Below, one piece after another: positions 1 through 64,000 of a stretch of 64,000 nucleotides of DNA. The position numbers and the translations under genes are program-made. Position 1 is the first letter of the stretch; each line of letters begins with the position of its first letter. The notes below the pieces were generated by a model. That model was not told where the DNA came from, did not search any database, and was given only the letters and a program-made list of their open reading frames with translations. The stretch comes from Shigella phage Henu12, in the sequence record OQ834936; one strand, 5' to 3'.

Positions 1-145
1 GGCTGATTGTAAGCTCTGGACAGTCAGACGCTGTAGCTAAATGTGCTGTAAAGAATAAGCACAAACCTAAAACAAATTTCTTCATTTGCACTCCTATTTT
101 GTTAAACATGCAGATAATTATACACTAACCTGCACATTTTTCAAA

Positions 146-170
146 TAAAAAAGGCTGCCGAAGCAGCCCC
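146..170 (-). terminator. intrinsic terminator (GGCTGC-UUCG-GCAGCC hairpin plus U-tract on the minus transcript)
   Basis: Perfect 6-bp GC inverted repeat at 153-168 with tetraloop, followed on the minus strand by a T-run; sits just 3' of the rIIB-like stop. Confidence 0.6.
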
Positions 171-186
171 TTTAGGAATTTACTTA

Positions 187-1308
187 TTAAACTTCACGTT
201 TACGCTGAGAAATCAGTTCACCAGCAGTACCTACAACTACGTGAAGTGCTTCTGAACCATCCCACTCTTTGATGATTTCACGGCGACTATTTACAATCGC
301 TGCAACTTCATAACGGGAAGCTCGCATTTTCATGTCGTTGTAGTCAGTTGGTACTGAAACAACATCACGAGGATGAACACGAACTTTCAGGATAGTGTCA
401 CCAGAGAAGCTAGTTACATAATCCCAAGCACCAACGTGCAGACCCTGAGAGCAGGTTACATGGCGGTTATTATCAACCATCCAACGTGGCATCTCTACAA
501 TGTTACCCAAATCATTTGGAACTTTGCAGGTACGAGAGTCAAACAGTTTACCACCACGAGTTGTGACTTTCTTCCAACCGATGATATAACCTTCTTCATC
601 AATTTCAACATCGAGGTGTGATACGAAGCCCCAAAGTTGTTCTACAGAGTCTTTTGATGGGTTTTCCATCAGTTTTTCAAAGAATGCAATCAGTCGAACA
701 AAGCCATTATCACCTTTCTTCATCATATCCAGAATACGGTCTACCAGAGTTGAGCGCATCTGAACAGCACCGTAATACAGGTTGTCACCTTTGATGGTTA
801 CAGCACCTTGAGTGAAGTTCTCAATAGACTTGCGAATGTTCATCAGTTCAAAAGCTTTCTTGTACTCACCTGAAACAACAGCCATTACAATATCAGTGTA
901 GTTAGGGTGAGTTGACTCAACAATCTCAGACTCTGCACCGAAAGTCATGATAACAGAATCACCAGTAATCATGTATTCAATCTGGCTGTTATTCTGCATT
1001 GCTTCATGCAGAGCATTTACAGGTTCTGCTTTGACTGCTTCTTTAACAGCTTTTGCAACAGGTTTCTGCTTAGATACCTTCTTGGTCGCTTTAACTTTCT
1101 TAGCACTCTTTGCAATATCTTTCAGAGTCTTTGCAGGTTTTGCTTTGGTTTTCCCTGACAGCAGCGTTGCTTCATGGCGCTCTACAGCACGACCTACCGA
1201 ACGGGTTGAAGTGTTATACTTCAGAGCGATTGCAGTTTTGGTCAGTTTACCTTCTTTAACCAGTGCATAGATTTCTGCGTCGATTTGTGCTTTAGTCTTA
1301 GTAGTCAT
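187..1308 (-). CDS. rIIB: rIIB-like protein
   Basis: 373 aa ORF immediately downstream of and co-oriented with rIIA; Lys-rich N-terminal region; C-terminal motif VHPRDVVSVPTDYNDMKMR; assignment rests mainly on synteny. Confidence 0.55.
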   Translation of the reverse strand: MTTKTKAQIDAEIYALVKEGKLTKTAIALKYNTSTRSVGRAVERHEATLLSGKTKAKPAKTLKDIAKSAKKVKATKKVSKQKPVAKAVKEAVKAEPVNALHEAMQNNSQIEYMITGDSVIMTFGAESEIVESTHPNYTDIVMAVVSGEYKKAFELMNIRKSIENFTQGAVTIKGDNLYYGAVQMRSTLVDRILDMMKKGDNGFVRLIAFFEKLMENPSKDSVEQLWGFVSHLDVEIDEEGYIIGWKKVTTRGGKLFDSRTCKVPNDLGNIVEMPRWMVDNNRHVTCSQGLHVGAWDYVTSFSGDTILKVRVHPRDVVSVPTDYNDMKMRASRYEVAAIVNSRREIIKEWDGSEALHVVVGTAGELISQRKREV

Positions 1309-1358
1309 TTCAATATCTCTCTTTGTTGTTTAAAATTACTTAGTGGTTCGTATTCTAA

Positions 1359-1374
1359 GGGGCTTTTCAGCCCC
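1359..1374 (-). other. GC stem-loop GGGGCU-GAAA-AGCCCC (minus sense), no U-tract
   Basis: Perfect 6-bp inverted repeat between rIIA stop and rIIB start; identical copy at 6211-6226. Confidence 0.5.
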
Positions 1375-1388
1375 TGTCAAACTATTTT

Positions 1389-3761
1389 TTAATCCCAGCA
1401 TACAGTATCTTCTGGAATGCTCTTAGTGTCAAAACCTAAAAACTTACCAACTTCGACGGGTGATACTTTATTCCAATCCAGATTAGAAAGCAAGAAGTTT
1501 TCTTTACGGCGTTTCTCAAAGTAATCTTTGAACTTACTTTCAAGACGCTTCTTAGCGTTATCCAGAACCTTTCTTGGCTTACAAGAGCCTCTCATATTCC
1601 TGCGAATGGTATCAAGAGTGCTGGTAATATCTTTGTAAGCAACTGGTGCAGCAGTGTATGCCAAGCGTCCAAACATTGCTTCTATAGCCTCTTCATTCCC
1701 CTCTAAGAAAATAGTCTTCTTAAAGTCTTTACTGTAAATGTGGCCTCTGGACTTACGCTTATCAGCAAACATAAAGTTTCGAGAAATCACATTACAATCA
1801 GTAATATCATGATTATTAGTCATATATTGGTGAGTCAAGAAACGATGATACTCAATCCAATGTGTAGCATCAATGAAATCTTTCATCACTTGTTCATTGA
1901 CTTCTGTCCAGTCTTCAGGAATCTTTTTCCAGTTGGCTTTACGGAAGACATAAACTGACTGTCCAGTTAACTCTGTCATCAACGTTGCAGCACGTTCTGG
2001 TGAACATGAGAAGATTCCACCAATCACTTCATCACTCTGTGCTTTGATATACAGTTGTGGTTCTTCAATCTCATCAAAGTTCTCTTTAACCTCTGTATAA
2101 CGAATCATGTAAGTATTTGGACATATAAATGCTTTATACAGTTTTACAACACCACGTACAATAGTACGTTTTTCATAGTGGTGCTCTTTAGATGACATTG
2201 TATGCACACTTAACAGACTCTTGTCAAGCATATGCAAAGCTACAAACTCATCAAATTGCTGCTGACTGCTGAACAAGAAAGCAATACCATTGTAGCGACG
2301 GAAGTTAGAGTCTTCCTGTTCACGGTCACGGCAAGCTCCACGGATAATCTGGTTTTTACCAGTTGTCTTCTCAGACCCGTTCTTGTTTCGACGGTCATTA
2401 ATAAGGAACAAATAGTTGCTCAACTTGTCTTTACTCATTGCACCAAAGATACTAAACATTGCTGCATCTTGTGAATAAGTTGCTGAAGTTGCTCGAATAC
2501 GGTTCTCCAGACTGCTGTACTTGTAGTATGCTACAGGTTCATACAGATTACCAATATTAGGAACTGGATTACCATCTTTGTCAAGCCTCAAGTTACCTGC
2601 ATCATCTTTCAAGAATGACGGAGAACCATCTGCTTCAGTTAACTGACCACGACGGATACCTAACAGTTTTTGTTCAAGCTTTTTCAAGTTCTGGCCTTGC
2701 CATTCCAGAGAATCTTGGACGTGAATAAAGATTTCACGAGCCTCCTTCCTCATGGTATCATAGGCTTGAGCAGCATCAATCAGAGTTGGCTTGTTAGCAA
2801 TCTCTTTTACCACATCTTCTACGATTGTCTTAGTGATTTTCTTCACAGCTTCAACAATCTTGGTCTTAGTGGTCTCATTCATCTGCAATGCTTCACGAGA
2901 TGCAGCAATAGCCACTGAACCAATTGGCATGTAGATGTTAACAAGGTCTACAGCACTACGGAAGAACTGAGGCAGAATGTTTGTAAACTCTGAGCCAAGC
3001 AACTCACCCATTTCAACCGGATAAGCAATGTTACCCATGATTACATTGAAATGGACGCTGTTACTATTTGAGCGCCAGTTCTCTTTGTACTTCATTGCAT
3101 CATAGACACCATCTTCACGAGAAATGGAAGTCATTGCTTCAAGAATGTCATAGTACTCAACATTACACTCTGGCTTAACTTTAAAGTACGAGTATACATT
3201 GCTCGCTTCTTCATGAAACTTGTTGATACGGTTATCGGATACCGCTACTCGAACAGCTAAACCATTTGGCTCTGTAGTTGGGTTAGTAGTCAACTTAGTT
3301 ACTTGAGGGATACCATTCTCAAGGTAAACTGAGTATTTGTTAACTACACCATCAACATAGCTTGATACAGTGAATGACTGAGCAATTGCAAATGGGGACT
3401 TTGAACCGATACCCATAGCACCAATGTAGTCGTTTGAATCGTTCTTTGTAGATTCTCCATAGGTCATGTAAAGTTTCATAACTTTATCATGAGTCAGTCC
3501 TGTACCAAAGTCACGAACTTCAAAGAATGGCTCGAAACGAGTTGGTAAGTGAACCAAGAAAGGTTTATCAACGTTACCAGAATCAATGTGAGCATCTACT
3601 GCGTTACATGACAATTCACGAATTACAGCACGTTCTTTATATGTGTAAACACCTGAGCTTAGAAGACTGAACATTTCAGGTGTCATCTTAATCTGAGCCT
3701 GAGAGGTTTCCAGTGTACTTGAGCTTTTAATTACCGTTGCGTGGTCATTTACCATGCGCAT
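1389..3761 (-). CDS. rIIA: rIIA protein (GHKL/Bergerat-fold ATPase domain)
   Basis: 790 aa; N-terminal motifs ELSCNAVDAH, DFGTGL, GAMGIGSKS typical of GHKL ATPases as in T4 rIIA; followed by rIIB-like gene. Confidence 0.8.
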   Translation of the reverse strand: MRMVNDHATVIKSSSTLETSQAQIKMTPEMFSLLSSGVYTYKERAVIRELSCNAVDAHIDSGNVDKPFLVHLPTRFEPFFEVRDFGTGLTHDKVMKLYMTYGESTKNDSNDYIGAMGIGSKSPFAIAQSFTVSSYVDGVVNKYSVYLENGIPQVTKLTTNPTTEPNGLAVRVAVSDNRINKFHEEASNVYSYFKVKPECNVEYYDILEAMTSISREDGVYDAMKYKENWRSNSNSVHFNVIMGNIAYPVEMGELLGSEFTNILPQFFRSAVDLVNIYMPIGSVAIAASREALQMNETTKTKIVEAVKKITKTIVEDVVKEIANKPTLIDAAQAYDTMRKEAREIFIHVQDSLEWQGQNLKKLEQKLLGIRRGQLTEADGSPSFLKDDAGNLRLDKDGNPVPNIGNLYEPVAYYKYSSLENRIRATSATYSQDAAMFSIFGAMSKDKLSNYLFLINDRRNKNGSEKTTGKNQIIRGACRDREQEDSNFRRYNGIAFLFSSQQQFDEFVALHMLDKSLLSVHTMSSKEHHYEKRTIVRGVVKLYKAFICPNTYMIRYTEVKENFDEIEEPQLYIKAQSDEVIGGIFSCSPERAATLMTELTGQSVYVFRKANWKKIPEDWTEVNEQVMKDFIDATHWIEYHRFLTHQYMTNNHDITDCNVISRNFMFADKRKSRGHIYSKDFKKTIFLEGNEEAIEAMFGRLAYTAAPVAYKDITSTLDTIRRNMRGSCKPRKVLDNAKKRLESKFKDYFEKRRKENFLLSNLDWNKVSPVEVGKFLGFDTKSIPEDTVCWD

Positions 3762-3793
3762 AAGAATATCTCCTTAGTTGTCGATGTGGCAAA

Positions 3794-3822
3794 CTATATA
3801 ATTTTATAGATGCCACTGTCAA
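3794..3822 (-). promoter_or_regulatory. sigma70-like promoter upstream of rIIA
   Basis: Minus strand reads TTGACA, 16-17 nt spacer, TATATA, about 30 nt upstream of the rIIA RBS and ATG. Confidence 0.5.
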
Positions 3823-3823
3823 G

Positions 3824-4003
3824 TTACTTTTTAAATTTCTTTCCAGTTCCATTACAGTAAGGGCAACAATGACCTATACCAACTACCCCAGAACCTTCAC
3901 ACTCATCACAAGGTTCAGTCTCTGAGAAGTACTTGCATAGTAACATTGCAATAGCAACTATACAACCGAGTGAAAGAACAATTTCTAACCAATAACCTTG
4001 CAT
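3824..4003 (-). CDS. small membrane-anchored DnaJ-type zinc-finger protein (59 aa, below ORF-track cutoff)
   Basis: ATG at 4003 preceded by AGGAG 8 nt upstream; translation MQGYWLEIVLSLGCIVAIAMLLCKYFSETEPCDECEGSGVVGIGHCCPYCNGTGKKFKK has one hydrophobic helix and two CxxCxGxG repeats. Confidence 0.4.
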   Translation of the reverse strand: MQGYWLEIVLSLGCIVAIAMLLCKYFSETEPCDECEGSGVVGIGHCCPYCNGTGKKFKK

Positions 4004-4332
4004 ACCTTATCTCCTATAGTTCTGAATAGGACAAAACTTCTGTCATGAACAATACTCGAAGATACTGCAAAACTATTCTCAAGTATCTTTTTGTTTGGAT
4101 TGTAAAATTCTTCTTGAAACAAATCAAGAGCTTCTTGATGGTTCTGTGGAAGACCTTTGATATAGACCTTCAAAGTAACCGTTGTATAAATCTCAGAAGC
4201 TAACTCTGATTGTGCTGCTTGAAACAGTTCATTGATAAACTTATGACCATCTTCAGGACGCTTAATGTTTTCCCAACGTTCTTCAATGATTAAATTAACA
4301 TTCATCTGTTTAATTTTCATAGTAATCTCCAC
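3985..4332 (-). CDS. hypothetical protein
   Basis: 115 aa ORF, co-oriented, preceded by a terminator and followed by an overlapping small ORF. Confidence 0.45.
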   Translation of the reverse strand: MEITMKIKQMNVNLIIEERWENIKRPEDGHKFINELFQAAQSELASEIYTTVTLKVYIKGLPQNHQEALDLFQEEFYNPNKKILENSFAVSSSIVHDRSFVLFRTIGDKVCKVIG

Positions 4333-4333
4333 A

Positions 4334-4358
4334 AATTAAAAAGGCTCCCGTAGGAGCC
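4334..4358 (-). terminator. intrinsic terminator (GGCUCC-UACG-GGAGCC plus U-tract)
   Basis: 6-bp GC inverted repeat at 4343-4358 with tetraloop and T-run on the minus strand, directly 3' of the Nampt-family gene. Confidence 0.6.
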
Positions 4359-4373
4359 TCTTATCATACTGTT

Positions 4374-6200
4374 TTAAAGTTGCTTGTCAATAGTATTTCG
4401 AACATCACGCAGGTTAACGTAACCATAAGGTTGCGAGTTACTAAATACCAGTTTCAAAGCACTATGACAGTTGTCAATTGCACCTTCAAACTCTGCAAAG
4501 CCAAAACCATCTACAGCTACCAGCTTGTCACCATCCCACATAGGGACAACTCCACCAAAAGCAGACTTCTTAAGACCGCTGTCAGTTTTAGGGTCTTTAG
4601 CCAGCATAATTTCTTGACCATCCATCTGTGCAAGAGTTGCTTTAACAGCAAATGCAAAGGTGTCACGAGTCAGGTACTGATAGGTGTATGAGCCTACACC
4701 AAACACTACGTTAGAACTTGCAAAACCTTTATCAGCAAGACGTGACAGAATCTCATTAGCCCTTTCCAGAGTGATAGAATCACCGTAGATTAGCCCAATG
4801 TGCTCATCCAGTACTTTGTACCCTTTGGAGTTAACAGTGCCACCAAAGATGTTATACAGCGTGTGTATAGCTCCATCAATTTCTGCTGTTAACATACGCT
4901 TCACAGTAAACTGTCCAGTTTTCTGAGCGGTAATCAGGTTGATTGTGTCAATATAATCAAAATCTTCATTTTCAACAACCATCTCATAACCTTCAGAGAT
5001 TAACCAAGCAGAGAACCCAAAACCAATATCAGACATTTCACAATTCAAGATTGTGTCATGCAGATGGGTATTATCTGGTGCAAGACCTTTCATGTGCTTG
5101 TAGAACATTGACTTAGCAGTTTCCCATTCAACGGCTTTGTAACCTGTAACAATGTGAACAGGGTCTCCAGAGTCTGGACGAATTACCAACTTACCATCAC
5201 GATTCAGAATTACATTACGTAGCTCTGGCAGAATCTGTGTAACAGTACGCCAGAAGTTGTAAGTATCTGATACGGCACTTGCAATACCAGTTGGGTAAAC
5301 TTCTGTCAGAAGGCGATGGAAAGTTTCTACCTCACCACGCCAACGTTTGGCATCTAGTAATCCTTCAGACTGCATAATGTACTGTGAGTGAATATCCTCT
5401 TCTGTCAGGTCTTTCATATTCCATGAAATGTTTGCACACATCACAGAGTGTTCAGTTGCTGGTACAGAGTTGCCAATATCACTGATTGTCATAAACTGAC
5501 CATAAGCACGTTTAGCAGTATACACAGCAGGGAAGCTGTCAGTACCTTTAAAGCTGGTCAAGTGACCTACAGCATTAAAAGCATCATCTGTGAAGCCAGA
5601 CATACCACGCATTGCAAAATCATGACACTGCCAAGGTAAATGGAAGTCATTGTCACAGGTCTTGTCAGCCCATTGTTTACAGATACGTTTGTAATGCAGT
5701 GCAATAGTTGCAATCGTACAAGCCTTCCAGATTTCAGCAGAGAAAGCATCTTCAAGGTAACCAGCTACCCAATGGAATCCCTCTACAGTGTTTTTAAAGA
5801 CAATCATCGGGACACGCATAGGGACAATTGTACCTTCCTCTACAGAGTAGACTTCAACAGGTAGGTAACCCAAGTCATGAAGTTCTTCCCAATGTTGACG
5901 ACCAATAGCATCTGCACCAAGGACACCATTCATGATTTCCAAGATTTCGTCAATGGCTTCTTTCTTATCACGTTCAAAGAACGTTGCATTCCAGTGGTCT
6001 ACCAGATAGTCTTTTACAAAACGCTGAATACCAAAGGCTACAACACCATCAATCTCTAACGGAGAGTTAAACCATTTATCTCCACGAGGTGTTAAGTTCA
6101 GCATAAGATACTGTGTAGCATCTGGATACTGGTAGAAATGGCCAGATTTGTAGGCATCTGCATTAAGTGCTGCTGGTACTGCATAAAGTGATTTAGTCAT
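4374..6200 (-). CDS. nicotinamide phosphoribosyltransferase family protein (Nampt/NadV-like; could be a Namat-type NAD+-forming transferase)
   Basis: 608 aa; N-terminus ALNADAYKSGHFYQYP resembles the Nampt start (LLATDSYKVTHYKQYP); GVGSYTYQY-type motifs; about 100 aa longer than canonical Nampt. Confidence 0.8.
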   Translation of the reverse strand: MTKSLYAVPAALNADAYKSGHFYQYPDATQYLMLNLTPRGDKWFNSPLEIDGVVAFGIQRFVKDYLVDHWNATFFERDKKEAIDEILEIMNGVLGADAIGRQHWEELHDLGYLPVEVYSVEEGTIVPMRVPMIVFKNTVEGFHWVAGYLEDAFSAEIWKACTIATIALHYKRICKQWADKTCDNDFHLPWQCHDFAMRGMSGFTDDAFNAVGHLTSFKGTDSFPAVYTAKRAYGQFMTISDIGNSVPATEHSVMCANISWNMKDLTEEDIHSQYIMQSEGLLDAKRWRGEVETFHRLLTEVYPTGIASAVSDTYNFWRTVTQILPELRNVILNRDGKLVIRPDSGDPVHIVTGYKAVEWETAKSMFYKHMKGLAPDNTHLHDTILNCEMSDIGFGFSAWLISEGYEMVVENEDFDYIDTINLITAQKTGQFTVKRMLTAEIDGAIHTLYNIFGGTVNSKGYKVLDEHIGLIYGDSITLERANEILSRLADKGFASSNVVFGVGSYTYQYLTRDTFAFAVKATLAQMDGQEIMLAKDPKTDSGLKKSAFGGVVPMWDGDKLVAVDGFGFAEFEGAIDNCHSALKLVFSNSQPYGYVNLRDVRNTIDKQL

Positions 6201-6210
6201 CTTTTTATCT

Positions 6211-6226
6211 CTCTCAAAGTGGGGCT
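6211..6226 (-). other. GC stem-loop GGGGCU-GAAA-AGCCCC (minus sense), no U-tract
   Basis: Identical to the 1359-1374 hairpin; lies between the Prs-family stop and the Nampt-family RBS. Confidence 0.5.
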
Positions 6227-6244
6227 TTTCAGCCCCTAAAGTTG

Positions 6245-7144
6245 TTATTCAATATTTGCTACGGTCACTTGTGAGAAGTGGGAAAGACCACGGTCTTTTT
6301 CATCCCCTAGTGAGTTTGTAGTGTAGATATGGTCGATACCATTGTCAAGGAGATTTTCAACACCTTTAGAGAAAATCCCATGAGTGACATACAGTTCCAC
6401 ACGTTCTGCTCCAGCTTCACGAAGATACTTTGCAGCCTCGATAAAGGTTCGACCACCGTCACAGATATCATCCAGAATCATGACAGTCTTACCTGTCAAG
6501 TCTACATCATCAAGGATTCGCATACCAGTGATTTCACCAGTTTTCAGGTTTCGTACCTTAGCCATTGTAATATAAGGTTTATCAACCTCTTTAGCAGCCT
6601 CTTCAGTCTTCTTAGCTGCACCTGCATCTGGAGCCACTAAGTAATCAATGCGTGGGTCACTTGCAAAGTGGACTGCTGCCTCTTTTTGAGGGAGGTTGTA
6701 GAAGCTCTTAAACAAATTCTCTGCAACATTACTGTGAGTATCCAGAGCACATACTGCATCGAACTCCATAGCATTTACAAGATTTGCAAAGACTTTAAGT
6801 GCTGCTGCATCACCTTTAAACATGTGACGGTCATAGCGAGCATTTGGTAAGAATCCAAAGACAACAGTTTTCAGAGTTGCTTTCTGAGGAATCAAACGGT
6901 CAATTGCTTCTTTAGCCATAGCTAATGCAAAGAGTGTGTCTTTGTCATAACCTTGTACTGTGAAGACTACGTTTTCAATCTTACCAGCAGCATGTTCAGC
7001 AAAGTCTACTAAGTCTTCTGAGAAGTTACCACCAATCTCCCCAGAAGGGAACTGGATAATGTTGAAGGTCTCTTGATGAGAACCTTTGGAATTTGAATTA
7101 AGTAGAACTCGAATAGTAGTTTTCATAATATTTCTCTCAGTCAA
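6245..7144 (-). CDS. ribose-phosphate pyrophosphokinase family protein (Prs-like; could be an ADP-ribose pyrophosphokinase)
   Basis: 299 aa; Prs-like motifs FPSGEIGGNF (cf. RFSDGE), FGFLPNARYDR (cf. GYARQDRR) and the PRPP-binding loop MILDDICDGGRT. Confidence 0.8.
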   Translation of the reverse strand: MTERNIMKTTIRVLLNSNSKGSHQETFNIIQFPSGEIGGNFSEDLVDFAEHAAGKIENVVFTVQGYDKDTLFALAMAKEAIDRLIPQKATLKTVVFGFLPNARYDRHMFKGDAAALKVFANLVNAMEFDAVCALDTHSNVAENLFKSFYNLPQKEAAVHFASDPRIDYLVAPDAGAAKKTEEAAKEVDKPYITMAKVRNLKTGEITGMRILDDVDLTGKTVMILDDICDGGRTFIEAAKYLREAGAERVELYVTHGIFSKGVENLLDNGIDHIYTTNSLGDEKDRGLSHFSQVTVANIE

Positions 7145-7442
7145 AAGTTACAAATGTTACAGCCATAGCTGATTTACATTTCTTTGGGTCTACAATGTGG
7201 TAGATAACTGAACAGTTTCCTGTTCCGTCTGGTACTGGTTTTGTCCAAGTACGTTCAATATTTGGCTCTCCAAACTCTTTATAGAATCCGTTGGAATAGT
7301 GGTTTACCATCTCAATAGCAAGTGCATCTGGAACGTGACCACGTATCATATACATCTCACAACCATTTCCACCATCACTCACTAGTGGTATAATATCCCA
7401 TTGTTCTCTAGCCATGATAAGTTGCCTCATAAACTGTCTCAA
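7137..7442 (-). CDS. hypothetical protein
   Basis: 101 aa ORF, co-oriented, overlaps neighbours by a few nt. Confidence 0.4.
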   Translation of the reverse strand: MRQFMRQLIMAREQWDIIPLVSDGGNGCEMYMIRGHVPDALAIEMVNHYSNGFYKEFGEPNIERTWTKPVPDGTGNCSVIYHIVDPKKCKSAMAVTFVTFD

Positions 7443-7923
7443 GCTTCAACAAGAGAGATATTGCCAGAAATGCGTATTCCCTGTCAAGCATTGGTGGCAT
7501 ATTATTTATAAGATATGCTTCCTGTTCTTCCCAAGTCATCTTAGGAGCTTCTGGAAGCTTCTCTCCCTGCTTCTGGTTATCTTCTTGAGTCTGGATAAAC
7601 CAGTTCGAGCAATGGTGCTCTCCACCTTTTGTCACGGGCTTATGGTGGCCTAATGTGAAAGCTTTCTTTCCAGAATATCTACAAAGCTTATTAAGAGTTG
7701 CAATAGTGTTCTTGACAACACAGTATTCATAGAGGTTGTCAATAGTATAGTGAGGGTAGTACTGGAACAAGGCACTATCACGAAACTTACCACGGTTCCA
7801 AAGTACCATGTGGTTAGAATTTGAAGGGTCATACTGATGTGAATCGATGAACTCTTGACGCTCATCAAAATCAAGACGAAGAACAGACATTGCAGCAGCA
7901 CGTTTCAGATTTGAATGGTACAT
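7408..7923 (-). CDS. hypothetical protein
   Basis: 171 aa ORF; no motif recognised. Confidence 0.45.
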   Translation of the reverse strand: MYHSNLKRAAAMSVLRLDFDERQEFIDSHQYDPSNSNHMVLWNRGKFRDSALFQYYPHYTIDNLYEYCVVKNTIATLNKLCRYSGKKAFTLGHHKPVTKGGEHHCSNWFIQTQEDNQKQGEKLPEAPKMTWEEQEAYLINNMPPMLDREYAFLAISLLLKLETVYEATYHG

Positions 7924-7931
7924 GATTTCTC

Positions 7932-7962
7932 CAAAATAAAAAGGGAACCTTTTACAGTTCCC
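7932..7962 (-). terminator. intrinsic terminator (GGGAAC hairpin plus U-tract)
   Basis: Inverted repeat GGGAAC/GTTCCC at 7943-7962 with T-rich run on the minus strand. Confidence 0.5.
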
Positions 7963-7975
7963 TAATCATATACGT

Positions 7976-8287
7976 TTACTGAGCTATTTTCAAGACTTTT
8001 AAGAAACCTTCCTCACCAATTGCATCATAAACGTTTTCAGTTGGCTTGATAAGGTTATTCAAGCATACAATTTTCTTACGCTTCTTGTCATAAGTAAGCT
8101 TCAGTTGTTTCAACTCTTTGTCATCTTCAGGGTGCTCATTGTACATCTTCACAGCTTCTTTAAAGCTAATGTAGCCACCACCTAGAGTAAGGAAACCTGT
8201 ACCACAATAGTGGGAGTTGTGTTTATCAGCCATAAACTGGCACAGGATAGAAATCTGAATTTTACGAGTGTTATAAACCTTTTCCAT
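7976..8287 (-). CDS. hypothetical protein
   Basis: 103 aa ORF. Confidence 0.45.
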   Translation of the reverse strand: MEKVYNTRKIQISILCQFMADKHNSHYCGTGFLTLGGGYISFKEAVKMYNEHPEDDKELKQLKLTYDKKRKKIVCLNNLIKPTENVYDAIGEEGFLKVLKIAQ

Positions 8288-8298
8288 TTTAATAATCC

Positions 8299-8556
8299 TT
8301 ACTTGCTACGTTTACGGTTGCGAGCTTTTTTAGCTGCACGTTTAATTGCTGCTGCACCAGTTTGGCGATGAGCTTGCTTCTTACCACCTTTACCACGTCC
8401 AACATGGATGTAAGGTTGCTGTTCAATCTGGCTTGCAAGAACCTGTGCAACTGCTGAAGCGTCTACTCCAACCTGCTTACCAGTCATTGAAACGATAGCT
8501 GCTGCTTTTGCCAGAGCTGCTAAGAAACCTGCTTTCATGTTTGAAAAAATTCCCAT
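8299..8556 (-). CDS. hypothetical small protein with Ala-rich N-terminus and highly basic C-terminus
   Basis: 85 aa; C-terminal KRAAKKARNRKRSK. Confidence 0.4.
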   Translation of the reverse strand: MGIFSNMKAGFLAALAKAAAIVSMTGKQVGVDASAVAQVLASQIEQQPYIHVGRGKGGKKQAHRQTGAAAIKRAAKKARNRKRSK

Positions 8557-8571
8557 TTTAATATCTCTCTG

Positions 8572-8892
8572 TTAAAGTTTAATACAGAACTGCTTCAGTT
8601 CTTCTTCTGTTACTGCGACAACTTTATCATCAACTCTCAAGTTTGTCGCGTAAAAGTTTGAGAAATGTGCTTTGTATTTTACTTTAAATACTCCGGCGTC
8701 CTCAATCTGCTTCAAGGCTGTCATTCCAGTGGAATCAAATAGGCTTTTTGTGTAGTTTCTCCACTCTTCAAGAGTTTCTGGATTGACTTTATAGCTACCA
8801 AACAGTGACATGTTACAAGCTACCATAACAATCTCACCACGTTTGAATCCACCATTACTCTGTACGCCATTGACAGTCGCCTTGCCAGCCAT
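8572..8892 (-). CDS. hypothetical protein
   Basis: Start chosen at the internal ATG (8892) that has a GGAG RBS; the longer ORF-track version would overlap nrdG by about 120 nt. Confidence 0.4.
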   Translation of the reverse strand: MAGKATVNGVQSNGGFKRGEIVMVACNMSLFGSYKVNPETLEEWRNYTKSLFDSTGMTALKQIEDAGVFKVKYKAHFSNFYATNLRVDDKVVAVTEEELKQFCIKL

Positions 8893-9346
8893 ATTCTTTT
8901 CTCCACAAGTTTTGGTTATCTGAACCACGATATGGTTTGTTCGTTGGTTTAGAAGCATCATACTTACCATCAATCACTACGTCAACATATTTCATCACTT
9001 CTTTGTTAATTTTTTCATGAAGCTGAAATCCTGTCCACAGCCAGATAGTCTTGTCTGGATAGATAGACTTAACCTTCTGACAAATCTTGGTGACTTCCTC
9101 AATATTACGGTCATCAAGTGGTTCTCCACCAAGAATTGACAGACCACTTATAGAGTCATCTTCCAAGAGTCTTATAATGCCATAAAGGTTTGCATAAGTA
9201 AACTCTTTACCAGCATTAAACTTCCAAGATTCCTTGTTAAAACAACCTTCACAGTGATGTTTGCAGCCAGCTACAAAAAGACTGACACGAGCACCTTCAC
9301 CGTTCGCTGTATCGAATTTTCGTATTTCCATGTAGTTCATTAGCAC
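8855..9346 (-). CDS. nrdG: anaerobic ribonucleotide reductase activating protein (radical SAM)
   Basis: 163 aa; CKHHCEGC radical-SAM cysteine motif near the N-terminus; adjacent to nrdD. Confidence 0.8.
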   Translation of the reverse strand: MLMNYMEIRKFDTANGEGARVSLFVAGCKHHCEGCFNKESWKFNAGKEFTYANLYGIIRLLEDDSISGLSILGGEPLDDRNIEEVTKICQKVKSIYPDKTIWLWTGFQLHEKINKEVMKYVDVVIDGKYDASKPTNKPYRGSDNQNLWRKEYGWQGDCQWRTE

Positions 9347-9732
9347 ACCTCAACTTCAAAACTTACATGTTTTGTGACGTACTCTTCACAATGCTCTTTA
9401 ATAAATTCCTGAAGCAGTTCATCTTCCTGAGCACGAGTCATCAAAGCAACATACTTTGGATTTATTGTTTGCTGAATACTGTAGAAAGACATGTCACCAA
9501 TTTCTGTACCATATGAATCTGACCATGTTCCAGTTACTACTAAGACTTTATCACTCAACTCCGTAGGGAGTTCAATGTCATCATCCTTTGCGTCATCAAT
9601 AACAGAGTCAGTTATTAAAAGAGTACATGCTATGTAAAACTCTGAGTATTTTCTGTGAGTTTTCTCACAAGAGCCACACTCTAAAGCATAGTCTTTAAGC
9701 CAGTTCATTTGATTTTTATTTAATTTAGTCAT
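9340..9732 (-). CDS. hypothetical protein
   Basis: 130 aa acidic ORF. Confidence 0.45.
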   Translation of the reverse strand: MTKLNKNQMNWLKDYALECGSCEKTHRKYSEFYIACTLLITDSVIDDAKDDDIELPTELSDKVLVVTGTWSDSYGTEIGDMSFYSIQQTINPKYVALMTRAQEDELLQEFIKEHCEEYVTKHVSFEVEVC

Positions 9733-9828
9733 TTCTCTTTCCTTTCAATGTGTTGTATAAAAGCCCTAACAAGAAACCTAGTAAGACAGAGCCTACTAAG
9801 GTGACTAACAAGAATGTCTTAATCATCA

Positions 9829-10113
9829 TCAATACCACCATATTGTTTGGTTGTTATCACAAACATACAGGTACTCTGTCCCGATTTGTGGGACGATGAT
9901 TGTAGTGTTGCCTGATATGACTGTCATATAGTATATGTATTCCCTGCTTTGTGATGTTTGCTGACAATTGTTTGCATTCATCCAAATTCTTGTTTGATAA
10001 GTGTCATATATTAGTAACCCTACTAGTATTGCTAATGCAATTCCAAGGAACCATAACCAGAATTTAGGCCAAAAGTCATAACTCATACTGTGACCTCTTG
10101 ATAAACTTTCCAA
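9829..10113 (-). CDS. hypothetical membrane protein
   Basis: 94 aa with hydrophobic segment FWLWFLGIALAILVGLLIY. Confidence 0.4.
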   Translation of the reverse strand: MESLSRGHSMSYDFWPKFWLWFLGIALAILVGLLIYDTYQTRIWMNANNCQQTSQSREYIYYMTVISGNTTIIVPQIGTEYLYVCDNNQTIWWY

Positions 10114-10265
10114 ACATTCTTTGTAAACTCTTCATCGTACCAAACACCGTTAGCAGCTTGCCAAGACACAGTGTATTTGTCTTCAGACACATGCTTGAGA
10201 ACAGCCTCAAAAGTTCGATTAGATTTTCCTGCAACGAAAAGATAGACCTTACCAATTTCCAGCAT
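10083..10265 (-). CDS. hypothetical small protein
   Basis: 60 aa ORF; a competing overlapping frame exists. Confidence 0.3.
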   Translation of the reverse strand: MLEIGKVYLFVAGKSNRTFEAVLKHVSEDKYTVSWQAANGVWYDEEFTKNVWKVYQEVTV

Positions 10266-10329
10266 TGTGGTATCTTCAATAAAAAAGGTGATGCAAGCCT
10301 ATCAAGACCTACACCACCTTGTCAACTAC

Positions 10330-12471
10330 TTACATAGATTTTCTATCCTGAATCTCAGCAATTTTTGCATCGTTCATTCTGGAAGTGCCTTTAATCTTAG
10401 TCCAGCCAAGATAACCACAAACACGGTTAATCACAGAGATATCATGTGAGTTGCACTTAGGACATAATTCAACATCTGCACTTGGACGGTGACCACAATT
10501 TTCACAGATTGCTAAATCAAAGTTAACACCTTGGTAGAAACCTTTACCCATACCTCTTGTCACACAAGCTCTGATAGCTTTATGGTTCTCTGGGTTAGCA
10601 ATACGAACATATTGGATATGACCACCATTACAAGAGTGGAAGAAAGGTTCTTCTAGGTCTTGCTTTTCAAATGGTGTAATATCTGCACCAACATTCATAT
10701 GGAAGCTGTTTGTGAAGTATTCTTTATCAGAAACACCTTTAACAACCCCGAACATATTTCTAAACTGCTTCAATTGCGTACCACAAAGACTCTCAGCAGG
10801 TGTACCATAAAGTGCATACAGGAAGCCGTCTTCCTGCTTAAACTGCTCCAGCTTGCTATTCAGATAGCTTAAAACCTTGCTTGCAATATCACCATCAGAC
10901 TCATGCAATCTTCTACCTTGAGCAAGCACTGTTAATTCATCTAATGCGGTCACACCAAAAGATGCTGTAAAAGACTTAACAGTGTCCCAACCAATCTTAT
11001 CAGTTGGCTTCTTATGACCTTTATACAATCCACCTTGTGTAAATGCTAAAGGGTTAGAACTTGCTGGCATATTAGCAATCATCTCATAACGCTTCTTATG
11101 GAAGCTTCGAATCATTTCAAGGTATTTGTCAAGCTCTTTCCAGAAGTCTAAATCATTCTCTTCAGAGTACTTGTAAATCATCGGCAGATTAAGAGATACT
11201 GCACCAATGTTTGCTCTACCTGTGTAGAACTCTTTACCTTCCTCATCATAGTAAGGAGATAAGAAAGCCCTACAACCCATTGGAGAGATAACTGCACCTG
11301 AACGTTCAAAAGCTTCTGCAACAGAACCATGACCAGACACACTTAAGAAGTCTGGATACATAGCTTTAGAGCAACACTCAATAGCCTTATCATAAAGCTG
11401 CCCCTGCCAAGGGTCTAACATATGTCTTGTTTCATCATAGATATAAACCAGTTTAGGGAACACAACAGGCTTCTTAGATTTACCTTGACCATTCATCCTA
11501 ACATCTAGAATAGTCTTAGCAACCATAAATTGCAAACGGTTATCTTCACTAGCCATGTCTGGTTCAAGTAAACCAAATGTTAATGTTGTGAATGCAAAGT
11601 CACCACGACTGCAAGGAACAGTGTTCAGTTTCATTTCCAAAGATTGGAATCCTTGAGTTAGTTCAATCTGGAGTTGCTCTTTAGCGTAGTGGTATACTTC
11701 CTTGCTTGGAATATTATATTGCTTTGCTTTTTCCAGATGATACTCAAAAGACTTCTTAGCATATGGCACAAGAACCTTGTCAATCTCTGGGATGGTGAAT
11801 CCTCCAAACTGCTGTGCAGTTGCTGAAAGTACAACATCACCGATAACCTGTAAAGCTGAGAGTACAGACTTAGGTTCACAGTACTCAATGCCGGACATTT
11901 CAAAGCCACCTTTCAGGACACTTCCAATGTCAAACAAGCAGCAGTTAATACCCCCGAAGATTAAATCTCTTAAGTCATGGATATAAATAAATCCATCCTC
12001 AATAGCTCTTGTTTCTTCTGGTGTTAAGTGGTACTGCTTAAAGATTTCTTTTGTCAGATACCCACGAATGATTGAACCTTTTGTAGAGATTAAGCTGCTG
12101 TCAAAGTTAGCATTCTCACGGTCACCTAAGAAGAGTGTGTCTTTAGTTTTCTGGTAAAGTTCATCCCAATTCTGTGCAACCTCTTTACGATAGTTTCTGT
12201 AGGTTGAGTATGACTCATAGATTTCATGGTTTACCTCTGCCAGAGTTCCCTCTACAATACTGTGAACATCATCTACAGAGATGAGCATAGCATTCTGATT
12301 AGTTGCTCTGACAAGCAATCTCATAAAGGCTGATTCAAGAGCGTGAATAACTTCTAGTGGTAACTCTTTGTAGCCAACTCTATTAGCTGACTTGGTAACT
12401 GCTTCGACGATTTTATTTACATTTGGTTTTTCCAGTGAACCGTCTTTCTTAATAATTTGTACTTTAACCAT
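10330..12471 (-). CDS. nrdD: anaerobic ribonucleoside-triphosphate reductase (class III)
   Basis: Start set at MVKVQ (GGAG RBS); N-terminal ATP-cone; C-terminal Zn-ribbon cysteines and glycyl-radical motif RVCGYLG. Confidence 0.85.
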   Translation of the reverse strand: MVKVQIIKKDGSLEKPNVNKIVEAVTKSANRVGYKELPLEVIHALESAFMRLLVRATNQNAMLISVDDVHSIVEGTLAEVNHEIYESYSTYRNYRKEVAQNWDELYQKTKDTLFLGDRENANFDSSLISTKGSIIRGYLTKEIFKQYHLTPEETRAIEDGFIYIHDLRDLIFGGINCCLFDIGSVLKGGFEMSGIEYCEPKSVLSALQVIGDVVLSATAQQFGGFTIPEIDKVLVPYAKKSFEYHLEKAKQYNIPSKEVYHYAKEQLQIELTQGFQSLEMKLNTVPCSRGDFAFTTLTFGLLEPDMASEDNRLQFMVAKTILDVRMNGQGKSKKPVVFPKLVYIYDETRHMLDPWQGQLYDKAIECCSKAMYPDFLSVSGHGSVAEAFERSGAVISPMGCRAFLSPYYDEEGKEFYTGRANIGAVSLNLPMIYKYSEENDLDFWKELDKYLEMIRSFHKKRYEMIANMPASSNPLAFTQGGLYKGHKKPTDKIGWDTVKSFTASFGVTALDELTVLAQGRRLHESDGDIASKVLSYLNSKLEQFKQEDGFLYALYGTPAESLCGTQLKQFRNMFGVVKGVSDKEYFTNSFHMNVGADITPFEKQDLEEPFFHSCNGGHIQYVRIANPENHKAIRACVTRGMGKGFYQGVNFDLAICENCGHRPSADVELCPKCNSHDISVINRVCGYLGWTKIKGTSRMNDAKIAEIQDRKSM

Positions 12472-12484
12472 TCTGACTCCTAAT

Positions 12485-12508
12485 GCAAAAAAGGTCTCCG
12501 AAGAGACC
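12485..12508 (-). terminator. intrinsic terminator (GGUCUC-UUCG-GAGACC plus U-tract)
   Basis: 6-bp inverted repeat at 12493-12508 with tetraloop and T-run on the minus strand, upstream of the nrdD RBS. Confidence 0.6.
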
Positions 12509-12520
12509 CTTATATTAATT

Positions 12521-12721
12521 CTACTTAGAAAACTTTTCAATAAGCTTTTTAAGCTTTCCGCTCAAATCATGTTTGATATCTAATATCTCAAAGATAACCC
12601 ATACTAACATAGCTCCAAACAGAGCACCTTGTTTTAAATCAGTAAATAGGCTAGTAACCATGAATGCCAGAGCAATCATCGGAGCATCTTCAACAAAACC
12701 ATCCCATAAACGTTTAAGCAT
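12521..12721 (-). CDS. hypothetical small hydrophobic protein
   Basis: 66 aa with hydrophobic core. Confidence 0.35.
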   Translation of the reverse strand: MLKRLWDGFVEDAPMIALAFMVTSLFTDLKQGALFGAMLVWVIFEILDIKHDLSGKLKKLIEKFSK

Positions 12722-12956
12722 TATTCACCTCTGCCATAAAGTTTTGTAGTGTTCCAACAGGTTTCATTTCATTATCTTCAACCTTCATAATGAAAGGCAT
12801 CTGACGAACAGGTATCTTTGCAATATCCATCAGGTCACTTAGCTCATAATCTTTCCCAAGCATTCTAACAACATGGTCTAAGCCACGAGCCTGAGCAAAG
12901 TTCTTAGCAGTCACACACTGTGGGCATCCATCTTTTGAGTAAATTACATAAGTCAT
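12714..12956 (-). CDS. glutaredoxin-like protein (NrdH/NrdC-type RNR redoxin)
   Basis: 80 aa with CPQC active-site motif near the N-terminus; sits between nrdB and nrdD. Confidence 0.7.
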   Translation of the reverse strand: MTYVIYSKDGCPQCVTAKNFAQARGLDHVVRMLGKDYELSDLMDIAKIPVRQMPFIMKVEDNEMKPVGTLQNFMAEVNNA

Positions 12957-14029
12957 TAAGGAACCTCTAAAAATCCTGAATTTAAATCATCAACAACAGT
13001 ATTCAAAAGATACGCACCATTTTGTTGTTCTTGGTTAGCGTTTTGCTCTTTATCAATTTCCATCTTCTTAATCATATATTTCAAAGGTGGTTCTTTAGGA
13101 GCTACGAAGTCTCTTGGAATACCAAACATATCATACAATGGAGCAGCGTTGTAGTAAACCCATTCGTGAAGAAGTTTTGTATTTAAACCTACAACAGCAC
13201 GTCCTTCAGAGAAAATATAATAAGACCATTTCTCTTCACTTTCAACTACCTCATCCAGAATTACTTTAATTTCTGGGAGTACTTGACGGAAAGCTTCTTG
13301 CCACTCTTCATCTTTCAAAGTTTCTTTTAATGCTTCGATATCAATCTTTGTGTGAATGATTTCGTCAAGCATAATTTTCTGTACTGCTTGTGCAATCCCT
13401 TGGAACTTATCTTGTGCATCAAGTGCAAAGGTACATGCAAAGGATGCCATGAAGGAAATACCCTCAAGTGCTGTTACTGCAAAGAGACCTTTTAAGATTA
13501 CTTTGTGGAAGTGTAAAGGGTCTTTCTCCATTAGCTCTTGACGAACATATCTTAAACGATAGTTAATACCTTCGTCAAGAAGTTCTGCCAGTGCTCTGTT
13601 CACAGTCTTCAATCTGTCCTGAACAGCAGCGTTCTGGTTAATCTCATCAAGGATTGTTTCAGGGTTCTTGATACACTGACGAACAATCTCTGAATAAGTT
13701 AGTGCATGAAGGTTCTCAATTTCTGATTGCTTCATGATAGCAGTTGCATAGATATCATCAGAGATGAATGGTGCAAATGCAAAAGCTAAACTCTTAGCAA
13801 CCTGTGTATCTGCTTCCCATTGCCATTTCAGAATCTCAAGCATTACACCAGACATTGATTGAGGGACACTCTCAAAGTCTAAACGTGACTGTTCAAATGG
13901 GAACTCATCTTCAGACCAGTCTTGTGCTTTCTGCTGCTTATACAGTTCAAAGATTTTTGGATAGTGTTTATTCAGTGAGTCGAAAGTTTTTCGTTCACCG
14001 CCTAAGAAAATTGGATGTGGATTAATCAT
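12956..14029 (-). CDS. nrdB: ribonucleotide reductase class I beta subunit
   Basis: 357 aa, length and diiron-carboxylate-type content, immediately downstream of nrdA. Confidence 0.85.
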   Translation of the reverse strand: MINPHPIFLGGERKTFDSLNKHYPKIFELYKQQKAQDWSEDEFPFEQSRLDFESVPQSMSGVMLEILKWQWEADTQVAKSLAFAFAPFISDDIYATAIMKQSEIENLHALTYSEIVRQCIKNPETILDEINQNAAVQDRLKTVNRALAELLDEGINYRLRYVRQELMEKDPLHFHKVILKGLFAVTALEGISFMASFACTFALDAQDKFQGIAQAVQKIMLDEIIHTKIDIEALKETLKDEEWQEAFRQVLPEIKVILDEVVESEEKWSYYIFSEGRAVVGLNTKLLHEWVYYNAAPLYDMFGIPRDFVAPKEPPLKYMIKKMEIDKEQNANQEQQNGAYLLNTVVDDLNSGFLEVP

Positions 14030-14409
14030 TCTGGTAAGATTCCTGTATCTAGAAAGTTTCTGGCTTCAGTTGTTGTCATAACAACCCATTTGTCCTTGTT
14101 GAACATATCAAGTGGTCTTGCATATGTTTGCTTTGGATTAAAACAATCAACATATCGTATATGTTCTTTCCAAGAACCATCTGGCATCTTAACTTTTAAG
14201 TCTAAGTCTGCAATATAATACAAAGACCGTCTTGGAATATAAAATAAATATAGTGAGTTATCTTTGCTACGTATTCTCGCATTGCGAATTAAATCTAGCA
14301 TACCTTTCTCCAAGTTAATTTTAGAGGGTCTTTTACGACCCTCATAGTTATTCAAACTAAACGCCACAACCCTCACAGTAGGCATCTTGTAGTGCTGATT
14401 TACCAACAC
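14026..14409 (-). CDS. hypothetical protein between nrdA and nrdB
   Basis: 127 aa basic ORF overlapping the nrdA 3' end; start uncertain. Confidence 0.35.
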   Translation of the reverse strand: MLVNQHYKMPTVRVVAFSLNNYEGRKRPSKINLEKGMLDLIRNARIRSKDNSLYLFYIPRRSLYYIADLDLKVKMPDGSWKEHIRYVDCFNPKQTYARPLDMFNKDKWVVMTTTEARNFLDTGILPE

Positions 14410-16591
14410 CGATACGACTGTTAAGGTAGTACATAGTTTTCAAACCAACAAGGTTTGCATAAATCATGTACTTCAAAGCTTGCTCTAATGATACCTTCTT
14501 AGACTTCGAGTAGTCAACATAGAAATCTGAAGAGATAGCTTGACCAGTGAATTTTTGAACAATTGCATAGCAATCAATCATATCAAATGTGTCAATACCC
14601 CAAGCAATTTCATATACATACTTCAACTCTTCATAATCAGGTACAATAAACAGAACGTTACCAGTTGCAGACTTCTTAGTTAAGATGAAGTCACGAATAG
14701 GGTACAGACCGTTTGTTGTGTTAGTTGCCAGAGAAGAACTCTCATTAGGCATGTAAGCCTCTAACACAGAGTTACGGATTCCTCCATTTTCTTTGATTCG
14801 CTGTGACAGGTCGTCCCAATCATAACGAAGTTTTGCATCGTGCTTTTCATCAATTTTCTTGTTAGCAGTCTTAGGTGGAACCCAACCATCAGGGTACTTA
14901 GTAAACTGCATGTACTCTGGTACACCACGCTCTTTTGCGAGTCTTAAAGATGCTTCATGCAAGAAGTAAGAGTGCATCTCAGCCAACTCATGAAGTTTAG
15001 TTTTACCAGCCCTTGATGAGTAGTTCACATAGTTCTTCGCAAGGTAGTGAGCCACATTAGTAAGGCCAATACCAACAGAACGACGCTTCTGAACATGGTT
15101 ACGCATCGACGGATACGGATAATCCATAAGGTCAATAACGGAGTCAACCATTGCCAGAGCATAATAAGCAACGTCAGCGTATTCATCTTCTGAGATTCTC
15201 CCTGCAACCAAACTAGCTAGGAAGCAAAGAGCAACTTCACCGTCTTCTTTCTTGGCTGTGTAGCTATACAGGTCTCTTTCATCCTCAAAACCGTGAACTG
15301 GTAAGACAATCTCCATACACAGGTTTGACATTTTCAAAGGCTCTTTGAAAGGTGTATGATAGTTTGCGTTGTTAGTAAAGAACGGGTAAACACGTCCTGT
15401 AGCATAACGTTGTTGAATAAACAACTTGGCAACTTCACGAGCCTTTACACGTTTATGTTTAACACCTGTATGAACTGCGTGACCTACTGCCATAGCAAAT
15501 TCATCAGCACTTGCTGTGTAGAACATGTCATACAGTCTTGGTGCATCTTTGTAAGAGAATAGCAACCAATCTGTATCGTACTGTACACATTGCCAGAAGT
15601 AATCATTTGCACCAAATGAGTAATCCATTTCATTAATACGCTTTGCAGGAACCGTTGTAGGGTGCTTCAAGCGTAGCAAATCCTCAATCTGTGGGTCTAA
15701 TGCAGTGAAGAAGTTATTAGCTGAACCACCACGACTCTTCTGCTTATTAGCCTCTACAGCAGCACGTACAAGCTTATAATAAGGGAGTTTTCCCATATGC
15801 TCAATAGTGTTTTGTCGGATTCCATCACCAATTGTTCTGGTCTCCATCAGCATACCAATACCTGCTTGCTTAGTGGTCATGTCATAAGCTACTTTTGTAG
15901 CAATGCCAAGAGATTCAGCAGTATCATTTGCTTTAATTAGGCAGCAAGAAGCATAGCCAGATTTTGTAGCTCTCAGACCGTTCAGGTACGGTGTAGGAGC
16001 ATTAATCTTCAGGTCAGATAGATATGTGTAGAGCTTAATAACATCATCTAAACGACGCTGTTTAGGCTGTCTTTCAAAGGCTTTCATAGCCATACCCATG
16101 AACATAAACTGTGGAGACTCAAACAGTTTACCACTTTTAATATCACGAATGCCGTATTTATCACGGAACTGTTTCAGTACTGCATAACCGTATGAGATAT
16201 CTTTTGAGTGAACGATGTGACCTTGTAAATAGTCAATTTCTTCAGGTGTATAATCCATGTGCTCCCAAAGTCCCATCTGTTCCATCTTCATCACGAATGG
16301 AAGTAGCTGAGGAACCTTTGTAAATCCACCAAAAGCTTCTTTGTAGATAATGCCAAGAAGTAGTCTCCCAGCCATATCAGAGTACTCTTGAGTTTGTTTA
16401 TCAATACAAACGTCAATCATAGCTTGGTGCATTTCTTTTGTTGTGCAACCTTCATAGACACGCTTCATAGCTTCCATTACAACCTCTGACCAGATAATTC
16501 CTCTCTTGTCAGCCCATGAAGCCCATTTATTTAAACGTTCTGGTTCGAATGGTACGATTGTACCGTCTGATTTGCGAATAGTAGTAATCAT
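14357..16591 (-). CDS. nrdA: ribonucleotide reductase class Ia alpha subunit
   Basis: 744 aa; N-terminal ATP-cone (VIKRDGTIVPF-type); C-terminal CEGC redox pair. Confidence 0.9.
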   Translation of the reverse strand: MITTIRKSDGTIVPFEPERLNKWASWADKRGIIWSEVVMEAMKRVYEGCTTKEMHQAMIDVCIDKQTQEYSDMAGRLLLGIIYKEAFGGFTKVPQLLPFVMKMEQMGLWEHMDYTPEEIDYLQGHIVHSKDISYGYAVLKQFRDKYGIRDIKSGKLFESPQFMFMGMAMKAFERQPKQRRLDDVIKLYTYLSDLKINAPTPYLNGLRATKSGYASCCLIKANDTAESLGIATKVAYDMTTKQAGIGMLMETRTIGDGIRQNTIEHMGKLPYYKLVRAAVEANKQKSRGGSANNFFTALDPQIEDLLRLKHPTTVPAKRINEMDYSFGANDYFWQCVQYDTDWLLFSYKDAPRLYDMFYTASADEFAMAVGHAVHTGVKHKRVKAREVAKLFIQQRYATGRVYPFFTNNANYHTPFKEPLKMSNLCMEIVLPVHGFEDERDLYSYTAKKEDGEVALCFLASLVAGRISEDEYADVAYYALAMVDSVIDLMDYPYPSMRNHVQKRRSVGIGLTNVAHYLAKNYVNYSSRAGKTKLHELAEMHSYFLHEASLRLAKERGVPEYMQFTKYPDGWVPPKTANKKIDEKHDAKLRYDWDDLSQRIKENGGIRNSVLEAYMPNESSSLATNTTNGLYPIRDFILTKKSATGNVLFIVPDYEELKYVYEIAWGIDTFDMIDCYAIVQKFTGQAISSDFYVDYSKSKKVSLEQALKYMIYANLVGLKTMYYLNSRIGVGKSALQDAYCEGCGV

Positions 16592-16608
16592 TATATTAAA
16601 TCCTACAG

Positions 16609-16634
16609 GTGAAAAAGGGTCTCCGAAGAGACCC
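16609..16634 (-). terminator. intrinsic terminator (GGGUCUC-UUCG-GAGACCC plus U-tract)
   Basis: 7-bp inverted repeat at 16617-16634 with tetraloop, T-run on the minus strand. Confidence 0.6.
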
Positions 16635-16642
16635 CTTAGAGA

Positions 16643-16978
16643 TTAAATGCTAAAAATCTTTTTACTTACCCAGAGTTCAACGAACTTCTGTGATACTTTT
16701 GTCAGTGAACCTTTAGACATTGCATTCATGTACCAGTAACGTTTACCTTCATCGAATGCCATGTCAAGTTTTTCACTAACATCATCTTCAAGTCGTGCAA
16801 TTGAGAAGTTGCCACGTACTTTGCAGACAACACGACCAAATTTGATATCACTGCGACCTTTGCAATCTTCAGTGTACATTACAAAGTCACCATGACGGAG
16901 TGTCTCACCAAACTTATCAGTGCCTAATTCTTCGCCAGATTTAATTTCTTCTTTAGTTAACTTTTTAGCTTTAGACAT
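16643..16978 (-). CDS. hypothetical protein
   Basis: 111 aa ORF. Confidence 0.45.
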   Translation of the reverse strand: MSKAKKLTKEEIKSGEELGTDKFGETLRHGDFVMYTEDCKGRSDIKFGRVVCKVRGNFSIARLEDDVSEKLDMAFDEGKRYWYMNAMSKGSLTKVSQKFVELWVSKKIFSI

Positions 16979-17297
16979 GGTATCTATCCAAGTTTCGTTT
17001 CAAGTAAATCCACTGGTCATCTGTGCGCTCTACACCCATGAACAGGGGGGCTACAACAACTTTACCAAAAGTATTTCTGTGCTGGCAAATCTCGTAAGAG
17101 TACGGTTTATCAATATTCAGCCCATACTTATACAACACTGCTGCTAATACTTGTTCATTATCCAGAATCGTTTCTGGCTTCTCTCCGTACTTGTCTAACA
17201 GTGAATCATTCATAAACACTGTCATAGAGAGGTTGTAGTTGGAGAAGTGGCTTTTTGCCACCACTTCTTCACCTTTATTAATGTTCTGTGAATCCAT
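16971..17297 (-). CDS. hypothetical protein
   Basis: 108 aa ORF. Confidence 0.45.
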   Translation of the reverse strand: MDSQNINKGEEVVAKSHFSNYNLSMTVFMNDSLLDKYGEKPETILDNEQVLAAVLYKYGLNIDKPYSYEICQHRNTFGKVVVAPLFMGVERTDDQWIYLKRNLDRYHV

Positions 17298-18033
17298 TAT
17301 AACCGACTCCTTTCAACCACTGCTTGAGGTTGATTGCATCATAATTCAATTTCGGATATGAGGTTACATGGAACTTCTCACCATCATAGTACACAATATC
17401 CGCAAGCCATAATCCATTCTCACGGCAGAAATCTTTATCTGCTTTTGAAGAGATTGGTTCAACTTTAGAAAAGTTTTTAATGCCAAGACTACCAAGACTT
17501 CCAATCAGTCCTTGGCAGATAACGCATGTGTCAGATGTTACCACAAATAATTCTTTTGCGTCAACTTCTGCAATAAAACTTTCAAGTTGAACTTTTGGAA
17601 GATTAGACTGTTTCATAATCTTACCATCAGACTTGCGAATAATTGCAAACCACTCTTTACCTTCAATAATTGATTGACGCAGGTAACATTCATCACCAGT
17701 ACGTTTTTCAATATCAAACATTCGCTGTACAGCTTCTTGATAGTCGTCTGTGTATTTGAGGTTGTTGTTTTCACAAACAGCCTTAATAGCACCATCATGG
17801 TCATGCTGTGTCAGGAAAATTAAACCGTCAAGTACATACTGCAAATCAGCTTGAGCATCAAGGGTCTCAACAGGGTCTTTGGCTTCTACTGCTGCGACTA
17901 ACTCTCTAGCTTCTTCAAGCATACACAGGGATTGACTTTTCAGTGATTCCCAATACTCTGTGCTGTATGGCTCTTTTGGATTATTGCCACAACGTAGATT
18001 CCAATCTCTTACGGATTCTCTGGAATTAAACAT
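17278..18033 (-). CDS. MazG-like nucleoside triphosphate pyrophosphohydrolase domain protein with extra C-terminal domain
   Basis: 251 aa; N-terminal LEEARELVAAVEAKD resembles the all-alpha NTP-PPase EExxE motif; the C-terminal half is unassigned. Confidence 0.45.
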   Translation of the reverse strand: MFNSRESVRDWNLRCGNNPKEPYSTEYWESLKSQSLCMLEEARELVAAVEAKDPVETLDAQADLQYVLDGLIFLTQHDHDGAIKAVCENNNLKYTDDYQEAVQRMFDIEKRTGDECYLRQSIIEGKEWFAIIRKSDGKIMKQSNLPKVQLESFIAEVDAKELFVVTSDTCVICQGLIGSLGSLGIKNFSKVEPISSKADKDFCRENGLWLADIVYYDGEKFHVTSYPKLNYDAINLKQWLKGVGYNGFTEH

Positions 18034-18263
18034 TAAGCCTCCTTATCTTCAAACAACTTTTGTTGAGACTCAATATAGTCCATTCGTTCTTTGAGTTCAA
18101 CACGTTTGCTTAACAGATGTTGAATTTGTGATTCCAGAGCATCCATCTCAGCTTCTGTAGCTGACTTAGCTTTATTGATAGTCTCCTTCAGTGCTGCTAC
18201 GCCGCTCTGGATTTTAGAAACATGGTCATTTTTGATTTTATTAAACATTTTAAACTCTCTCAT
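18033..18263 (-). CDS. hypothetical coiled-coil protein
   Basis: 76 aa, heptad-like charged pattern. Confidence 0.4.
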   Translation of the reverse strand: MREFKMFNKIKNDHVSKIQSGVAALKETINKAKSATEAEMDALESQIQHLLSKRVELKERMDYIESQQKLFEDKEA

Positions 18264-18750
18264 TAAGTTTCATGATTTTAGTGATTCTCTTCTCAGCTTC
18301 ATCATAAGTCTCTTTTGTAAGAAACTTGATTGCTGCAATGTTTGCATTGTAGAAGAGTCGAAGCTTAGAGTCAATCCTTTTTGTCATGACGTCAAACTTA
18401 TGTTGTAGGTTAGCTTCGCCGTAAACTAAGCCACCTCGCGTATAGTAAGTCTGGATAATGTAGAAGTCAAATTCTTTTTCACCAAATGCTTCAATATCTT
18501 TCTTGATGTACTCAGAAGAAGTTTGGTAGACCATCCAATCACTTTCTTTTGTCACTACTTTACGTCTGGTCTTTCCAGCAACCTTCTTCTTAGTGATACT
18601 GTTAAACTGCTTTTTACCCAAATAATATTGACCAGTCTTTTTACAGTATACTAAGTAGACAAATCCGAAGTACTTAGCGGGGTCAATCTCCCCGCATAGT
18701 GAAATCCAGTGACCATAAGTAGGGCAATTGCCAAAACCTTTAATCTTCAT
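18250..18750 (-). CDS. GIY-YIG domain nuclease (seg/EndoII-like)
   Basis: 166 aa; GFVYLVYCKKTGQYYLGKK fits the GIY-(x9-11)-YIG pattern. Confidence 0.45.
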   Translation of the reverse strand: MKIKGFGNCPTYGHWISLCGEIDPAKYFGFVYLVYCKKTGQYYLGKKQFNSITKKKVAGKTRRKVVTKESDWMVYQTSSEYIKKDIEAFGEKEFDFYIIQTYYTRGGLVYGEANLQHKFDVMTKRIDSKLRLFYNANIAAIKFLTKETYDEAEKRITKIMKLNERV

Positions 18751-19247
18751 TCATAAGTTTCTCCGTGATTTGCAAACTCTCTGTGGAGTTCTTCTCTTTT
18801 CTTTCTAATTGCTTCTTTGGCATCATCAACGTTATCAAACAGACCAAGGAAATGTGTTACACCGTGAACCATAATCCTTGCTCTCCACTTCTGTGAAGCT
18901 TTGTTGAATGATACACCTTTTACACCAGATGTATTGTTGGAGTGTATTTTTCTATTCCAACAATTTTCAGCTTGAGTGCAAACTCTCAAGTTCATTCTTC
19001 GGTTGTCATCAGTAATTCCGTTACGATGGTCTACACGGTCTGGTAAGAACCCCTCTGTGTAAAGAATGGCTAAATCATGAGCCATGTATGATTTTCTCTT
19101 TATGGTAATCCTGATATAACCCCTTTTATGGGGTGTTCCAGCAACTGAACCAATGACTGTCCTATTAGCCGATTTCTTCAACCAAGTAAAGACCCCTGTT
19201 TCGGGGTCATAGTGTAGATATTCTTTAAGAATCTGCCGAGTTAACAT
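18747..19247 (-). CDS. HNH homing endonuclease with AP2 DNA-binding domain
   Basis: HNH motif VDHRNGITDDNRRMNLRVCTQAENCWN and AP2-like GVSFNKASQKWRARI; paralogous to 28826-29341; the ORF could start as far upstream as 19283. Confidence 0.75.
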   Translation of the reverse strand: MLTRQILKEYLHYDPETGVFTWLKKSANRTVIGSVAGTPHKRGYIRITIKRKSYMAHDLAILYTEGFLPDRVDHRNGITDDNRRMNLRVCTQAENCWNRKIHSNNTSGVKGVSFNKASQKWRARIMVHGVTHFLGLFDNVDDAKEAIRKKREELHREFANHGETYE

Positions 19248-20298
19248 TTGGTGTCCACCCATACTTATCAAAAGTGAAATCATCTTTCTTATTTCTTTCC
19301 TGATAAGCTAAGAAAAAGTGTTGCTGCATTAACTCTAAAGGTGTTCTGGTAATTGTCTGACCATCCCATGAAACATAAGTGTAAGAGTCTTTCTTAGCAT
19401 ACAGTTCATAAATTGCATCAAGACATTCTTTGTAAGTAGTTTTACCTTCAAGAGCTTTCATTACTGCAACTTTACCAGCACCCTTTAAACCGAAGTAGTT
19501 ATCTGCGTTATCACCAGCTACGGCTTGGTAGCAGAGGAATTTAAATCCTACTCCAACTGTCTTCTTAGCTTTTGGTGTAGATTTTATTGGGCAATCCCAA
19601 ATTTCACCAACGTTATTATCAGCGATAAAAATCAATGGGGCTTTCTCATAAGTCATATCAATGCAGTAAGTACCTTCAGCTTGTCGAAGGTCTTTGTCAA
19701 TACTCATGAGGGCAGCTTTTTTACCCATCTTTTCAGCTTTTGCAATAACGATAGAGTCAGCTTCAAACCCATCAAGAATCAGCTTAAACTCTGGTCGTGA
19801 CAGAAGATACTCACGACAAGCAACTAGGTGTGTAGGTGTTACAGCTTCTTTTCTGTTACCTTGGTATTGGTGTTCAAGACCTTTGATATCCTTGTGTTTG
19901 TGAACACCTTTCTCAGTAAGGTAACCCATCCATTTGCGTTCTTTACCAACGACTTTCAACCACTCCTGAAGAACTTGCTGTGTAGCCATAATTGCTTCAG
20001 CTTCACTTTTAGCTTCTTTCCAAGTCTGTCTTTCCCATTCATCTTCATCAAAGTCAAGTCCTAACTCTTCAGTTAAAACTCTTTGGTCAGACAACCATTG
20101 TGCTGCCAGTTTTGCACTATCAAAAGCATCGGATTCTTCAGCAGTGATTTTATTCACATACTTGTACTTTGCTTTTTCAACTACACAAGCACCTTTGTAA
20201 GCAATGCTATCAGAGTCAATAAAGACGTGTGTAACGCTCTCTGGGAGCTTTGTTAAGGTGTATTGTTCCATTGTACTCTCCATACGAAAAAGCCCCAT
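19225..20298 (-). CDS. 5'-3' exonuclease (FEN/RNase H family)
   Basis: 357 aa; VFIDSDSIAYKG (cf. Pol I 5' nuclease LILVDGSSYLYRA), GFEADSIV acidic cluster, GLKGAGKVAVMKAL helix-hairpin-helix-like segment. Confidence 0.55.
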   Translation of the reverse strand: MGLFRMESTMEQYTLTKLPESVTHVFIDSDSIAYKGACVVEKAKYKYVNKITAEESDAFDSAKLAAQWLSDQRVLTEELGLDFDEDEWERQTWKEAKSEAEAIMATQQVLQEWLKVVGKERKWMGYLTEKGVHKHKDIKGLEHQYQGNRKEAVTPTHLVACREYLLSRPEFKLILDGFEADSIVIAKAEKMGKKAALMSIDKDLRQAEGTYCIDMTYEKAPLIFIADNNVGEIWDCPIKSTPKAKKTVGVGFKFLCYQAVAGDNADNYFGLKGAGKVAVMKALEGKTTYKECLDAIYELYAKKDSYTYVSWDGQTITRTPLELMQQHFFLAYQERNKKDDFTFDKYGWTPNVNSADS

Positions 20299-20333
20299 AC
20301 GTCTGTACAGGGCTTTGTAGTAGTTACTGACTA

Positions 20334-21194
20334 TTACTCGTCGTCAGTTTCGAAATCATCTTCGTCGTCATCATCTGGGTTTGGCAGGTCGTCGTCATCG
20401 TCATCACCACCTTTACCTTCATCACCAGAATCTTTTGCATCTTCTTCAGTGATTTCACCGTTGTCTTCAACACCTGCAAGACCAAGCATTGCCAGTTCAT
20501 CTTCATCCAGTTCAGTCTCAGTAGCACCACCAGTACCACCAGTGTAAGGAACCAGAGTATCAATGATAAATTGTTCCTGAATTGGCTTGGTCAGAACGTT
20601 ACCTTCAAATGTGTAGAAGTGAGTCGCCAGAATCACACTACCAAATGAACCGTTACCAACTGCAATATCTGGATGAATTACATCGTAAGTCTTATCATCA
20701 TCGTGCTTATCAGATTTTGCTGCCTTGATTTTCTTCATAGGCTGCTTAACTGCAACACGCTTACCGTTGATTTCTTCAACCAGCATTACAGGGAAACTCT
20801 GTTTTGCTGACCACACAGCACCGTCTTTATATGCTGCTGAACGGCTAACCTTCAGGATGTGATAGGTGTCAGCTTCAAACGGAGGCTCACAACCAAACTT
20901 CTCTTCGAAGTCATCTGCATCAACAGCCTCTGTAGTAACTTTATCCCAACCTTCAGGACTCTTTTTAGACTTGGTGAACTCTTTAAAGAGCTTGTTACCA
21001 TCTTTTGCCAGAATTGAAACGCTGTAGTTACAATCTTTGCCCGGAAAATGCTTATCCACAGATTTACCCTTTTGAGGACGTGGAATAGTGTTCAGGTAAT
21101 AGAACCAAACATCTTTCAGCAGGTAACGAAGAGTCTCACGTTCTTGACCATTGTACTTCTCTACCGGAGCTTTCATTTTAACAACTTTAGACAT
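20334..21194 (-). CDS. putative ssDNA-binding protein with acidic C-terminal tail (T7 gp2.5-like)
   Basis: 286 aa ending GDDDDDDLPNPDDDDEDDFETDDE; sits in the replication block; assignment is by analogy. Confidence 0.4.
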   Translation of the reverse strand: MSKVVKMKAPVEKYNGQERETLRYLLKDVWFYYLNTIPRPQKGKSVDKHFPGKDCNYSVSILAKDGNKLFKEFTKSKKSPEGWDKVTTEAVDADDFEEKFGCEPPFEADTYHILKVSRSAAYKDGAVWSAKQSFPVMLVEEINGKRVAVKQPMKKIKAAKSDKHDDDKTYDVIHPDIAVGNGSFGSVILATHFYTFEGNVLTKPIQEQFIIDTLVPYTGGTGGATETELDEDELAMLGLAGVEDNGEITEEDAKDSGDEGKGGDDDDDDLPNPDDDDEDDFETDDE

Positions 21195-21245
21195 TTTAAT
21201 ACCTCTTTCTCAAATTAACTTTCAACTCAACTATCAAGGAGTACA

Positions 21246-21274
21246 ATCTTACAGACTTCGTACTCCCTTGTCAA
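21246..21274 (-). promoter_or_regulatory. sigma70-like promoter upstream of the SSB-like gene
   Basis: Minus strand TTGACA, 17 nt spacer, TAAGAT, then AAGAGG RBS and the ATG at 21194. Confidence 0.45.
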
Positions 21275-21279
21275 ACACT

Positions 21280-21417
21280 TTAAGCAGATTTCTTAGCTGC
21301 TTTACGAGCCGTCTTACCTGTACGAACTCGCTTCTGTACATAGTGTTCAGCAGATTTACCAGCAGTTGCTTTCATGGAATCGCCAAATACTTTCTCGAAT
21401 GCTTTAGAATGTTTCAT
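21280..21417 (-). CDS. small basic protein (45 aa, below ORF-track cutoff)
   Basis: ATG overlaps the stop of the upstream ORF in an ATGA arrangement; translation MKHSKAFEKVFGDSMKATAGKSAEHYVQKRVRTGKTARKAAKKSA. Confidence 0.3.
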   Translation of the reverse strand: MKHSKAFEKVFGDSMKATAGKSAEHYVQKRVRTGKTARKAAKKSA

Positions 21418-21695
21418 GAATCTCTCCGATATATTTCATATTCAAAATGTTTATTAGTCAAGGTAAAGGTGTAAACTGTAGATAACCCATCAATCGCTAA
21501 TGCAAATTGCTCAACATTATCTTTTGATAAGTGTTCAAACTTTACTTCATGTCCCTTGTTGATGAGTACTTTACCGAACTGCTCTATCTTAGTCAAGCAC
21601 TCTTTTACAAATTTTTCTCTGCTTTTTTCTGAATAGAAGGGTTCAAAACCCTCCTTCAGATAACTATCAATCAGTTTCGAACGGACAGTCATCAT
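21414..21695 (-). CDS. hypothetical protein
   Basis: 93 aa ORF downstream of the primase-helicase. Confidence 0.45.
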   Translation of the reverse strand: MMTVRSKLIDSYLKEGFEPFYSEKSREKFVKECLTKIEQFGKVLINKGHEVKFEHLSKDNVEQFALAIDGLSTVYTFTLTNKHFEYEIYRRDS

Positions 21696-23658
21696 TATCC
21701 TCGTTAATCACAGGTGGAATGGTGGAACTTTCACGTTGTTCTTGTGTGTAAATCTCTCCAGATTCACGGTCAAAATCAACATCTTCATAGTGTGGCATAG
21801 AGTCATCGTAATGGTCTTCAGCCTCACCAATACCAAACTGCTGACGAATATTCTCTGCTGCACCATCAATATCAACACCACATCCAGCAGCCTTTACAAG
21901 ACGACCTGTATCTGGATTATACCAAGTGTGACCAGCAATACCAGTTGACTTACCATGACGGCGACATTTTGTTAGCTTGATTTTTGTCAAGTTCTTTTTA
22001 ACAGGGTCTGGGTCAACCTTGTTACGCATAAGCAAAATGTTGTTCATGGAAATCTGGAAGTATGCACCAGAACCCTTGATATCTTCTTCAGAAATATCAC
22101 CACCTTCAGAGTTGGCCTTTTGACCACCTGCACTCTTACGAACGTGACATACGTTTACCTGAGCATACTGATAACGCTTACAGCGACGAAGTAACTCAGA
22201 CAGAACTTCTTCTTCATCTGTATCAGAGCGTGACAGTGCCAATGTAATAGGGTCAAGGATGATAATCTTACAATCGAGACTGTTAACCAGATAGTCAACA
22301 AACTCCAGCAGGTTATCTTGGTCAATTGCCCCTTGGTGGTCTACGATGTGAATACGACGACCTTTTGACAACTCAGCATGTGCAACCTTAATCTCATCCC
22401 AATTACGCTCATCGTAAGGAATCTCTGAAATCTGCTTACTAAGATGGATTGCACAGAGCATTTCCATAAGTTCTTCGTAAGTATCTTCTACAGGAATTAC
22501 ACCGATGTTGTACTCAGTATCTTTCCATGCTTTGTAAATCATCTCACGAGTATATGCAGATTTACCTACAGATGAAGGTGCAGCAAGGGTTGTAATCTCA
22601 CCTAAACCATACCCGCCATAAGTCAGCTTATTCAAATCCCCGAAAGAATCTGGGAAAGGAATTAAAGGAATCTGACCACGATTCTTCATAGCATCGAAAC
22701 CATCTGCAAAGTTCTTGATACCAGCAGGGCAGTAACGAGGTGCATTGTAGATTCGTTGTTTAAATCCTTCTAAGACTGTATCTTTGTCTTTGAAGAACTT
22801 AGTCCACCACTCACTAAGGTCTTTAATACCTTCAGGATACTGGAATAGTCTTACTTTCTCAATAGGTAAGATACCAGCAGCTTCCTTAGTTGCTTTAGCC
22901 CCTGCTTCATCATTATCAAAGCATAGGTAAATCTCATCAAAGGAAGTAATATACTGATAGTTCTCTTTGATAGACTTAACATTAGCACCAGATGGTACAG
23001 AAACGTGGCAGTAATTCTTACGTCTAGACTTATCTTTAATTGCTAAAGAAGTCATGTAGATTGCTGTAGCACATTCCATCTCACCTTCCCAGATGAAAAG
23101 ACGGTTACCACCTTCTGGAGCAATCCATGAACCGAACATAGCCAGTTCACCTTTAATATCTCCGACACCACCAGAAAAGTCTTTCAACTTCCCACGTAAG
23201 TGCTCTTTGTGATAGTCATCTGGATATTTGTGACGAACACGATAACCTACATGTTGCAACTTACCATCTTCATCCTTTTTGTATGTTGGATAGAAATGTG
23301 CATCAATATCACCGTTATCATCAATATCAACTTTAATACCGAGACGCTCAAGGACTTTTGCAGGAATCTTCCTATCTTTTAAATCCATTGCTTCTAGGTT
23401 TTCTTTCACATCATCCAAATCCATACCACGAAATGTACGGTTTTTATTCTCTGAACCTGAAGTATGAGTACTCACAATCTGCCCTTTATCAAAATCCCAC
23501 TCTGGAAAACCTTTTCCACAACTGAAACATGTCATTGAATATGAACCGTCATCATGACGATATATAGAACCTGCATCTGAAGATAAACATTGAGGGCGTG
23601 GACATGCACAGTGGCCTACAAATGTTCCAGCATCTTTCAGTTTTCTCTGTTTAGCCAT
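21667..23658 (-). CDS. bifunctional DNA primase-helicase (T7 gp4-like)
   Basis: 663 aa; N-terminal Cys4 zinc ribbon; TOPRIM-type DNDEAG; Walker A AAPSSVGKSAYT in a DnaB-like C-terminal half. Confidence 0.85.
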   Translation of the reverse strand: MAKQRKLKDAGTFVGHCACPRPQCLSSDAGSIYRHDDGSYSMTCFSCGKGFPEWDFDKGQIVSTHTSGSENKNRTFRGMDLDDVKENLEAMDLKDRKIPAKVLERLGIKVDIDDNGDIDAHFYPTYKKDEDGKLQHVGYRVRHKYPDDYHKEHLRGKLKDFSGGVGDIKGELAMFGSWIAPEGGNRLFIWEGEMECATAIYMTSLAIKDKSRRKNYCHVSVPSGANVKSIKENYQYITSFDEIYLCFDNDEAGAKATKEAAGILPIEKVRLFQYPEGIKDLSEWWTKFFKDKDTVLEGFKQRIYNAPRYCPAGIKNFADGFDAMKNRGQIPLIPFPDSFGDLNKLTYGGYGLGEITTLAAPSSVGKSAYTREMIYKAWKDTEYNIGVIPVEDTYEELMEMLCAIHLSKQISEIPYDERNWDEIKVAHAELSKGRRIHIVDHQGAIDQDNLLEFVDYLVNSLDCKIIILDPITLALSRSDTDEEEVLSELLRRCKRYQYAQVNVCHVRKSAGGQKANSEGGDISEEDIKGSGAYFQISMNNILLMRNKVDPDPVKKNLTKIKLTKCRRHGKSTGIAGHTWYNPDTGRLVKAAGCGVDIDGAAENIRQQFGIGEAEDHYDDSMPHYEDVDFDRESGEIYTQEQRESSTIPPVINEDNDDCPFETD

Positions 23659-23851
23659 TCACACCTCTTCGTTGTAGTTCTGCCTTAAGACCGTTTTCAA
23701 TCTTATCAAGCTCATGGATTTCTTCTGCAATCTCTTTCCTTCTTGAAGCGACCCTTTCAAGTCGCTCCATCATAACTTCTTTGGAAAGAGATGAGAGTTC
23801 CACTGTACGGTGGTCAATTACTTTAAAGTTATTATCTCTCATCTTCAACAC
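23651..23851 (-). CDS. hypothetical protein
   Basis: 66 aa charged/coiled-coil ORF. Confidence 0.4.
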   Translation of the reverse strand: MLKMRDNNFKVIDHRTVELSSLSKEVMMERLERVASRRKEIAEEIHELDKIENGLKAELQRRGVNG

Positions 23852-23854
23852 CTT

Positions 23855-24595
23855 TTATAGATTGATAATGGTTTTAAGTTTACTCTCTAACTCTTCCATC
23901 GTTCCGTTATTCTGGATAATATCACGGGAGAAGTTAGTGGAGATACCTTTTTCAGAACTGTGTGACGCAACCTGAATAGCATTGTTTCTGGTCACCTCAA
24001 TTATCTGACTATCATAACTCTGAAGAAACTCTGCTTCAAGGTCAAATCGTAAATCACATATTAGAGCAATACCTATATGAGACTTGTTATGACATTCTCC
24101 AAAGAATGATTCCATTCTCTCAGCAAGGTCTCTTATCCAGAACTTCTCACCTAACACTTTACGGACAACTTCACTACCCCATATCTGCTGGATTTGGCGT
24201 GATGAGAATATGTACTCTTCTTTTAAACCGAGCCTTGTTTTGAAAGTCGGTTTAGCCACCTTCTTAATTTCAGTGATAAGTTTATCTGCAATTTCACCAC
24301 ACAATTTATCATCACTGTGGATACCTTTGTCTTTCATAATTTTGTAGAAAGCCCACTTAACTTTTTGTAATACTTCTGAGAATGTCAAGTCAAACTTTTT
24401 AGGAGTTTCCTTTGTTGCCCCATACAGGTCTTGCCAATCCAAATCAAAGATGAATCCAGCAGTTGCTTTTAAGTTGTCTGCAAACGCAAAAACTTTAACA
24501 GTATAGCCAGAGTCAATCAAGAGGTTTTTCACAAGTGTGCATGATGTATCTTTTCCAGAGCGAGCCTTTCCAGTGAATGCAATTACTGATTTCAT
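23855..24595 (-). CDS. deoxynucleoside monophosphate kinase-like protein
   Basis: 246 aa; P-loop FTGKARSGKDT resembles T4 gp1 dNMP kinase (GVKRSGKDT). Confidence 0.55.
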   Translation of the reverse strand: MKSVIAFTGKARSGKDTSCTLVKNLLIDSGYTVKVFAFADNLKATAGFIFDLDWQDLYGATKETPKKFDLTFSEVLQKVKWAFYKIMKDKGIHSDDKLCGEIADKLITEIKKVAKPTFKTRLGLKEEYIFSSRQIQQIWGSEVVRKVLGEKFWIRDLAERMESFFGECHNKSHIGIALICDLRFDLEAEFLQSYDSQIIEVTRNNAIQVASHSSEKGISTNFSRDIIQNNGTMEELESKLKTIINL

Positions 24596-24609
24596 TGTGT
24601 ATCTCCATA

Positions 24610-24645
24610 ATAAAAAGCCCCCAATTAAGGAGGCTTAAAAGTTAA
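24610..24645 (-). terminator. putative intrinsic terminator
   Basis: GCCUCC/GGGGGC imperfect hairpin followed by T-run on the minus strand. Confidence 0.4.
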
Positions 24646-24651
24646 TAACTG

Positions 24652-25446
24652 TTACTGCAAGCGAGCACCAGACAGTTCACGTTCAGCCATGCTGTCTAAC
24701 TGTTCAACAAACTCATCACCAAAGTTGATTGCCAGCTTAGTACTCAGTACTGCTGCACCAGTTTGCGTGAAGACTTCGTTAAGTGCTTTTGAGTGAGCAC
24801 CTTGAGAGATTTCTTCAACAAACGCAGGGTCTGCTTCAAGCATCTTAGAAACCTCTAAGAGAGCATGGATACCCATAATGCTGAAGATTGCATTGAGCAT
24901 TGAAGTTAATTGAACCTGAACAGGATTCATTTCAATATCTTCACTAATCTCAACAAGACGCTTCATAGTCTCTTCAGTGAGAGTCAGAACTCGTTCAGAG
25001 ATTTCTTCAAAGCCCCAATCCAGTTTTGCATAACGTGGAGCTTGGTCACTCATACGTTTTTCAAGTGAAGCCATTACAGATGCAACAGATGCACAGATAC
25101 ACTTCATGATTTCTGCATCAGACATGTTATCAAGTTCTTTGATACCAGCTTCAGTCATCTGGATATAACCACCAGAATACATCTCTGCAAATACGTATGC
25201 AGCAAAGGCATCAACACCAATTGCAATGGTTTTCAAAGCAACTGTCTGGTTACTCAGAAGATATTCAACCTCTTTACGGAAATCTTCGTCATTCTCTACA
25301 GCGTTTTTTACAACACGCAGAGATTCAGGGATAAATTTTCCTGACAGTGAGTTGCTACGCATAATGATAGCAAGAGTCTCAACAGTGTTCAGCATGAATG
25401 CTTCGTCAATACCTTTTTCTTCCAGAATCTCATTTACAGTTTTCAT
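24652..25446 (-). CDS. hypothetical protein
   Basis: 264 aa acidic ORF. Confidence 0.5.
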   Translation of the reverse strand: MKTVNEILEEKGIDEAFMLNTVETLAIIMRSNSLSGKFIPESLRVVKNAVENDEDFRKEVEYLLSNQTVALKTIAIGVDAFAAYVFAEMYSGGYIQMTEAGIKELDNMSDAEIMKCICASVASVMASLEKRMSDQAPRYAKLDWGFEEISERVLTLTEETMKRLVEISEDIEMNPVQVQLTSMLNAIFSIMGIHALLEVSKMLEADPAFVEEISQGAHSKALNEVFTQTGAAVLSTKLAINFGDEFVEQLDSMAERELSGARLQ

Positions 25447-25870
25447 CTTTAATCTCTCTCATTTTGTTAATAGTAAGTCGTGATAATCTTAAGCTTTCTT
25501 GTGAAGAGAAGTCAAGTCCTTTTTCAGACCGTGGGAAGTAATTTCTGTCCCACGTATTCTCTGCATCCTGAAGCAGTTGGGATAGACTATCTAAGTCCGT
25601 TCCATTTTGCAACTTATTTTTTAAGGTATCTATCAAAAAGATTGTGTCTTTCGCTTTACGTCTTTCTGAAGATATCTCTTTCATGTGCTCAAATACAGAA
25701 CACTTTAAACCTTCGTCGTATCCACTTGATAGTTCTATCTCATGCTGAACATCAACCATTCGACGATGTTGATAAGCATACTCCTTCTGAGCCTCGATGT
25801 AAAGTGCTTCAACTCTTTCTAAAGCTTGGACAAGGTTATTGATATCTGGGTGAACGTACATCCTCTGCAT
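25430..25870 (-). CDS. hypothetical protein
   Basis: 146 aa ORF; first gene of the minus-strand block at the divergent region. Confidence 0.5.
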   Translation of the reverse strand: MQRMYVHPDINNLVQALERVEALYIEAQKEYAYQHRRMVDVQHEIELSSGYDEGLKCSVFEHMKEISSERRKAKDTIFLIDTLKNKLQNGTDLDSLSQLLQDAENTWDRNYFPRSEKGLDFSSQESLRLSRLTINKMREIKDENCK

Positions 25871-26129
25871 GATTGCCTCTGTTAAGTATCTATAAAGATT
25901 TTAATCTCTTATCTTTATGTATGTTATACATATAACTTTAAAGCTTTTTAAAAGCTATTAAAAATCTTTTAAGACTTTTAAAGAAACTGTATAGTTAATC
26001 TATAAAGGGAGTCTATTAAGATAAAACCCACTTCGAAAAGACTAACACCTTGTCAAGTAGTTTGTCAACTTGCTTTTTGCAGAAAATTGCTGTAGGGTAT
26101 TATCCAGAATGATTTGAGAGGGAGTAAAA
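25871..26129. promoter_or_regulatory. divergent AT-rich intergenic control region
   Basis: 260 bp between divergently transcribed blocks; repeated TATAAAG and CTTTTAAAG-like motifs and tandem TTGTCAA repeats at 26050-26069. Confidence 0.45.
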
Positions 26130-28829
26130 ATGGACAATGTAGATTTCGAAAAATTACATTTGGTTGGTGATACAGAAACTGATGGGTTGCTCCTTGAGTT
26201 TACAAAAGCACACGTAATGGCTTTCGCAGACTATAAAGATGACAGTGATGAACCTGCTGTGTGGGTTTTCACTGATGAGCCTATTCTTGGTCACAAGTAT
26301 ACAAAATACATCAAAGGTGGTCTGCGTGAAGGTGTTGAGTTTGCACTGAAAGCTAAACGTCTTTGTATCCACAATGGTCTTGGTTATGACTGGTGGGTGT
26401 TTAATCACATTGCACCTGACCTGTGGAACTTTGAGAATCCTAAGTGTAAGCCTTGGAGTGACTTCTTTCAGGATTCACTTATCCAATCTCGCGTACAGTG
26501 GATGGATAGACCTACACCAAAAGGTTACAAAGGTGCTCATGGTTTGGCTGCATGGGGTGCTCGTGTTGGTGTTCGTAAACCAGAGATTGAAGAGTGGGGT
26601 GTATGGAATGCAGAGATTCTTACTCGTGTTGTAGAAGATATTAAGATTAACGCCAAAACTAAACGTGCTCTTGATAATGAGTACCTTAAGCTTAAGAAGT
26701 GTGGTGTTGACACTTATGAAACCTATATGCGAGCTAAAGAAACATCTTTCTGGATGAGCCAGCAAGCTATCAACGGTTGGAAAGCTGATGTAGAACTTAT
26801 GCAGTTCCATGTTAAAGAACTTGACAAGTTAACTAATGAGTTAGCTGCTGAGGTTGAGCCACACCTGCCACCAACTATCAAGACAAAAGGTAAGGTCACA
26901 GGTGAAGAGTTTGCTAAGTCTTGGAATGAGTATGTGGATACATTTGGTCACGTTGACGGCTTAAAAAGGATTACCAAGTACCCTAAGACAAAGTATCGTG
27001 AACAGATGCGTGAAGGTGAGTTGAAGCAATACCCTATCAAGCCATATGGAAAGCCAACTACAAAGATTTTTAACGTTGAGAAACGTAACTGCTACACACC
27101 AACTAATACGGTTACCAAAGAAGAGTACCCTGAAGGTTTCGTAGCAATGAAAGATGCTCGTGCAGTTTGTAATGAACTGAATGAGAAGATTGGGAAGAAG
27201 TGTAAAGATTGGAAACCAGTTAAGACTGTGAAGATTGTGAAGTACTATAATGTGCATGTTGTAAATCACTTCGAGTTGGAGTCAAGTCGCTACACTGGTT
27301 TGATTGATGCACCATTCACACCAATTGAGTTTGAAGTTTCACGAATGACTCAGGTAGCTGTGGTGAAGGATTACTTAAAATCTGTTGGTTGGATTCCTGA
27401 TGATTGGAACTACAAAAAAGATTCTGATGGTCGTCCGGTTAAGGTTTGCAGATTCAAAGACAACAAAAAGATGATTCGCAAACATCCTAAGTGGGATGAG
27501 ATGGTTGAGCGTTGTGGGTTGAACTATATTGAGCATGAAGGTGTCTATTACATCGAGCATAACTGGTCTGTTAAGAAGTACACAGATGTGCTTGAGCCTT
27601 GCTTGATTAGGACTTCACCAAAGCTTACAGAGTCTTCTTATGATACAATCGAAGGTGAGCTTGGACAGAAGATTGCGAAGTACTATACTTTGATGCACCG
27701 ACGCAGGACTATTGAGAACTCAAAGGATGATGAGAAAGGTTGGCTGAACCAGATTCGTCCAGATGGTCGTTTGAGTGCAGGTGCAATGGTGTTTGGTACT
27801 TCTACTGGACGTATGACTCAGTATGGTATTGTAAACGTACCTTCTGGTGCTGCTGTTTACGGTGAGCCAATGAGGGCAGTGTGGATTTGTGAAGAGGGAA
27901 CCAACGTAGTATCTGTTGATATGAACTCTGCACAGCTTGTACTACTCTGTAACTTCATGGGTGATAAAGACTTCACCAAAGCGGTAACAGAGGGTAAAGA
28001 AGAGATTGAGTTTGTTCGTCAAGAGGATGGAAGATACTACTGCAAACACTTTGACCAGTATCTGAATCCAGAGATTGACAAGTATCTGCGTTATGACTCT
28101 GAAAACGATTTGTACGTAGTTTACTCAGGGACTGATGCTCACACTCTGAACAGTATCTACTTCAGCCTTAATGATGAGCAAGATATCTTGACTTGTCGTG
28201 CTACTCAGGATGAGAATCTTCTTCATGAGATTAGCAAGGGACGTAAGAAAGCTAAGAATGGTATCTATGCCCTGTTGTTCGGTGCAGGTGATGAGAAGTT
28301 TGCTAAAACAATTAAAGCAGCAACTACTCAGGAAGGTGCATTGACTAAGCAGACTTACTTTGTGCGCTTGCCGAAGATTAAGAAACTGTTAGACAACTTG
28401 GAAGCTGATTTCAAAGCAACTAAGAAAGCACTTGAAGAGGTGTTTGGTAAAACTGCTGCGATAGCTAAAGGTGGTTTTGTGAAGGTTGCTGGAGCTTGGC
28501 TGTGGTGTAAGTCTCCACACAAGCTGTTAAATTACCTTTTGATGGGTTCAGAAAGTCAAGTCCAGAATGAAGCAATTAACCTTGCATGTCGTCGTATGAT
28601 TGATGAAGGTTTGATGAAGTTGAATGGTCGTAAACCAGCTATTGGCGCTCGCTTACTCTGTGCTTACCACGACGAAACAAGTTGGGAATGTCCAGAGCAC
28701 ATGACAGCAGATGTGAAAGCAGTAACTGACTGGTATTATGGTCAAGCATCTAAGAACCTTGGACTAAGGAAAGAAACCTTGGTAACAGGTACTGGTAAAG
28801 TTGGTAAGAGCTGGTATGAGGTACATTGA
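26130..28829 (+). CDS. DNA polymerase, family A, with 3'-5' exonuclease domain
   Basis: 899 aa; Exo I motif DTETDG near the N-terminus; motif C YHDE; terminal His characteristic of Pol I-type enzymes. Confidence 0.9.
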   Translation: MDNVDFEKLHLVGDTETDGLLLEFTKAHVMAFADYKDDSDEPAVWVFTDEPILGHKYTKYIKGGLREGVEFALKAKRLCIHNGLGYDWWVFNHIAPDLWNFENPKCKPWSDFFQDSLIQSRVQWMDRPTPKGYKGAHGLAAWGARVGVRKPEIEEWGVWNAEILTRVVEDIKINAKTKRALDNEYLKLKKCGVDTYETYMRAKETSFWMSQQAINGWKADVELMQFHVKELDKLTNELAAEVEPHLPPTIKTKGKVTGEEFAKSWNEYVDTFGHVDGLKRITKYPKTKYREQMREGELKQYPIKPYGKPTTKIFNVEKRNCYTPTNTVTKEEYPEGFVAMKDARAVCNELNEKIGKKCKDWKPVKTVKIVKYYNVHVVNHFELESSRYTGLIDAPFTPIEFEVSRMTQVAVVKDYLKSVGWIPDDWNYKKDSDGRPVKVCRFKDNKKMIRKHPKWDEMVERCGLNYIEHEGVYYIEHNWSVKKYTDVLEPCLIRTSPKLTESSYDTIEGELGQKIAKYYTLMHRRRTIENSKDDEKGWLNQIRPDGRLSAGAMVFGTSTGRMTQYGIVNVPSGAAVYGEPMRAVWICEEGTNVVSVDMNSAQLVLLCNFMGDKDFTKAVTEGKEEIEFVRQEDGRYYCKHFDQYLNPEIDKYLRYDSENDLYVVYSGTDAHTLNSIYFSLNDEQDILTCRATQDENLLHEISKGRKKAKNGIYALLFGAGDEKFAKTIKAATTQEGALTKQTYFVRLPKIKKLLDNLEADFKATKKALEEVFGKTAAIAKGGFVKVAGAWLWCKSPHKLLNYLLMGSESQVQNEAINLACRRMIDEGLMKLNGRKPAIGARLLCAYHDETSWECPEHMTADVKAVTDWYYGQASKNLGLRKETLVTGTGKVGKSWYEVH

Positions 28830-29341
28830 TGCGAGATTGTGGATTCACACATGAACAGTTAAAGTCTTGGTTAAACTATGACCCCGAAACAGGGGTCTTA
28901 ACGTGGATTGGCAGGCCTCCACATAGTAGTAGGGTGGTTATTGGGAGCCAAGCCGGAGCAATCAAGCGCACAAGGTCTGGTGTGTATATGCACACACAGA
29001 TTTTAGGATACAGGACAGGCAATCACCGAATTGCTTGGTTCTGGATGACAGGCAAGTGGCCTGATAAACACATTGACCACAAAGATGGAGATGGTTTGAA
29101 TAACGCTTGGGACAATCTCAGGGAGGCCACAAAAGAACAGAACATGTCTAATAGGAGACAACCCAGAACATCAAAAAACTTAAAAGGTACAAGTAGAAGC
29201 AAGTCTGGTAAGTGGATAGCCCAGATTAACCATAATGGCAAGACTATACATATAGGTACATACACAACAGAAGAAGAAGCCCATAAAGCTTACTGTGAAG
29301 CTGCTATTAAACTCCACGGAGAGTTTGCAAAACTAAGTTGA
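28826..29341 (+). CDS. HNH homing endonuclease with AP2 domain
   Basis: 171 aa; HNH motif IDHKDGDGLNNAWDNLREATKEQNMSN and AP2-like segment; shares YDPETGV(L/F)TW with 18747-19247; start overlaps the polymerase stop. Confidence 0.75.
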   Translation: MMRDCGFTHEQLKSWLNYDPETGVLTWIGRPPHSSRVVIGSQAGAIKRTRSGVYMHTQILGYRTGNHRIAWFWMTGKWPDKHIDHKDGDGLNNAWDNLREATKEQNMSNRRQPRTSKNLKGTSRSKSGKWIAQINHNGKTIHIGTYTTEEEAHKAYCEAAIKLHGEFAKLS

Positions 29342-29392
29342 CAAGGTGCTCATGGAAGAGTACCTTATACTATATCTTGTATAGGAGGTTAC

Positions 29393-29611
29393 ATGACACT
29401 TTCAGACGTTATCCAACAACTTCAGGTAAGTGGTTACACTCAAGAGCAAATTGATGAGCTAAACATCATATCCATGCCAAACCGTTTTGTTAAAGCTTTT
29501 GGGTTAGAAGTTGTAAGGATGGCACATATACTCATTGTGGATGGTCTTCTTATCAAAGACAGAACTGGTGCTTTGAAAGGTAAGAGAATCGATATCACGG
29601 AGATATTATGA
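29393..29611 (+). CDS. hypothetical protein
   Basis: 72 aa ORF with AGGAGG RBS. Confidence 0.45.
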   Translation: MTLSDVIQQLQVSGYTQEQIDELNIISMPNRFVKAFGLEVVRMAHILIVDGLLIKDRTGALKGKRIDITEIL

Positions 29612-29817
29612 GTCACCGTGGTAGAACTCATCTTGCCATGATGCAAGGGGCTTCAAAAGAGACTATCAAGAATCGTAAGAAAACTCTTTTTGACAGAATG
29701 AATAGACTCATTGACAATGCAAGTCTACCTAACTCTGAAAAGGTTTTCTTGAAAGGGAATCTGAAGAGTATTGCACAGGAACTTATTGACATTGAATTTT
29801 GGAGACACCAAAAATGA
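29608..29817 (+). CDS. hypothetical protein
   Basis: 69 aa basic ORF, translationally coupled to neighbours. Confidence 0.45.
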   Translation: MSHRGRTHLAMMQGASKETIKNRKKTLFDRMNRLIDNASLPNSEKVFLKGNLKSIAQELIDIEFWRHQK

Positions 29818-30017
29818 CTTATGAAGAAGCTATTGAAGCCATGAAGAGTGGTCACAAAGTACGTAATGAAAATTTCACATCTGATGAGTTCTTCGAAATG
29901 AAAGATGGGAAGATTGTCTGTGAAATGGGTTACCCAATGGCTACATGGTATAAGGGAGAACCTTGGCAGAAAACTGGATGGAGTATCTTTAATGAAATTT
30001 TACACCATTTGGGGTAG
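29814..30017 (+). CDS. DUF2829-like small protein (candidate Tad2-like anti-Thoeris sponge)
   Basis: 68 aa from the ATG in ATGA overlap with the upstream stop; MTYEEAIEAMKSGHKVRNENF...W pattern resembles the DUF2829 N-terminal signature. Confidence 0.4.
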   Translation: MTYEEAIEAMKSGHKVRNENFTSDEFFEMKDGKIVCEMGYPMATWYKGEPWQKTGWSIFNEILHHLG

Positions 30018-30135
30018 AGTCGGTAAAGGTTATGACTGGATTCTCCTTAAAACAAATGTTAAAAGTAATGAGATAGTTTACTACAAAGTCTATTACCATA
30101 AAACTTTTAGAGAGGTAGAGTATCGTGAGCAGTAG
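29992..30135 (+). CDS. hypothetical small protein
   Basis: 47 aa from an ATG with GGAG RBS; shares a W-R-G-x-GYDW-hydrophobic motif with the next ORF. Confidence 0.3.
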   Translation: MKFYTIWGRVGKGYDWILLKTNVKSNEIVYYKVYYHKTFREVEYREQ

Positions 30136-30376
30136 AGAAGAAGAAGCTTTAGCAATCTTCAAGAATGAAGATAAATCAATATCTTTTGTATCAGAGGCTT
30201 GGTGCAGGGGCTTAGGTTATGATTGGTATCTCTTCTTATGTGCTAAGAAAGATGTTAAACCAGTTGATGAAACCCGATTCAAAGAACTGTATACTGTCTG
30301 CCAAGAGGGTTATGAAGAACACTACGAAGGCTCTTTGAATCCTGTAAATTCAAAAGCTTCAGATTTATTTTATTGA
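30125..30376 (+). CDS. hypothetical protein (paralog-like to 29992-30135)
   Basis: 83 aa, GTG start in the ORF track; motif WCRGLGYDWYLFL. Confidence 0.4.
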   Translation: MSSREEEALAIFKNEDKSISFVSEAWCRGLGYDWYLFLCAKKDVKPVDETRFKELYTVCQEGYEEHYEGSLNPVNSKASDLFY

Positions 30377-30386
30377 GAGGTCTAAA

Positions 30387-30623
30387 ATGTTAAAATTATT
30401 GATACCAGCTTTAGTAGTTCTACTAGTTGGGTGTAACCCTTCTTACGAGAATAAGGATGCTTCTTACAGACTTCCTCCAGAAATGCAAGACTGCAAGATT
30501 TATAAGCTTAATGGTGATGCAACTAGCAGGGATGTTATTGTAGTTCGCTGTCCAAATTCTCAGACGACTACTTCTTACAAGTATGGAAAGAATAGTCAGT
30601 CACATACTACTGTTTTTGATTGA
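30387..30623 (+). CDS. putative lipoprotein
   Basis: 78 aa; signal peptide with lipobox LLVGC. Confidence 0.5.
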   Translation: MLKLLIPALVVLLVGCNPSYENKDASYRLPPEMQDCKIYKLNGDATSRDVIVVRCPNSQTTTSYKYGKNSQSHTTVFD

Positions 30624-30633
30624 GGATATTAAT

Positions 30634-30840
30634 ATGCAGGTTCTGGTAAATTTTATCTATAAGTATGAAAACATCTTCAGCACCATGACTGAAGGTCAAC
30701 GCAATCCAGTTATCCCACGGGAAGGGGAGATTGTTGAGATTAATGACTGGAACCACAGAGTTGCAGAGGTCAAGCATAAACTTAAAGATGGTTATGACCA
30801 CCAAGTTGTAAATGTGTATTTAGAAGGTAAGTGGCAATGA
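30634..30840 (+). CDS. hypothetical protein
   Basis: 68 aa from an ATG preceded by GAGG. Confidence 0.4.
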   Translation: MQVLVNFIYKYENIFSTMTEGQRNPVIPREGEIVEINDWNHRVAEVKHKLKDGYDHQVVNVYLEGKWQ

Positions 30841-30931
30841 GCATCTTACATATCATCTCTGAAGATTTTGGAGGGTGCTCTTGGCACTCATTTTTCACAA
30901 AAGGTTGTCTAGCTTGTGAGGCACGTAAAAA

Positions 30932-32032
30932 ATGACAATTCTGTACAAACAAAACAAAGATGGTTCTTTCAACGTTTGGTCATGTGTTGCTGTAGGTGAT
31001 AAAGTTGTTACAACCTACGGTAAAGAAAATGGCAAGATGATGTTCGAAGAGTACACAGCAGAACCAAAGAACATTGGTAAGAAGAATGAGCGTAATGCTG
31101 AACAGCAAGCTCTCTTTGAAGTTGCTGCTAAGTACAAGAAGCAGGTTGACCGTAAAGGGTATGCTTACACAAAGTCTGAAGCAGAGAATGTTGAGAAGGT
31201 TGGTGTACAGCTTGCTCAGGATGCTTCCAAGATAAGTCACAAGAAGTATCTGGTATTCCCTGCCGATGCTCAACCTAAACTTGATGGTGTTCGTTGCAGG
31301 ATTTCAAGAGATGCTGACTCAGAAAGTTTTACGGCATATTCTCGTGAGAACACGGTATACAACATTCCTGTAGAGTTGATTCCTGATGTTCTTCTTATGC
31401 TGAAACTGCACAAAGATGTTGAGGATTTCGATGGTGAGATTTATGCTCATGGTTGGGACTTGGAAGATATTGTATCTATGATTAAGAATGCTGACAATCC
31501 AGACCGTCACCTTCTTAAGTTCTACTGGTATGATATCTGTGACAAGACTAAATCTTGGCCTGAGCGTCGTGAAGTTATTGAGACTTCACCTTTAAATGAC
31601 CTGAGAAATGGCTGTAGAGTTGTCCCTGTTAAATCTCGTCGTGTTAACTCTTGGGAAGAATTTGACACTGCTCATGATAAGTGGGTTGAAGCGAAGTTTG
31701 AAGGGGCAATGTACCGTTCAATCTCCCCAGATTCATTCTATGAGTGTGGTCACCGTTCATACTTCTTGATTAAACATAAGAAGATGCACACCAAAGAGTT
31801 CACAGTAACGGGTGTGAAGACTGATAAGCGTGGTCATGGCAAGTTCGTTGTAGAGACTCTTCCTAACGTCTTTGTAGATGTTTCATGGAAAACTACACAC
31901 GAGAAGAAAAAGTATCTTGCTGAACATCCTGAAGAGTTTATCGGGAAGCCTTTAACGGTTCAGTTCCAGAAGATGACTCGTAAGGGTTCTTTACAGTTCC
32001 CTGTTGGGCTAGTAATTCGAGACTATGAATAG
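30932..32032 (+). CDS. ATP-dependent DNA ligase
   Basis: 366 aa; adenylation motif I KLDGVRC; size matches T7-type ligases. Confidence 0.8.
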   Translation: MTILYKQNKDGSFNVWSCVAVGDKVVTTYGKENGKMMFEEYTAEPKNIGKKNERNAEQQALFEVAAKYKKQVDRKGYAYTKSEAENVEKVGVQLAQDASKISHKKYLVFPADAQPKLDGVRCRISRDADSESFTAYSRENTVYNIPVELIPDVLLMLKLHKDVEDFDGEIYAHGWDLEDIVSMIKNADNPDRHLLKFYWYDICDKTKSWPERREVIETSPLNDLRNGCRVVPVKSRRVNSWEEFDTAHDKWVEAKFEGAMYRSISPDSFYECGHRSYFLIKHKKMHTKEFTVTGVKTDKRGHGKFVVETLPNVFVDVSWKTTHEKKKYLAEHPEEFIGKPLTVQFQKMTRKGSLQFPVGLVIRDYE

Positions 32033-32195
32033 AGGCCAGTATGTTTAGTGCAATTGTTCTGTTTATATTTGTTGTTTTATCATTGGCTTACTTCACAAGT
32101 AAACTCTTAAGTATAACATACAAAGCAGCCTTAGCCCTTACTCTGTTGTCATTTGCAGTAAATGCAGCAGTTAGAATGTATTTAGTATAAAATTG

Positions 32196-32223
32196 TTGAC
32201 ATGAGTAACCTGACGGGTATACT
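32196..32223 (+). promoter_or_regulatory. sigma70-like promoter overlapping a nested inverted repeat
   Basis: TTGACA, 16 nt spacer, TATACT; overlaps the outer palindrome arm CTGACGGGT (32210-32218), which pairs with ACCCGTCAG (32248-32256). Confidence 0.5.
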
Positions 32224-32267
32224 ACCTATATAGAAAATTATATAGGAACCCGTCAGAAACCTCGGGG

Positions 32268-32654
32268 GTGTTTATGAAAAAGTTACTTGTTGGTGTCATT
32301 GCTCTTGGTATGAGTTTTAGTGCAGCAGCTATGAAGATGCCTGAAGCAAACTTTAATGGTATCGCTTTAGAATCTTGTAAGATTGTACAGAAAATCGCTT
32401 CAAATGCTGGAGAGTTGACTAAACCGTTGTCTGCTCAGACTGTTCAAGAAATGACTGATAAGATGGTTGACTACAACTACCATTTTATGGGAGATTACTA
32501 TGACAGATTAGCAGATGAGATGGTCACTCAGAACGTTGACCTTCTTGATAGCAAAGGTATTGAGACTGTAGAAGATGTGAAAGACAACTTTATGCGTGAG
32601 TCTTTCAAAGGTGTTCAATACTTTATTGAAAATCGTCACTGCATGGGTTTATAA
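32268..32654 (+). CDS. putative secreted/periplasmic protein
   Basis: 128 aa; N-terminal signal peptide MKKLLVGVIALGMSFSAAA. Confidence 0.5.
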   Translation: MFMKKLLVGVIALGMSFSAAAMKMPEANFNGIALESCKIVQKIASNAGELTKPLSAQTVQEMTDKMVDYNYHFMGDYYDRLADEMVTQNVDLLDSKGIETVEDVKDNFMRESFKGVQYFIENRHCMGL

Positions 32655-32656
32655 TC

Positions 32657-32860
32657 ATGAAGAAGAACATCTGTAGAACAGACTATGGTGAAGTGGTCGA
32701 TGATGACGGAGTAGTTATTTACAGAGTTTGGGCTAATGATTTTGCAACCGTTGTAGAATCTTTAGATAACTACATTAATGGGACTCGTGAAAACGTCAGA
32801 GCAACTAATCTTGATTCGTTAATAGACACTTCTCGAAAACGGAGAAAGAAAGATGAATGA
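32657..32860 (+). CDS. hypothetical protein
   Basis: 67 aa ORF. Confidence 0.4.
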   Translation: MKKNICRTDYGEVVDDDGVVIYRVWANDFATVVESLDNYINGTRENVRATNLDSLIDTSRKRRKKDE

Positions 32861-33152
32861 AGTCTTTGACCCATATGCACCTCAAGATTCTTGGGAGGCT
32901 GATAGAGAGGCTGAAATGGAGAGTTATGTCTGTCCAATGGATATAGAAGAGATGAAAGACTTTGTATCTTTCAGATTCTTTAAAGAGATTGAGAAGCTAA
33001 AACTTTCTCAGGCTCAAGTAGCAACTGTTTGTGAAATCTCGCAGAGTCGTGTGTCAAATATCATTAACGACCCTCAAAAGATTTCTTTAGAGTACATGCT
33101 TAATGCTTGTACAAAACTTGGTGTAAATTTTAACTTAAGGCTGGCAGATTAA
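32853..33152 (+). CDS. HTH (XRE/Cro-type) DNA-binding protein
   Basis: 99 aa; C-terminal LSQAQVATVCEISQSRVSNIINDPQK resembles an XRE helix-turn-helix. Confidence 0.5.
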   Translation: MNEVFDPYAPQDSWEADREAEMESYVCPMDIEEMKDFVSFRFFKEIEKLKLSQAQVATVCEISQSRVSNIINDPQKISLEYMLNACTKLGVNFNLRLAD

Positions 33153-33153
33153 T

Positions 33154-33513
33154 ATGAAACGTGAAAATGCAATCTTTAATGATAACTTTGCAATTGGCTT
33201 CTATGGTAAACCAACTCCAGCAGAGAAACTTTATGGTAATGCAATTCTGGAGACCTTGAAAGAGGTTTACACAACTGGTGGTATGAAGCATACTGAAGCA
33301 AACCGTGTAAGAGGTTATATGGCAATTGGCTCTGCAATCTCTAACATCAAACTTGAAACTACAAGTGCTAAAAAGGTACGAGACCACTTCATCAAAGAGT
33401 TGTCAGATAACCTAGATGGTGTTGAAGTCAAGGCTGTCTGGTTAGATGTTGATGGTCACAACTACACAACTTTTGTGTTTAAAAATGAGGATATCAAATG
33501 TCTCTTCCCTTAA
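33154..33513 (+). CDS. hypothetical protein
   Basis: 119 aa ORF. Confidence 0.45.
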   Translation: MKRENAIFNDNFAIGFYGKPTPAEKLYGNAILETLKEVYTTGGMKHTEANRVRGYMAIGSAISNIKLETTSAKKVRDHFIKELSDNLDGVEVKAVWLDVDGHNYTTFVFKNEDIKCLFP

Positions 33514-34001
33514 AACTCGATTTATACTTTGGGTACAGTGTATTGCAAGGCAGCATACTATCACTACCAAAGTCAGATTATCGTTGTGATTTAGGTTCTG
33601 TGAAACGTGCATCACACTTTAACAACAACATCTTAGGCTTGCAGACACTTCACAGGTGGCTTGAGGAAGATGGACGGTTGAATGAATATCTTCACCAACT
33701 AGAACTAGCCAAAGAAGAAGGGCATATGGGTTGGGATTTACTACCCCATCTGTACAAGCCTGCAAGCCCTATGGAGATACGCTATAACGAACAAGCAATT
33801 GATAGTTATAACAAATATAATATAACTATTGGCTCCAGAGCTTGGAAGGAGTATATGAAACTCCGTGAAATCATCATACAGACTATTGGAAAGCGTGTAG
33901 CAAAAGGTCTTGCTTATGATGAAAAGGTTGACTGGAATACACAAAAGTGTATAAAATTCTTCAAGTACGATAATGACAAGGATACTTTTGTAGAGGTTTA
34001 A
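33498..34001 (+). CDS. hypothetical protein
   Basis: 167 aa ORF. Confidence 0.45.
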   Translation: MSLPLKLDLYFGYSVLQGSILSLPKSDYRCDLGSVKRASHFNNNILGLQTLHRWLEEDGRLNEYLHQLELAKEEGHMGWDLLPHLYKPASPMEIRYNEQAIDSYNKYNITIGSRAWKEYMKLREIIIQTIGKRVAKGLAYDEKVDWNTQKCIKFFKYDNDKDTFVEV

Positions 34002-34002
34002 C

Positions 34003-34518
34003 ATGAAAATTGGAATTACCTTTTGCCAGCCTGAAGCAGAGTTCTTGAAATCAATGTTGTCTGAGCATATGAAAGCTACAAATCATACTGAGAAGACATT
34101 CTTGATTGACACTAACTATGATGCAGGAACTATTGAGTTCATTGATGAAGACACTGCTGACTCTCTGTGTGTTCTTCCTGCTCACTTATTTACTCCAGAG
34201 CTACGTGACAGTCGTTCTATTGAAGTTAATCTGGAGCCAAGTATTGAACTCTACTCAGACATACAGTATCCAAGAAGCTTTAAAGCATTGCTAAACATCT
34301 TCATAGCTGATATTGTAGAGATTGTTAAGCAGACCGAAGGTGGTCATGTAGTAACTGCTGAGTATGAACAAGGGACTATCAAACTGACAGGTGACTTTGG
34401 TTCTATGAGTTTCTTAGACTTTGTTCCAAAACACTTTGAAGATTTCCTGTCAAGTGAAGTTGATGACCTTGATTTCATACTAAAATTTGAACGCACTTTT
34501 AAGGTAAACAAAAAATGA
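34003..34518 (+). CDS. hypothetical acidic protein
   Basis: 171 aa ORF. Confidence 0.45.
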   Translation: MKIGITFCQPEAEFLKSMLSEHMKATNHTEKTFLIDTNYDAGTIEFIDEDTADSLCVLPAHLFTPELRDSRSIEVNLEPSIELYSDIQYPRSFKALLNIFIADIVEIVKQTEGGHVVTAEYEQGTIKLTGDFGSMSFLDFVPKHFEDFLSSEVDDLDFILKFERTFKVNKK

Positions 34519-34787
34519 AAATCTTAAGCGGAGTATCACAGTGTTACATGAATGATGGTGAGCCAGTTAAATGCTGCCATTGTGGAGGTGAGAACTTCCA
34601 AGGTGAAGTTTCAGAGATTGTCTCTGGCAACATCGCTGAAGAGTACACCCGTTGCTGTGGATGTGGAAAGATTTTATCTTTTTGGGCTTATGGAAGTTAT
34701 GAACCACAACCTCACCTTATTTACCATCCGAACAGGATTGTGAAGCGTGTTCTGAACTGGTTCATTATCAAAGGATTTACAAAATGA
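34515..34787 (+). CDS. Cys-rich putative zinc-ribbon protein
   Basis: 90 aa with CCHCGG and CCGCG cysteine clusters. Confidence 0.45.
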   Translation: MKILSGVSQCYMNDGEPVKCCHCGGENFQGEVSEIVSGNIAEEYTRCCGCGKILSFWAYGSYEPQPHLIYHPNRIVKRVLNWFIIKGFTK

Positions 34788-35329
34788 TTAAGCTAATTTT
34801 TGCAAGTGGTATTAACGGGGAATTTGGCACAGCTACTGGAATGCCTTGGCCTCGTAATAAACAAGATATGGCAGAGTTTAAGAAGCAGACTATTAACCAG
34901 TTAGTCTTGGTGGGTAGCGAAACTTGGAAGACTCTTGGGAGCAAACCTTTGCCAAACCGTGAGAACCTTGTCTTGACAAACTCTCTTGACTTTTATGGTC
35001 TGGACTTTAAAGATGATTCTCATTGCAAAGCAAAAGTTAAGTCTGAAGCTTTTGGGGCTTTCCTAAAGTATATTGATAGTTCTATTGATGAAGATGTTTT
35101 AGTAATCGGTGGAGCCAATATCTTAATCTCAGCTTTGCCGTATGCTGACGTAGTTTTCCACAGTGTTATTAAGGAAGTTACTGAAGAGGCTACTGTCAAG
35201 CTACCTTATGAGGGTTTCTTCCAGTACTTGTATGACACAGAGTTATTTGCTAAAGTACAGTCCAAACCCTCAGAAGATAAGTCTGTGGTGTTTGATACCT
35301 ATGTTCCACAAGTAAGAGGACGTTTCTAA
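34784..35329 (+). CDS. frd: dihydrofolate reductase
   Basis: 181 aa; IFASGINGEFG...MPW N-terminal signature; directly upstream of thymidylate synthase. Confidence 0.8.
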   Translation: MIKLIFASGINGEFGTATGMPWPRNKQDMAEFKKQTINQLVLVGSETWKTLGSKPLPNRENLVLTNSLDFYGLDFKDDSHCKAKVKSEAFGAFLKYIDSSIDEDVLVIGGANILISALPYADVVFHSVIKEVTEEATVKLPYEGFFQYLYDTELFAKVQSKPSEDKSVVFDTYVPQVRGRF

Positions 35330-35330
35330 T

Positions 35331-36230
35331 ATGTCACAAGCAGATGTAAGCTACAAAGCTATTTTAAACCATGTTTTATCAGTTGGTGAGTTGCGTAAAA
35401 CCCGAACTGGCTCAGTGATTTCGACCTTTGCTCCACCTGAGTTCCGTTTTGATATGCGTAGTGGATTCCCATTAATCACCTCAAAACAAACATTTATGCG
35501 TCAAGTCCTCGGTGAAGCATTATGGTTTATGAACGGTGAAAACCAACTAGGCCATTTGCGTTACAGAACTTGGGGGGAGAACGACGGAGAGCGTTGGACT
35601 ATCTGGACAGATGATTTTAAACGTTGGTTGAAAACAACCTATGCTACAGAGAATGATTGGCTGGAGGACGCTGGAGGAAGAATCTACGGAGTACAATGGA
35701 GAGCCTACGAAGGTCATGGTGGCGTTGTTGTAGACCAGTTGAGTAATCTTGTAGAGAAGATGAGAAAGTCCCCTACAGACCGTTACATGCTCGTTAACGC
35801 ATGGAATGCAGCAGATATCTCAAGTAACTCTATGGCATTAGCACCTTGTCATGTACTTTTTCAGATTTATATCTCGAACACTAATGAGGTGGATTTGAAA
35901 TGGTATCAGCGTTCTTGTGATACGTTCTTAGGGTTACCGTTTAACATCGCTTCCTATGCCTTTATCTTGGAAGTGTTGTGTAAACTGACGGGATATACAC
36001 CGCGATATCTGATAGGGACTTATGGTGATACTCAAATATACCAGAACCATATGTCGCAGGTTTTTCAACTTCTTGGTAATGAAGAGTTTCCAGCACCTAA
36101 GTTTGAAATTCATCAAGATTTGAAGTCTCTTGAAGACTTGAGACATATGACAGCAGATGACTTTCTAGGTGGGTTGAAAGGGTATAAACATGCTGGTAAG
36201 ATTGAAGCACCTTTATCAGTAGGTAAGTAG
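35331..36230 (+). CDS. td: thymidylate synthase (ThyA type)
   Basis: 299 aa; active-site PCH; typical ThyA length. Confidence 0.9.
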   Translation: MSQADVSYKAILNHVLSVGELRKTRTGSVISTFAPPEFRFDMRSGFPLITSKQTFMRQVLGEALWFMNGENQLGHLRYRTWGENDGERWTIWTDDFKRWLKTTYATENDWLEDAGGRIYGVQWRAYEGHGGVVVDQLSNLVEKMRKSPTDRYMLVNAWNAADISSNSMALAPCHVLFQIYISNTNEVDLKWYQRSCDTFLGLPFNIASYAFILEVLCKLTGYTPRYLIGTYGDTQIYQNHMSQVFQLLGNEEFPAPKFEIHQDLKSLEDLRHMTADDFLGGLKGYKHAGKIEAPLSVGK

Positions 36231-36232
36231 AA

Positions 36233-36262
36233 ACAAAAAAGGCTCCCGTAAAAAGGAGCCTT
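36233..36262. terminator. bidirectional terminator between convergent genes
   Basis: GGCTCC/GGAGCC 6-bp inverted repeat with 8-nt loop, A-run on one side and T-rich run on the other; sits between the td stop and the stop of the minus-strand gene. Confidence 0.55.
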
Positions 36263-36266
36263 AGAA

Positions 36267-36641
36267 TTATTTCTTTTTAGTGCTTTGGGTATTTTGTTCT
36301 GTAATTGCTTGCAAAGCTGATACAGATTGTGCTAAGTTGTTAACACTGTCAGAGAACTTATCAAGGGTCTTAGTCAACTTAGCGTTTTCTCCCTTAACAT
36401 TCTCTAGCTGAACTTTCTGGTTCTCCATCCCTAATTGTAGGAGCTTCATATCAGACTGTAAATCACGAATAGCTGAATAGTTACCTTTTGAGTAACTATC
36501 CAACTGTTGTAACTTTGTGTTGATAGAAACTTCTTGCTTTCCATCAGAGACCTGCATCGTAGTGTACATGCCAATTACACTGAAAATACCTACAACAATT
36601 GCACCAATGTTGTTCTTAAAAGCCTCTTCAATCCACTTCAT
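36267..36641 (-). CDS. membrane-anchored coiled-coil protein (possible i-spanin-like or fiber-associated)
   Basis: 124 aa; N-terminal transmembrane helix IGAIVVGIFSVIGMYTT followed by a Gln/Leu-rich coiled coil. Confidence 0.4.
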   Translation of the reverse strand: MKWIEEAFKNNIGAIVVGIFSVIGMYTTMQVSDGKQEVSINTKLQQLDSYSKGNYSAIRDLQSDMKLLQLGMENQKVQLENVKGENAKLTKTLDKFSDSVNNLAQSVSALQAITEQNTQSTKKK

Positions 36642-36835
36642 TATTTTTCACCCTTAAAAGCCTTTTCCAAGGTATCTACAAATTCATCATCGATAGGTGT
36701 GTCTGTTTTACTCGCAAGGTATCTTGCAAGCTTAAAGAACACTTTTTCAATCATGTATTCGCTAAGAAGAGAAAGTAGAAGCTTCCAGAAGAATGCCCCA
36801 AGATTTTTCAAGAGGATTGCTAGAATGGTTGGCAT
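36641..36835 (-). CDS. small membrane protein (holin-like, speculative)
   Basis: 64 aa; hydrophobic N-terminus and charged C-terminus; ATGA overlap with the downstream gene. Confidence 0.35.
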   Translation of the reverse strand: MPTILAILLKNLGAFFWKLLLSLLSEYMIEKVFFKLARYLASKTDTPIDDEFVDTLEKAFKGEK

Positions 36836-36921
36836 TTAATCACCTTACTTCTTGAGCCAAGATGGTGAGAATACCTACTAAGAAATATTAACACCATCTT
36901 GACAGTTAGTCAACAAGGTAA

Positions 36922-39453
36922 TTATGCAGTTCTTACCCAAGCCATTAGTTTAATGTAAGTGTTAAGAACACTGAATGCTGCACCAGAACCAGTTGCCCCA
37001 GTGTTACCACTTAATGTGTGGGCATGAGCACCAATTGTCACAGTGTGTGTATGGTTACCATCGCCAGCAGCACTACCAGAGAATCCGTGAGCGTGGTCAC
37101 CTACAGCTTCTGTTGCTTGATAACCTGCAACACCAGCCCATTGACCAGCAGCACCGACATAAGCAAACTGCTGAGAAGTGTTCAGGTAACGAACTGCAAC
37201 ATTATGGGCGTGACCACCCGCACCAGCCGTTGAACCAGACACAGAGTGTCCATGCCAACCATTTAATGAAGTCCCAATCGTCCCGTGGTCATGTGTAGAT
37301 GTTGTTGCAGAGAAACTATGTGTATGACTTGGAAGATGACCTACAGCAATACTCTTAGAGTCTGAGCCACCTACAGAACCAACATCCTCACCAGTTGAAG
37401 AGGCAATTCTAATAGTTCTGAACTGACCATTTGATAGGTAAGCCCAAGTAGTTCCTGCAAATGCTGTATTAGGGTTTACATTCGATGCAAAGAACGTTAC
37501 CATACCAACTGGATAGATTTTGTTAAGGTCTGTTGAGTTAGAAATAGCTGTTGCAATCTTCTGGTCAGTCTCTGCTTTAGTGTAAGCTCCAACATCTCCA
37601 GCAGAAGGTTTCTGGAAAGTGTTGTAATCAATTACCACATAACCATCAACCGCATTAGCTGGCTTAGTAGATGACACAGTAGGAGCAGAATGGACAGTAA
37701 TAACTGCACCATTGACACCCTGAAACTCTACCAGAGTACCCATCGCATATGGCCCAACTTGTAAGTAAACATCATAGTTATCTCCACCAACTGAAACAGT
37801 ACATACATCAACACCAACACCACTATCTGTACTTCTGTAAAGAACAGCATTTAGACCCGATGGGTTTGCATTTCCACTTCTCAATACTAGTTCATTTTTA
37901 CCACACTGATTAAATGAACCAACGTTGAAACCTGTACCACCATAGAGTCTTAAAGTTGCTGTTGATGGTGTTTGTGGCATTGTTACAGTAGCAATTTTCA
38001 CCCAACCACTGTCATAAGTTGTTGCATTCATAGCAGTAGCTCTTGAGAATACAGTATTAGCAACACTTTGTGTGTAGTACCTTGCATCAAAGTTAGATAC
38101 ATCTGTAGGGATAACTTGACCTTCAACTCTTAAAGGTTTATTGAGATAAGCTACATCCCTTAACTCTAGATATGTATTCACCTTATAGTTGTGAAAGCGA
38201 ATAACATCAGAACTGTCGAAATTACCAATAAACCATCTACCAGCACCAGTACTATCTTTTGCAATAACCCCGTTGCTATTCATTGGCTGGGTATTCTGAA
38301 GAACTAGTGGAACTCCATCTGCAAGAATAGTTTGAGCACCTGTGAAAGTGTTTGCAGAGTTATTTCTTGCAAGACTACTTAATGTTGCAGCCGGAATATA
38401 TCTTGAGTCAAAGTTAGCAAAGTCAGATGGTTTAACCTGACCAGTCACATTCAGAGGCTTGCTGAAGAAGAACTCTGTAGAGAGTCTCATAGTTGCACCT
38501 GTCATCTGGTTAAACAAGTTAACATCCTGCTTAGTCCCATCAGGTTGACCAAGATACCAAGACTCTGAACCAGAACCTGCGTAGGCTTGAACAAATACTG
38601 CACCGTTTGCTGTAGCTGGTTTCAATCTAAGCAAAGACCCATCAGAAATAATTGTCTGATAGTTTGTGAAGTTGTTTGCACCTGAGAAGGTATTATTTTC
38701 AGTTAGTCTTGCAAATCTTTGGTCAGCAGCATTCTGAGTGAAGTATCTAGCATCTAAGTTAGAGAAGTCAGAAGGTTGAACTTGACCAGTGATTCTTAGT
38801 GTTTTATTGATAGCAATATCATTAGTGAGATTAACTAGGGAACCGGTCTTGTTGTTGTAGAAAATAACATCGTCACTTCCTGAATCATTACCTACATACC
38901 ACCTATTAGCTCCAGTACTATCCTGGCCTCTGATATACAACGGTGAGTTCTCAGAAGAGTTTTTTAACCTAATAGCTTCACCATTTGCTTGAATAACTTG
39001 TTGGGAGGTAAAGATGTTATTTGCAGCTAGTCTTGAGTATCTTGCATCATTTTCCTCATTTGTTCTCATACCCAAATCAGCAGGGCTTGGTTTATTTAGA
39101 GTATGGTAAACAAATGCTGTTCTTGTTGCATCAGAAACCTTCAAAGCTAACCCATTAGCGTTAATTTTAAAAGTCTTGGCAACATCCCCTAAAATAATCT
39201 CAGAAGAACCTGTTGGGTCTAATAAATCTTTTCCACCGTAAGTTAACTTAACAATACCCAGATTACCTGTCATATTCCCGCCAGCTAATTGCAAGAATCT
39301 TTCAAGTCTGAATGAAGCTAAGAAGTTTGCATAGGTCATTTTACGGTCTTCATCACCTAGCATATCTGACCTTTTAATTACTCTCAAATGTAATAGGTCG
39401 TCTGAGCGAACTGTATCAATTGTGTTTAGTTCACTTAGTTTGTATTCAGCCAT
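36922..39453 (-). CDS. tail fiber protein with internal repeats and C-terminal HxH-rich tip
   Basis: 843 aa; three roughly 110-aa repeats (GQVxPSDFxNxDxRY...); C-terminal His-x-His repeats ending AFSVLNTYIKLMAWVRTA. Confidence 0.75.
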   Translation of the reverse strand: MAEYKLSELNTIDTVRSDDLLHLRVIKRSDMLGDEDRKMTYANFLASFRLERFLQLAGGNMTGNLGIVKLTYGGKDLLDPTGSSEIILGDVAKTFKINANGLALKVSDATRTAFVYHTLNKPSPADLGMRTNEENDARYSRLAANNIFTSQQVIQANGEAIRLKNSSENSPLYIRGQDSTGANRWYVGNDSGSDDVIFYNNKTGSLVNLTNDIAINKTLRITGQVQPSDFSNLDARYFTQNAADQRFARLTENNTFSGANNFTNYQTIISDGSLLRLKPATANGAVFVQAYAGSGSESWYLGQPDGTKQDVNLFNQMTGATMRLSTEFFFSKPLNVTGQVKPSDFANFDSRYIPAATLSSLARNNSANTFTGAQTILADGVPLVLQNTQPMNSNGVIAKDSTGAGRWFIGNFDSSDVIRFHNYKVNTYLELRDVAYLNKPLRVEGQVIPTDVSNFDARYYTQSVANTVFSRATAMNATTYDSGWVKIATVTMPQTPSTATLRLYGGTGFNVGSFNQCGKNELVLRSGNANPSGLNAVLYRSTDSGVGVDVCTVSVGGDNYDVYLQVGPYAMGTLVEFQGVNGAVITVHSAPTVSSTKPANAVDGYVVIDYNTFQKPSAGDVGAYTKAETDQKIATAISNSTDLNKIYPVGMVTFFASNVNPNTAFAGTTWAYLSNGQFRTIRIASSTGEDVGSVGGSDSKSIAVGHLPSHTHSFSATTSTHDHGTIGTSLNGWHGHSVSGSTAGAGGHAHNVAVRYLNTSQQFAYVGAAGQWAGVAGYQATEAVGDHAHGFSGSAAGDGNHTHTVTIGAHAHTLSGNTGATGSGAAFSVLNTYIKLMAWVRTA

Positions 39454-39469
39454 TTATCAATCCTCTTTA

Positions 39470-39487
39470 TAGGGGCTGTGTAGCCCC
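39470..39487 (-). other. GC stem-loop GGGGCU-ACAC-AGCCCC directly upstream of the tail fiber RBS
   Basis: 7-bp inverted repeat between the two fiber genes, no U-tract. Confidence 0.4.
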
Positions 39488-39498
39488 TTTATAAATTT

Positions 39499-40707
39499 TT
39501 AAGCAACTCTCTTCCACACATAAACAACATAAGATGGTTGTTCAACACTGAAAGCTTGTCCACCACCAGTGCTACCAGAAGTACCAGAGTGAGTGTGGTC
39601 AGCATTAGCAATGTTAACCGTAATGTTGTGTGAGTGAGCACCAATAGCTACAGAGTGGCTATGTGAGCCAATTGCTACAGAGTGAGCGTGAGCACCAACA
39701 TACAAAGAGTGGTTGTGTGCTCCAATCGTCACAACGTGAGAGTGGTCACCTGCCCCATAAGTTGGTTGTGAAGTTGATGTTACACCACCATCACCACCTG
39801 CTGCAAAGTTGTTGTTACCACGTCCACCAACGTTCTGTACAAGAGCTTGGTGAGTGTGATTGCCAGAGTTGTTTGTATTCCTTGAACCATAGTCAAAAGT
39901 ACTGGTATACTTAGTTCCATAGTCAAAGTCACTTGTAGATTTTGTACCATAATCAAACACACTCGTTGTCTTATTTCCGTGGTCGAAACTTGAAGCTGAC
40001 GCACTATTACCATGCGTGTGAGTTCCACCAGTTAAATAAATAGAGTGGGTGTGTGGTGGTAAGTTATTCTGAGAAAGTGCTACAGATGCACTACCAAAAT
40101 TAGTTTCAACTGGTCTTGTGTCAGAATCATAACCAACTAATGCTCTACCTTTAGAGACAAGTTCCCAAGTCCCTCCGCACAGTAAATATGTAGCAGGGTT
40201 TGCAGGGTTAACTGACAAATGAATAGTACCAATTGGATAGCTATTCTGGATAGCTCTATATAAAGCATTCACAGCTTTTGCAGTAGCATACTTATCAGCA
40301 TCTTCAGAGTAAGAGTTTGAATATGTCCAGTTTTGAATATTAGACAAACCTACTTGAATCTTGTTAGTGTTGTGAGGGTTATTCTTGTCATTAATGTGAT
40401 TTTGAATAAGGGCATTAACTTCATCACTTGAAAGGATTCCAAGGTTTAATCTAGCCTCAGCAACATTTACCACGTCTGACAAGTTATTAGCAGCCACTAA
40501 TTGGAGTGCGTTAACAACATTACCAAGTTCTACGTGAACCTTTGTAACACCGTGTGGGTTATTTCTTAAAGATGCGTGTGGAGCAAGTAATTGCTCAAGT
40601 GTGCATCGTTTATCCTCAATACCTTGCTTAAGGTGAAAGATATCACTTAAATCAATAGGCAACGAGGCTTGAGGTAATGCACTAATTTGAATTTCACCTA
40701 CTGGCAT
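39499..40707 (-). CDS. tail fiber protein (second, HxH-rich C-terminus)
   Basis: 402 aa; C-terminal GAHNHSLYVGAHAHSVAIGSHSHSVAIGAHSH... ending QAFSVEQPSYVVYVWKRVA, paralogous to the tip of 36922-39453. Confidence 0.7.
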   Translation of the reverse strand: MPVGEIQISALPQASLPIDLSDIFHLKQGIEDKRCTLEQLLAPHASLRNNPHGVTKVHVELGNVVNALQLVAANNLSDVVNVAEARLNLGILSSDEVNALIQNHINDKNNPHNTNKIQVGLSNIQNWTYSNSYSEDADKYATAKAVNALYRAIQNSYPIGTIHLSVNPANPATYLLCGGTWELVSKGRALVGYDSDTRPVETNFGSASVALSQNNLPPHTHSIYLTGGTHTHGNSASASSFDHGNKTTSVFDYGTKSTSDFDYGTKYTSTFDYGSRNTNNSGNHTHQALVQNVGGRGNNNFAAGGDGGVTSTSQPTYGAGDHSHVVTIGAHNHSLYVGAHAHSVAIGSHSHSVAIGAHSHNITVNIANADHTHSGTSGSTGGGQAFSVEQPSYVVYVWKRVA

Positions 40708-40709
40708 TA

Positions 40710-41009
40710 TTAGCTCCCTTTATATTCGTATGTGTAAAGGTTAGTCGTGCTAGTGGGTGCAGTTCCTGTTACTGTGTCAATTAATTCCCAACCATTGGAA
40801 ACTAAATCAGGTTGCTCTGTAGCAAATGAACGAACCTCTCCAACCGTACCATTTACTTTGTTAAGCAAATAGTTGATAATATAGTTAAACCACTGACGAC
40901 CCATAGGCTCACCCCTTAATAGGCCAGTGGCTTGAATTTCTGGAGGTGGTAAAACTTTAAGCTGGTTACCATCAGCATCAACTGTGTCTGTAGACCATGA
41001 AAGAGACAT
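40710..41009 (-). CDS. hypothetical tail/baseplate protein
   Basis: 99 aa ORF within the baseplate-fiber block. Confidence 0.4.
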
Positions 41010-41905
41010 TATGAACTTCCTTCTTGTTGAGATTTATCTTTTCTGCCTTTGACGATTTGGGCGACTTCTGCCATAATCCCATAATCACCACCTGCTACTG
41101 TTTCTTTACCAGCAATGAAATAGTCGTTGCTATTGTTTGTTTTGCTGACTTTTAAATAATCTTTACTGGTACTTCCACCAGTTTTATCCACTCTTACATA
41201 ACCATCTCTTACACCTGCATCTGCAAAACTACCTAATTTATTTGCTTCTAGAGAGCCACCTGTGTTGTTCGTAATAAGACCCTTGTTAGTGTTTGTTACA
41301 AACCAGTTATTGTTCTCATCAGTAATTGCCAGAGATGAATCAGCAACCTCTACAGGAGTCCAAGCAGTACCATTTAAGGTAACATCTCTAAGGATAACTG
41401 CTGAACCAATAGTTGTTGCAGCAATCTTAGAAAGTGTGTATGCTGTATCTAACACGTTATTACGAGTGTTTACACGGATAACAATTCCACCAGTCATTGG
41501 TGTGATATGTTCAAAGATTTGACTAAACGTTGCATTGTAAAGGGTCATAACAGCCCTTTGTAAGAAGCTTGGTGTGGTATCAGAACGTCTTAAGAAAATT
41601 TGAATGTAGAGGATAGCTCTGTAAGTGTCATCATCAGCACCAATAGGTCTAGGGACTTTAATCAAAGCCCCAATGTTATCAAGTTGTGTGCCAACACCTA
41701 CACGAATATTTCTTTCAGTATATAACTGATTACTGATATCCTCTAATAATTGTAACTCATCTGTGATAGATTTCAATAGACTCGTGTAAATAAACTTATC
41801 TTTGAATTGAGTTACAGTTCTTTCGTCCAATGTTTTCTCATAAAAGTTTTCAATCTTTTTAAACATTGTTACTCCTTGGTAATTGTATACTGTGAGCTTT
41901 CCCAA
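41009..41905 (-). CDS. baseplate/tail fiber-associated protein (P2 gpI-like position)
   Basis: 298 aa; position after the J-like baseplate gene. Confidence 0.4.
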
Positions 41906-43338
41906 ACAGTGTACTGGTCACCATCAATAGTGATTCTTGAAGTTGTGTACTGCCCCTCAGCAGGTGGAATTGCTTGGTTATTTGAAAGTGCTACTTTGAT
42001 TTCATTAATCTCGATACCTTGAATCACATCATAGATATGTCCATAGATTCTGTTAGGGATTACATCGTTACCAACTTTCAAAGTTCTACCGTAGGCATTA
42101 ATACCTTGAACAATTCTGTCATGAATATCCTGTTCAGGGATGTTAAGAGTTTCTTCATCGTAAAGAGAGTAAGTAACCTTGACAAAAACGTATTTAGGCA
42201 TTGGTCTACTAAAGTAAACGTCGTGAGGTAATGAACCTAAGTCATATGCAGTACCAAAGATAGTACCAAATGCACGAATACCAGCAGGTTTCGTGTCCCA
42301 GATTGCCTGTGCAATATTATCATTCTGACCACCAACTACAACAATCTTAAAAGACTTCGGAGGAAGACCATCAGCGTTTGTTGTCTCAGTATCATTTTCT
42401 ACACCAGAAGCATCAGACACACCTTGAACCCTCTTGACAGCAGCCACAATAGCGTCTAAAGTACCTACACCAGTAACGGCTAAGGATTCTAGGTAACGCT
42501 GTCTAAGCTCTGTGTCAGTTTCTTCGTTACGACCAGTTACTAAATCATATCTGTTGAATACACTATCAAGACCATCTACAGTTGTCTCAATTTCAATAAG
42601 TGTCCCTGCTAAGGTCTGGATAGCTCCAGTTTCTTCAGCTACAACGTCACTAATTGACACAATCTTTGTAAATGTTAGGAAGGTTGTTGCAGTTACAACC
42701 ATAGGGTTTGTTCTTGCAATGATATCTCCAGTATCTTTGTAGATTCTTAATAGGGAGCCATCATTAATAACTTCAGCCTTTGCAACAATACCACCATTAA
42801 TAGCATCTGCTAAGTTTTGTAGCAGGGTTGTGATGGTGTCGGAACTTGTAGGGTGATAAGAGTACTCAACGTTATCAATGATAATAACATAGTTTGCATC
42901 AGTACGTAAAGAGTTAACTTCCAAATTTGCTTCAACACAGTAAGAAGGTGTCAATGTAAATGTATTCACAGGGTAAAAGATATTACCTGCTGTGCTTCTT
43001 AATCTTGTAGTGGCTGGTACAGGAGCACCAGAATTACCAGTGAACTCAGCTTGGCCTCTTGTAGCCTGTGCCACATATCTGTATACAGCATTCAAAGCTG
43101 TTACATCATCTAAACTGAATCCTTCAGCTTTGTCAATAGTACCACCGTCATAAATTTCTGACAAGATTTCATGAACGTCTGCAAGACCCCGGCAAACAGA
43201 AGCTAAGAATAACCCAAGTTCGCTATCTTCAGAAACATCAAGGTTTGGTGAGATATCTCTATACAGACTTGCTTTAACATCATCCAAGATTTCTTGATAT
43301 CTTTTTGTTTGTAAACCTGTAGTTGTTAATCCAGCCAT
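41869..43338 (-). CDS. baseplate J-like protein
   Basis: 489 aa; size and position (after the W-like gene) match P2 gpJ / T4 gp6-type baseplate wedge. Confidence 0.55.
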
Positions 43339-43753
43339 TAAATGTTTACCTCTGTATTAATTTCAACATCGTCAGCAGTTGTCGTTGCATTAAATCTTAC
43401 TGACACTTTCCTCATTGCATTATCCATTGTTGAAGAGTAGTTGTAGATGTTTGTTACATCTCTCGTTTCAACAAGGTAACCTTTCATATAATTATCAAAA
43501 ATAGAGGTCTTCTGCTTGAACTTAGCAAGCTGTAAATAAGGGAATCCAGCAGATGTATTAAAGAATACCTCTCCAGCCCTTAGAAGACACCTAATATGTA
43601 ATCTTTGAGCTACCTGAGTAGCTTTATCGTCTTCTGGGATAATTCTAATCTGATTACCCGTAATTTTTAAATCTCCGTGAGCAACGTATACAGAATCATT
43701 TCCTAATTTAGCTACGTAGTCACCACCAAGATTAATTGCAAAATCTGTTTTCA

Positions 43754-43754
<1 letters not shown>
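43338..43754 (-). CDS. baseplate W/gp25-like protein
   Basis: 138 aa; small protein between the V-like and J-like genes. Confidence 0.45.
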
Positions 43755-46515
<2,761 letters not shown>

Positions 46516-46516
<1 letters not shown>

Positions 46517-48753
46517 TATTCATCCTCTGGGTAGCTAGAGTTTAACAGAATATCTTCCTGACTCTTATCAGTGATATCCACCATCTTAGTAGCAATCTGC
46601 TTACCATCCAGATTAAAGGAAACGTTAAGCGTCTGCTTAGTTTGCAATGGTAGTCCAGAGGGAGTCATCATCATAGGTGTCTGGTTAAACTTGTTTGCAA
46701 AGTTATTTAGAGACTCAGACAGGTTGTTCATGATAATATCCCAATTTGACAAACCATTATCAACCCTCTGAATATTTCCAGAAGTGTCTGTGGTATATTG
46801 TGCAAACTGAAGTTGCCCATTCTGGTCAAAGAACATTGGACGTTTTGGATTAGTGATTCCTGAGATAGCTTCATTGAAAGGATTAGGTGTGTTAACCTCG
46901 TTAAATCTCTTTCCAGCATTCTTGTCAACTGAACCAGATAACATTAATGCAGAACCACCTACACCAAGAGCCATTCTGGTTGCTGATACACCAGCCGTTG
47001 TAGCTGCTGTTTCTGCTGCTGTAGTTAATCCAAACTTCTGTGCAATCTTAGCTAAGATACCTTCTTCAAAGATACTCTTGACAAATGCTACAGTACCACC
47101 AAAGATTTTAGCGACTTTTGTAATAGCTGCAATTGAGACACCAATAGCGGTGAACGTAGCAACTAACTCAGCAGAATCCTTGATTAGTTTCTGTTGACTA
47201 GCATCTAATTCCTTGAAATAGCCCATTGAGGTATAGTACAATGAAGAAATGCGGTACATGATATCTGTCACGAAGTCTAGAAGGTTACTAGCACCTTTTA
47301 AAAGGTAACCAATACCTGTACCAAGTGCTTCAGATGTACCAAGGGAACCTTGCAAGAACATTGCAACTGAGTTAGAGAGTTGTGAGATACCTTCGCTAGA
47401 GTTGTTAAACAAAGCTACAAGGGTGTTATCCCACATTGCCTTTGCTTGACCCATAGAGGTAGCTGTCTGCTTAGAAACTGCATTCATACCACCTGCTGCT
47501 TCAACAAGCTCTCTCATTTTTTCTGAGACTTTTGGTAGAACGTCTTTTGCAAGAAGCTGACCATCTTTCATCATCTTGTCAAGTTCTTGTGGAGTTTTAC
47601 CAATAGCATCAGCAAATAACTGAACCGCACCTGCCAAACGGTCACCTAACTGACCACGAAGTTCTTCAGCCTGAATCTTACCTTTAGATGCCATTTGCTG
47701 GAAAGCAACCATGATACCTTTCAAGTCTTCATCAGAAGCACCACGAATACGTGAGAACATAGCAGCATTTTTATAGAACTCTTGAGTTCCTTTAAAACCT
47801 AACTCTGGTTGAGCACCAGCAGCGAAGTTTGAGTACTGCTTCATAGTGTCTGTGTAGTTCTGACCAATCTGGTGAGAGAACGTAGCAGCGAACATTCTAG
47901 CTTGCTGTGTATCCCCTCCAAAGATAGCTGTTGAGGCTAACTGTGCAGACTGTCTCTTTACACCTGCATCAATAGTCTTCTGAGCTAATTCCAGCATAGC
48001 ATACGCTGAAACAAAACCACCTACAAGCTGTCTTAGTGAAGAGTTTGCTCTGTCTTGTAACCAAGCTGACTCTCTGACTGCCTTAAGTCTAGCATTTTCT
48101 GCAATAACCCAACGTTTGGTAGTGTCAATGAGTTTCTTGACTTCCATCTCATACTCACCAACTTTACCACTACCTTTGTACTTATTATAGATTCCTTGTA
48201 AGCTTCCTCTGAAGGAAGTAGCCATTTGGTTACCTTGTCCACCAATTGTTTCAAGACGACGAGTCAAACCAGAATAGAAGTTGTTGTTAAACATTCTTTC
48301 CATCTGTCTTTGAGCAATATCAGGTCTAACTCTAGGTGAACCACCACCTCCAACCGGAGGGATAGTGTTACCACGGCCTCTACCAACTCCACCACGAACA
48401 TTGACTTTACCTTCAACATTCATAGCTTGTCTTAGAGCCTTATTAATTTCTTTGGCTGTTTTCTTACCCTGTGTTTCTAATCTACGAAGTGATTTTACAC
48501 CTTGTGAATCTAAATTCATAGCATTGTTTAGGGATTTATTGATTCTGCCTGAAGCAGTCTGAGCGTTTTTTACAAGTCTGTTTAGAGCGTCTTGTGAACT
48601 TCTATTAGGCTTCACATCAAAGGCTTTATTGATATTGCGTTCAATACGTTGAGCAGACTGCATAGCCATTTTCTCAACTCTTTGCAAACCCTTAATAACC
48701 TTTTCACTGAATCCAAGTTCAACAATAAAACTATCAACTGTATATTGTGCCAT
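46516..48753 (-). CDS. tail tape measure protein
   Basis: 745 aa; Ala/Gly/Gln-rich, likely helical; sits between the chaperone genes and the baseplate genes. Confidence 0.7.
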
Positions 48754-48980
48754 TAAATTTTACCTGCTTTTCTGAGTTCGTTGTAAGCCATTTCTTCTTT
48801 ATATGACTTCTGGATTTCTAAATATTGACGTAGAGATAATAAATCAACGAAGGTCATATCAAAAAGTTGGTTGAGTGTTTCTTTACACCCATCCATACCA
48901 TAAATAGCAAGCACAAATTTCATCTCATCTGCTTCATCATAAGTTGCCTTTACAGCCCCGTCAGTCAGCGGGGTCTGCAT
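48753..48980 (-). CDS. tail assembly chaperone (putative)
   Basis: 75 aa ORF between tube and tape measure. Confidence 0.4.
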   Translation of the reverse strand: MQTPLTDGAVKATYDEADEMKFVLAIYGMDGCKETLNQLFDMTFVDLLSLRQYLEIQKSYKEEMAYNELRKAGKI

Positions 48981-48988
48981 AGAATAAC

Positions 48989-49390
48989 TTAAGCTTCCTG
49001 TTGAGAAGTTAGGCTTTTGAAAATGCTTGCCTCGAAAAAACTTCCGAAGTTTGCCTCCAAAGCAAAAGCTAAAAAGTCAATAAATTCACCGTAGTTCGCT
49101 TGGAAGTAACTATCAATTTTCAGTGGGAAGTCATTAACTGTTGCCCCCTGAAATAGTGTCTCTGCCATTGCATCAATATCTAGTTCATCAACCTTTTCAA
49201 AGCAAGCTTCAACGAGTTCTTTAAATGGGATTTTAGATTCCCCATCTTTAGAGGTTAAACCAGAGAACATCTGTGCAAATGCTGGTACAACTGCTTTACC
49301 AAGTTTCATAGAGATACGGATACCATCTCTTGCTCCAAGAAGAATAATAGTTACCTTCTTGCCATTAATCATTTTAGTTTCAGTCTTCAT
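48989..49390 (-). CDS. tail assembly chaperone (putative)
   Basis: 133 aa acidic ORF between tube and tape measure. Confidence 0.45.
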   Translation of the reverse strand: MKTETKMINGKKVTIILLGARDGIRISMKLGKAVVPAFAQMFSGLTSKDGESKIPFKELVEACFEKVDELDIDAMAETLFQGATVNDFPLKIDSYFQANYGEFIDFLAFALEANFGSFFEASIFKSLTSQQEA

Positions 49391-49416
49391 TGTGATTCCT
49401 TAAAAGTTATGCTATA

Positions 49417-49453
49417 AAAACACAAAAGGGGAAGACCTTTTACAGTCTCCCCC
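49417..49453 (-). terminator. intrinsic terminator after the tail tube gene
   Basis: GGGGAAGAC/GUCUCCCCC hairpin with T-rich run on the minus strand. Confidence 0.5.
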
Positions 49454-49466
49454 TTATTAGGATTTG

Positions 49467-49913
49467 TTAAACGCTTGACGCAGGGATTGTTGAAGTGTAG
49501 TCTAACTTCTCACAACCGAAAATCCAAGTTTTCGAGTTCTGGTCACGACCTAATTCAATCTGTGGAAGCTCTTGCAACCAAGCATTAATACCTGTTGCCA
49601 GAACTGAACCAGATGGGTCGTAAATTACAAAGTTAGATGAGATATCTTCTTCAAGTTCCATGTCATCTTGTTTAGCTTGAATTGCAGAAAGCATCTGGTT
49701 TGATAGAGAAGTCTGCATTAGCTCAATCTCAATCGTACCTGTCTTGTCTGCATTTCTTGTCAGAGCTACTTGACCACCTGCACCTACAACTGGCGTAACA
49801 AGTGGAGAAGTTCTCTGAAGACGCAAGAATGAGTCTGGTGCAAAACCTTCAATGGCAATGCCATTCCAGCTACAAACTACATCTTTAGGGGAATATTGCT
49901 GATACATAGCCAT
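49467..49913 (-). CDS. tail tube protein
   Basis: 148 aa; directly downstream of the sheath gene. Confidence 0.6.
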   Translation of the reverse strand: MAMYQQYSPKDVVCSWNGIAIEGFAPDSFLRLQRTSPLVTPVVGAGGQVALTRNADKTGTIEIELMQTSLSNQMLSAIQAKQDDMELEEDISSNFVIYDPSGSVLATGINAWLQELPQIELGRDQNSKTWIFGCEKLDYTSTIPASSV

Positions 49914-49927
49914 TCCTAATTACTCCT

Positions 49928-51280
49928 TTATTCGTAAGCCACTGTGCCTTTCAAGTCAACATCCAAGATAGCCCCTGCAAGAATACCGTGGAAGGTAACG
50001 TCTTTCAGGATACGTGCTTTCTTATCTGCCAATGCAACTTGTGAGGCTTTAGGAACAGTAACGGTGTAAGTTGACAAAAAGTTTCTGTTAACTGCTCGCT
50101 GAAGAGATGTTTCAATGACCTGACGAATACGGGTAATACCAGTATCATCATAAGTAATCTTACCACCCTTCTGATTAATTAGCAAGTCTCTCAGAGATGT
50201 TTTCAAATCAGATTCAAGCCAATCAACACCACGTACAATATCAATCCATTCACCACCAGAAGTGATACCTCTACGCACTACAGGAACCCCACCATCGAGG
50301 TCAATGAAATTACAGCTACGGGTATCCAAAGCTGACTTCTGAATGCTTGTCAGTGGTCTCTGGTTAGCAGGTTGTAGAGATGCTGCAACACCAGTTAATT
50401 GAGCGTTACCCCAAGCAATTGAACCTGCATCATATGGAGAACCATATGCGATGTAAGCCATTTCTGGGTAGTCATACTCGGCTGTGTGATGCCACAAGCA
50501 AACTGTACGAGTGTACTTGCTCTTAGCTAACTGTGCCGGAACGTCAGTAGCAGAAGCCAGTTCAGTTCCTTGCAGAGCTTTCACGTCATTGCTTGCTGTG
50601 AAGAAAATCTTTCTGCGAGCCTGAATCTCAGAAGCCATTGCAGTAACGAACTGTGAAGTTCTGTCTTCAGTTGCAATAAAGTACCAATCAGTTGAGTACG
50701 TTTCAATTGCAGCCAGAGCTACAGAAGCACTATCAGCAGTTGTTGCAGAGATTGAAAGAGTCTGTGCAGTTGTTGTAACTTTTACGAAATCATTCTCTCC
50801 AGCTTTTGTGATAATCATCGTAGCAGAACCAGCAGAACCGGAAACGCTAACTGTTACATTATCCTTCAAAGCAGGGTTTGCTTCAATCTGTGTCTTAAAC
50901 TGAGTCAGTACAACTTCAGCAGTGTCATCAGACTGAGCAGTGTACTGGAACGGTTGAGAAACACCGCCACCTACAGCAACTGTCAGAGAGTAATCTGTAC
51001 TTTCAGTAACTTCGTCAGGAATAGAAACAGTATATTGCATAGTTCTTCTACCAATATACAGTTGAGTTACTTTTGGAGTTTGGCTCCATAGCTGTTTTGC
51101 AGCTTTATACGCAGCAGTACTTTCATCAAAGTCTTCAGCTACTTCTGTTAATGAAGTATAACCACGGATTCTTTCTTCAAAGTTATCTGTTGAAGCAAGG
51201 AATAATGGTAAACCAAAACCTTCTCTTGTAGTTCCTGCTGTGTTCAATGTAATATCTACATTAACAATTGGATTCCACAT
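49928..51280 (-). CDS. contractile tail sheath protein
   Basis: 450 aa; canonical sheath-tube-chaperone-tape measure order. Confidence 0.7.
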   Translation of the reverse strand: MWNPIVNVDITLNTAGTTREGFGLPLFLASTDNFEERIRGYTSLTEVAEDFDESTAAYKAAKQLWSQTPKVTQLYIGRRTMQYTVSIPDEVTESTDYSLTVAVGGGVSQPFQYTAQSDDTAEVVLTQFKTQIEANPALKDNVTVSVSGSAGSATMIITKAGENDFVKVTTTAQTLSISATTADSASVALAAIETYSTDWYFIATEDRTSQFVTAMASEIQARRKIFFTASNDVKALQGTELASATDVPAQLAKSKYTRTVCLWHHTAEYDYPEMAYIAYGSPYDAGSIAWGNAQLTGVAASLQPANQRPLTSIQKSALDTRSCNFIDLDGGVPVVRRGITSGGEWIDIVRGVDWLESDLKTSLRDLLINQKGGKITYDDTGITRIRQVIETSLQRAVNRNFLSTYTVTVPKASQVALADKKARILKDVTFHGILAGAILDVDLKGTVAYE

Positions 51281-51880
51281 TTATTTTACCCCTTTGGAGT
51301 CTACATCTAGATGGATAGTATATTCTGGTGGCTCCTGTCCTTCCTCGTAAACCAATTCACCATCCACAATGACACGTTCAATAATACTTCCACGTTCATC
51401 TTTTAATACTGAATTTTTTACAAGGGTTACAACAAGAGGTGCAGAATTTTCAAAATCTGTGTTGAGATAAGTATAATCATTTGGGATAGCCCCTGTATCA
51501 AGTACTGAAGCACCTGTCATGTCAGCTAGATAATCTCTTGTAGTACTCATCTCTAATCTTTGTTTTAGCTCAAGCATAATACTGTGAGCACCTTTACCAT
51601 TTACAGTAATCAGTACAGGAATCTGAAAAGCAATTCTATAACAAACTACATCATCTTCCACGAACTTATCAAGAACCCAACCATAAGGTGTGGTAGCATC
51701 TTGACAGTATACTGTAATAAAAGGCTGGTCTGGTTTTAGACCTTTATCATTGGAATTATCTGAAGGGTAAGCCCTAATAACATTTGGTCTGTTATTCTTG
51801 TCTCTCGCTAAACGGTGACCAATAACATCAACCAAAACTCGGACAATACCTTTCTCAAGTTCTGCTGTTTCTAACTGCAT
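51281..51880 (-). CDS. hypothetical neck/tail-completion protein
   Basis: 199 aa; position between head and sheath genes. Confidence 0.4.
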   Translation of the reverse strand: MQLETAELEKGIVRVLVDVIGHRLARDKNNRPNVIRAYPSDNSNDKGLKPDQPFITVYCQDATTPYGWVLDKFVEDDVVCYRIAFQIPVLITVNGKGAHSIMLELKQRLEMSTTRDYLADMTGASVLDTGAIPNDYTYLNTDFENSAPLVVTLVKNSVLKDERGSIIERVIVDGELVYEEGQEPPEYTIHLDVDSKGVK

Positions 51881-52256
51881 TCATCTTATCCCTTCTAATA
51901 ATGATATACTCATAATGGGATGTGTGAGCTAATTGTTCAGACCAATCCATTGTCATAAAGACTTCGTATTCGTGTCCCTTAATCATGACAATATCCGCTT
52001 CAGTCCAATCAACATCATCAGACGTTCTTAACTCAGCTACAGTGAAAAGGATTCTTGTATCTGTCAATCTGATACCTTCAGGTAAAACAATCTGTGTACC
52101 ATTCTTTACAGAACCCTTAATATAAGGTTGAATATTACCTTTACAGTTAATTGATACAATATCCTGTGAAGCTACCCAATCACCATCTTCATTGTAATAA
52201 CCATCTTCAGATACCTTCCTTTTAACTACAAAGCTGTGTCTATTTAAGAGTCTCAT
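51855..52256 (-). CDS. hypothetical head-tail joining protein
   Basis: 133 aa ORF. Confidence 0.4.
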   Translation of the reverse strand: MRLLNRHSFVVKRKVSEDGYYNEDGDWVASQDIVSINCKGNIQPYIKGSVKNGTQIVLPEGIRLTDTRILFTVAELRTSDDVDWTEADIVMIKGHEYEVFMTMDWSEQLAHTSHYEYIIIRRDKMNAVRNSRT

Positions 52257-52735
52257 TTTTTAATACCTTTCTTAGTAGAGATTTTATAAACAAGGTTATC
52301 TCGTAAATCTCCAGTTTCCACAAGAGGGGCATTGAAACCTTTCTTTTTAACTGTAGATGGAGCGTTAGGAGGCAATATAGCCGTATTACCAAAACCTCTT
52401 TTAATTGCTTTCTGAGCACTCTTTGCAAATGCTTCTAAAGTATCTGAGGGGTCAGTATTAAGACTGTTTAATTGCTTATAGAGATTCTTCTTAGTCTGCT
52501 CTAACAAGGCCTGTCTGTGTAACATCATAGTAATTTCAAACAACCTACGATATACTTTGCCTGAAGCTGCTGGTACACCAATAACTTCATGCAAGTACAT
52601 TAAAGCAGAGTAAGAAAAACCAGAGCTATGTTGACCTTGTTCCTGAAAATACCCAACTTGAGCATTAGCCGTATGCAAGTTCTTCATAGCCCCGACTAAT
52701 TTAGCTCTAGCGGGGTGAATAACCCTTTTAACCAT
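52253..52735 (-). CDS. hypothetical head-tail joining protein
   Basis: 160 aa ORF. Confidence 0.4.
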   Translation of the reverse strand: MVKRVIHPARAKLVGAMKNLHTANAQVGYFQEQGQHSSGFSYSALMYLHEVIGVPAASGKVYRRLFEITMMLHRQALLEQTKKNLYKQLNSLNTDPSDTLEAFAKSAQKAIKRGFGNTAILPPNAPSTVKKKGFNAPLVETGDLRDNLVYKISTKKGIKK

Positions 52736-53184
52736 TATTCATCTCGCTCGATAATAAATACACCGTTGACACGTTCACAGTAATCTCTACCATAGTATCT
52801 AACAGCATCGCCATATTCAGTATATTTCTTGACAGAGCAAGGATTTTGACGACGCATGTCAATATCACACTGGTTAATACCACCCGCATAAGGGAGGCCA
52901 CTAACAGAGCTTTTAACTAGGTCGTCATAGACAGCTTTCAGAGATTTGAATCTGGAAGAGTTTCGTAAATAAACACCACCAACTTTCTCATCTCCCATCT
53001 TGGCTACTTGAAAGAGTAAATATTTAAGAGCTTTGATGGCTGCTTTCTTTTCATCCTTTCCAGATTCTTGGTAGAACCACTCTAGCACCGATTGGTCAAT
53101 GAGGATTTCATTGTTGTCAGTATCGGTGCAGAGGATTCGAACTCTATCAAGAGGGTTATTAGCGGGGTCGCCTGTATAACACAT
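52735..53184 (-). CDS. hypothetical head completion protein
   Basis: 149 aa ORF immediately after the capsid gene. Confidence 0.4.
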   Translation of the reverse strand: MCYTGDPANNPLDRVRILCTDTDNNEILIDQSVLEWFYQESGKDEKKAAIKALKYLLFQVAKMGDEKVGGVYLRNSSRFKSLKAVYDDLVKSSVSGLPYAGGINQCDIDMRRQNPCSVKKYTEYGDAVRYYGRDYCERVNGVFIIERDE

Positions 53185-53206
53185 TTATAACCCTCCTTTC
53201 AAGTTA

Positions 53207-54310
53207 TTACTCAGCGTCTGAACGAACGTCAACAAGCAGTTGAGGACGTGTGCAGTATGGCAGCATGTAAGAGTGGGCTTCGAAGTCAATACCTTCGTCA
53301 CGGTCTTTCTCATATTCGAACACATACAGTTCCTGACCCAGAGTGTTTGCATAACCCATCTTAGGACATGGAGCGTAAGCAACTTCGAAGATGTTGTTAG
53401 CTTCACCCAACATTGCTACGTTAGGGAATGCGTGACCTACACCAACATTAGTATCAGATACACCGTCAATGCTAACCAGAGTATGAGTCTTACCACGCTT
53501 ATCTTTGAACTTACCGTTGTACTGTACGAATACAACACCACCGTAGTAGAAGCGGTTCATGTGAGCCTGAACACCATCAGTACCACCAGTTCTCAGAGAA
53601 CCAGTAATCTGTTGCCAAGCCAGCGGAGTCTGCTGTGCAAGGTATGCGTCACGAATCTTAGGATGCTTGATAAGCTTGCTGAAGAAAGTTCTGTCAACAA
53701 CGATGTGAATTTCTTCACCGTTGATTACAGTACCTGTCTTAGCTTCATCTTCCATGTGCATACGCAGGTCTTCAATGTGCGCATCGATATCAGAGTTCGG
53801 GTTGTCCAAGTCGAAGTAGATAGTCTTCTTAGTTACATCGAACTGCTTGTACAGGTCTGCGTACAGAACACCGTTAGCGTCGATAACTTTACCCTTCAGG
53901 GCTTGCATAAACAAGAACTCACGAGTAATATCAAACTTGGTACGAATCTTCATCAGCTTCTTAGCACGTACAACTGCTTCAGTAGTCAGTTCATTTGCAG
54001 TGCCTGGCTGACGAACACCCTGAATCTCATCAGGAGTGATGCTCTCAACTTCCTTGAAGTACATCATCGGGAAGCTAATCTGACGAACACGCTCAGGAGC
54101 GCTAGTCTCAGCTTTACGGCTGGTACGGTCTACCGCATCCAGTAAGCTGATATCCCAATCAGTCAAGTCCATCAGGAAAGTAGTCTGTGTTTGTGGAGCA
54201 GAACGGAACAGTCCCAGACCAGAGATATATCCGTAAGTATTTGGAATAGACTGGACTTCACCAGTTAAGTCAGCAAGGAAAAATCTGCTTTTTTCAGAAT
54301 TAGTCAACAT
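53207..54310 (-). CDS. major capsid protein (lambda gpE-like arrangement)
   Basis: 367 aa; follows the decoration and protease genes in lambda-like order. Confidence 0.7.
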   Translation of the reverse strand: MLTNSEKSRFFLADLTGEVQSIPNTYGYISGLGLFRSAPQTQTTFLMDLTDWDISLLDAVDRTSRKAETSAPERVRQISFPMMYFKEVESITPDEIQGVRQPGTANELTTEAVVRAKKLMKIRTKFDITREFLFMQALKGKVIDANGVLYADLYKQFDVTKKTIYFDLDNPNSDIDAHIEDLRMHMEDEAKTGTVINGEEIHIVVDRTFFSKLIKHPKIRDAYLAQQTPLAWQQITGSLRTGGTDGVQAHMNRFYYGGVVFVQYNGKFKDKRGKTHTLVSIDGVSDTNVGVGHAFPNVAMLGEANNIFEVAYAPCPKMGYANTLGQELYVFEYEKDRDEGIDFEAHSYMLPYCTRPQLLVDVRSDAE

Positions 54311-54341
54311 TGTAAAATTCTCCAGAATGTCTTATTATTAA

Positions 54342-54719
54342 TTACAGGCCAGTTGGGACGAAATCAATACCTTTCGCCTTAAGAGCAGACTTGACAGCAG
54401 CAGCATCAACACTATCTGCCAGAGTTAGCATGTCTTTCAGTTCAGCGTCACGGTAAATACCAACAACTTTTAACTGACCGTGGTAAGACAGTTGTAGGTC
54501 TGCGTAGAAGTTAACGATACATACAGAATCTGCCTGAGCTTCTTCACCTGCTGCAACTTTAGTACCATCAGCTTTCAGAACTTCACCTACACGATACTCA
54601 GTGCTGGCTACTGGAGCGTACTCTTTACGAGAGTGACCAGTTGGTGTAATCTGTTCCCAAAGGATGATATCGTTCAGAGGTTCTCTGTTACCTAATTTAG
54701 TAAAACCTTGATATGCCAT
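54342..54719 (-). CDS. head decoration protein (gpD-like)
   Basis: 125 aa between protease and capsid genes. Confidence 0.5.
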   Translation of the reverse strand: MAYQGFTKLGNREPLNDIILWEQITPTGHSRKEYAPVASTEYRVGEVLKADGTKVAAGEEAQADSVCIVNFYADLQLSYHGQLKVVGIYRDAELKDMLTLADSVDAAAVKSALKAKGIDFVPTGL

Positions 54720-54731
54720 TATTTGTGTTCC

Positions 54732-56078
54732 TTATTTGATAAGAGTTTTCAAAGCATTCTGGAGAGCCAGTTTGCGTTGGTCAGCGTTAGCATTAGCATT
54801 TGCTTCTGGAGCGGTGTCTTTACCGTCATCCACTTCTGCTTCGCCGTCATTGCCAAGTTCTTCCATAGCGTTTGAGTGTTCCAGAACAGCACCAGCAGTT
54901 TCTTTCAGCTTAGTGATTTCAGAATCCTTCTCAGACATGGCAGAAGCATGGGACGCGATAGTTTCATTAAGTTTCTGGTTAGCACCTTCCATAGCATTCA
55001 TAAACAGAACACTCAGAGGGTTGTCAAGACCAGCACCTAAAATAGCTGTTGCAGCTTCTTTTGCATCAAACCCAAAAGCTTCAGCAGATGCAGAAATCTT
55101 ACCAGTTAAATCTGTAAGAACTGTTTCCTGTTCCTTAGCTTTCATTTGAGCAACCTGAAGACGCAGAGCTTCTAGTTCTTGCTTTTCTTGTTCAGTCATT
55201 TCTTCACCTGAATTGTTTGTGTTTAAACTTACAGGAGCTTCTTCAGAACCTTGTAAGTAATTTAAGAAATCATCTTGAGACATGATAGAGTTAATTAAAC
55301 CAAGTTCAAGAGCTTCCTGAGCAGAATAAACATTCGCCTCAGTATTCTTTACAGCTTCTTCAGAGATATTACGTGAGTCTGCAACAAAACTAGTAAAAGT
55401 CTTGTAAGTGTCATCAATTCTCTTTTGAAGTCTATTCTTGCTTTCTTCTGATAATGCTTGGAATGGGGAACCCATACCTTTAAATTCACCAGCTTTAATA
55501 ACGTTAATAGTTACGCCATTCTTTTCAAATGCTTTAGTTAATTCTTGGTGAACCATAATCACACCAATTGAACCAACATCTGCATCTGGTGATGCAATAA
55601 TTTCTTCAGCGGAAGATGCAAGAGCGTATGCAGCAGAGCAAGCAAACTCATCTACATAAGCAATAATTTTCTTTTGGCCTCTTGAAGCCATGATGTGACG
55701 TGCCAACTCAAAACAACCTGACGCTTCACCACCACCTGAATCAACGTGCAGCACGATAGTCTTAATAGACTCATCTGCTAGGGCTTCGTCAAAGCCTCTG
55801 CGTAAACCTTCATAAGAACTTAGTCCACCAGTACACATTGCATCCATGAAGGTCATACGATGTGTTAGGCCACCCATAATAGGGATGATAGCAATGTCTT
55901 CTTTAACTTTTAAAAGACTTCTTGCTTCACCTTTTGGCTTATCGAAGTTTACTGCTGCTTGTACCTCACCTAACAAGCGGTTATTAACATAAGTCGCTGC
56001 TGAGTGGGCTAATGATTCTGTAGCTAGTAAAGGTTGGTTGAATAATCTGTCAGCAAGTCTGAAGATATTCGAACTCAT
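54732..56078 (-). CDS. prohead protease / scaffold (S49 SppA-family, lambda gpC-like)
   Basis: 448 aa; ClpP/S49-like core (IVLHVDSGGGEASG...SAAYALASSAEEI...SIGVIMVHQ) plus Ala/Glu-rich coiled-coil C-terminal half. Confidence 0.7.
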   Translation of the reverse strand: MSSNIFRLADRLFNQPLLATESLAHSAATYVNNRLLGEVQAAVNFDKPKGEARSLLKVKEDIAIIPIMGGLTHRMTFMDAMCTGGLSSYEGLRRGFDEALADESIKTIVLHVDSGGGEASGCFELARHIMASRGQKKIIAYVDEFACSAAYALASSAEEIIASPDADVGSIGVIMVHQELTKAFEKNGVTINVIKAGEFKGMGSPFQALSEESKNRLQKRIDDTYKTFTSFVADSRNISEEAVKNTEANVYSAQEALELGLINSIMSQDDFLNYLQGSEEAPVSLNTNNSGEEMTEQEKQELEALRLQVAQMKAKEQETVLTDLTGKISASAEAFGFDAKEAATAILGAGLDNPLSVLFMNAMEGANQKLNETIASHASAMSEKDSEITKLKETAGAVLEHSNAMEELGNDGEAEVDDGKDTAPEANANANADQRKLALQNALKTLIK

Positions 56079-56089
56079 TTTTACTCACC

Positions 56090-56422
56090 CTATTTATTTA
56101 AGTCAATGGATACTGAAGAGATAACATAAATTCCTTCTTCAGCAAAGAACTGAGGGCTACTTAGAGCACCTGTTGCCACGCACTTAGAGTTGTCATCCCA
56201 TAAACTAAAATGAGAAACTGTAGCAGAAGCCGGAACAGTAATATTAACTGTGTCTTCTGAGGCAATTAATCCATTGTTAGGTTCTGAGAAGAAGATAGCC
56301 ACTGGCTGAGTAACCTTGTTTGCTGTAGGGTCTGCCGTTGGGTCTACATTGTGTAATACAATAGTTGTCGGGGTTAGTGTGGCTAGGATTTTATTCTTAC
56401 CATCAATCGTTAATGTTCCCAT
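56090..56422 (-). CDS. hypothetical protein
   Basis: 110 aa ORF between portal and protease. Confidence 0.4.
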   Translation of the reverse strand: MGTLTIDGKNKILATLTPTTIVLHNVDPTADPTANKVTQPVAIFFSEPNNGLIASEDTVNITVPASATVSHFSLWDDNSKCVATGALSSPQFFAEEGIYVISSVSIDLNK

Positions 56423-56922
56423 TAATTAAACCTTACTTTTTGTTTAAGGATTGTTGAATGGTTACCAGATTCATCTACCACATTTACAATCATATCATAA
56501 ACTTTACCTTTGACAAGTACTTTGTAATCATTTTGTGAAAAAATGTACTCAAGTCTGTTAGACTCTTTATTTACTGTCATTGGAGATTGAAATGCTGTAT
56601 CAATGGTAATGAATGCAGCTTCAACACTATTAACGTTAACACGTTTATTCTCACAGTTATATAACTTTACACCCAAAAGGCATGAACTGTCAAATGGAAT
56701 TTTAACAATTTCGTTACAATTGTTTGAAATAAACTGTTTTCCGCTCATTGGAGCATCAAGTAACCTGCAAATAGTGAAAACGTCAGAGGTTCCACCATCA
56801 CTAACATACCCTGAAAGGCTGACCCTTGAGCCAGCCTCTACAGTTAATTCATCAGTGATAATTAAGACACCTCTATAAGAATGCACTCGCGTAGCATTGG
56901 AAATAGAGATAACTTCTGCCAT
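56422..56922 (-). CDS. hypothetical protein
   Basis: 166 aa ORF between portal and protease. Confidence 0.4.
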   Translation of the reverse strand: MAEVISISNATRVHSYRGVLIITDELTVEAGSRVSLSGYVSDGGTSDVFTICRLLDAPMSGKQFISNNCNEIVKIPFDSSCLLGVKLYNCENKRVNVNSVEAAFITIDTAFQSPMTVNKESNRLEYIFSQNDYKVLVKGKVYDMIVNVVDESGNHSTILKQKVRFN

Positions 56923-58388
56923 TATTTGTTTGCCTTATTAGCCGTACTTGGGTCTTTAGCTGAAGGAGTTTTAGCAGTCCCTTCTCCAGCAGTTTGATAA
57001 CCATCACCAGAACGACTTTGAGTGTTTGGAGATAGCTTCTCAGATACTGGTTTAGACTCATCAGCAGGTTCAAGGTCAAGATATTCTCTAAGCTTGTTAG
57101 ACAATGGTTTGTCAACTTCCAGAGCACCAACTGCAACGGTCTTCTGAATAAAGGATGCAATAGCTTCCAAATCTGGAGTCTCAATATCATCATACACAAT
57201 TTCTACGTGTTCTTCATCATCCCACATATTCAGTGCATAAGTCTGAGCAACCAAATCACGGTTAATTACATTCTTCACTTGCTTCAGAAGAATATCAACT
57301 GACATTGCCAGTAAGCTTGTCTTAGAATCTGCCAGAGAGAATGAGCCATACTTTGACTGTCCCATAGCAAGAACATCAGACATAAACGCCATCATAATTT
57401 GCTTAGAGTATCTATCAATGATAGAACCTGTATCATAAGCTTTAGCACCCTGTCGAGAAACTAATGAGAACTCAAAGATATCTTCTTTAGTTTCTGGGTC
57501 GATAAATCTAGGCCAAATTAAACCTGCTCTGTCATTAGCAATTAAATCATTTACTACTTCTTGGCAGTATTTAACAAAAGCTTTCTTTTCAGGTTCTGCA
57601 TCTTCACCTAAGTAATCAGGTGGAAGACCAATCTTTGGCATACCTACTAAGTCTCTGGAAACACCAACTGCTTCAAACTCTTCAATTTGAACTTTGTATT
57701 TCCAAGGAACATAAGCATTAAGTAATGGTGAACGTCCCTCTGGGTTACCATATTCATCGTCATACTTGAACAATAAGAATTTACTTCTAGGAAGCTTTCT
57801 TGTCAATGGTTGTTCACCAAGATTAATTGCTCCTGCAATATGGGAAACATTACGCAGGTTCTGTCTAACACCAATGACTTTTCTATAGTCAGAGTCAAAG
57901 TACCATTTGTCTAATGTAGTCTGATTACGGATTGGTAATTTAGCCCAACCAATTAAACCATCATTATATTTTGAAGGGTACTTACCTTTCTTGCCTTGAC
58001 GTTTCTTATAAACTTTCTCGTTTACACAGAAACCGTAAGTACAGAATGACATTACAGAGTTAATAAAGTCAGCCCAATCGTGCTCCATGTCATTCATTAG
58101 TGAGTTAAAGAAATTAGCCCTTTCAATCATCTTGGCATCTTTCTCTTTTCCCTTCGGTGGTACGAATCTCCAGTTAACCTTTCTGACAAACATCTTAATA
58201 ATATTTACAGAGGCTGCTACTGAAGGGTCTCTCATCATAAGTTGGAAAGTCTTAATACTTTCTGGGAATCTTAAAGCCTGTCTAGGTTCTTCATAGATTC
58301 TTCCTGAGCGAACTTTAAGGCCAAGACTCCCAACCTCACCCATTCTGAATGGAGGAAGGCTTTCTTGTGTTTCTGTGATATCTGCCAT
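56922..58388 (-). CDS. portal protein
   Basis: 488 aa; immediately downstream of the large terminase. Confidence 0.7.
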   Translation of the reverse strand: MADITETQESLPPFRMGEVGSLGLKVRSGRIYEEPRQALRFPESIKTFQLMMRDPSVAASVNIIKMFVRKVNWRFVPPKGKEKDAKMIERANFFNSLMNDMEHDWADFINSVMSFCTYGFCVNEKVYKKRQGKKGKYPSKYNDGLIGWAKLPIRNQTTLDKWYFDSDYRKVIGVRQNLRNVSHIAGAINLGEQPLTRKLPRSKFLLFKYDDEYGNPEGRSPLLNAYVPWKYKVQIEEFEAVGVSRDLVGMPKIGLPPDYLGEDAEPEKKAFVKYCQEVVNDLIANDRAGLIWPRFIDPETKEDIFEFSLVSRQGAKAYDTGSIIDRYSKQIMMAFMSDVLAMGQSKYGSFSLADSKTSLLAMSVDILLKQVKNVINRDLVAQTYALNMWDDEEHVEIVYDDIETPDLEAIASFIQKTVAVGALEVDKPLSNKLREYLDLEPADESKPVSEKLSPNTQSRSGDGYQTAGEGTAKTPSAKDPSTANKANK

Positions 58389-58400
58389 TCTTTCTACCTA

Positions 58401-60017
58401 TTATCGTCTTAGCCCCTGATATGGATTACTCTTCATAATATCTGTATGAGCACCCATTGAAGGTGGCTTGAATAGTTTAACTTCGTTTAGACTGTTGAAA
58501 GCATCACTGGTAGCATCCACTTGGTCATCCTTAGTACGACCATCACCACAAAAACCTTCTAGTTCTTGGAAATATGCTTCATTCCAAGAGCCTCTAACAA
58601 TTTTGACAAGTCCTGCCTCAGAAGCAGCAGAGAAACCCGCAAAACGGGTGACTTTATCTTTATTTGTTGGTTTAGCTCTTGCTCGGAAACCTTTCTCAGC
58701 AAGTTTTCTAATAAGGGAGGTTGCGTAGGATTTACCAGCAGCGCCGGGGTCTTGAGGGATAAAAATACCTGTGCGCTTACCATCACCTTCAGCAGTTTGG
58801 TTAATTTGTGTTTCAACTCCAGAAGGTCTATCTCTAAATCTTACTACGTTAATCACATAATAGCAACCATCTTTTTTAGATTTACCCATTTTAACACCTG
58901 CTGTCCAGTCAGGGTTAGGGTTAACCTCAGAAGGTAATGTTGCTGCTAAGTCCCATGCTCTCACGTCAAATACGTCTGCTGGAACACTATCAACAATTTC
59001 ACACCATTGTCTTTGCCAGTAGTTTGAACCTTCAGCACGAGCTTTCCAGTTACCAAAACGTAAACGTGCAACGTTAACTGGTGTGTTGTTTTCTAATTTA
59101 CCACGATACTTAGGTTCAAGGAAATCTAGAATAGGGTTGTCATCGATTGTACCGGAAATAAAGGTATATGTTTGAGGAATCTCAAGAGGGAACATTTCAA
59201 GAATTTTATCTCTATCCCAATCAGAAACCATGACACCATCATTCATAACATACCAACGAATCCTACCGCACTTCTCTGGGTCTGGATATCCAGCATCATC
59301 TAGGAAAGGTTCTACCCAATCATAAATAAAGTGGTCTCTATCTGGGTTCATTGAGATTTTCATATATGAGTCGCCTTCAGCACCAGAACGTAAACGTGTC
59401 TGAAGATATGAAATCTGTGAAGCCGAGAAGTGTGTACCTTCGTCGAAATAAATAGCTGAGTATTCGATACCTTGGTGACCTTCTGAGTGTTTCTCAAGTT
59501 CCAAATAAGTAAACTTGATAGTTGCTCCAGAAGGGAAAGTGATAGTCATTTTCTGTTCATGTGGAACTCCACCAAACTTACCAAATAACTTCTTAGCCGC
59601 AGGCCACAAACCACCTTGTAACTGTGTTGTATTTCGACGGAAATAAACAGCATTATAGTTTGGGTCTTCAATGAACCTTAGTGAGTCCATTAATAGGGCA
59701 GCAGTCTTACCAGCACCAGCAGCACCACCATATAGTACCAAGTCAGCATTAGTGTTCAAGAATACCTCTTGAGAGCCAGGCTGTGGAGCTACATAGTTCT
59801 TGTCAGTCATCAATTTAAAGATGAGTCTTACTTGGTCTGGGGTGTACCTTAATAAAGTCAGAATTTGAGTTGGAAGGAATTTAGAGGGGTCTTTACCAAA
59901 GGATTTGATAATATCTTTTACTTCTTCAGAAAGCCCCAACTCACCTGCTAGGACTTTCCTTACATCTTCCACTCGCTTCTGCTTAATAACATTTAAGTCC
60001 ATTAAGCACCTCTGCAA
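58401..60017 (-). CDS. terminase large subunit
   Basis: 538 aa; Walker A VLYGGAAGAGKT; C-terminal acidic nuclease-like region. Confidence 0.8.
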   Translation of the reverse strand: MQRCLMDLNVIKQKRVEDVRKVLAGELGLSEEVKDIIKSFGKDPSKFLPTQILTLLRYTPDQVRLIFKLMTDKNYVAPQPGSQEVFLNTNADLVLYGGAAGAGKTAALLMDSLRFIEDPNYNAVYFRRNTTQLQGGLWPAAKKLFGKFGGVPHEQKMTITFPSGATIKFTYLELEKHSEGHQGIEYSAIYFDEGTHFSASQISYLQTRLRSGAEGDSYMKISMNPDRDHFIYDWVEPFLDDAGYPDPEKCGRIRWYVMNDGVMVSDWDRDKILEMFPLEIPQTYTFISGTIDDNPILDFLEPKYRGKLENNTPVNVARLRFGNWKARAEGSNYWQRQWCEIVDSVPADVFDVRAWDLAATLPSEVNPNPDWTAGVKMGKSKKDGCYYVINVVRFRDRPSGVETQINQTAEGDGKRTGIFIPQDPGAAGKSYATSLIRKLAEKGFRARAKPTNKDKVTRFAGFSAASEAGLVKIVRGSWNEAYFQELEGFCGDGRTKDDQVDATSDAFNSLNEVKLFKPPSMGAHTDIMKSNPYQGLRR

Positions 60018-60023
60018 ATAGAA

Positions 60024-60230
60024 TTATTCAGAAACTTCTTCAGATTCCTGTTTAGGTTCTACACCAAACTTTTCATCTACTAAATTAAGAAGTTTATCCA
60101 TCGTTGCTTCTTGTGGGTTAATACCAGTTGCAACAATTAAACGTTCAGCCACAGCCATTACAGTTGCTTGAAGCATCTGAGCCTGTTTCTGAGTTTCATA
60201 TAGTTCTTTGTAAACATTAGTCTCGTTCAT
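60024..60230 (-). CDS. hypothetical protein upstream of terminase
   Basis: 68 aa ORF. Confidence 0.4.
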   Translation of the reverse strand: MNETNVYKELYETQKQAQMLQATVMAVAERLIVATGINPQEATMDKLLNLVDEKFGVEPKQESEEVSE

Positions 60231-60359
60231 TGTATTTCTCCAAAATTAAAGTTATAGTGATTCCCCTGAAAAAAGACGGTGCAGAGACCGTCAAGGAGAA
60301 ACCACAATGTATGCCAGAGACATACTGTATAGGTCTGCCCATAAAGTATAACTCTATAA

Positions 60360-60420
60360 AAAAGCCCTGTCTAAAAATACTCTCCGGTAGCGAAAGGGAG
60401 AATACTCATAGCAGGGCATA
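60360..60420 (-). terminator. putative terminator at the 3' end of the tRNA array
   Basis: Long imperfect hairpin (GCCCTG...CAGGGC with internal CTCTCC/GGGAGA) followed by TTTTTTAT on the minus strand. Confidence 0.45.
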
Positions 60421-60447
60421 ATAACTTTGAGAGAGATATTAATAAAT

Positions 60448-60523
60448 TGGAGTATCGGAAGGGATTTGAACCCTCATAAACCTGTTTTGCAGACAGGCAC
60501 ATATCCATTTCTGTCACCGATAC
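60448..60523 (-). tRNA. tRNA-Cys (anticodon GCA)
   Basis: Manual fold: 7-bp acceptor stem, anticodon loop CUGCAAA, T-loop TTCAAAT, encoded CCA. Confidence 0.75.
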
Positions 60524-60530
60524 ATTAAAT

Positions 60531-60623
60531 TGGAGGAAGATACCAGACTTGAACTGGTACGCCGATTTCTCGGTTACTGGCAGTTTAGCAAACTGCTCCC
60601 TTACCTTTTAGGGTTAATCTTCC
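60531..60623 (-). tRNA. tRNA-Ser (anticodon GCU), long variable arm
   Basis: 93 nt; acceptor GGAAGAT/ATCTTCC; anticodon loop TTGCTAA; T-arm ACCAG-TTCAAGT-CTGGT. Confidence 0.7.
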
Positions 60624-60624
60624 A

Positions 60625-61359
60625 TTATTTGTTCAGAGCTTCTTTCATCTCTGGAGTTGCGATAGTATCAATCACACCAGTTTTACATGAATCGTCAAAC
60701 CAGCTTGGTAGAACATTCGCAAGGAAACCATTAATATTTGTTTTCAGGTATTCTGCAATCAGTGCTGCTTCATCTGCAATCATCTGAGTTACTTCATTAG
60801 CATATGCAGTAATCTTTGTAATACCCTCATTAATCGCTGTAACGGCCTGTGTAGCGAGTTCAGAGATTGTATCTAGTCCTTGGTCGATTGCATCTTGCAA
60901 ATCGCTTAGGACGCTATTTACAGCGTCTATGGAGGTATTAATCAAATCCATCGCTTTATTACCGTACTCGGTAGCTACGCCCATGATACCGCTAAACGGT
61001 GTACATCCAACCTGTTCACCTGCTGCTCCCATAACGTTAGAGTAACCTTTAGCTACTTGCATACGTTGTGAAAACTCATCTACAGACTTTTGTCCATACT
61101 CAGTGAGTGTACTTGTCGTTGAAGTTGTACTTCCAAGGCTTGTTGTGAAGCTTCCTAATAAGGCTGTTGTCAGTCCAGCAGCAACTAAAATCTGTTGTGT
61201 TGCAGGGTCTGTTACAGAACTAATTGAGTTCACTAATGATTGAGAAGCAGCTACAGTACCACCAAGAACTGCTGCACCAGTAATAAGAGGGTTAGAGAAC
61301 CCATTACCAGTTTTAAGGAGATTAAAAATCTCTTTACTTTGTTCTGTCATCTCTTTCAT
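60625..61359 (-). CDS. hypothetical Ser/Thr/Ala-rich protein inside the tRNA region
   Basis: About 244 aa from the internal Met; low-complexity S/T/A/G-rich sequence; the ORF-track start at 61422 would overlap a tRNA-like element. Confidence 0.4.
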   Translation of the reverse strand: MKEMTEQSKEIFNLLKTGNGFSNPLITGAAVLGGTVAASQSLVNSISSVTDPATQQILVAAGLTTALLGSFTTSLGSTTSTTSTLTEYGQKSVDEFSQRMQVAKGYSNVMGAAGEQVGCTPFSGIMGVATEYGNKAMDLINTSIDAVNSVLSDLQDAIDQGLDTISELATQAVTAINEGITKITAYANEVTQMIADEAALIAEYLKTNINGFLANVLPSWFDDSCKTGVIDTIATPEMKEALNK

Positions 61360-61377
61360 TATGCACCTATAAAGTTG

Positions 61378-61452
61378 GTAGCCCATCGGGATTTGAACCC
61401 TGTTCTCATGTTTTTCAGACACGCGCTTTAACCATATAAGCTAATTGAGCTA
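61378..61452 (-). tRNA. tRNA-like element, possibly tRNA-Phe (anticodon GAA), noncanonical
   Basis: T-loop TTCAAAT and acceptor pairing present, but the T-stem has only 3 clean pairs and the acceptor/D junction is irregular. Confidence 0.4.
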
Positions 61453-61458
61453 TTAAAT

Positions 61459-61535
61459 TGGGGTGACCTACGGGAATCGAACCCGTATAGACCATGTTCA
61501 CAGCATGGGTCATTATCCATTTATGATAAGGCCAC
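61459..61535 (-). tRNA. tRNA-His (anticodon GUG)
   Basis: Manual fold: D-stem TCAT/ATGA, anticodon stem CCATG/CATGG with loop CTGTGAA, T-arm ACGGG-TTCGATT-CCCGT, CCA encoded. Confidence 0.75.
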
Positions 61536-61566
61536 ATTTAAGGACTCTCGTAAGAACCCTTAGAAG

Positions 61567-61642
61567 TGGCAGCAGTATAAGGATTTGAACCTTAATCTTT
61601 CAGCTTCAGAGGCTGGAGCATTGCCAGTTATGCTATACTGCT
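61567..61642 (-). tRNA. tRNA-Gln (anticodon CUG)
   Basis: Acceptor AGCAGTA/TACTGCT, anticodon loop CTCTGAA, T-loop TTCAAAT. Confidence 0.6.
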
Positions 61643-61648
61643 AATATT

Positions 61649-61727
61649 TGGTACTCCATATCGGATTCGAACCGATACATAACACAGATTTTAAATCTGG
61701 CCTCTCTGCCAATTGGAGTAATGGAGC
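61649..61727 (-). tRNA. tRNA with Leu-type anticodon UAA (class I length)
   Basis: Acceptor and T-arm ATCGG-TTCGAAT-CCGAT are clear; anticodon loop TTTAAAA; D-loop CAATTGGCAGA; variable region only about 7 nt. Confidence 0.5.
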
Positions 61728-61729
61728 AT

Positions 61730-61805
61730 TGGCGGGGGATGATGGAATTGAACCATCTTCTTCGATTTCAAAGACCGAGGTTTTAACCTTGTAAACTAAT
61801 CCCCT
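61730..61805 (-). tRNA. tRNA-Gln (anticodon UUG)
   Basis: Anticodon stem TCGGT/ATCGA with loop CTTTGAA; T-arm GATGG-TTCAATT-CCATC. Confidence 0.6.
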
Positions 61806-61813
61806 ATTAAATT

Positions 61814-61890
61814 TGGTGCAGAATAGAGGATTCGAACCCCTAACTAACAACTTCGTAGGTTGCTGCTCTATCCATTTGAACTAATTCTGC
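61814..61890 (-). tRNA. tRNA-Arg (anticodon ACG)
   Basis: Perfect acceptor GCAGAAT/ATTCTGC; D-stem GTTC/GAGC; anticodon loop CTACGAA; T-loop TTCGAAT. Confidence 0.75.
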
Positions 61891-62052
61891 AATATCCTTT
61901 TGAGATTCCTGTCTAGCTCTCTTCTTATCTCTTCTGAGAAAGCGTTTACGATGGTCTGTACGCCATTTGTAATAATCTTCTTCACCATCATGTGCTGCAC
62001 AGCAGCCACAACTTGCAATTTCAACTTTACCATGTCTACCATAAGGCTTCAT
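61840..62052 (-). CDS. hypothetical Cys-rich basic small protein embedded in the tRNA array
   Basis: 70 aa ORF with GGAG RBS 7 nt upstream of the ATG; its 3' 50 nt overlap tRNA-Arg(ACG). Confidence 0.3.
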   Translation of the reverse strand: MKPYGRHGKVEIASCGCCAAHDGEEDYYKWRTDHRKRFLRRDKKRARQESQKDIAELVQMDRAATYEVVS

Positions 62053-62067
62053 AGGAATCTCCTAATT

Positions 62068-62145
62068 TGGTGTTCCAAGACGGATTCGAACCGTCACTAA
62101 TACAAGGTTTGAGCTTGCATCCTCTGCCAATTGGGATACTGGAAC
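62068..62145 (-). tRNA. tRNA with Leu-type anticodon CAA (class I length)
   Basis: Acceptor GTTCCAG/TTGGAAC; D-loop CAATTGGCAGA; anticodon stem GCAAG/CTTGT with loop CTCAAAC; T-arm GACGG-TTCGAAT-CCGTC. Confidence 0.5.
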
Positions 62146-62146
62146 T

Positions 62147-62221
62147 TGGTACTCGCTGAAGGACTTGAACCTTCTTCACCAACTTGTAAGGATGGGGCTT
62201 TACCGTATAAACTAAGCGAGC
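62147..62221 (-). tRNA. tRNA-Val (anticodon UAC), tentative
   Basis: T-arm GAAGG-TTCAAGT-CCTTC; anticodon loop CTTACAA; one mismatch in the anticodon stem. Confidence 0.5.
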
Positions 62222-62317
62222 TTTAAAAGAGGTCTGAAGTTGTGCCGCTAACTCAACTCCGTGGAATTTGTTACGGTCTTCAGTTGACTCAAGCGGTCTT
62301 TCACTTGACCTCAAAAT

Positions 62318-62394
62318 TGGTGCTGCTCACAGGACTCGAACCTGCATCTCCATCCTTACAAGGGATGTGCAATAGCCAATTATACGAAAGCAGC
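62318..62394 (-). tRNA. tRNA-Thr (anticodon UGU), tentative
   Basis: Anticodon stem CATCC/GGATG with loop CTTGTAA; T-loop TTCGAGT. Confidence 0.55.
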
Positions 62395-62400
62395 ATTATT

Positions 62401-62475
62401 TGGAGCATCCAGAGGGAATCGAACCCTCAACTTCAGTTTGGAAGACTGTAGTTTTCCCATTTAAACTATGGATGC
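62401..62475 (-). tRNA. tRNA-Gly (anticodon UCC)
   Basis: Acceptor GCATCCA/TGGATGC; D-stem GTTT/AAAC; anticodon loop CTTCCAA; T-arm GAGGG-TTCGATT-CCCTC. Confidence 0.7.
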
Positions 62476-62481
62476 ACTAAT

Positions 62482-62557
62482 TGGTGGAGAAGCAGGGAAT
62501 TGAACCCTGTACTTAAGTTTGCAAAACTTATGTTTTAACCATGTAAACTACATCCCC
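62482..62557 (-). tRNA. tRNA-Ala (anticodon UGC)
   Basis: G3-U70 wobble pair in the acceptor stem; anticodon stem TAAGT/ACTTA with loop TTTGCAA; T-arm CAGGG-TTCAATT-CCCTG. Confidence 0.7.
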
Positions 62558-62563
62558 GATATT

Positions 62564-62639
62564 TGGTACAGGTGGAGGGAATTGAACCCATCGTCTTACT
62601 GATTAAGAGTCAGCCGCATAACCATTTTGCTACACCTGC
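62564..62639 (-). tRNA. tRNA-Lys (anticodon CUU), tentative
   Basis: Anticodon loop CTCTTAA; T-stem partly mismatched. Confidence 0.45.
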
Positions 62640-62646
62640 ATTAATT

Positions 62647-62722
62647 TGGTACACCTAGAGAGAGTCGAACTCACACTGAACAGATTCTAAGTCTGCTGCC
62701 TCTTCCAATTGGGCTATAGGTG
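62647..62722 (-). tRNA. tRNA with Leu-type anticodon UAG (class I length)
   Basis: D-loop CAATTGGAAGA; anticodon stem GCAGA/TCTGT with loop CTTAGAA; T-loop TTCGACT. Confidence 0.5.
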
Positions 62723-62974
62723 CATTAAATCTTTGTAGAGAACTTCCAAGACCCCAAAGCAACAATGGTGTAGTTTGCCTCAGAAGTTCTCTAAAAAGAC
62801 CTAAACAGTCTTTGCATAGTCTTGTTTAATCCGGTGACTAGAACCTTTGGAGAGCTTGATACTATCTCTTCTCCGTGACACCTACTAGGTGCTTCATCAG
62901 TGCCGTGTACGCCAATACACGGAGGGAAACCTAACGCAACATTCGAACGGAGCGCGGCTTTAAATCTTATTAGG

Positions 62975-63062
62975 CGGTAAGTAAAGGAGTCGAACCCTCA
63001 CCGTATCTCTACAGTGGCAACAGTTTTCAAGACTGTTTGGCTGCCATTAGCCGCTACCTACC
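62975..63062 (-). tRNA. tRNA-Ser (anticodon UGA), long variable arm
   Basis: 88 nt; acceptor GGTAGGT/ACTTACC; anticodon stem ACAGT/ACTGT with loop CTTGAAA; T-loop TTCGACT. Confidence 0.65.
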
Positions 63063-63075
63063 CCTAATAAGACTT

Positions 63076-63158
63076 TGGCATGGGACGGAGGAATCGAACC
63101 CCTTTGAGTAAGTTTTGGAGGCTTACGCACATGCCTTAGTGTCTTAACATCGTCCCAT
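63076..63158 (-). tRNA. tRNA-Trp-like (anticodon CCA), atypical 83-nt length
   Basis: Perfect acceptor ATGGGAC/GTCCCAT; loop CTCCAAA; T-loop TTCGATT; about 7 extra nt in the D region. Confidence 0.45.
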
Positions 63159-63299
63159 ACTATAATTCGAAGCTTACCCTGTTATCTCAACACTGTCAAG
63201 CTTCTTCTCAGATTATTTACATGTTCTGGAAAACATGAGATACAGACCACCTCCTTACAGGAGACCCGTTAAGGTCGTCTAAGTAATCTGCTAACTATT

Positions 63300-63376
63300 T
63301 GGCACACCCTACAGGATTCGAACCTGTAACTCAATGATTAGAAGTCATTTGCTCTGTCCAGTTGAACTAAGGGTGC
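63300..63376 (-). tRNA. tRNA-Arg (anticodon UCU)
   Basis: D-stem GTTC/GAGC; perfect anticodon stem AATGA/TCATT with loop CTTCTAA; T-arm ACAGG-TTCGAAT-CCTGT. Confidence 0.75.
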
Positions 63377-63608
63377 ATTAACATTTTAAAGGGTACTCAT
63401 TGCATTTAAGCCAAGCCCCATAAGGGATACCCTTTAGAATGTTGCCCACTTTATTAATCATACCGTGGGCTAGTACGCCAAATTCTTTGATGAGGGTTTG
63501 GAAGACCTCACTGGTGTTTAGCCTATTAAGCTACTGCCAGAAAAACATTATCGTTTGCATTTATTTTAAGTTTGCAAAATAGACGCTACGCTAACGAAAA
63601 CTAAGGTT

Positions 63609-63637
63609 ACTATAAAGTAGTCACATCTCAATGTCAA
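63609..63637 (-). promoter_or_regulatory. sigma70-like promoter internal to the tRNA array
   Basis: Minus strand TTGACA, 17 nt spacer, TATAGT, directed toward the downstream tRNA genes. Confidence 0.45.
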
Positions 63638-63652
63638 CAACTTTATTGAAAT

Positions 63653-63728
63653 TGGTACTGTGAGAAGGATTCGAACCTTCTGCCTTTCGGTTATCAGCCG
63701 AATGCACATCCATATGTGCTTTCACAGC
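63653..63728 (-). tRNA. tRNA-Ile (anticodon GAU)
   Basis: D-stem GCAC/GTGC; perfect anticodon stem TTCGG/CCGAA with loop CTGATAA; T-arm GAAGG-TTCGAAT-CCTTC. Confidence 0.75.
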
Positions 63729-64000
63729 ATTGTTACTCCTTCGTGCACCTCTCTGTGACAATTTGCACACAGCAATACACACTTATCAACTTCAGACTTC
63801 ATTACCTCTATAGAGAAGTGTTTTTGTCCTACTGTAAAGTCCTTTGTATTAGGGTCTAAGTGGTGAAACTCTAAAGCCTTTATGCACTTATTGTATCCAC
63901 AAATTGAGCAACAACCACCTTTGTAATCAACTAAAACCCTCTTAAGTTTGTCACGAGACTTTTTAACGTGTTGTGACTTTGCTTTCTTTTCTTCGTCAGG
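63722..64000 (-). CDS. HNH nuclease (partial; 5' end beyond window)
   Basis: Minus-strand frame open to the window edge; C-terminal region LEFHHLDP...CVLLCANCHREVHEG has the HNH Cys/His pattern; stop overlaps the 5' end of tRNA-Ile by 7 nt. Confidence 0.55.
   Translation of the reverse strand, partial: PDEEKKAKSQHVKKSRDKLKRVLVDYKGGCCSICGYNKCIKALEFHHLDPNTKDFTVGQKHFSIEVMKSEVDKCVLLCANCHREVHEGVTML

Follow-up and report, generated by a model that had tools for sequence, protein, structure and literature searches.

Free-standing HNN-AP2 endonucleases occur in phages (PMC2248197), and the boundaries of genetic exchange between phages carry nuclease genes (PMC10448857). That HNH content varies among Felix O1-like phages has been published, and HNH genes are annotated in relatives of the phage studied here, with 5 to 6 HNH genes in Felix O1, 2 in Moogle, and 1 in Mordin (PMC3185647, PMC4319497, PMC4611695). 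We analyzed a 64,000-nucleotide stretch of Shigella phage Henu12 (record OQ834936), hereafter the window, in which an earlier note had claimed four nuclease open reading frames (ORFs); all four are present where that note placed them. The many tRNAs and a flap nuclease gave the first impression of a T5-like phage, which is ruled out by the 92 to 99.6% identity of the window to Ounavirinae/Mooglevirus sequences. The phage is a Felix O1-like myovirus (Ounavirinae, Mooglevirus) whose nearest record is Shigella phage Henu11.

A six-frame ORF census with phmmer revealed no extra members of the three nuclease families in the window, and NCBIfam models gave zero matches for any of the four nucleases. 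When the window is compared over its full length with Mordin, which lacks an HNH gene at all three sites described below, no insertion of at least 400 bp is seen other than those of the HNH genes and one tail-fibre segment. Each of the three HNH insertions is precise and 490 to 515 bp in size, and close relatives carry insert-free alleles. These insertion points were defined by comparing junctions with those of relatives lacking the inserts, a comparison that the earlier note had proposed. The site occupancies given below derive from sampled rows spread evenly over ≈260 records and are not full counts.

HNH genes and their insertion sites

HNH1, a predicted free-standing HNH(HNN)-AP2 homing endonuclease gene, lies at 18747..19247 on the minus strand and encodes 166 aa that match Pfam HNH_3 (E 5.9e-8) and PHROG 99, HNH endonuclease (E 1.8e-72). 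Its DH..N..N core matches that of I-HmuI (1U3E, E 0.009). The AP2 match is weak (19.3 bits versus a Pfam cut-off of 33.3), and this part of the protein aligns column for column with HNH2 and with better-scoring alleles. HNH2, at 28829..29341 on the plus strand (ORF 28826/28829), exceeds the cut-offs for both HNH_3 (E 1.3e-14) and AP2 (E 1.9e-9), and both genes can be assigned to the HNH-AP2 family, HNH1 passing the HNH_3 cut-off only. The two are paralogs (36% identical, phmmer E 2e-21) with a common YDPETGV(F/L)TW motif, a DH..N..NLR..N core, and an AP2-like C-terminal half; the alignment thus bears out the shared motif and HNH core that the earlier note had read from the sequence. Residues D73, H74, N82, N86, and N98 are invariant in an alignment of seven HNH-AP2 alleles, and the dN/dS of HNH1 (0.06–0.08) indicates purifying selection.

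At site 1, the start of HNH1 overlaps the 3' end of an exonuclease gene (19225..20298, minus strand; PHROG 107 exonuclease, E 5.8e-65), which is weakly similar to the Pol I 5'-3' exonuclease domain (NCBIfam Pol I and 5'-3' exonuclease models), and its stop overlaps the start of the GIY-YIG gene. Because the longer ORF from 19283 begins in exonuclease sequence that is also found in insert-free alleles, we favor the ATG at 19247 as the start. Breakpoints from blastn and MAFFT, together with the Bas63 annotation, define a 496-bp segment (18765..19260) that is missing from the insert-free alleles. Junction alignment shows that the insertion replaces the last exonuclease codons, which read ..WTPNVNSADS* here versus ..WEPVMNED* in the empty allele. 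The site is empty in Sf13, Mordin, and Bas63 and in ≈39 of 59 sampled records, the other ≈20 of 59 (about one third) being occupied.

Across relatives, site 1 exists as an empty allele and three divergent HNH alleles. The HNH1 core of Moogle is 100% identical to that of the window, with adjacent bins at 81 to 92%. Henu11, across 17000–21000, is 100% identical to the window except in the HNH1 core (52–58%) and one 100-nt bin (88%). An identity profile in 100-nt bins further delimits a divergence tract (18400..19799) in which Sf13 and Sf14, otherwise 97 to 100% identical to the window, drop to 67 to 94%; the tract covers 350 to 600 bp of the flanks. Judged from these alignments, recombination has made a local mosaic of site 1, where three alleles are interchangeable, and the tract appears to be a footprint of the kind expected from co-conversion, although it does not prove that mechanism. 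The Moogle copy of HNH1 is annotated as a shorter ORF.

Site 2 is the stop codon of the family A DNA polymerase gene (26130..28829, plus strand; Pfam DNA_pol_A), which is intronless in Henu12. As the earlier note had claimed, the second HNH-AP2 gene overlaps this codon: its ATG at 28829 and the polymerase TGA form TGATG. Mordin is empty here, Sf13 carries a different allele, and ≈60% of the evenly spread sample from the ≈260 records is occupied. HNH2 is 95 to 99% identical to its counterpart in Felixounavirus EC106 versus 80 to 90% for the polymerase gene, and both the alignment and the identity step relative to EC106 indicate that the final ≈20 nt of the polymerase gene move together with the cassette. 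The EC106 polymerase gene contains a group I intron, and we considered collaborative homing of HNH2 with it; no dependence is evident in the sampled records, which include an intron with a downstream HNH gene, an HNH gene without an intron (as in the window), and neither.

Directly downstream of HNH2 is a conserved intergenic element, TTGACA-N22-TATACT (29338..29373, plus strand), identified by alignment and present as a single copy in the window. The HNH2 stop codon falls within its TTGACA, and the element is kept in insert-free and occupied alleles alike. We do not call it a sigma-70 promoter, as the spacer measures 22 nt and a promoter scan gives no call.

At the edge of the window is the 3' part of a zinc-finger HNH endonuclease gene (63722..64000, minus strand) encoding the C-terminal 92 aa of a 161-aa protein. 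Henu11 is 100% identical to the window at this gene, its gp64. The protein matches PHROG 2255 (E 2.8e-34), is non-significant against Pfam HNH (E 0.052), and contains the motifs CxxC...HH...N...CxxCH. The full gene, 88% identical overall to that of Felix O1, constitutes a 490-bp insertion in the 2 to 3 nt spacer between tRNA-Met and tRNA-Ile, a site that is empty in skuden and Mordin. Its overlap with tRNA-Ile (63653..63728, minus strand; ARAGORN, Rfam, and junction sequence), also claimed earlier, measures 7 nt: the first 7 nt at the 5' end of the tRNA gene are the final codons and stop codon of the HNH gene.

Mobility of the HNH genes

We consider it likely that the three HNH genes are mobile free-standing homing endonuclease genes and that the GIY-YIG gene lies outside the mobile set. 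The HNH genes belong to nuclease families that homing endonucleases use and have intact catalytic residues, and each is sporadically present at one precise position for which empty alleles exist. At two of the sites, the cassette has a history different from that of its flanks, as seen in the Moogle data for HNH1 and the EC106 data for HNH2. Consensus scans and the junction sequences gave no evidence of promoters in the ≈0.5-kb HNH cassettes. By analogy with I-HmuI and the T4 Seg and Mob nucleases, the HNH nuclease would, during a mixed infection, nick or cut near the insertion point in a genome that has a rival allele or no insert. Repair by recombination from the HNH-carrying genome would then copy the cassette and a few hundred flanking bases.

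The same presence/absence patterns and mosaics could also be obtained without homing, by ordinary homologous recombination of co-infecting phages. The HNH genes might then be accessory genes useful to the phage, with roles such as competitor exclusion, anti-defence, or DNA processing of the sort associated with the HK97 terminase-associated HNH protein, and their exchange would not be self-promoted. The purifying selection on HNH1 fits this reading, as do the observations that homing-endonuclease-like nucleases can be domesticated and that sequence alone cannot establish homing (PMC10448857); moreover, SegB is reported to help immune evasion (PMC13096335). We regard it as unlikely, however, because the insertions are precise, single-gene, and at gene boundaries, with identity steps exactly at the cassette edges, one site carries rival alleles, and many relatives, Mordin among them, have no such gene, which together make up the classical pattern of homing.

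The GIY-YIG gene and remaining alternatives

The fourth nuclease is a SegE-like GIY-YIG gene (18250..18750, minus strand) that encodes a nuclease domain only. The 166-aa protein matches Pfam SegE_GIY-YIG (E 1.7e-26) over residues 22 to 138 and can be placed in the GIY-YIG superfamily by its GIY...YIG motifs, conserved Glu and Asn, and alpha/beta fold. The structure model comprises the nuclease fold and short C-terminal helices, and neither it nor Pfam reveals a recognizable DNA-binding module beyond the nuclease domain. The earlier note had placed this gene and HNH1 between a MazG-like gene and the exonuclease gene, which stands with the correction that a 76-aa ORF (18033–18263) separates the MazG-like gene from the GIY-YIG gene. 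Labels for the GIY-YIG gene vary by record and include 'GIY-YIG homing endonuclease', 'HNH homing endonuclease', and 'NAD synthetase'. It is not an apparent ortholog of T4 endonuclease II (DenA), to which we found neither sequence nor close structural similarity. Nor is it the Bas63 'gp77 GIY-YIG' that counters retron Ec67 (PMC11482910); in Bas63 the ortholog is bas63_0057, a gene distinct from bas63_0077.

The earlier note had treated all four nucleases as selfish mobile elements, a description that the insert-free alleles support for the three HNH genes and that fails for the GIY-YIG gene. For the claim to hold in full, the GIY-YIG gene would have to have swept to fixation as a homing gene. 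In favor of this, T4 homing endonucleases have the same SegE-type domain, the I-TevI catalytic domain gives the best fold match, and the label GIY-YIG homing endonuclease appears in many GenBank records. Against this, among 262 related records, 260 have the 5' end of the GIY-YIG gene adjoining the 3' end of the exonuclease gene, and no allele lacking it was found at this junction; such a constant position without empty-site alleles is what the earlier note itself had named as evidence against mobility. The gene occurs once per genome (≈296 records at ≥60% identity) and is kept in Bas63 and in Mordin, which is HNH-free. Its divergence follows that of its neighbors, and its dN/dS of 0.06, similar to that of the exonuclease gene, indicates strong purifying selection. 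In addition to lacking a recognizable DNA-binding module, the protein has single-copy homologs in cyanomyoviruses, where they are located beside nrdA-nrdB. Sporadic presence and a joined DNA-binding module, both usable as marks of a homing endonuclease, are therefore missing from the GIY-YIG gene, and selfish origin of all four nucleases seems quite improbable.

On these sequence comparisons, we infer that the GIY-YIG gene is a vertically inherited, conserved core gene of the Ounavirinae and not mobile. It belongs to the nucleotide-metabolism and replication operon, and a guess at its role would be that it degrades or processes DNA to support replication or the supply of nucleotides.

That the HNH ORFs are instead decaying remnants of old insertions whose enzymes are no longer active, as the below-threshold AP2 match of HNH1, the shorter annotation in Moogle, and the degeneration of HNN-AP2 genes in Xanthomonas phages (PMC2248197) might suggest, is hardly credible given the full-length ORFs, the invariant catalytic D, H, and N in seven alleles, the dN/dS of 0.06 to 0.08, and the near-identical cassettes in distant lineages, which point to recent spread.

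Hairpin patch and comparison with known systems

HNH1 contains, as the sequence that encodes D-P-E-T-G-V, the hairpin patch GACCCC-gaaaca-GGGGTC (19191..19208, minus strand), and the same patch occurs in HNH2 (28880..28897, plus strand). This invariant stretch of 18 to 21 nt, TAT GAC CCC GAA/T ACA GGG GTC, forms a 6-bp hairpin from codons that are rare in the Henu12 genome. All Ounavirinae HNH-AP2 alleles that we examined, from either insertion site, carry it, and distant homologs are without it. Local folding z-scores at the patch are unremarkable, and an intrinsic terminator is not favored, since one was flagged in HNH1 only and the T tract is poor. Whether the patch is a functional nucleic-acid element and not a relic of shared ancestry is doubtful, although we entertain the former tentatively. 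It could act as a recombination anchor for swapping the nuclease specificity core between alleles or paralogs; alternatively, it could regulate how the element is expressed, as a binding site or an RNA hairpin. If the patch does have such a function, then, with the GIY-YIG gene as a core nuclease, the exonuclease/GIY-YIG junction would serve specifically as a docking site for nuclease cassettes that can replace one another.

Multiple variable HNH genes being a published hallmark of Felix O1-like phages, the main value of the present analysis is in annotation: the GIY-YIG gene beside the exonuclease gene is not to be counted as a mobile element. The three HNH sites explain most of the gene-content differences between near-identical therapeutic or typing phages and mark mosaic origins. 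The site 1 series, with its empty allele and three rival alleles, combined with the hairpin patch, offers a system for studying HNH-AP2 competition and modular exchange.

HNH1 and HNH2 share their two-domain architecture with the HNN-AP2 genes of other phages, including Xp10/OP1/Xop411, T5, RB16/RB43, and the IPA-HNH of ICP1 (PMC2248197, PMC10448857). They also share with these genes the boxes H-R-L/I-A-W, WP, DH, DN, NLR, and EN/QN; in both groups, the genes are dispersed in several copies per genome and vary in presence from one relative to another. Whereas the Xanthomonas study described apparently random locations, the Ounavirinae sites are fixed and common to several genera, with empty alleles and several alleles per site.

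I-HmuI is, among proteins of solved structure, the closest relative of the HNH1 catalytic core. I-HmuI and I-HmuII, both HNH nicking endonucleases, reside in the DNA polymerase genes of the Bacillus phages SPO1 and SP82, a polymerase association that resembles that of HNH2; unlike these intron-encoded enzymes, the Henu12 HNH genes are free-standing, with a C-terminal DNA-binding part that is AP2-like. Goodrich-Blair and Shub reportedly found in 1996 that rival alleles oust one another and carry flanking markers with them, a rivalry to which the three site 1 alleles would be a parallel.

Like the Henu12 HNH genes, T4 SegA-G and MobA-E are single genes between conserved genes that are sporadic in relatives; the T4 genes show flank co-conversion (PMC2988022, PMC2790892), to which the divergence tract at site 1 may correspond. 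The Henu12 GIY-YIG gene can be set beside the I-TevI catalytic domain, T4 endonuclease II, UvrC, and SLX1. T4 SegB sits in a tRNA gene cluster, as does the edge HNH gene of Henu12; the T4 element is a GIY-YIG nuclease, whereas its Henu12 counterpart is a zinc-finger HNH.

HNH genes at three insertion sites

The 17000-21000 region matched 258 phage records in a DNA search, with Shigella phage Henu11 the closest (99.6%), followed by Shigella phages Sf13-Sf19 and Citrobacter phages Moogle, Mijalis, Michonne and Mordin at 92-96%. These top-matching relatives all belong to Mooglevirus, a genus of Ounavirinae, and are Felix O1-like myoviruses with genomes of 87-90 kb. On the minus strand, the replication and nucleotide-metabolism module runs through primase/helicase, exonuclease, HNH1, GIY-YIG, a 76-aa ORF, a MazG-like gene and NrdA; its plus-strand genes are DNA polymerase, HNH2, small ORFs and ligase. 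Each nuclease gene named in the earlier note was found in the window, and a phmmer search of all six-frame ORFs revealed no further members of these families there.

The two HNH-AP2 genes, HNH1 (18747-19247, minus strand) and HNH2 (28829-29341, plus strand), are indeed kin: the aligned proteins are 36% identical and have in common YDPETGV(F/L)TW, a DH..N..NLR..N core with an intact active site, and an AP2-like half. Both belong to PHROG 99 and match Pfam HNH_3 (E 5.9e-8 for HNH1, 1.3e-14 for HNH2); the AP2 match is sub-threshold in HNH1 and reaches E 1.9e-9 in HNH2. Purifying selection acts on HNH1 (dN/dS 0.06-0.08) much as it does on the exonuclease gene (0.04-0.05). The third HNH gene, at the window's edge (63722-64000, minus strand), encodes a zinc-finger HNH protein of 161 aa, of which the window includes the final 92 codons (PHROG 2255, E 2.8e-34; Pfam HNH only E 0.052). 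Window and Henu11 are 100% identical in this region, the gene being gp64 in Henu11.

Comparison with relatives revealed precise insertions and empty alleles at all three sites. At the exonuclease/GIY-YIG junction, Sf13, Mordin and Bas63 have the two genes immediately side by side; the insert spans 496 bp (18765-19260), with ~5 bp in its place in empty alleles, and changes the last exonuclease codons (..WTPNVNSADS* in the window versus ..WEPVMNED* in the empty allele). A 300-bp empty-junction query matched 262 records, and in an evenly spread sample of these ~39 of 59 were contiguous and ~20 carried a ~490-bp insert. The inserts fall into at least three divergent types (window/Moogle, Henu11 and Sf14), with mutual amino-acid identity of 55-58% and only the first ~70 nt and last ~60 nt in common. 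The resulting identity profile is a textbook mosaic. Over 4 kb, Henu11 is 100% identical to the window, the exceptions being the HNH1 core (52-58%) and, within the GIY-YIG gene, a single 100-nt bin (88%); Moogle is 100% identical in the HNH1 core, 81-92% in the bins adjoining the insert and 83-100% farther out. Moogle's HNH1 allele in a Henu11-identical background (17000-21000) is a natural allele replacement between near-isogenic phages. Sf13 and Sf14, 97-100% identical to the window over most of this region, show flanking tracts in which identity drops to 67-94%, ~350 bp long towards the GIY-YIG gene and ~600 bp long towards the exonuclease gene. A 286-aa protein (20334-21194, minus strand) with a strongly acidic Asp/Glu-rich C-terminal tail, encoded immediately downstream of the exonuclease operon terminator region, is kept in relatives as a hypothetical protein; its low-complexity tail splits the BLAST matches with Henu11.

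At the polymerase 3' end, Mordin is empty: the polymerase TAA is followed by 5 nt and then a conserved element starting TTGACA. HNH2 occupies this gap in the window, its ATG overlapping the polymerase TGA and its own TGA lying inside TTGACA, and Sf13 has another HNH-AP2 allele at the identical position. In a spread sample of 60 records, ~35 were occupied and ~25 empty. Compared with the Felixounavirus phage EC106, HNH2 is 95-99% identical and the polymerase gene 80-90%, with the step ~20 nt upstream of the polymerase stop; this excess shows that the cassette recently moved between genera. The stretch that differs from Mordin (28816-29606) takes in HNH2 and a downstream replacement. Directly 3' of HNH2, a stretch with a 72-aa ORF (29393-29611) has unrelated sequence in its place in Mordin, Henu11 and EC106, so a second variable spot adjoins the HNH2 site; 29447-29784 differs from Henu11. 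The EC106 polymerase gene also contains an ORF-less group I intron (2962-3237 of its record, L008; Rfam RF00028, 62.9 bits, E 1.5e-13) at the equivalent of window ~28270/28275, where the window's gene is intron-free. Two CDS are annotated for the polymerase in many Felixounavirus records, that of Felix O1 among them, and some of these records place an endonuclease gene inside it; no introns were described in the 2010 Felix O1 paper.

The third site lies in an array of 18 tRNA genes (60.4-63.7 kb). A gap of just 2-3 nt, with no insert, separates tRNA-Met from tRNA-Ile in skuden and Mordin; Henu11 has a 490-bp insert with the HNH gene in this spacer, as does the window up to its edge. The earlier note had observed the overlap with tRNA-Ile: the final 7 nt of the gene lie inside that tRNA, whose first bases it uses for its end (ATG CTG TGA). 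Felix O1 carries this gene as ORF44 at the identical place (88% identity); only 11 of 273 related records extend over this part of the query. Between tRNA-Ser and tRNA-Phe, the array also houses a 265-aa protein (60625-61422, minus strand) with a full-length DUF7217 domain (E 6.7e-84), kept in Mordin (Mordin_85) and Henu11 (gp65).

Window and Mordin are colinear at 93-95% identity, and the only window insertions of at least 400 bp are HNH1, HNH2 (counted with the replaced stretch on its 3' side) and a tail-fibre segment. The gene at the edge falls just past the last aligned block. The tail-fibre segment (37627-38292; 666 nt against 497 unrelated nt in Mordin) lies by position inside the tail fibre gene (Mordin_58) and so probably represents host-range variation. 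Around window ~7140 and ~4300, Mordin has two extra stretches missing from the window, one of 928 nt with two 450-nt hypothetical genes (Mordin_7 and Mordin_8) and one of 188 nt. Elsewhere, a 171-aa ORF (7408-7923, minus strand) is 77% identical to bas63_0077, reported as a counter to the Ec67 retron and described with a GIY-YIG domain (PhageMaP preprint, PMC11482910); we found no Pfam domain in this ORF and, by eye, an HNH-like stretch (GHHKPVTKGGEHHCSNW...N). Bas63 nrdD (L116, 8631-11517) is annotated as a joined CDS interrupted by an HNH_3/NUMOD1 endonuclease gene, bas63_0068, which would be another mobile insertion in the Felix O1-like group; the Mordin nrdD annotation has no such interruption.

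The GIY-YIG gene

The earlier note held all four nuclease genes to be selfish mobile elements. That reading stands for the three HNH genes and fails for the GIY-YIG gene (18250-18750; Pfam SegE_GIY-YIG, E 1.7e-26). By tblastn it occurs once per genome in 766 records, ~296 of them at ≥60% identity, at least as many as match the flanks. In 260 of the 262 records matched by the junction query, its 5' end lies beside the 3' end of the exonuclease gene. Mordin retains it with all three HNH sites empty. Its dN/dS is 0.06, T4-like cyanophages carry homologs (~33% identity, one per genome), and Y32, Y43, G45, K47, E112 and N135 are kept in 15 homologs; we recognised no DNA-binding module in the protein. 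These features identify it as a conserved core nuclease (predicted), not a mobile element. In phage Bellamy the homolog lies directly 3' of nrdA-nrdB. Orthologs (Mordin_28, bas63_0057, RefSeq) are labelled 'NAD synthetase' (RefSeq and PHROG 447, also in cyanophages), 'HNH homing endonuclease' (Mordin), 'GIY-YIG homing endonuclease' or 'hypothetical protein'; the functional labels, including 'NAD synthetase' and 'homing endonuclease', are unsupported. The 'single HNH homing endonuclease' published for Mordin (PMC4611695) is this gene.

A conserved hairpin in the HNH-AP2 genes

HNH1 and HNH2 share an 18-nt hairpin, GACCCC-N6-GGGGTC (19191-19208 and 28880-28897), found in the window at exactly these two places. 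The codons for Y-D-P-(E/D)-T-G-V are invariant (TAT GAC CCC GA(A/T) ACA GGG GTC) in 11 of 11 Ounavirinae HNH-AP2 alleles from both sites, which range from 36 to 84% amino-acid identity to HNH1, whereas synonymous codons vary freely at their other invariant residues. Several of these codons are rare: in six long window genes, CCC makes up 1% of Pro, GGG 9% of Gly and GTC 7% of Val. When a site 1 allele is paired with a site 2 allele, all 6-7 patch codons agree, compared with ~40% of codons elsewhere (Fisher p 0.002-0.008). The peptide motif also occurs in distant homologs, mostly in other codons and without the hairpin. Across 2.9 million viral contigs, only 19 stretches contain the exact 21-mer; the contigs that carry them are 51-94 kb long and mostly Ounavirinae-sized. 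The 5' boundary of the allele swaps falls within about a dozen bases of the patch, which may serve as an anchor for recombination, as a regulatory hairpin or as a site bound by protein.

Expression, mobility and known systems

Junction sequences revealed no evident promoter for the HNH cassettes, promoter and terminator scans being uninformative, and the cassettes overlap the ends of essential genes, so read-through and translational coupling are the probable means of their expression. During co-infection, the HNH enzyme would nick or cut an insert-free or rival genome near the site, and repair would then copy the cassette with adjoining sequence. We infer these steps from the well-established behaviour of I-HmuI and I-HmuII and of the T4 Seg and Mob genes, and from the general free-standing homing endonuclease model (PMC2988022, PMC2790892, PMC10448857).

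The HNH finding is real, yet ordinary and already known. Published counts of HNH genes are five to six for Felix O1, two for Moogle and one for Mordin (PMC3185647, PMC4319497, PMC4611695), and the window's genes are labelled HNH homing endonucleases in the Moogle, Sf14, Michonne and Felix O1 records. Only the GIY-YIG correction and the hairpin patch add to prior knowledge. Free-standing HNN-AP2 endonuclease genes are known from several phage groups (PMC2248197, PMC10448857), and the conserved boxes of these enzymes (PMC2248197) also appear in HNH1 and HNH2. I-HmuI (1U3E), a nicking enzyme, aligns with HNH1 over the catalytic core (E 0.009).

Follow-up and report, generated by a model that had tools for sequence, protein, structure and literature searches.

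Tad2 (Thoeris anti-defence 2) is a phage protein that blocks bacterial immune signals. Described members of this group (PF11195/DUF2829), namely SPO1 Tad2, ModTad2 and HgmTad2 (AcrIIA7), are 80–104 aa long, and short phage proteins of 60–63 aa labelled 'DUF2829 domain-containing' are found in UniProt/BFVD. At the level of gene neighbourhoods, T4-type hyperplastic regions hold variable small genes together with homing endonucleases in the replication modules of virulent phages. Felix O1-like phages serve in Salmonella typing and as therapy candidates against E. coli, Shigella, Citrobacter and Salmonella, and sorting counter-defence cargo from among their 'hypothetical' small genes aids the prediction of host range. 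We analysed a 64,000-nucleotide stretch of Shigella phage Henu12 (OQ834936; hereafter the window), which belongs to the genus Mooglevirus (Ounavirinae, Felix O1-like myoviruses) and shares ~95% identity with Citrobacter phage Michonne.

The locus under study is a string of eight small genes, o1 to o8. Like T4-type hyperplastic regions, it consists of packed, coupled small ORFs, gains and loses genes at gene boundaries and has HNH endonucleases alongside; unlike those regions, about half of its genes are conserved throughout the subfamily and are not plastic. One of its products, o3, is a 67-aa protein of the Tad2/DUF2829 fold which, compared with Tad2, has almost no β2–β3 insertion, carries NFTS in place of GWNG and, in this copy, seems to have neither the S nor the D of the W-x-x-S-x-x-D motif near the C-terminus. 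In length class and predicted fold it is like the short DUF2829 proteins, such as those of virus sp. ctML55 and Klebsiella phage vB_KpnM_KpS110, at just 19–33% identity to o3. Another product, o6, is like T5 Llp and T1/phi80 Cor a small lipoprotein of a virulent phage, probably located in the outer membrane and with Cys in the mature part, but unlike them it has no detectable sequence similarity to Llp and is unlinked to a receptor-binding gene. Furthermore, Llp/Cor phages use a TonB-dependent transporter, whereas the phage group of o6 is reported to use LPS (PMC8594841, PMC9586334). We assign a probability of roughly 0.6 to the joint account developed below, in which a coupled eight-gene string lies in a recombination hotspot, o3 would act as a Tad2-fold signal sponge and o6 would be an outer-membrane lipoprotein.

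The small-gene string and its predicted operon

The string is placed between polA (DNA polymerase) and the DNA ligase gene, in a plus-strand block whose order is polA, ligase, HTH regulator, DHFR and ThyA; o1–o8 sit within a replication and nucleotide-metabolism operon. Upstream of o1, with its start overlapping the polA stop, is a gene for a 171-aa homing endonuclease (28,826–29,341, plus strand), in which the Pfam domains HNH_3 (53.9 bits) and AP2 (38.1 bits) both exceed their cut-offs; this context gene is sporadic among relatives. A previous sequence-only reading had reported seven small ORFs of 47–83 aa after the endonuclease gene. All seven were recovered on the plus strand with the positions and sizes given there, and an eighth coupled ORF on the same strand, o8, had been overlooked.

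Several features bear on the coding status of these ORFs. First, they are tightly joined: ATGA overlaps are present at the o1/o2 and o2/o3 junctions, o3 and o4 overlap by 26 nt and o4 and o5 by 11 nt, gaps of 10 nt separate o5 from o6 and o6 from o7, and o8 is flanked by ATGA overlaps with o7 and with the ligase gene. Second, each of the eight is preceded, 6–13 nt upstream, by a GGAG/GAGG-like motif resembling a Shine-Dalgarno sequence. Third, o1–o8 correspond to CPT_Michonne38–45 (gp38–45), which were annotated independently in the closest GenBank relative. Lastly, no frame disruption was found in the o1–o7 orthologues of 13 related loci, and dN/dS of o1–o7 against these loci was 0–0.4. We regard the eight small ORFs as real genes which, judged from their sequence, are translationally coupled. 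They are also predicted to be co-transcribed with the replication genes as one operon; promoter-like and terminator-like sites within the string were no more frequent than in shuffles.

Database searches assigned no function to most of the string. PHROG matches were only to families without an assigned function, o1, o2, o5 and o7 retrieved nothing from Pfam, NCBIfam or PDB sequences at E < 0.01, and o4 and o8 had zero matches in Pfam and NCBIfam. A literature search found no expression-timing data for Ounavirinae, including a Felix O1 transcriptome, and the polA–ligase locus of the string is absent from the text of the phage accessory-gene screen of Silas et al.

Variability of the polA–ligase interval

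The sequence-only reading had described the string as an accessory island and proposed a comparison between related phages. A matrix of 13 loci revealed strong presence/absence variation, with the gene number of the Ounavirinae polA–ligase interval ranging from 2 in VpaE1 to 9–10 in the Henu12 window, coverage of the region by relatives ranging from 37 to 100%, and chimeric genes seen in relatives. The HNH gene, the o1 type, o3, o5 and o8 are gained or lost among relatives. Most of the ~250–315 Ounavirinae records contain o2, o4, o6 and o7 (242–573 phage records each; 9–13 of the 13 sampled loci), with strong purifying selection on o2, o4 and o6 and looser conservation of o7. Extra genes carried by relatives (SFPB_034, the 176-aa ORF of SUT_S720, CHB7 gp43 and FO1a gp88) had no Pfam domain.

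In the DNA alignment, the window and Sf17 carry o3 and o4 on a 311-bp stretch that is cleanly missing from Sf14, CHB7 and Moogle. This presence/absence block (29,815–30,125) has TGA-containing start/stop overlaps at its edges, and o5 starts at the ATG of the o2 ATGA overlap when the cassette is absent and at a GTG when it is present. We read the interval as a recombination hotspot in which gene-sized cassettes are swapped at start/stop-codon overlaps, and it therefore mixes near-core genes and swappable cargo. By their distribution, o2, o4, o6 and o7 qualify as the near-core small genes, and each most probably has a fixed part to play in the infection cycle. The swappable cargo comprises the HNH-AP2 endonuclease, alternative o1 paralogues, o5, o8 and the 311-bp o3+o4 cassette.

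Among the cargo, the HNH-AP2 gene is found in 5 of the 13 related loci, and its closest copy, which belongs to another genus (Felixounavirus phage heid), is 98.8% identical, compared with 88% for the Michonne copy. The gene o1 (72 aa; 29,393–29,611; phrog_4230, E 7e-35) is one of two paralogue types that occur around o2 in relatives, both flanks being occupied in mio and D4, and its dN/dS against Felixounavirus copies is 0.16–0.33. The mini-ORF o8 (32 aa; 30,837–30,935; phrog_20095, E 2e-26), which is Michonne gp45, is Cys/His-rich (C14, H18, C24, C27) and present in 5 of the 13 loci, and its substitutions are too few for selection to be judged. Within the string, conservation is highest in o2 (69 aa; 29,608–29,817; phrog_5180). 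Its protein is 100% identical across 6 Mooglevirus loci, four of them with dN = 0 at dS 0.17–0.27, and the Michonne and Mordin copies are identical at the DNA level too; it is present in 284 phage records, Erwinia and Enterobacter phages included, and VpaE1 is the only one of the 13 loci without it. The near-core gene o7 (68 aa; 30,634–30,840; phrog_4427, E 4e-40) occurs in all 13 loci and in 255 phage records, all Ounavirinae-like, with a dN/dS of 0.08–0.37.

These data bear on the island description in its strict form, in which the whole string would serve host takeover and anti-defence and every gene would be dispensable arms-race cargo. The high variability of the interval between relatives is in keeping with it, as are the small size of all products, which have no housekeeping domains, and the presence of a Tad2-fold gene with a homing endonuclease alongside. 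We nevertheless consider it unlikely, in view of the wide occurrence of o2, o4, o6 and o7, the embedding of the string in a replication operon, and the absence of amino-acid change in o2 together with a dN/dS of 0.01–0.1 in o6, which is the opposite of what fast-evolving arms-race genes display. The island description thus stands for the variability of the interval but not for the four conserved genes, and for its expectation of anti-defence content there is one concrete candidate, o3, which had not been singled out.

The adjacent genes o4 (47 aa; 29,992–30,135; phrog_2381, E 3.7e-19) and o5 (83 aa, GTG start; 30,125–30,376; phrog_9065) had been read as tandem paralogues sharing the motif W-R-G-x-GYDW. 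They differ in distribution: o4 occurs in 242 phage records and 9 of the 13 loci (dN/dS 0.06–0.19), and o5 is lineage-restricted, with only 46 phage records and 3 clusters in a 5.8-billion-protein set (dN/dS 0.15–0.19). The shared motif is real (WGRVGKGYDWIL in o4, WCR-GLGYDWYL in o5), but its alignment needs a one-residue gap. A local duplication would account for the common pattern W-x-R-(x)-G-x-G-Y-D-W-x-L, of which every o4 family member retains W, R, G, D-W and L-L, and for a BLASTP match at E 0.001 with a shuffle p of 53/50000, yet corrected for 28 ORF pairs this p is only ~0.03. Profile methods gave no support, hhalign returning a probability of 2% (E 0.024, 18 columns) and reciprocal HMM searches of 1368 ORFs E values of 2.6 and 0.28, and the proven distant o5 paralogue CHB7 gp43 (E 7e-7) retains W, Y, Y-L and C but has lost GYDW or never had it. 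The slot directly upstream of o6 holds o4 in Felixounaviruses and o5 in cassette-free Moogleviruses, which suggests that the two are positional equivalents that came to lie side by side only later. This argues for a relationship between them, although they became neighbours through insertion of the o3+o4 cassette and not through duplication in place. Tandem paralogy is therefore not established, and we hold it to be doubtful. Separately, 'GYDW'-like strings in some o3 homologues raised the derivation of o4 or o5 from the o3 family, which was rejected at hhalign probabilities of 0.1% and 0.7%.

A minimal Tad2-fold protein, o3

The match of o3 (29,814–30,017, plus strand) to PF11195/DUF2829 scored 22.4 bits (E 1.8e-4) over profile positions 1–40 of 73, under the 25-bit gathering cut-off. 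PF11195 was also matched by 9 of 13 close homologues at E < 0.1 and by 24 of the 83 members of the wider family at E < 0.01 (best 1.9e-6). When the 83-sequence family was aligned by hhalign with 12 experimentally studied Tad2 proteins taken from Table S2 of Hadary et al., the probability was 95.9% (E 6.4e-9), over the N-terminal 35 columns only. A Foldseek comparison of predicted structures with the short DUF2829 proteins gave E values of 1e-3 to 2e-2 and TM scores of 0.62–0.67. Against the PDB, the 83-sequence profile retrieved SptTad2 and ModTad2 only at E 0.08–0.75, and the single sequence and a 13-sequence profile gave chance LIM-domain matches only. The Tad2 fold of o3 is therefore decided by the fold search and hhalign, since the PDB sequence search alone is not decisive. 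By both fold and homology, o3 is a minimal member of the Tad2/DUF2829-fold family. Its short Tad2-like family (~60–70 aa) forms 186 clusters at 50% identity, and the short DUF2829 proteins probably belong to the same subfamily.

Mutation of W21/N22 or of S90/T92/D93 in HgmTad2 abolishes the binding of gcADPR (10.1101/2023.11.15.567273). The W-N of the GWNG loop (W25/N26 in SPO1 Tad2; W21/N22 in HgmTad2) is not kept in o3, where F21/T22 align with this slot and G48/E49/P50 align with the S/T/D slot. Of the 83 family members, 78 have F at position 21, and position 22 is occupied by T in 44 and by S in 13. The C-terminal motif shows W45 in 59 and W56 in 78 members; position 50 is D in 21, and the W-x-x-S-x-(T/S)-D alignment requires a one-residue gap. 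The residues conserved specifically in this family are F21, E25, E37, G39, Y40, W45, W51 and W56. As this set replaces the gcADPR contacts, the ligand of o3, if any, is probably different. The protein is also ~20 residues shorter than SPO1 Tad2, and most of the β2–β3 insertion, which in SPO1 Tad2 is part of the dimer interface (10.1101/2023.05.01.538930), is missing, so that o3 may be unable to assemble the homotetramer with its inter-protomer ligand pockets.

The distribution of o3 extends far beyond the phage group studied here. It is found in 459 phage genomes of unrelated lineages, among them T5-like, Vequintavirinae, Phapecoctavirus, phi92-like and T4-like Klebsiella phages, and in only 4 of the 13 Ounavirinae loci. 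In a T5-like phage, the homologue lies within the terminal repeat, adjoining the A2 gene. This repeat, which holds the pre-early genes, enters the cell ahead of all other phage DNA. Across these genomes, o3 appears to spread as mobile early cargo. Since it travels in the 311-bp cassette, there are naturally occurring pairs, such as Sf17 and Sf14, of which one phage carries the gene and the other lacks it. Some domains homologous to o3 are embedded in proteins of 444–3300 aa, at times as 4–6 repeats.

We propose o3 as a candidate counter-defence signal sponge, a role that is plausible but unproven given that the GWNG ligand motif is missing. In the mechanism we infer, o3 would oligomerise early in infection and would sequester the small-molecule immune signal of an abortive-infection system such as Thoeris, CBASS or Pycsar, and this capture would keep the host effector from firing. 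A possible but tentative alternative is that o3 has the Tad2 fold without being a sponge for nucleotide signals and serves another role, for example in protein binding or as a module of larger proteins. The replaced ligand residues are compatible with such a role, as are the acidic and aromatic residues conserved in their place (E25, E37, Y40 and W51), the homologous domains and repeats inside large proteins, and the loss of most of the insertion that aids canonical Tad2 dimerisation. Speaking against it, the Tad2 scaffold has been reported with varied pockets and ligands, including His-ADPR, cUMP, cGG and N7-cADPR (10.1101/2025.08.24.671296; 10.1101/2023.11.15.567273), and both the patchy spread of o3 over unrelated virulent phages and its terminal-repeat position in a T5-like phage fit counter-defence cargo.

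Within the sponge reading of o3, the presence of the family's own residue set (F21/E25/E37/Y40/W45/W51/W56) in place of the gcADPR site means that a different messenger might be bound. A long shot is that the short Tad2-like family constitutes an uncharacterised class of phage signal sponges, whose target might be another immune messenger of Enterobacterales, perhaps one not yet recognised. The o3-family motifs are absent from all 84 sponge proteins assayed by Hadary et al., the supplements of that work hold no o3-type sequence, and a literature search returned no paper linking Tad2 to Ounavirinae. As a stripped-down Tad2-fold protein common to hundreds of unrelated virulent phages, o3 provides the one concrete lead, and signal binding by o3 would widen the range of ligands known for the Tad2 scaffold and define the minimal form of that scaffold.

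The prolipoprotein o6

The gene o6 (30,387–30,623, plus strand; phrog_902) encodes a 78-aa prolipoprotein. That it specifies a lipoprotein had been proposed from the letters of the sequence, and its signal peptide and conserved lipobox corroborate the proposal. The N-terminus, MLKLLIPALVVLLVGC, follows the pattern M-L-K-LLIPALVVLL-V-G-C16 with the lipobox LVGC, and has every feature of an SPase II substrate, that is, a positive N-terminus, a hydrophobic h-region and a lipobox of the form [LVI][ASTVI][GAS]C. All 12 homologues compared share K3, L13, G15, C16 and N17 but differ in the h-region, and no other plus-strand ORF of the 64-kb window carries a lipobox. Under the Lol-avoidance rule of E. 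coli, Asp at position +2 opposes sorting to the outer membrane. Because the +2 residue of o6 is Asn (N17) and not Asp, the protein is probably anchored in the outer membrane. It would be exported, lipid-modified at Cys16 and would then act on an envelope target.

The family is widespread and constrained, with 573 phage records that include Vibrio, Acinetobacter and jumbo phages and a dN/dS of 0.01–0.11 against most relatives (0.40 against Moogle). The protein matched nothing in Pfam or NCBIfam, and its structure model, at pLDDT 56, is unreliable. A precomputed PF16225 tag on o6 homologues was not reproduced at E up to 10.

The lipoprotein type had also been associated with superinfection exclusion. 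If o6 were an exclusion lipoprotein of the T5 Llp/T1 Cor type, it would attach to the phage receptor from the periplasmic side and thereby prevent further infection. Its small, Llp-like size and probable outer-membrane location agree with this, two conserved Cys in its mature part could make a disulfide, and expression would be from an operon that is not late. However, a search of every PDB chain with the family profile, at E up to 10, does not find Llp (8A60; PMC9586334), and the gene lies within a replication module and not, as llp does, beside a receptor-binding gene (PMC9586334). In addition, Ounavirinae are reported to target LPS and not protein receptors (PMC8594841), and homologues are found in Vibrio, Acinetobacter and jumbo phages, whose hosts and receptors are very different. 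We find an Llp/Cor-type function quite improbable. Lacking a link to Llp or Cor and belonging to LPS-binding phages, o6 can be tied to superinfection exclusion only as a guess; it is one possibility, and a receptor block of the Llp type is not favoured.

In the lysis system, the Rz1-like spanin subunit of the outer membrane would likewise be a small lipoprotein, and o6 has a weak PHROG match to an Rz-like spanin (E 0.02). Against this, there is no adjacent, overlapping or enclosing gene for a membrane-anchored inner spanin, o5 and o7 have no transmembrane segment, and the gene is located in the replication operon. Moreover, the authors of the Michonne genome report inner and outer spanin genes (PMC4591319), and the o6 orthologue gp43 carries the annotation 'hypothetical'. 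With no partner gene and with the spanins reported elsewhere in Michonne, we rejected this assignment as extremely improbable. The o6 lipoprotein family, conserved in LPS-binding myoviruses and present also in phages of Vibrio and Acinetobacter and in jumbo phages, offers a second, inexpensive target for experiments. Apart from o3 and o6, the region is a typical small-gene string. Annotation of the string genes is already present in more than 200 GenBank genomes.

The small-gene string between the polymerase and ligase genes

The small open reading frames (ORFs) lie on the + strand between the family-A DNA polymerase gene (polA, 26130-28829, +) and the ATP-dependent DNA ligase gene (30932-32032, +), and belong to a long + strand block that starts with DNA polymerase and continues through DNA ligase and DHFR to thymidylate synthase. 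The seven small ORFs described in the sequence-only reading were all found with exact coordinates: o1 (29393-29611), o2 (29608-29817), o3 (29814-30017), o4 (29992-30135), o5 (30125-30376), o6 (30387-30623) and o7 (30634-30840). An eighth ORF of 32 aa, which that reading overlooked, extends the string (o8, 30837-30935). ATGA overlaps occur at the o1/o2, o2/o3, o7/o8 and o8/ligase junctions, the o3/o4 and o4/o5 overlaps are longer (26 and 11 nt) and the remaining junctions are 10-nt gaps; a GGAG/GAGG-like motif lies upstream of every ORF start. Promoter-like and terminator-like sites within the region were not above their frequency in shuffled sequence; the simplest reading is that the string belongs to the polA-ligase transcription unit.

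Positions 28800-31000 of the window are 94.7% identical over their full length to Citrobacter phages Michonne and Maleficent, and 242 other phage records also match them, nearly all from Felix O1-like myoviruses (Ounavirinae: Mooglevirus, Felixounavirus, Suspvirus). The eight gene calls equal CPT_Michonne38-45 exactly, all annotated 'hypothetical protein', and all these genes are already deposited under that label in hundreds of genomes. Each ORF was intact wherever present when frame disruption was checked in 13 related polA-ligase loci (L001-L013). Estimates of dN/dS were 0.16-0.33 for o1 (against diverged copies), 0-0.09 for o2, 0.10-0.14 for o3, 0.06-0.19 for o4, 0.15-0.19 for o5, 0.01-0.11 for o6 against most relatives (0.40 against Moogle) and 0.08-0.37 for o7; o8 had too few substitutions for the test. 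With their intact frames, these values show that o1-o7 are real protein-coding genes. Given its extreme conservation, o2 is more likely to have a core role than one in an arms race. Neither Pfam nor NCBIfam yielded a relative of o1, o2, o7 or o8, whose PHROG matches are only to uncharacterised families, and a PDB search found none for o1, o2 or o7. With Cys14, His18, Cys24 and Cys27, the o8 product is a possible metal-binding mini-peptide, and its gene contains, at 30873-30889, a terminator-like hairpin with a T-run after it, just ahead of the ligase gene.

A hotspot of variation and recombination

The polA-ligase interval is a hotspot of variation, with query coverage by relatives ranging from 37 to 100% and the number of genes between polA and ligase from 2 (VpaE1) up to 9-10. 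A tblastn presence matrix of the 13 loci, combined with phage-record counts over the whole collection, separated two gene classes. Common to most Ounavirinae are o2 (12/13 loci; 284 phage records, also from Erwinia and Enterobacter phages), o4 (9/13; 242), o6 (12/13; 573) and o7 (13/13; 255). Variable are o5 (7/13, Mooglevirus/Suspvirus; 46 records, and only 3 clusters in a 5.8-billion-protein set), o3 (4/13; 459 records in all, few of them Ounavirinae), o8 (5/13) and the HNH-AP2 gene (28826-29341; 5/13). Two paralogue types of o1 exist, both present and flanking o2 in phages mio and D4. The earlier proposal of an accessory island is thus partly supported: the region is a hotspot with swappable cargo, but conserved small genes are mixed in, so it is not a pure island.

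DNA alignment resolved o3 and o4 as a clean 311-bp block (29815-30125) that Sf14, CHB7 and Moogle lack. Its ends coincide with TGA-containing start/stop overlaps, and the start codon of o5 is the ATG within the o2 ATGA overlap when the block is absent and a GTG when it is present. That recombination is frequent in the interval is confirmed by chimeric genes of relatives: gp067 of Shigella phage vB_SflM_004 (P0009) joins an o1-type N-terminus to the C-terminal two-thirds of o3, and in two further proteins (P0006, P0007) o3 is fused to the nine C-terminal residues of o5, o4 and most of o5 having been lost.

The adjacent o4 and o5 had been taken for tandem paralogs. Their common motif is real (o4 WGRVGKGYDWILL, o5 WCR-GLGYDWYLF; BLASTP E 0.001), but paralogy was not supported by family alignments (hhalign E 0.024, probability 2%, 18 columns) or by HMM searches of a database of 1368 ORFs (E 2.6 and 0.28); a Smith-Waterman shuffle test gave 53/50000, or ~0.03 once corrected for 28 possible ORF pairs. 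As the slot upstream of o6 is held by o4 in Felixounavirus and by o5 in cassette-free Mooglevirus, the two may be divergent positional equivalents juxtaposed by insertion of the o3+o4 block. The same o5 HMM identified gp43 of Enterobacteria phage CHB7 (Suspvirus; L013 2510-2752), downstream of o7, as a true distant o5 paralogue (E 7e-7) that retains W, Y, Y-L and C and has not kept GYDW; o5-like genes can therefore be duplicated within the interval.

Several other observations concern this region. First, the HNH-AP2 homing endonuclease shares 98.8% protein identity with its counterpart in Escherichia phage heid (Felixounavirus) and only 88% with that of Michonne, otherwise the closest relative; with the gene missing from 8/13 loci, this suggests recent horizontal movement. 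Second, o1 differs from its Michonne counterpart by 7.5 non-synonymous and 0.5 synonymous differences, all at residues 5-11, which read DVIQQLQ in the window (matching the Felixounavirus paralogue type) and EIESQLK in Michonne (resembling the other type); the pattern looks like a short tract of gene conversion between o1 paralogues. Lastly, SUT_S720 (L009 1-830) and VpaE1 (L012 1-830) have the 3' portion of the polymerase gene annotated as a short CDS of its own, preceded in VpaE1 by an 'endonuclease VII' gene, and an inserted element may have split the gene in some Felixounaviruses.

The Tad2 fold of o3

The only Pfam match of o3 was Tad2-like (PF11195, formerly DUF2829; E 1.8e-4), its 22.4 bits falling under the cut-off of 25 and the match spanning only profile positions 1-40 of 73. 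With a 13-sequence alignment as query, a full HMMER search gathered 186 clusters at 50% identity, mostly of 59-70 aa, and 24/83 family members matched Tad2-like at E<0.01. AlphaFold2 modelled o3 with confidence (pLDDT 87), as an N-terminal helix and then beta-strands. Foldseek placed SPO1 Tad2, Myroides Tad2 and SptTad2 at the top of its PDB matches (TM 0.58-0.64), with E-values that were not significant, as expected for such a small protein. Matches in BFVD include viral proteins labelled 'Thoeris anti-defense 2-like' or 'DUF2829' by UniProt, where short DUF2829 proteins were already so named, some of just 60-63 aa. Aligned by hhalign with 12 experimentally examined Tad2 proteins (sequences from Table S2, Hadary et al., 10.1101/2025.08.24.671296), the o3 family matched with 95.9% probability (E 6.4e-9) over the N-terminal 35 columns. 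Together these results establish o3, in fold and homology, as a minimal Tad2-fold protein, giving the earlier suggestion of anti-defence content one specific candidate.

The ligand-binding residues differ. SPO1 Tad2 holds its ligand via W25/N26, W73, S76, T78 and D79 (10.1101/2023.05.01.538930), and the HgmTad2 mutants W21A/N22A and S90A/T92A/D93A markedly lost gcADPR binding (10.1101/2023.11.15.567273), whereas o3 has F21/T22 at the aligned W-N position and G48/E49/P50 near W45. It is also ~20 residues shorter than SPO1 Tad2, without most of the beta2-beta3 insertion, and its family shows a near-invariant set of its own (G13, F21, E25, E37, G39, Y40, W45, W51, G55, W56). Since Tad2 homologues have evolved other pockets and ligands on one scaffold (His-ADPR, cUMP/cCMP, cGG/cGAMP, N7-cADPR), it is plausible by analogy that o3 would be a sponge for a different ligand, though o3-family motifs were found in none of the sponges tested in that study (10.1101/2025.08.24.671296). 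Rare among Ounavirinae, o3 has homologues in unrelated phage groups, 459 genomes in all (T5-like Epseptimavirus, Vequintavirinae, Phapecoctavirus, phi92-like and T4-like Klebsiella phages). In one T5-like phage the homologue lies within the left terminal repeat, next to the A2 gene; this repeat enters the cell ahead of all other phage DNA and holds the pre-early genes. This position and the patchy spread are circumstantial support for a counter-defence role, and in our estimate a signal-sponge function for o3 has a probability of about 0.4. The o3-family profile also matched large proteins (444-3300 aa; P0072, P0075, P0093, P0141, P0170), some with 4-6 o3-like stretches, so the small fold also serves as a repeated module.

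The o6 lipoprotein

That o6 encodes a lipoprotein was borne out: its precursor combines a Lys with a hydrophobic stretch and the lipobox L-V-G-C16, and no other + strand ORF of the 64-kb window has a credible lipobox. L13, G15, C16 and N17 are invariant among homologues, the h-region is variable and the mature part, with two Cys residues, is highly conserved. Under the E. coli Lol rule an Asn at +2 predicts outer-membrane sorting, which would be the predicted destination of o6. Homologues, all unannotated, extend to Vibrio, Acinetobacter and Yersinia phages and jumbo coliphages, and the AlphaFold2 model is poor (pLDDT 56).

The superinfection exclusion also proposed for o6 found no support. 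The family profile retrieved neither T5 Llp (PDB 8A60; PMC9586334) nor any other PDB entry. Unlike the Llp gene of T5, o6 has no receptor-binding gene next to it, and the reported target of Ounavirinae is LPS, not protein receptors (PMC8594841), so an Llp-type receptor block is unlikely and exclusion is a guess. The strong conservation of o6 suggests a fixed envelope role. A spanin was considered and rejected, as the Michonne authors reported spanin genes (PMC4591319) with the o6 orthologue left 'hypothetical', and no inner-spanin partner adjoins o6. All 11 o6 homologues (P0014-P0024) bear a precomputed PF16225 tag in the protein database, which a fresh hmmscan of current Pfam-A did not return for them at E up to 10. 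Directly past the ligase gene two further proteins are encoded, one of 49 aa (32041-32190) resembling a pair of hydrophobic helices and one of 128 aa (32268-32654) whose N-terminus has a signal-peptide-like segment; both match only uncharacterised PHROG families, and we read them as envelope-directed products.

Follow-up and report, generated by a model that had tools for sequence, protein, structure and literature searches.

Introduction

Tad2 is the most widely distributed known family of phage sponges. Its list of ligands, still expanding, comprises 3'cADPR, His-ADPR, N7-cADPR, cyclic dinucleotides and cUMP/cCMP. This choice of ligand is very plastic, and Thoeris of types I, II and IV, CBASS and Pycsar are all inhibited by one member or another. 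Sponges in general were characterized by Tal et al. as short proteins forming homo-oligomers, with pockets which are located between protomers and almost always positively charged.

In the available structures, Tad2 consists of helix alpha1 and a five-stranded sheet, with extended loops carrying helices alpha2 and alpha3. Helix alpha2 and strand beta2 form a V-shaped dimer, and a pair of such dimers interlocks along alpha1. Protomers that do not belong to the same dimer enclose the gcADPR pocket, to which the beta1-beta2 and beta3-beta4 loops, beta4 and alpha3 contribute. Ligand contacts in SPO1 Tad2 are made by W25, N26, W73, S76, T78 and D79; in HgmTad2, mutants W21A/N22A and S90A/T92A/D93A show markedly reduced gcADPR binding. 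An insertion following beta2 and preceding the next core strand (residues 36-59 in SPO1 Tad2, 32-72 in HgmTad2) constitutes a separate domain binding cyclic dinucleotides, and the core was termed the gcADPR-binding domain by Li et al.

Here we examine a small gene of Shigella phage Henu12 (record OQ834936), contained in a stretch of 64,000 nucleotides referred to below as the window. The original prediction, made by eye, took its product for a DUF2829-like candidate sponge of the Thoeris signal. Alignments and a structural model indicate that the protein is a miniaturised, divergent and insertion-less member of the Tad2 superfamily, consisting of the core only.

Results

The gene and its genomic context

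The window derives from a myovirus of the genus Mooglevirus (Ounavirinae, FelixO1-like); over segment 29300-30500, it shares 97.4% identity with Citrobacter phages Michonne and Maleficent. The gene lies in a run of plus-strand genes extending from DNA polymerase through DNA ligase and beyond:

26130-28829, plus strand: DNA polymerase (family A)
28826-29341, plus strand: HNH-AP2 homing endonuclease (PF13392 and PF00847), its start overlapping the polymerase stop
29608-29817, plus strand: upstream 69-aa ORF, PHROG 5180 (no assigned function), its TGA overlapping the next ATG (ATGA)
29801-29804, plus strand: GGAG ribosome-binding site, 9 nt before the ATG (read from the sequence)
29814-30017, plus strand: gene of the predicted 67-aa mini Tad2-fold protein, homologue of Michonne gp40; PHROG 3474
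29992-30135, plus strand: downstream 47-aa ORF, PHROG 2381, homologue of Michonne gp41, beginning within the 3' end of the preceding gene
30932-32032, plus strand: DNA ligase, followed by DHFR and thymidylate synthase
36239-36262: bidirectional terminator, end of the plus-strand run

About nine small ORFs separate the homing endonuclease from DNA ligase in the window, and the gene under study is an accessory gene of this polymerase-to-ligase cluster. The endonuclease itself occupies the same spot, directly after the family A polymerase, in related phages. A scan for promoters and terminators gave a result no better than that for shuffled sequence and has no bearing on timing of expression.

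Read directly from the sequence, the ORF opens with ATG at 29814, closes with TAG at 30015-30017 and translates as MTYEEAIEAMKSGHKVRNENFTSDEFFEMKDGKIVCEMGYPMATWYKGEPWQKTGWSIFNEILHHLG (67 residues). Location and translation of the ORF had thus been given correctly, and so had the ATGA overlap with the upstream stop; the ORF is real, but the previously quoted length of 68 aa included the stop codon. In the Michonne record, whose gp40 carries the annotation "hypothetical protein", a ribosome-binding site is annotated at the position equivalent to GGAG. Through the ATGA arrangement, the gene is translationally coupled to the upstream 69-aa ORF. A TTG at 29799 represents an alternative start; nevertheless, homologues begin at the methionine of the MT... 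sequence. The downstream ORF overlaps the final 26 nt of the gene in a different frame. Homologues mostly end near residue 60-63 and the Henu12 protein runs to 67, its C-terminal tail NEILHHLG being lineage-specific and modelled with low confidence.

A family of small proteins widespread in enterobacterial phages

Residues 1-60 of the protein match positions 4-63 of the 64-position profile of PHROG 3474 (E=2.5e-33, 114.7 bits), which marks it as a full-length member of this group of ~60-aa proteins. PHROG 22208 is a C-terminally extended form of PHROG 3474, and both are devoid of functional annotation. Since a word-indexed protein search gave only 13 close relatives, we turned to an exhaustive HMM search covering 1.84 billion representative proteins. 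It yielded 186 clusters (clustering at 50% identity, E<=0.001), most of them stand-alone proteins of 59-70 aa; in a minority, the protein is extended at its C-terminus or the domain is duplicated in tandem.

Using tblastn, we found the family in 454 phage records, mostly enterobacterial, of ~50,700 deposited phage genomes. Klebsiella (169), Escherichia (110) and Salmonella (74) phages prevail, further hosts being Citrobacter, Erwinia, Shigella, Enterobacter and Cronobacter. Lineages concerned are Ounavirinae, T5-like Epseptimavirus, T4-like phages (Moonvirus and Klebsiella phages of ~166-170 kb), rV5-like phages and Phapecoctavirus, together with Erwinia phage Y2. A literature search for the PHROG 3474 family, or for Tad2 in Felixounavirus, returned nothing, and the connection of PHROG 3474 and 22208 to Tad2 is made in the present analysis.

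The family consensus reads MT..EA..AM..GKKV.H..FT.DE....M..G.I..E.GY.....FW........GWSI. Residues A6, G13, F21, E25, E37 and W56 are nearly invariant; among 85 family members, E37 is found in 81, G39 in 74 and Y40 in 63. In four members, the 60-aa domain is tandemly duplicated within one polypeptide, a hint at a possible dimeric unit.

C-terminal extensions of family members have no Pfam match, and in a Pfam scan of 20 extended members, no fusion to sponge domains (Acb4, Sequestin, others) was detected. The 144-aa protein of Phapecoctavirus carries the family domain at its N-terminus, and its gene opens an array of small genes (extracted segment 3486-3920). A different rearrangement is seen in Shigella phage vB_SflM_004, where the N-terminal 36 residues of an 83-aa chimera resemble window ORF 29393-29611 and the remainder corresponds to residues 18-63 of the Henu12 protein. 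Apparently, a deletion joined two genes into one, at the cost of helix alpha1 in the Tad2-like domain.

Relationship to Tad2-like proteins

The sole Pfam match of the protein is PF11195 (Tad2-like; 22.4 bits, E=1.8e-4), limited to profile positions 1-40 of 73 and scoring below the gathering cut-off of 25 bits. The DUF2829 resemblance noticed by eye is therefore real but weak. PF11195 was matched at E<=0.01 by 26 of the 85 family members (best 1.9e-6), and no other Pfam family recurred. The precomputed PF11195 label was carried by none of 52 mini-family proteins, as against all 120 of the canonical matches listed.

More sensitive comparisons were made against a canonical reference, for which a bona fide DUF2829 protein from Lactobacillus phage Lb, proteins related to it and published residue numbers were used. 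When the 85 family members were aligned by hhalign with 61 bona fide PF11195 proteins, a probability of 95.9% (E=5.5e-9) was obtained over the first 42 columns; in global mode, the same two alignments gave 93-95% over 60 columns. Searching all PDB sequences with the family profile placed Tad2 chains 8wjd, 8v3e, 9eib and 8kbi among the best six matches, each individually non-significant (E 0.12-0.58). The profile was used here in place of a single-sequence phmmer search, which gave chance matches only, e.g. LIM domains. By net charge or pI, the mini family cannot be told apart from canonical Tad2.

These alignments show that the protein is homologous to Tad2-like proteins. Because the sub-cut-off score and absent PF11195 labels go together with hhalign support, it is best placed as a remote homologue outside the curated PF11195 boundary. 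We consider its membership in the Tad2 superfamily, by descent and fold, highly probable.

Predicted structure

An AlphaFold2 monomer model, built from the family alignment only and without templates, has a mean pLDDT of 85.6, values below 50 being confined to the last four residues (64-67). According to DSSP, it contains helix 3-11, strands 16-18, 27-30 and 33-36, helix 50-53 and strand 56-58. Combined with alignments and conservation, this gives the following map of elements:

29820-29846, plus strand: helix alpha1, codons 3-11, with conserved E5, A6, A9 and M10; equivalent of Tad2 alpha1 (DSSP, hhalign, conservation)
29865-29888, plus strand: beta1-beta2 loop NENFTSDE, codons 18-25 (hhalign, conservation, published contact residues)
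29892-29921, plus strand: tight beta2-turn-beta3 hairpin, codons 27-36 (model, global hhalign gap)
29922-29933, plus strand: E-M-G-Y, codons 37-40, family motif E-x-G-Y, in the loop equivalent to Tad2 beta3-beta4 (conservation, alignment)
29946-29981, plus strand: WYKGEPWQKTGW, codons 45-56 (global hhalign, conservation, published residues)

In the PDB, the ten best Foldseek matches were without exception chains of SPO1, Spt or Mod Tad2 (TM 0.49-0.64), after which TM falls to 0.31 or less; the query being so short, E-values of 0.5-1.7 are not significant. The comparison thus goes against an unrelated fold. The modelled arrangement, an N-terminal helix on a small antiparallel sheet followed by a short helix and a terminal strand, corresponds to the Tad2 core. 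Among predicted viral structures (BFVD), matches from outside the family were mainly DUF2829 or Thoeris anti-defense 2-like proteins, including proteins of 60-63 aa.

The same BFVD search revealed that Lactobacillus phages Semele and Iacchus each encode at least three paralogous proteins of this fold (117-242 aa) and that 'virus sp. ctML55' has Tad2-like proteins of 63 aa and of 107 aa. These paralogues suggest diversification within single phages.

Tad2 features missing or rebuilt

In canonical Tad2, an insertion of 24-41 residues is found at the position of the hairpin; it carries alpha2 with the V-dimer interface and, in long forms, the cyclic dinucleotide pocket. In the Henu12 model, beta2 and beta3 are joined by a two-residue D-G turn, and the global hhalign alignment opens a gap of ~30 residues opposite the insertion. 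Absence of the insertion domain excludes cyclic dinucleotide binding of the Tad2 type and, alpha2 being lost with it, the described Tad2 tetramer cannot form in the same way.

The gcADPR contact motifs W-N-G and W-x-x-S-x-T-D are likewise missing. F21-T22-S23 occupy the place of W-N-G (hhalign), and residues 46-56 (YKGEPWQKTGW) contain no S-x-T-D, so that contact residues are replaced by F-T-S and by G/E/P. Of these motifs, only the aromatics survive, F21 standing for W and W45 aligning with W73 of SPO1 Tad2 and W87 of HgmTad2; W56 aligns with the C-terminal D-W. In the set of 61 canonical proteins, W21, N22, G23, W76, L77, A78, S79, Q80 and D82 are invariant. The mini family conserves H/N18, F21, E25, E37, G39, Y40 and F/W45 instead, and its segment equivalent to alpha3 is variable (0.6-1.5 bits), the least conserved part of the domain. 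Since the conserved residues fall into the very two loops from which Tad2 forms its gcADPR pocket, they suggest a putative functional site at the pocket position but with different chemistry. The conserved polar residues of this putative pocket are acidic. The protein shares shortness with the sponges of Tal et al.; its conserved acidic residues fit poorly with their positively charged pockets.

The closest structural relative is SPO1 Tad2 (8SME/8SMF/8SMG, 8WJE), the top Foldseek match (TMq 0.64, prob 0.91), at ~17-19% identity. Both are small, phage-encoded, stand-alone proteins, and both follow the order N-terminal helix, beta1, aromatic-bearing loop, beta-hairpin, strand ending in W, short helix and final strand with W. 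SPO1 Tad2, however, has 89 aa and includes alpha2 of the V-shaped dimer within its insertion 36-59, which the Henu12 protein lacks, and its six ligand contacts are reduced here to F21 and W45. HgmTad2 (AcrIIA7; 8KBI-8KBM; 104 aa) differs further by its 41-residue insertion (32-72), which binds cGG/cGAMP and is absent from our protein; its mutationally validated residues W21/N22 and S90/T92/D93 are not conserved. MoTad2/ModTad2 from a Myroides odoratus prophage (9EIB, 8V3E) keeps WNGKG, W-x-P-S-x-S-D and the insertion, and scores 15.5 bits against the mini-family HMM, compared with 109.5 bits for the Henu12 protein.

Among short homologues from the Sorek laboratory, Tad2_80 (73 aa) and Tad2_79 (80 aa) are likewise reduced and depart from WNG and S-x-T-D; they fall outside the mini family, whose HMM gives them scores of 10.8 bits or less. 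The same holds for all 15 screened Tad2 sequences compared with this HMM, 15.5 bits being the maximum. According to Table S2 of the screen, the short or divergent proteins Tad2_69, 75, 78, 80 and 84 inhibited none of seven signalling systems, and Tad2_79, devoid of WNG and S-x-T-D, appears to inhibit type I and IV Thoeris, the columns of that table being partly misaligned. As Tad2_79 and Tad2_80 apparently differ in outcome, size alone cannot predict the behaviour of a new reduced variant. Sequestin, Lockin and TadIV-1 were considered as identities of the Henu12 protein and rejected.

Accessory distribution and allelic variation

The gene is present in ~25 Ounavirinae records, compared with 226 records matching its flanks. 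In Escherichia phage mistaenkt (Suspvirus), it is absent, together with the homologue of downstream gp41, from an otherwise colinear array running from polymerase and HNH endonuclease to ligase (mistaenkt extracted segment 1595-3037 compared with window 29393-30931). Phage phiSUSP1 has the gene in a different arrangement, with other genes swapped. As a whole, the small-gene array between endonuclease and ligase is a variable accessory array among related Ounavirinae.

In other lineages, the genomic context is different. Homologues of Epseptimavirus lie ~9.0-9.2 kb from the left end of T5-like genomes (Escherichia phage Eps7, extracted segment 3501-3701), and in the record of T5-like chee158, the homologue lies under the annotated left terminal repeat; these positions place it putatively in the pre-early terminal repeat. 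The Epseptimavirus-type records 100268_sal2 and chee158 each contain two family matches. In Citrobacter phage Merlin, the homologue is part of a small-gene array between nrdH and gene 55, and homologues of T4-like and rV5-like phages are found within small early-gene arrays. Such a distribution looks like the accessory behaviour typical of anti-defence genes.

Comparison with the Michonne allele revealed a sharply localized divergence. Both flanking genes are 100% identical (window 29608-30376 compared with Michonne extracted segment 6309-7077), including the stretch 29608-29813 immediately upstream. The gene itself differs by 17 substitutions, all located in codons 2-46. Fourteen codons differ, nine of them synonymously and five non-synonymously (S12Q, H14K, S23P, D24E, T44S). 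This patch of substitutions looks like a short recombination tract, presumably under purifying selection. Three of the five non-synonymous changes adjoin the putative pocket residues F21, E25 and W45.

Discussion

The proposal that the gene encodes a Tad2-like sponge holds as far as homology and fold are concerned and fails with respect to the insertion and the polar gcADPR contacts, which are absent. Because the inserted domain and the ligand-contact motif of Tad2 are missing, an anti-Thoeris role of the protein is only plausible and unproven.

As its most likely function we tentatively propose a homo-oligomeric small-molecule sponge with a rebuilt pocket, a reading to which we give somewhat less than an even chance. 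The protein would assemble as a homo-oligomer like other phage sponges, probably as a dimer through the alpha1 face, since it has lost the interface that alpha2 provides. Neighbouring protomers would then enclose a pocket between their beta1-beta2 and beta3-beta4 loops, in which a small host immune signal, probably derived from a nucleotide or ADP-ribose, could be sequestered early in infection. Since pocket chemistry is rebuilt around conserved E25, E37 and Y40, ligand binding probably differs from that of SPO1 Tad2, and the ligand may be other than 3'cADPR. Accessory distribution, conservation of pocket loops, tandem duplications, the ligand plasticity of Tad2 and the apparent activity of the motif-less Tad2_79 all count for a sponge. 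The sub-cut-off Pfam score, lost insertion and contacts, acidic pocket and inactive short homologues count against it, as does the lack of sponge-domain fusions among the 20 extended members.

Some of the same observations could be accommodated if the Tad2 fold were reused in host takeover or regulation for binding some protein or nucleic acid of host or phage origin, with E5, E25 and E37 forming an acidic face. We regard this as a serious competitor, though on balance a doubtful one. The conserved polar residues are acidic and not basic as nucleotide pockets would need, the helix contacting the ligand in Tad2 is variable here, and many members carry diverse C-terminal extensions without a recognisable domain, such as the 144-aa Phapecoctavirus form. 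It also agrees with the inactivity of several divergent Tad2-like proteins in sponge screens and with the position of the gene among replication genes, outside any recognised anti-defence island.

The small-molecule sponge could be extended to the family as a whole: PHROG 3474 might represent unrecognised, widespread ~60-aa sponges derived from Tad2, with a dimeric pocket formed by F21, E25, E37, Y40 and W45 and a signal beyond the range of known sponges. This broader view we hold to be rather unlikely.

Less likely still is a canonical anti-Thoeris sponge, binding 3'cADPR (1''-3' gcADPR) as SPO1 Tad2 does, blocking type I Thoeris and complementing NAD+ salvage genes. NAMPT and PRPP synthetase genes are present in the window, in one minus-strand block (187-7144) with rIIB and rIIA:

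187-1308, minus strand: rIIB
1389-3761, minus strand: rIIA
4374-6200, minus strand: nicotinamide phosphoribosyltransferase (NAMPT)
6245-7144, minus strand: ribose-phosphate pyrophosphokinase (PRPP synthetase)

Besides NAMPT and PRPP synthetase, the correspondence of the predicted fold with the gcADPR-binding domain of Li et al. and the retention of the ligand-sandwiching aromatics as F21 and W45 speak for canonical function. Yet W-N-G and S-x-T-D, where double and triple mutants of HgmTad2 markedly lower gcADPR binding, are replaced, the Tad2 tetramer cannot form alike without alpha2 or the insertion, and the Pfam score stays under its cut-off. With neither the validated contact residues nor the tetramer interface in place, we rate 3'cADPR binding low. 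The original prediction further supposed that the phage counters Thoeris "at two levels", together with its NAD+ genes. This is an attractive hypothesis and we keep it as such, because no NMN adenylyltransferase was recognised among the scanned small ORFs adjoining NAMPT. When all ORFs of the window were scanned by HMM, no second Tad2-like gene came to light.

Finally, a functionless chance or decaying reading frame, as might be suspected from the shortness of the ORF, the overlap of the next gene with its 3' end and the deletion-fusion version in vB_SflM_004, is effectively refuted by the depth of a family conserved in at least five phage lineages, a confident structure model, the prevalence of synonymous over non-synonymous codon changes relative to Michonne (9 against 5) and the presence of a ribosome-binding site and translational coupling. 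Considering the PHROG 3474 match, 454 phage records, 186 clusters and mostly synonymous codon changes, the ORF is a real conserved gene.

The mini family may be missed also by tools built on Tad2 models, since its Pfam score is below cut-off and the PF11195 label is absent from all 52 proteins. Among its carriers are genera that find use in phage therapy, with Klebsiella, E. coli, Salmonella and Citrobacter as targets. If the proteins are sponges, few known ones would be smaller; they would show how little of the Tad2 fold suffices for function and might lead to a new ligand. Should they form a novel sponge class, FelixO1-, T5-, T4- and rV5-like phages of enterobacteria would share a counter-defence missed by current anti-defence finders. 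If they are not sponges, annotation of a Tad2-like fold by itself over-predicts anti-Thoeris function. Either outcome would sharpen the prediction of which phages escape signalling-based defences.

Follow-up and report, generated by a model that had tools for sequence, protein, structure and literature searches.

Shigella phage Henu12 carries three short-arm tRNA-Leu genes of a family common in phages and Actinomycetota

The tRNA-Leu of phage T4 has a long variable arm. A bacterial exception, termed rare, is the type I (i.e., short variable loop) tRNA-Leu(CAA) of Streptomyces coelicolor, whose biochemistry was described by Fan et al. (2019, Nucleic Acids Res 47:6369; PMC6614811). This tRNA is leucylated by its own LeuRS, an enzyme that is present in the same cell and normally serves long-arm tRNA-Leu. 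Human mitochondrial LeuRS leucylates it as well; the E. coli enzyme failed to do so with the transcript in vitro (PMC6614811). The S. coelicolor enzyme does not use A73 of the type I tRNA-Leu and does not charge animal mitochondrial tRNA-Leu(UUR) (PMC6614811), another type I tRNA with a Leu anticodon, in which A73 and A14 are identity elements (PMC9976931). The LeuRS of E. coli needs A73, A15-U48, G18G19 and A20a, while the long arm is dispensable and armless variants are active (PMC9976931). Specifically, engineered armless E. coli tRNA-Leu (Larkin et al. 2002, in the summary of PMC9976931) is aminoacylated by E. coli LeuRS as long as A73 and the D/T-loop tertiary contacts are intact. Finally, horizontally acquired tRNA clusters of Mycobacterium contain a tRNA-Leu(TAG) with a short variable loop, mentioned in one sentence without biochemistry (PMC6582537). 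The Streptomyces study and this one-sentence remark were the literature on short-arm tRNA-Leu that we found; a search for phage-borne cases returned none, which is weak evidence as subscription journals were mostly uncovered. Short-arm bacterial tRNA-Leu is thus already known (PMC6614811), and the case presented here is real and not unprecedented.

We analysed a window of 64,000 nucleotides from Shigella phage Henu12 (OQ834936), which contains a minus-strand tRNA gene cluster with 18 called tRNAs at 60448..63728 (ARAGORN, record annotation and ARAGORN on the extended locus). The cluster runs on past the end of the window: in the GenBank record of the matching Shigella phage Henu11 (Ounavirinae), tRNA-Met(CAU), Lys(UUU), Asp, Tyr and Pro lie just beyond this point. 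A preliminary description, made by eye, had seen no tRNA-Met in the window; ARAGORN found none there either, but the apparent lack is an edge effect, because the window boundary cuts the cluster. Two class II tRNA-Ser genes called by ARAGORN, of 93 nt (60531-60623) and 90 nt (62973-63062), retain the long arm, as does the tRNA-Tyr just outside the window. An additional Trp-like gene, not among the called tRNAs, is located at 63076-63158.

Three genes of the cluster encode type I tRNA-Leu, namely tRNA-Leu(UAA) at 61649..61727, tRNA-Leu(CAA) at 62068..62145 and tRNA-Leu(UAG) at 62647..62723, with ARAGORN lengths of 79, 78 and 77 nt including the encoded CCA. All three are annotated as tRNA-Leu in the Henu11 record. 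The first two pairs of coordinates coincide with those obtained earlier by manual folding, and the UAG gene ends one nucleotide away from the position then given. All three lie on the minus strand, which had gone unstated. Searches with the Rfam tRNA model (RF00005; gathering score 29 bits) gave 46.9, 44.0 and 54.1 bits for the UAA, CAA and UAG tRNAs, respectively, i.e., 15 to 25 bits over the gathering threshold, with E-values of 4e-8 to 4e-10 and full-length Infernal alignments covering model positions 1-71. These calls were complemented by manual segmentation of the UAA tRNA (against E. coli leuZ) and the CAA tRNA, and by BLAST for the UAG tRNA.

The fold was the same in both programs. Infernal alignments placed the D-stem pairs of all three tRNAs at 10-25, 11-24 and 12-23, leaving C13.A22 unpaired, in the register previously proposed (a 3-bp stem and an 11-nt D loop, CAATTGG(C/A)AGA). 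The variable regions, which had been put at 5-7 nt, measured 7 nt (UAA), 6 nt (CAA) and 5 nt (UAG) by segmentation and Infernal and were unpaired, without a hairpin; the long variable stem-loop arm that defines canonical type II tRNA-Leu is absent from all three. Other anticodons or long arms in software folding would have pointed to a mis-registered manual fold, an explanation that we ruled out because ARAGORN and Infernal agree on short variable regions and on the anticodons UAA, CAA and UAG that had been read by hand. Specifically, tRNA-Leu(UAA) has the D stem CUC/GAG, the D loop CAAUUGGCAGA, the variable region GUUAUGU, G1.U72 and A73, with an anticodon-stem mismatch (C27.U43). tRNA-Leu(CAA) has the D stem UCC/GGA, the same D loop, the variable region AUUAGU, G1-C72 and A73. 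In tRNA-Leu(UAG) the corresponding elements are GCC/GGC, CAAUUGGAAGA, UCAGU, G1.U72 and A73, with a T-stem mismatch (U50.U64).

The identity elements published for E. coli LeuRS (A73, A14, A15-U48, G18G19 and A20a; compiled from PMC9976931 and the introduction of PMC6614811) are all present in the three tRNAs, together with U54, U55, C56 and A58 of the T loop. Their three anticodons are shared with E. coli leuZ (UAA), leuX (CAA) and leuW (UAG), which likewise have a 3-bp D stem, an 11-nt D loop and A14, A15, G18G19 and A20a in register. The phage D loop, CAAUUGG(C/A)AGA, and that of E. coli tRNA-Leu, RAAUYGGUAGA, have equal length and the same G18G19 position; both sets also end the variable region in G-U and have A73, and leuZ shares G1.U72 with the phage UAA and UAG tRNAs. 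By contrast, E. coli tRNA-Leu are 85-87 nt long and have a hairpin variable arm of 13-15 nt in place of the 5-7 unpaired nucleotides seen in the phage. Further differences are found at position 13 (C in the phage, G or A in the host), at position 9 (A in the phage, G in the host) and, for the CAA and UAG tRNAs, at anticodon-loop positions 32, 37 and 38.

The phage tRNAs retain exactly the features required in the engineered armless E. coli tRNA-Leu, which, unlike them, are artificial constructs. Compared by its published description, the S. coelicolor tRNA resembles them in its Leu anticodon, A73 and short loop (ACAGC, 5 nt, as against 7 and 6 nt in the phage UAA and CAA tRNAs); however, it is chromosomal, actinobacterial and has C48, whereas the Henu12 tRNAs are phage-borne and have U48. 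Our guess is that this difference at position 48 lies behind the failure of E. coli LeuRS on the Streptomyces tRNA. The Mycobacterium clusters share with the phage locus mobile, clustered tRNAs and a short-loop tRNA-Leu alongside a long host isoacceptor, but reside in a bacterial genome. Animal mitochondrial tRNA-Leu(UUR) is organellar, structurally fragile and served by a dedicated LeuRS, and it lacks the D-arm signature common to the phage and actinobacterial tRNAs.

The three phage tRNAs are members of a type I tRNA-Leu family, of which we assembled 129 distinct sequences from unrelated phages and bacteria, mainly Actinomycetota. The family cloverleaf is strongly backed by covariation: 98.3% of cells were paired (vs. 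63.3% after shuffling), both partners had changed in 19 of 20 pairs, and covariation was scored at 0.909, compared with at most 0.164 for slid registers. The D stem was 99.2% paired and all three of its pairs covary. Conservation of the LeuRS identity set and the T-loop positions was at least 97%, with A14, G18 and A73 found in all 129 members, G19 and U48 in 128, A15 in 127 and A20a in 125. Every row of the alignment except one misaligned row has a Leu anticodon, and all six Leu anticodons are represented. The variable region is 5 nt long in 114 of the 129 members (consensus NCAGU), and tRNA-Leu(UAG) is the nearest of our three to the family consensus. The combination of a 3-bp D stem and an 11-nt NAANNGGNAGA loop occurred in 54 of 975 tRNAs, 52 of them tRNA-Leu.

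This little-noticed family is common in phages and Actinomycetota. It was found in phages from at least six unrelated groups and on many Actinomycetota chromosomes, where a solitary type I tRNA-Leu gene is present; the preliminary premise that bacterial tRNA-Leu has a long arm was, given these genes and the S. coelicolor case (PMC6614811), too broad. Ungapped BLAST with tRNA-Leu(UAG) matched annotated tRNA-Leu in phages of Mycobacterium, Streptomyces, Bacillus, Cronobacter, Enterococcus and cyanobacteria. Nearest-neighbour identities did not distinguish a phage from a bacterial origin: at about 80% identity, the UAG tRNA was as close to actinobacterial as to Nostoc-array and phage members.

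Among close relatives (Mooglevirus, Suspvirus and the related Salmonella phage Sl26), the sequences differ little or not at all. The architecture of tRNA-Leu(UAA) is kept in Sl26 and mistaenkt with one anticodon-loop base changed, tRNA-Leu(CAA) is conserved and has a tandem duplicate in Sl26, and the stem mismatches of the UAA and UAG tRNAs are conserved too. In Erwinia phage phiEa104 the acceptor stems of tRNA-Leu are wholly different while the identity set is unchanged. Type I was the sole form of tRNA-Leu in 5 of 5 relatives examined, in which the Ser and Tyr tRNAs stay long, and type II tRNA-Leu is absent from Henu11 and these relatives. A second enterobacterial phage lineage, represented by Cronobacter phage CR9 (Vequintavirinae), has short tRNA-Leu genes as well. 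The UAA tRNA had no blastn match (E ≤10) in 5,426 complete E. coli genomes, prophages included.

We consider it probable that the three genes encode working type I tRNA-Leu which are charged by the host LeuRS and decode UUA/UUG, CUA and probably other CUN codons; the evidence thus favours the earlier suggestion of atypical Leu isoacceptors. The tRNAs would be transcribed together with the minus-strand cluster and would present everything that enterobacterial LeuRS reads (A73, A14, A15-U48, the G18G19 register, A20a and the T-loop partners), lacking only the variable-arm hairpin, which the enzyme should not need. Host LeuRS would then add leucine, and on the ribosome the anticodons UAA and CAA would read UUA/UUG and UAG would read CUA and probably other CUN codons. 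The decoded codons would be ones that are commoner in the AT-rich phage than in its host and that are matched by single-copy Leu isoacceptors of the host. Comparison of codon usage, a check put forward with the preliminary description, showed that the phage (39.6% GC) favours UUA, UUG and CUA/CUU over host use alongside its anticodons UAA, CAA and UAG: the fractions in the phage and in 13 E. coli genes were, respectively, 0.25 and 0.16 for UUA, 0.26 and 0.10 for CUU, 0.10 and 0.03 for CUA, and 0.17 and 0.45 for CUG.

Some observations count against this reading, and they also bear on two of its rivals. The mismatches C27.U43 in the UAA tRNA and U50.U64 in the UAG tRNA could mark decaying relics, transcribed but poorly charged and contributing nothing to translation, and because E. 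coli LeuRS failed in vitro on another type I tRNA-Leu, that of S. coelicolor (PMC6614811), acceptance of a short arm by the enterobacterial LeuRS cannot be taken for granted. We nevertheless regard decay as very improbable, given that the sequences are near-identical across Mooglevirus, Suspvirus and Sl26, that the mismatches are conserved in relatives and not scattered, that in the Erwinia phage versions substitutions compensate for one another and leave the identity set intact, and that the genes encode CCA and score 15 to 25 bits above the Rfam threshold. The missing arm also prompts the reading that the tRNAs have an identity other than their anticodons suggest, i.e., that they read Leu codons but belong to another amino acid or synthetase. 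Crude per-isotype HMMs (anticodons masked, trained on the other collected tRNAs) ranked type II Leu 1st of 20 for the CAA tRNA but 2nd for UAA and 3rd for UAG, with Glu or Arg marginally ahead in the latter two; this classifier was right on four of six controls and wrong on two. A non-leucine identity is unsupported and, in our judgement, scarcely credible: synthetases mostly recognise their tRNAs by the anticodon, and none of those fits UAA, CAA or UAG (PMC9976931); the G3.U70 of AlaRS is absent (U3-A70 in the UAA and CAA tRNAs, A3-U70 in UAG), as are the long arm and G73 that SerRS requires; both A73 and the D arm are specific to Leu; and across the 129 members this tRNA body is tied to the six Leu anticodons and essentially nothing else.

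A further explanation supplements the reading of working, leucine-charged tRNAs and is compatible with it, although we think it unlikely: the short arm may have been kept for defence evasion, allowing the tRNAs to escape toxins or nucleases that recognise or cut the class II long arm, to be spared by the phage's own degradation of host tRNAs and to replace disabled host tRNA-Leu. Precedents exist in the toxin MenT3, which needs tRNA-Ser's variable loop and loses activity when the loop is deleted (PMC11541572), and in Septu, which is reported to cut tRNA-Tyr in its variable loop (PMC13096335). The frequency of type I tRNA-Leu among phages whose families and hosts are unrelated and the lack of any type II form in Henu11 and its relatives are in line with such a role. 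However, the literature searched contained no toxin against the variable arm of tRNA-Leu, many other phages carry type II tRNA-Leu, and the phage Ser and Tyr tRNAs are still long-armed (though SerRS requires the arm). Moreover, many Actinomycetota have a member of the short-arm family as an ordinary, solitary gene on the chromosome, where the logic of phage defence does not apply. It is similarly doubtful that short-arm tRNA-Leu constitutes a horizontally spread, pan-phage type whose arm loss is adaptive, making leucine decoding by the phage immune to factors, of the host or of phages, that detect class II tRNAs by the long arm, and which enterobacterial LeuRS charges in vivo. If true, it would provide a natural type I tRNA-Leu charged in vivo by an enterobacterial LeuRS, in contrast to what the one experiment in vitro on the tRNA from Streptomyces suggests.

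These phages form a conserved enterobacterial lineage whose whole leucine tRNA set is of the short-arm type, and as such offer a natural test of which tRNA features LeuRS reads. In particular, they raise the question of whether E. coli LeuRS, which did not charge the type I tRNA of Streptomyces, accepts the U48-bearing phage tRNAs. They also carry a warning for annotation, since isotype models may call short-arm tRNA-Leu undetermined or pseudo; the short-arm tRNA-Leu in the record of Erwinia phage phiEa104 is flagged in such a way.

ARAGORN called 18 tRNA genes in the final 3.6 kb of the window, all on the minus strand. Three of them are leucine tRNA genes with an encoded CCA end: tRNA-Leu(UAA) (61649-61727, 79 nt), tRNA-Leu(CAA) (62068-62145, 78 nt) and tRNA-Leu(UAG) (62647-62723, 77 nt), which scored 46.9, 44.0 and 54.1 bits, respectively, against the Rfam general tRNA covariance model (gathering score 29). 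In the Rfam alignments the D stem of all three consists of three Watson-Crick pairs, with the adjoining C13.A22 unpaired; the D loop has 11 nt (CAAUUGG(C/A)AGA), and the variable region is only 7 nt (UAA), 6 nt (CAA) or 5 nt (UAG) long, i.e., the short form termed type I or class I, as opposed to the long arm of type II (class II). The anticodons, D arm, short variable regions and overall fold drawn by eye in the preliminary description were reproduced by ARAGORN and the Rfam alignments; its coordinates agreed with ARAGORN except for one end that was off by 1 nt, and the strand had been left unstated. The software folds contain one anticodon-stem mismatch in tRNA-Leu(UAA) (C27.U43) and one T-stem mismatch in tRNA-Leu(UAG) (U50.U64); since both are conserved unchanged in Salmonella phage Sl26 and Escherichia phage mistaenkt, they are not sporadic.

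Judged by sequence, the short-arm tRNA-Leu genes of the window are members of a family and no one-off. A BLAST search with the 77-nt UAG tRNA matched 321 cultured-phage records; among the matches were annotated tRNA-Leu genes, aligned without gaps over about 68 nt, from phages of Mycobacterium (101 records), Streptomyces (53), Bacillus, Cronobacter, Enterobacter, Enterococcus, Lactobacillus and cyanobacteria. We fetched six of these records and examined their tRNA genes: short tRNA-Leu genes (74-80 nt) were found in Mycobacterium phage ET08 (three), Streptomyces phage Peebs, Bacillus phage P59 and Cronobacter phage CR9 (two each), Cyanophage P-RSM6 (one) and Enterococcus phage EFDG1 (one, plus a long one), while the tRNA-Ser and tRNA-Tyr found in these loci keep their long arms. 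The family signature comprises U8-A9, GCC-C13, AAUUGGYAGAGGC, a variable loop NCAGU, often G1.U72, and A73. A scan of uncultivated viral contigs using the D loop and class I spacing found short forms in 50 of 91 tRNA-Leu, 0 of 47 tRNA-Ser and 4 of 25 tRNA-Tyr; with class-neutral spacing, type I accounted for 9 of 56 matched tRNA-Leu (about 16%).

The family also extends to bacteria. One genome per bacterial species was scanned for TAGCCCAA spaced from GTTCGA as in class I tRNAs; among the matches listed, 62 of 66 tRNAs were short tRNA-Leu. Most of the listed matches stood alone in the chromosomes of Actinomycetota such as Gordonia, Nocardia, Rhodococcus, Mycobacterium, Corynebacterium and Amycolatopsis, and the type I tRNA-Leu in the list mostly carried UAA or CAA (bacterial contigs L133-L250; e.g., L134, L153, L161, L192); a few listed matches lay in dense arrays, with as many as 25 tRNAs within 8 kb, in Nostoc and others (L206, L221, L170). 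One pattern match was on a Nostoc plasmid (L180). A search of E. coli genomes found no similar gene. The premise of the preliminary description that bacterial tRNA-Leu has a long arm is thus contradicted by the type I genes of many Actinomycetota and of Nostoc arrays.

A MAFFT alignment was built from 129 distinct type I tRNA-Leu genes, of which 62 were bacterial, 10 came from Ounavirinae and a Pseudomonas phage, and 57 came from other viruses. It gave strong covariation support to the cloverleaf with a 3-bp D stem: standard pairs occupied 98.3% of cells (63.3% in shuffles), 19 of 20 pairs had changes on both sides, and the covariation score was 0.909, compared with at most 0.164 when the registers were slid by 1-3 columns. 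The variable region measured 5 nt in 114 of the 129 genes. All six Leu anticodons were represented, and every row but one, which was misaligned, had a Leu anticodon.

To compare the phage tRNAs with those of a host, we segmented them beside E. coli K-12 leuZ, leuX and leuW (matching anticodons) and leuV. The E. coli tRNAs share the 3-bp D stem, a D loop of equal length (RAAUYGGUAGA) with G18G19 in the same register, a variable region ending in G-U, and A73. The nucleotides read by E. coli LeuRS are A73, A14, the A15-U48 pair, G18G19, A20a and D/T-loop contacts, the long arm being explicitly unnecessary (PMC9976931; PMC6614811). This entire set is present in all three phage tRNA-Leu, and its positions are nearly invariant in the family (A14 in 129, A15 in 127, G18 in 129, G19 in 128, A20a in 125, U48 in 128 and A73 in 129 of 129 genes). 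By elimination, LeuRS would be the only synthetase that fits, because UAA, CAA and UAG would be rejected by the anticodon-reading synthetases for other amino acids, AlaRS needs a G3.U70 that the three tRNAs lack, and SerRS needs a long arm and G73, both absent. The D-arm signature occurred in 54 of 975 tRNAs called in the collected loci, 52 of which were tRNA-Leu (37 short, 15 long). A crude per-isotype profile HMM test mis-assigned two of six controls.

Type I architecture itself is not new, having been characterised in Streptomyces coelicolor, whose type I tRNA-Leu(CAA) has a 5-nt loop (ACAGC) and accepts leucine from both the S. coelicolor and the human mitochondrial LeuRS (Fan et al. 2019; PMC6614811). 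A short-loop tRNA-Leu(TAG) also appears in an acquired tRNA cluster in a Mycobacterium genomics paper (PMC6582537). Among the open-access literature searched, the term 'type I tRNALeu' occurred only in PMC6614811, and we found no paper tying this architecture to phages. Because E. coli LeuRS left the Streptomyces type I tRNA-Leu uncharged in the 2019 study (PMC6614811), we can only infer that enterobacterial LeuRS would charge the phage tRNAs. This would be expected because they carry every nucleotide of the E. coli-type identity set, with U48 in place of the C48 of the S. coelicolor tRNA, because E. coli LeuRS reportedly tolerates arm-less constructs (PMC9976931), and because the genes are conserved in two separate lineages of Enterobacterales-infecting phages.

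The simplest reading of the missing arm is that LeuRS, unlike SerRS, can do without the hairpin, and that an ancestral member may have lost it before the family spread. Alternatively, its loss might give protection from factors that recognise or cleave class II tRNAs at the long arm. Precedents exist in MenT3, which acts on tRNA-Ser via the long arm (PMC11541572), and in Septu, which is reported to act on the long arm of tRNA-Tyr (PMC13096335). We nevertheless regard protection as improbable: no comparable factor aimed at tRNA-Leu was found, and the family also occurs as ordinary chromosomal genes in Actinomycetota, which speaks against a rationale that concerns phages alone.

Phage tRNAs usually serve codon supply, and the tRNA-Leu set fits this role because its three anticodons are those of the host single-copy isoacceptors and none serves CUG. 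Leucine codon fractions in 68 long phage ORFs and in 13 sampled E. coli K-12 genes were, respectively, 0.25 and 0.16 for UUA, 0.165 and 0.17 for UUG, 0.26 and 0.10 for CUU, 0.05 and 0.08 for CUC, 0.10 and 0.03 for CUA, and 0.17 and 0.45 for CUG. The GC content of the window is 39.6%.

Shigella phage Henu11 (OM953433; Ounavirinae, Mooglevirus), whose record annotates all three genes as tRNA-Leu, matches the region at 100% identity, except that the record has about 236 additional bases between two tRNA genes; many Shigella, Escherichia, Citrobacter and Salmonella phages, several classified in Ounavirinae, are 90-96% identical. The window lacks the additional stretch (5407-5650 of the Henu11 locus, L001) at 61805-61814, between tRNA-Gln(UUG) and tRNA-Arg(ACG). 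An ORF of 558 nt occupies this junction in Sl26 and mistaenkt, and in other relatives HNH endonuclease genes lie within the cluster, which looks like an insertion/deletion hot spot. The preliminary description noted that the window holds no tRNA-Met; this is true there, and is an edge effect, since the cluster continues past the 3' end (L001 8062-9448) with tRNA-Met(CAU), Lys(UUU), Asp(GUC), Tyr and Pro. In the extended Henu11 locus ARAGORN called 26 tRNAs, with long arms kept by two tRNA-Ser (93 and 90 nt) and tRNA-Tyr (88 nt), the latter a class II gene recorded as a pseudo tRNA-OTHER.

None of five relatives examined had a long-arm tRNA-Leu. The genes of Sl26 and mistaenkt are identical or nearly so to those of Henu11, although position 32 of tRNA-Leu(UAA) is U in Henu11 and C in the other two; in Sl26, type I tRNA-Leu(CAA) is tandemly duplicated (L254 2548-2703), the second copy without an encoded CCA end. 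Erwinia phage phiEa104 (Ounavirinae) has three type I tRNA-Leu (CAA, AAG, UAA) with acceptor stems completely unlike those of Henu11 and an unchanged identity set. The tRNAscan-SE annotation in its record (L252 6779-6855 and 6617-6693) labels type I tRNA-Leu(UAA) 'tRNA-Undet' and other cluster members 'tRNA-Pseudo' even though scores are around 50 bits, an example of annotation software tripping over type I tRNA-Leu architecture.

A further tRNA-like gene (63076-63158, minus strand), between tRNA-Ser(UGA) and tRNA-Arg(UCU), was missed by both ARAGORN and Rfam, and is probably a divergent tRNA-Trp overlooked by annotation pipelines. It has an acceptor stem AUGGGAC/GUCCCAU (A1-U72), G73, an encoded CCA, a T arm with GGUUCGAUUCC, an anticodon loop (C)CUCCAAA(A) with anticodon CCA (Trp), and about 10 nt, instead of the usual 2, between the acceptor stem and a 3-bp D stem. 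Mistaenkt and Sl26 have conserved the gene, and the changes in its anticodon stem (GUAAG/CUUAC to AACGG/CCGUU) and its D stem (CAC/GUG to CUC/GAG) are fully compensatory; except for the enlarged D region, it aligns with the annotated tRNA-Trp of phiEa104.
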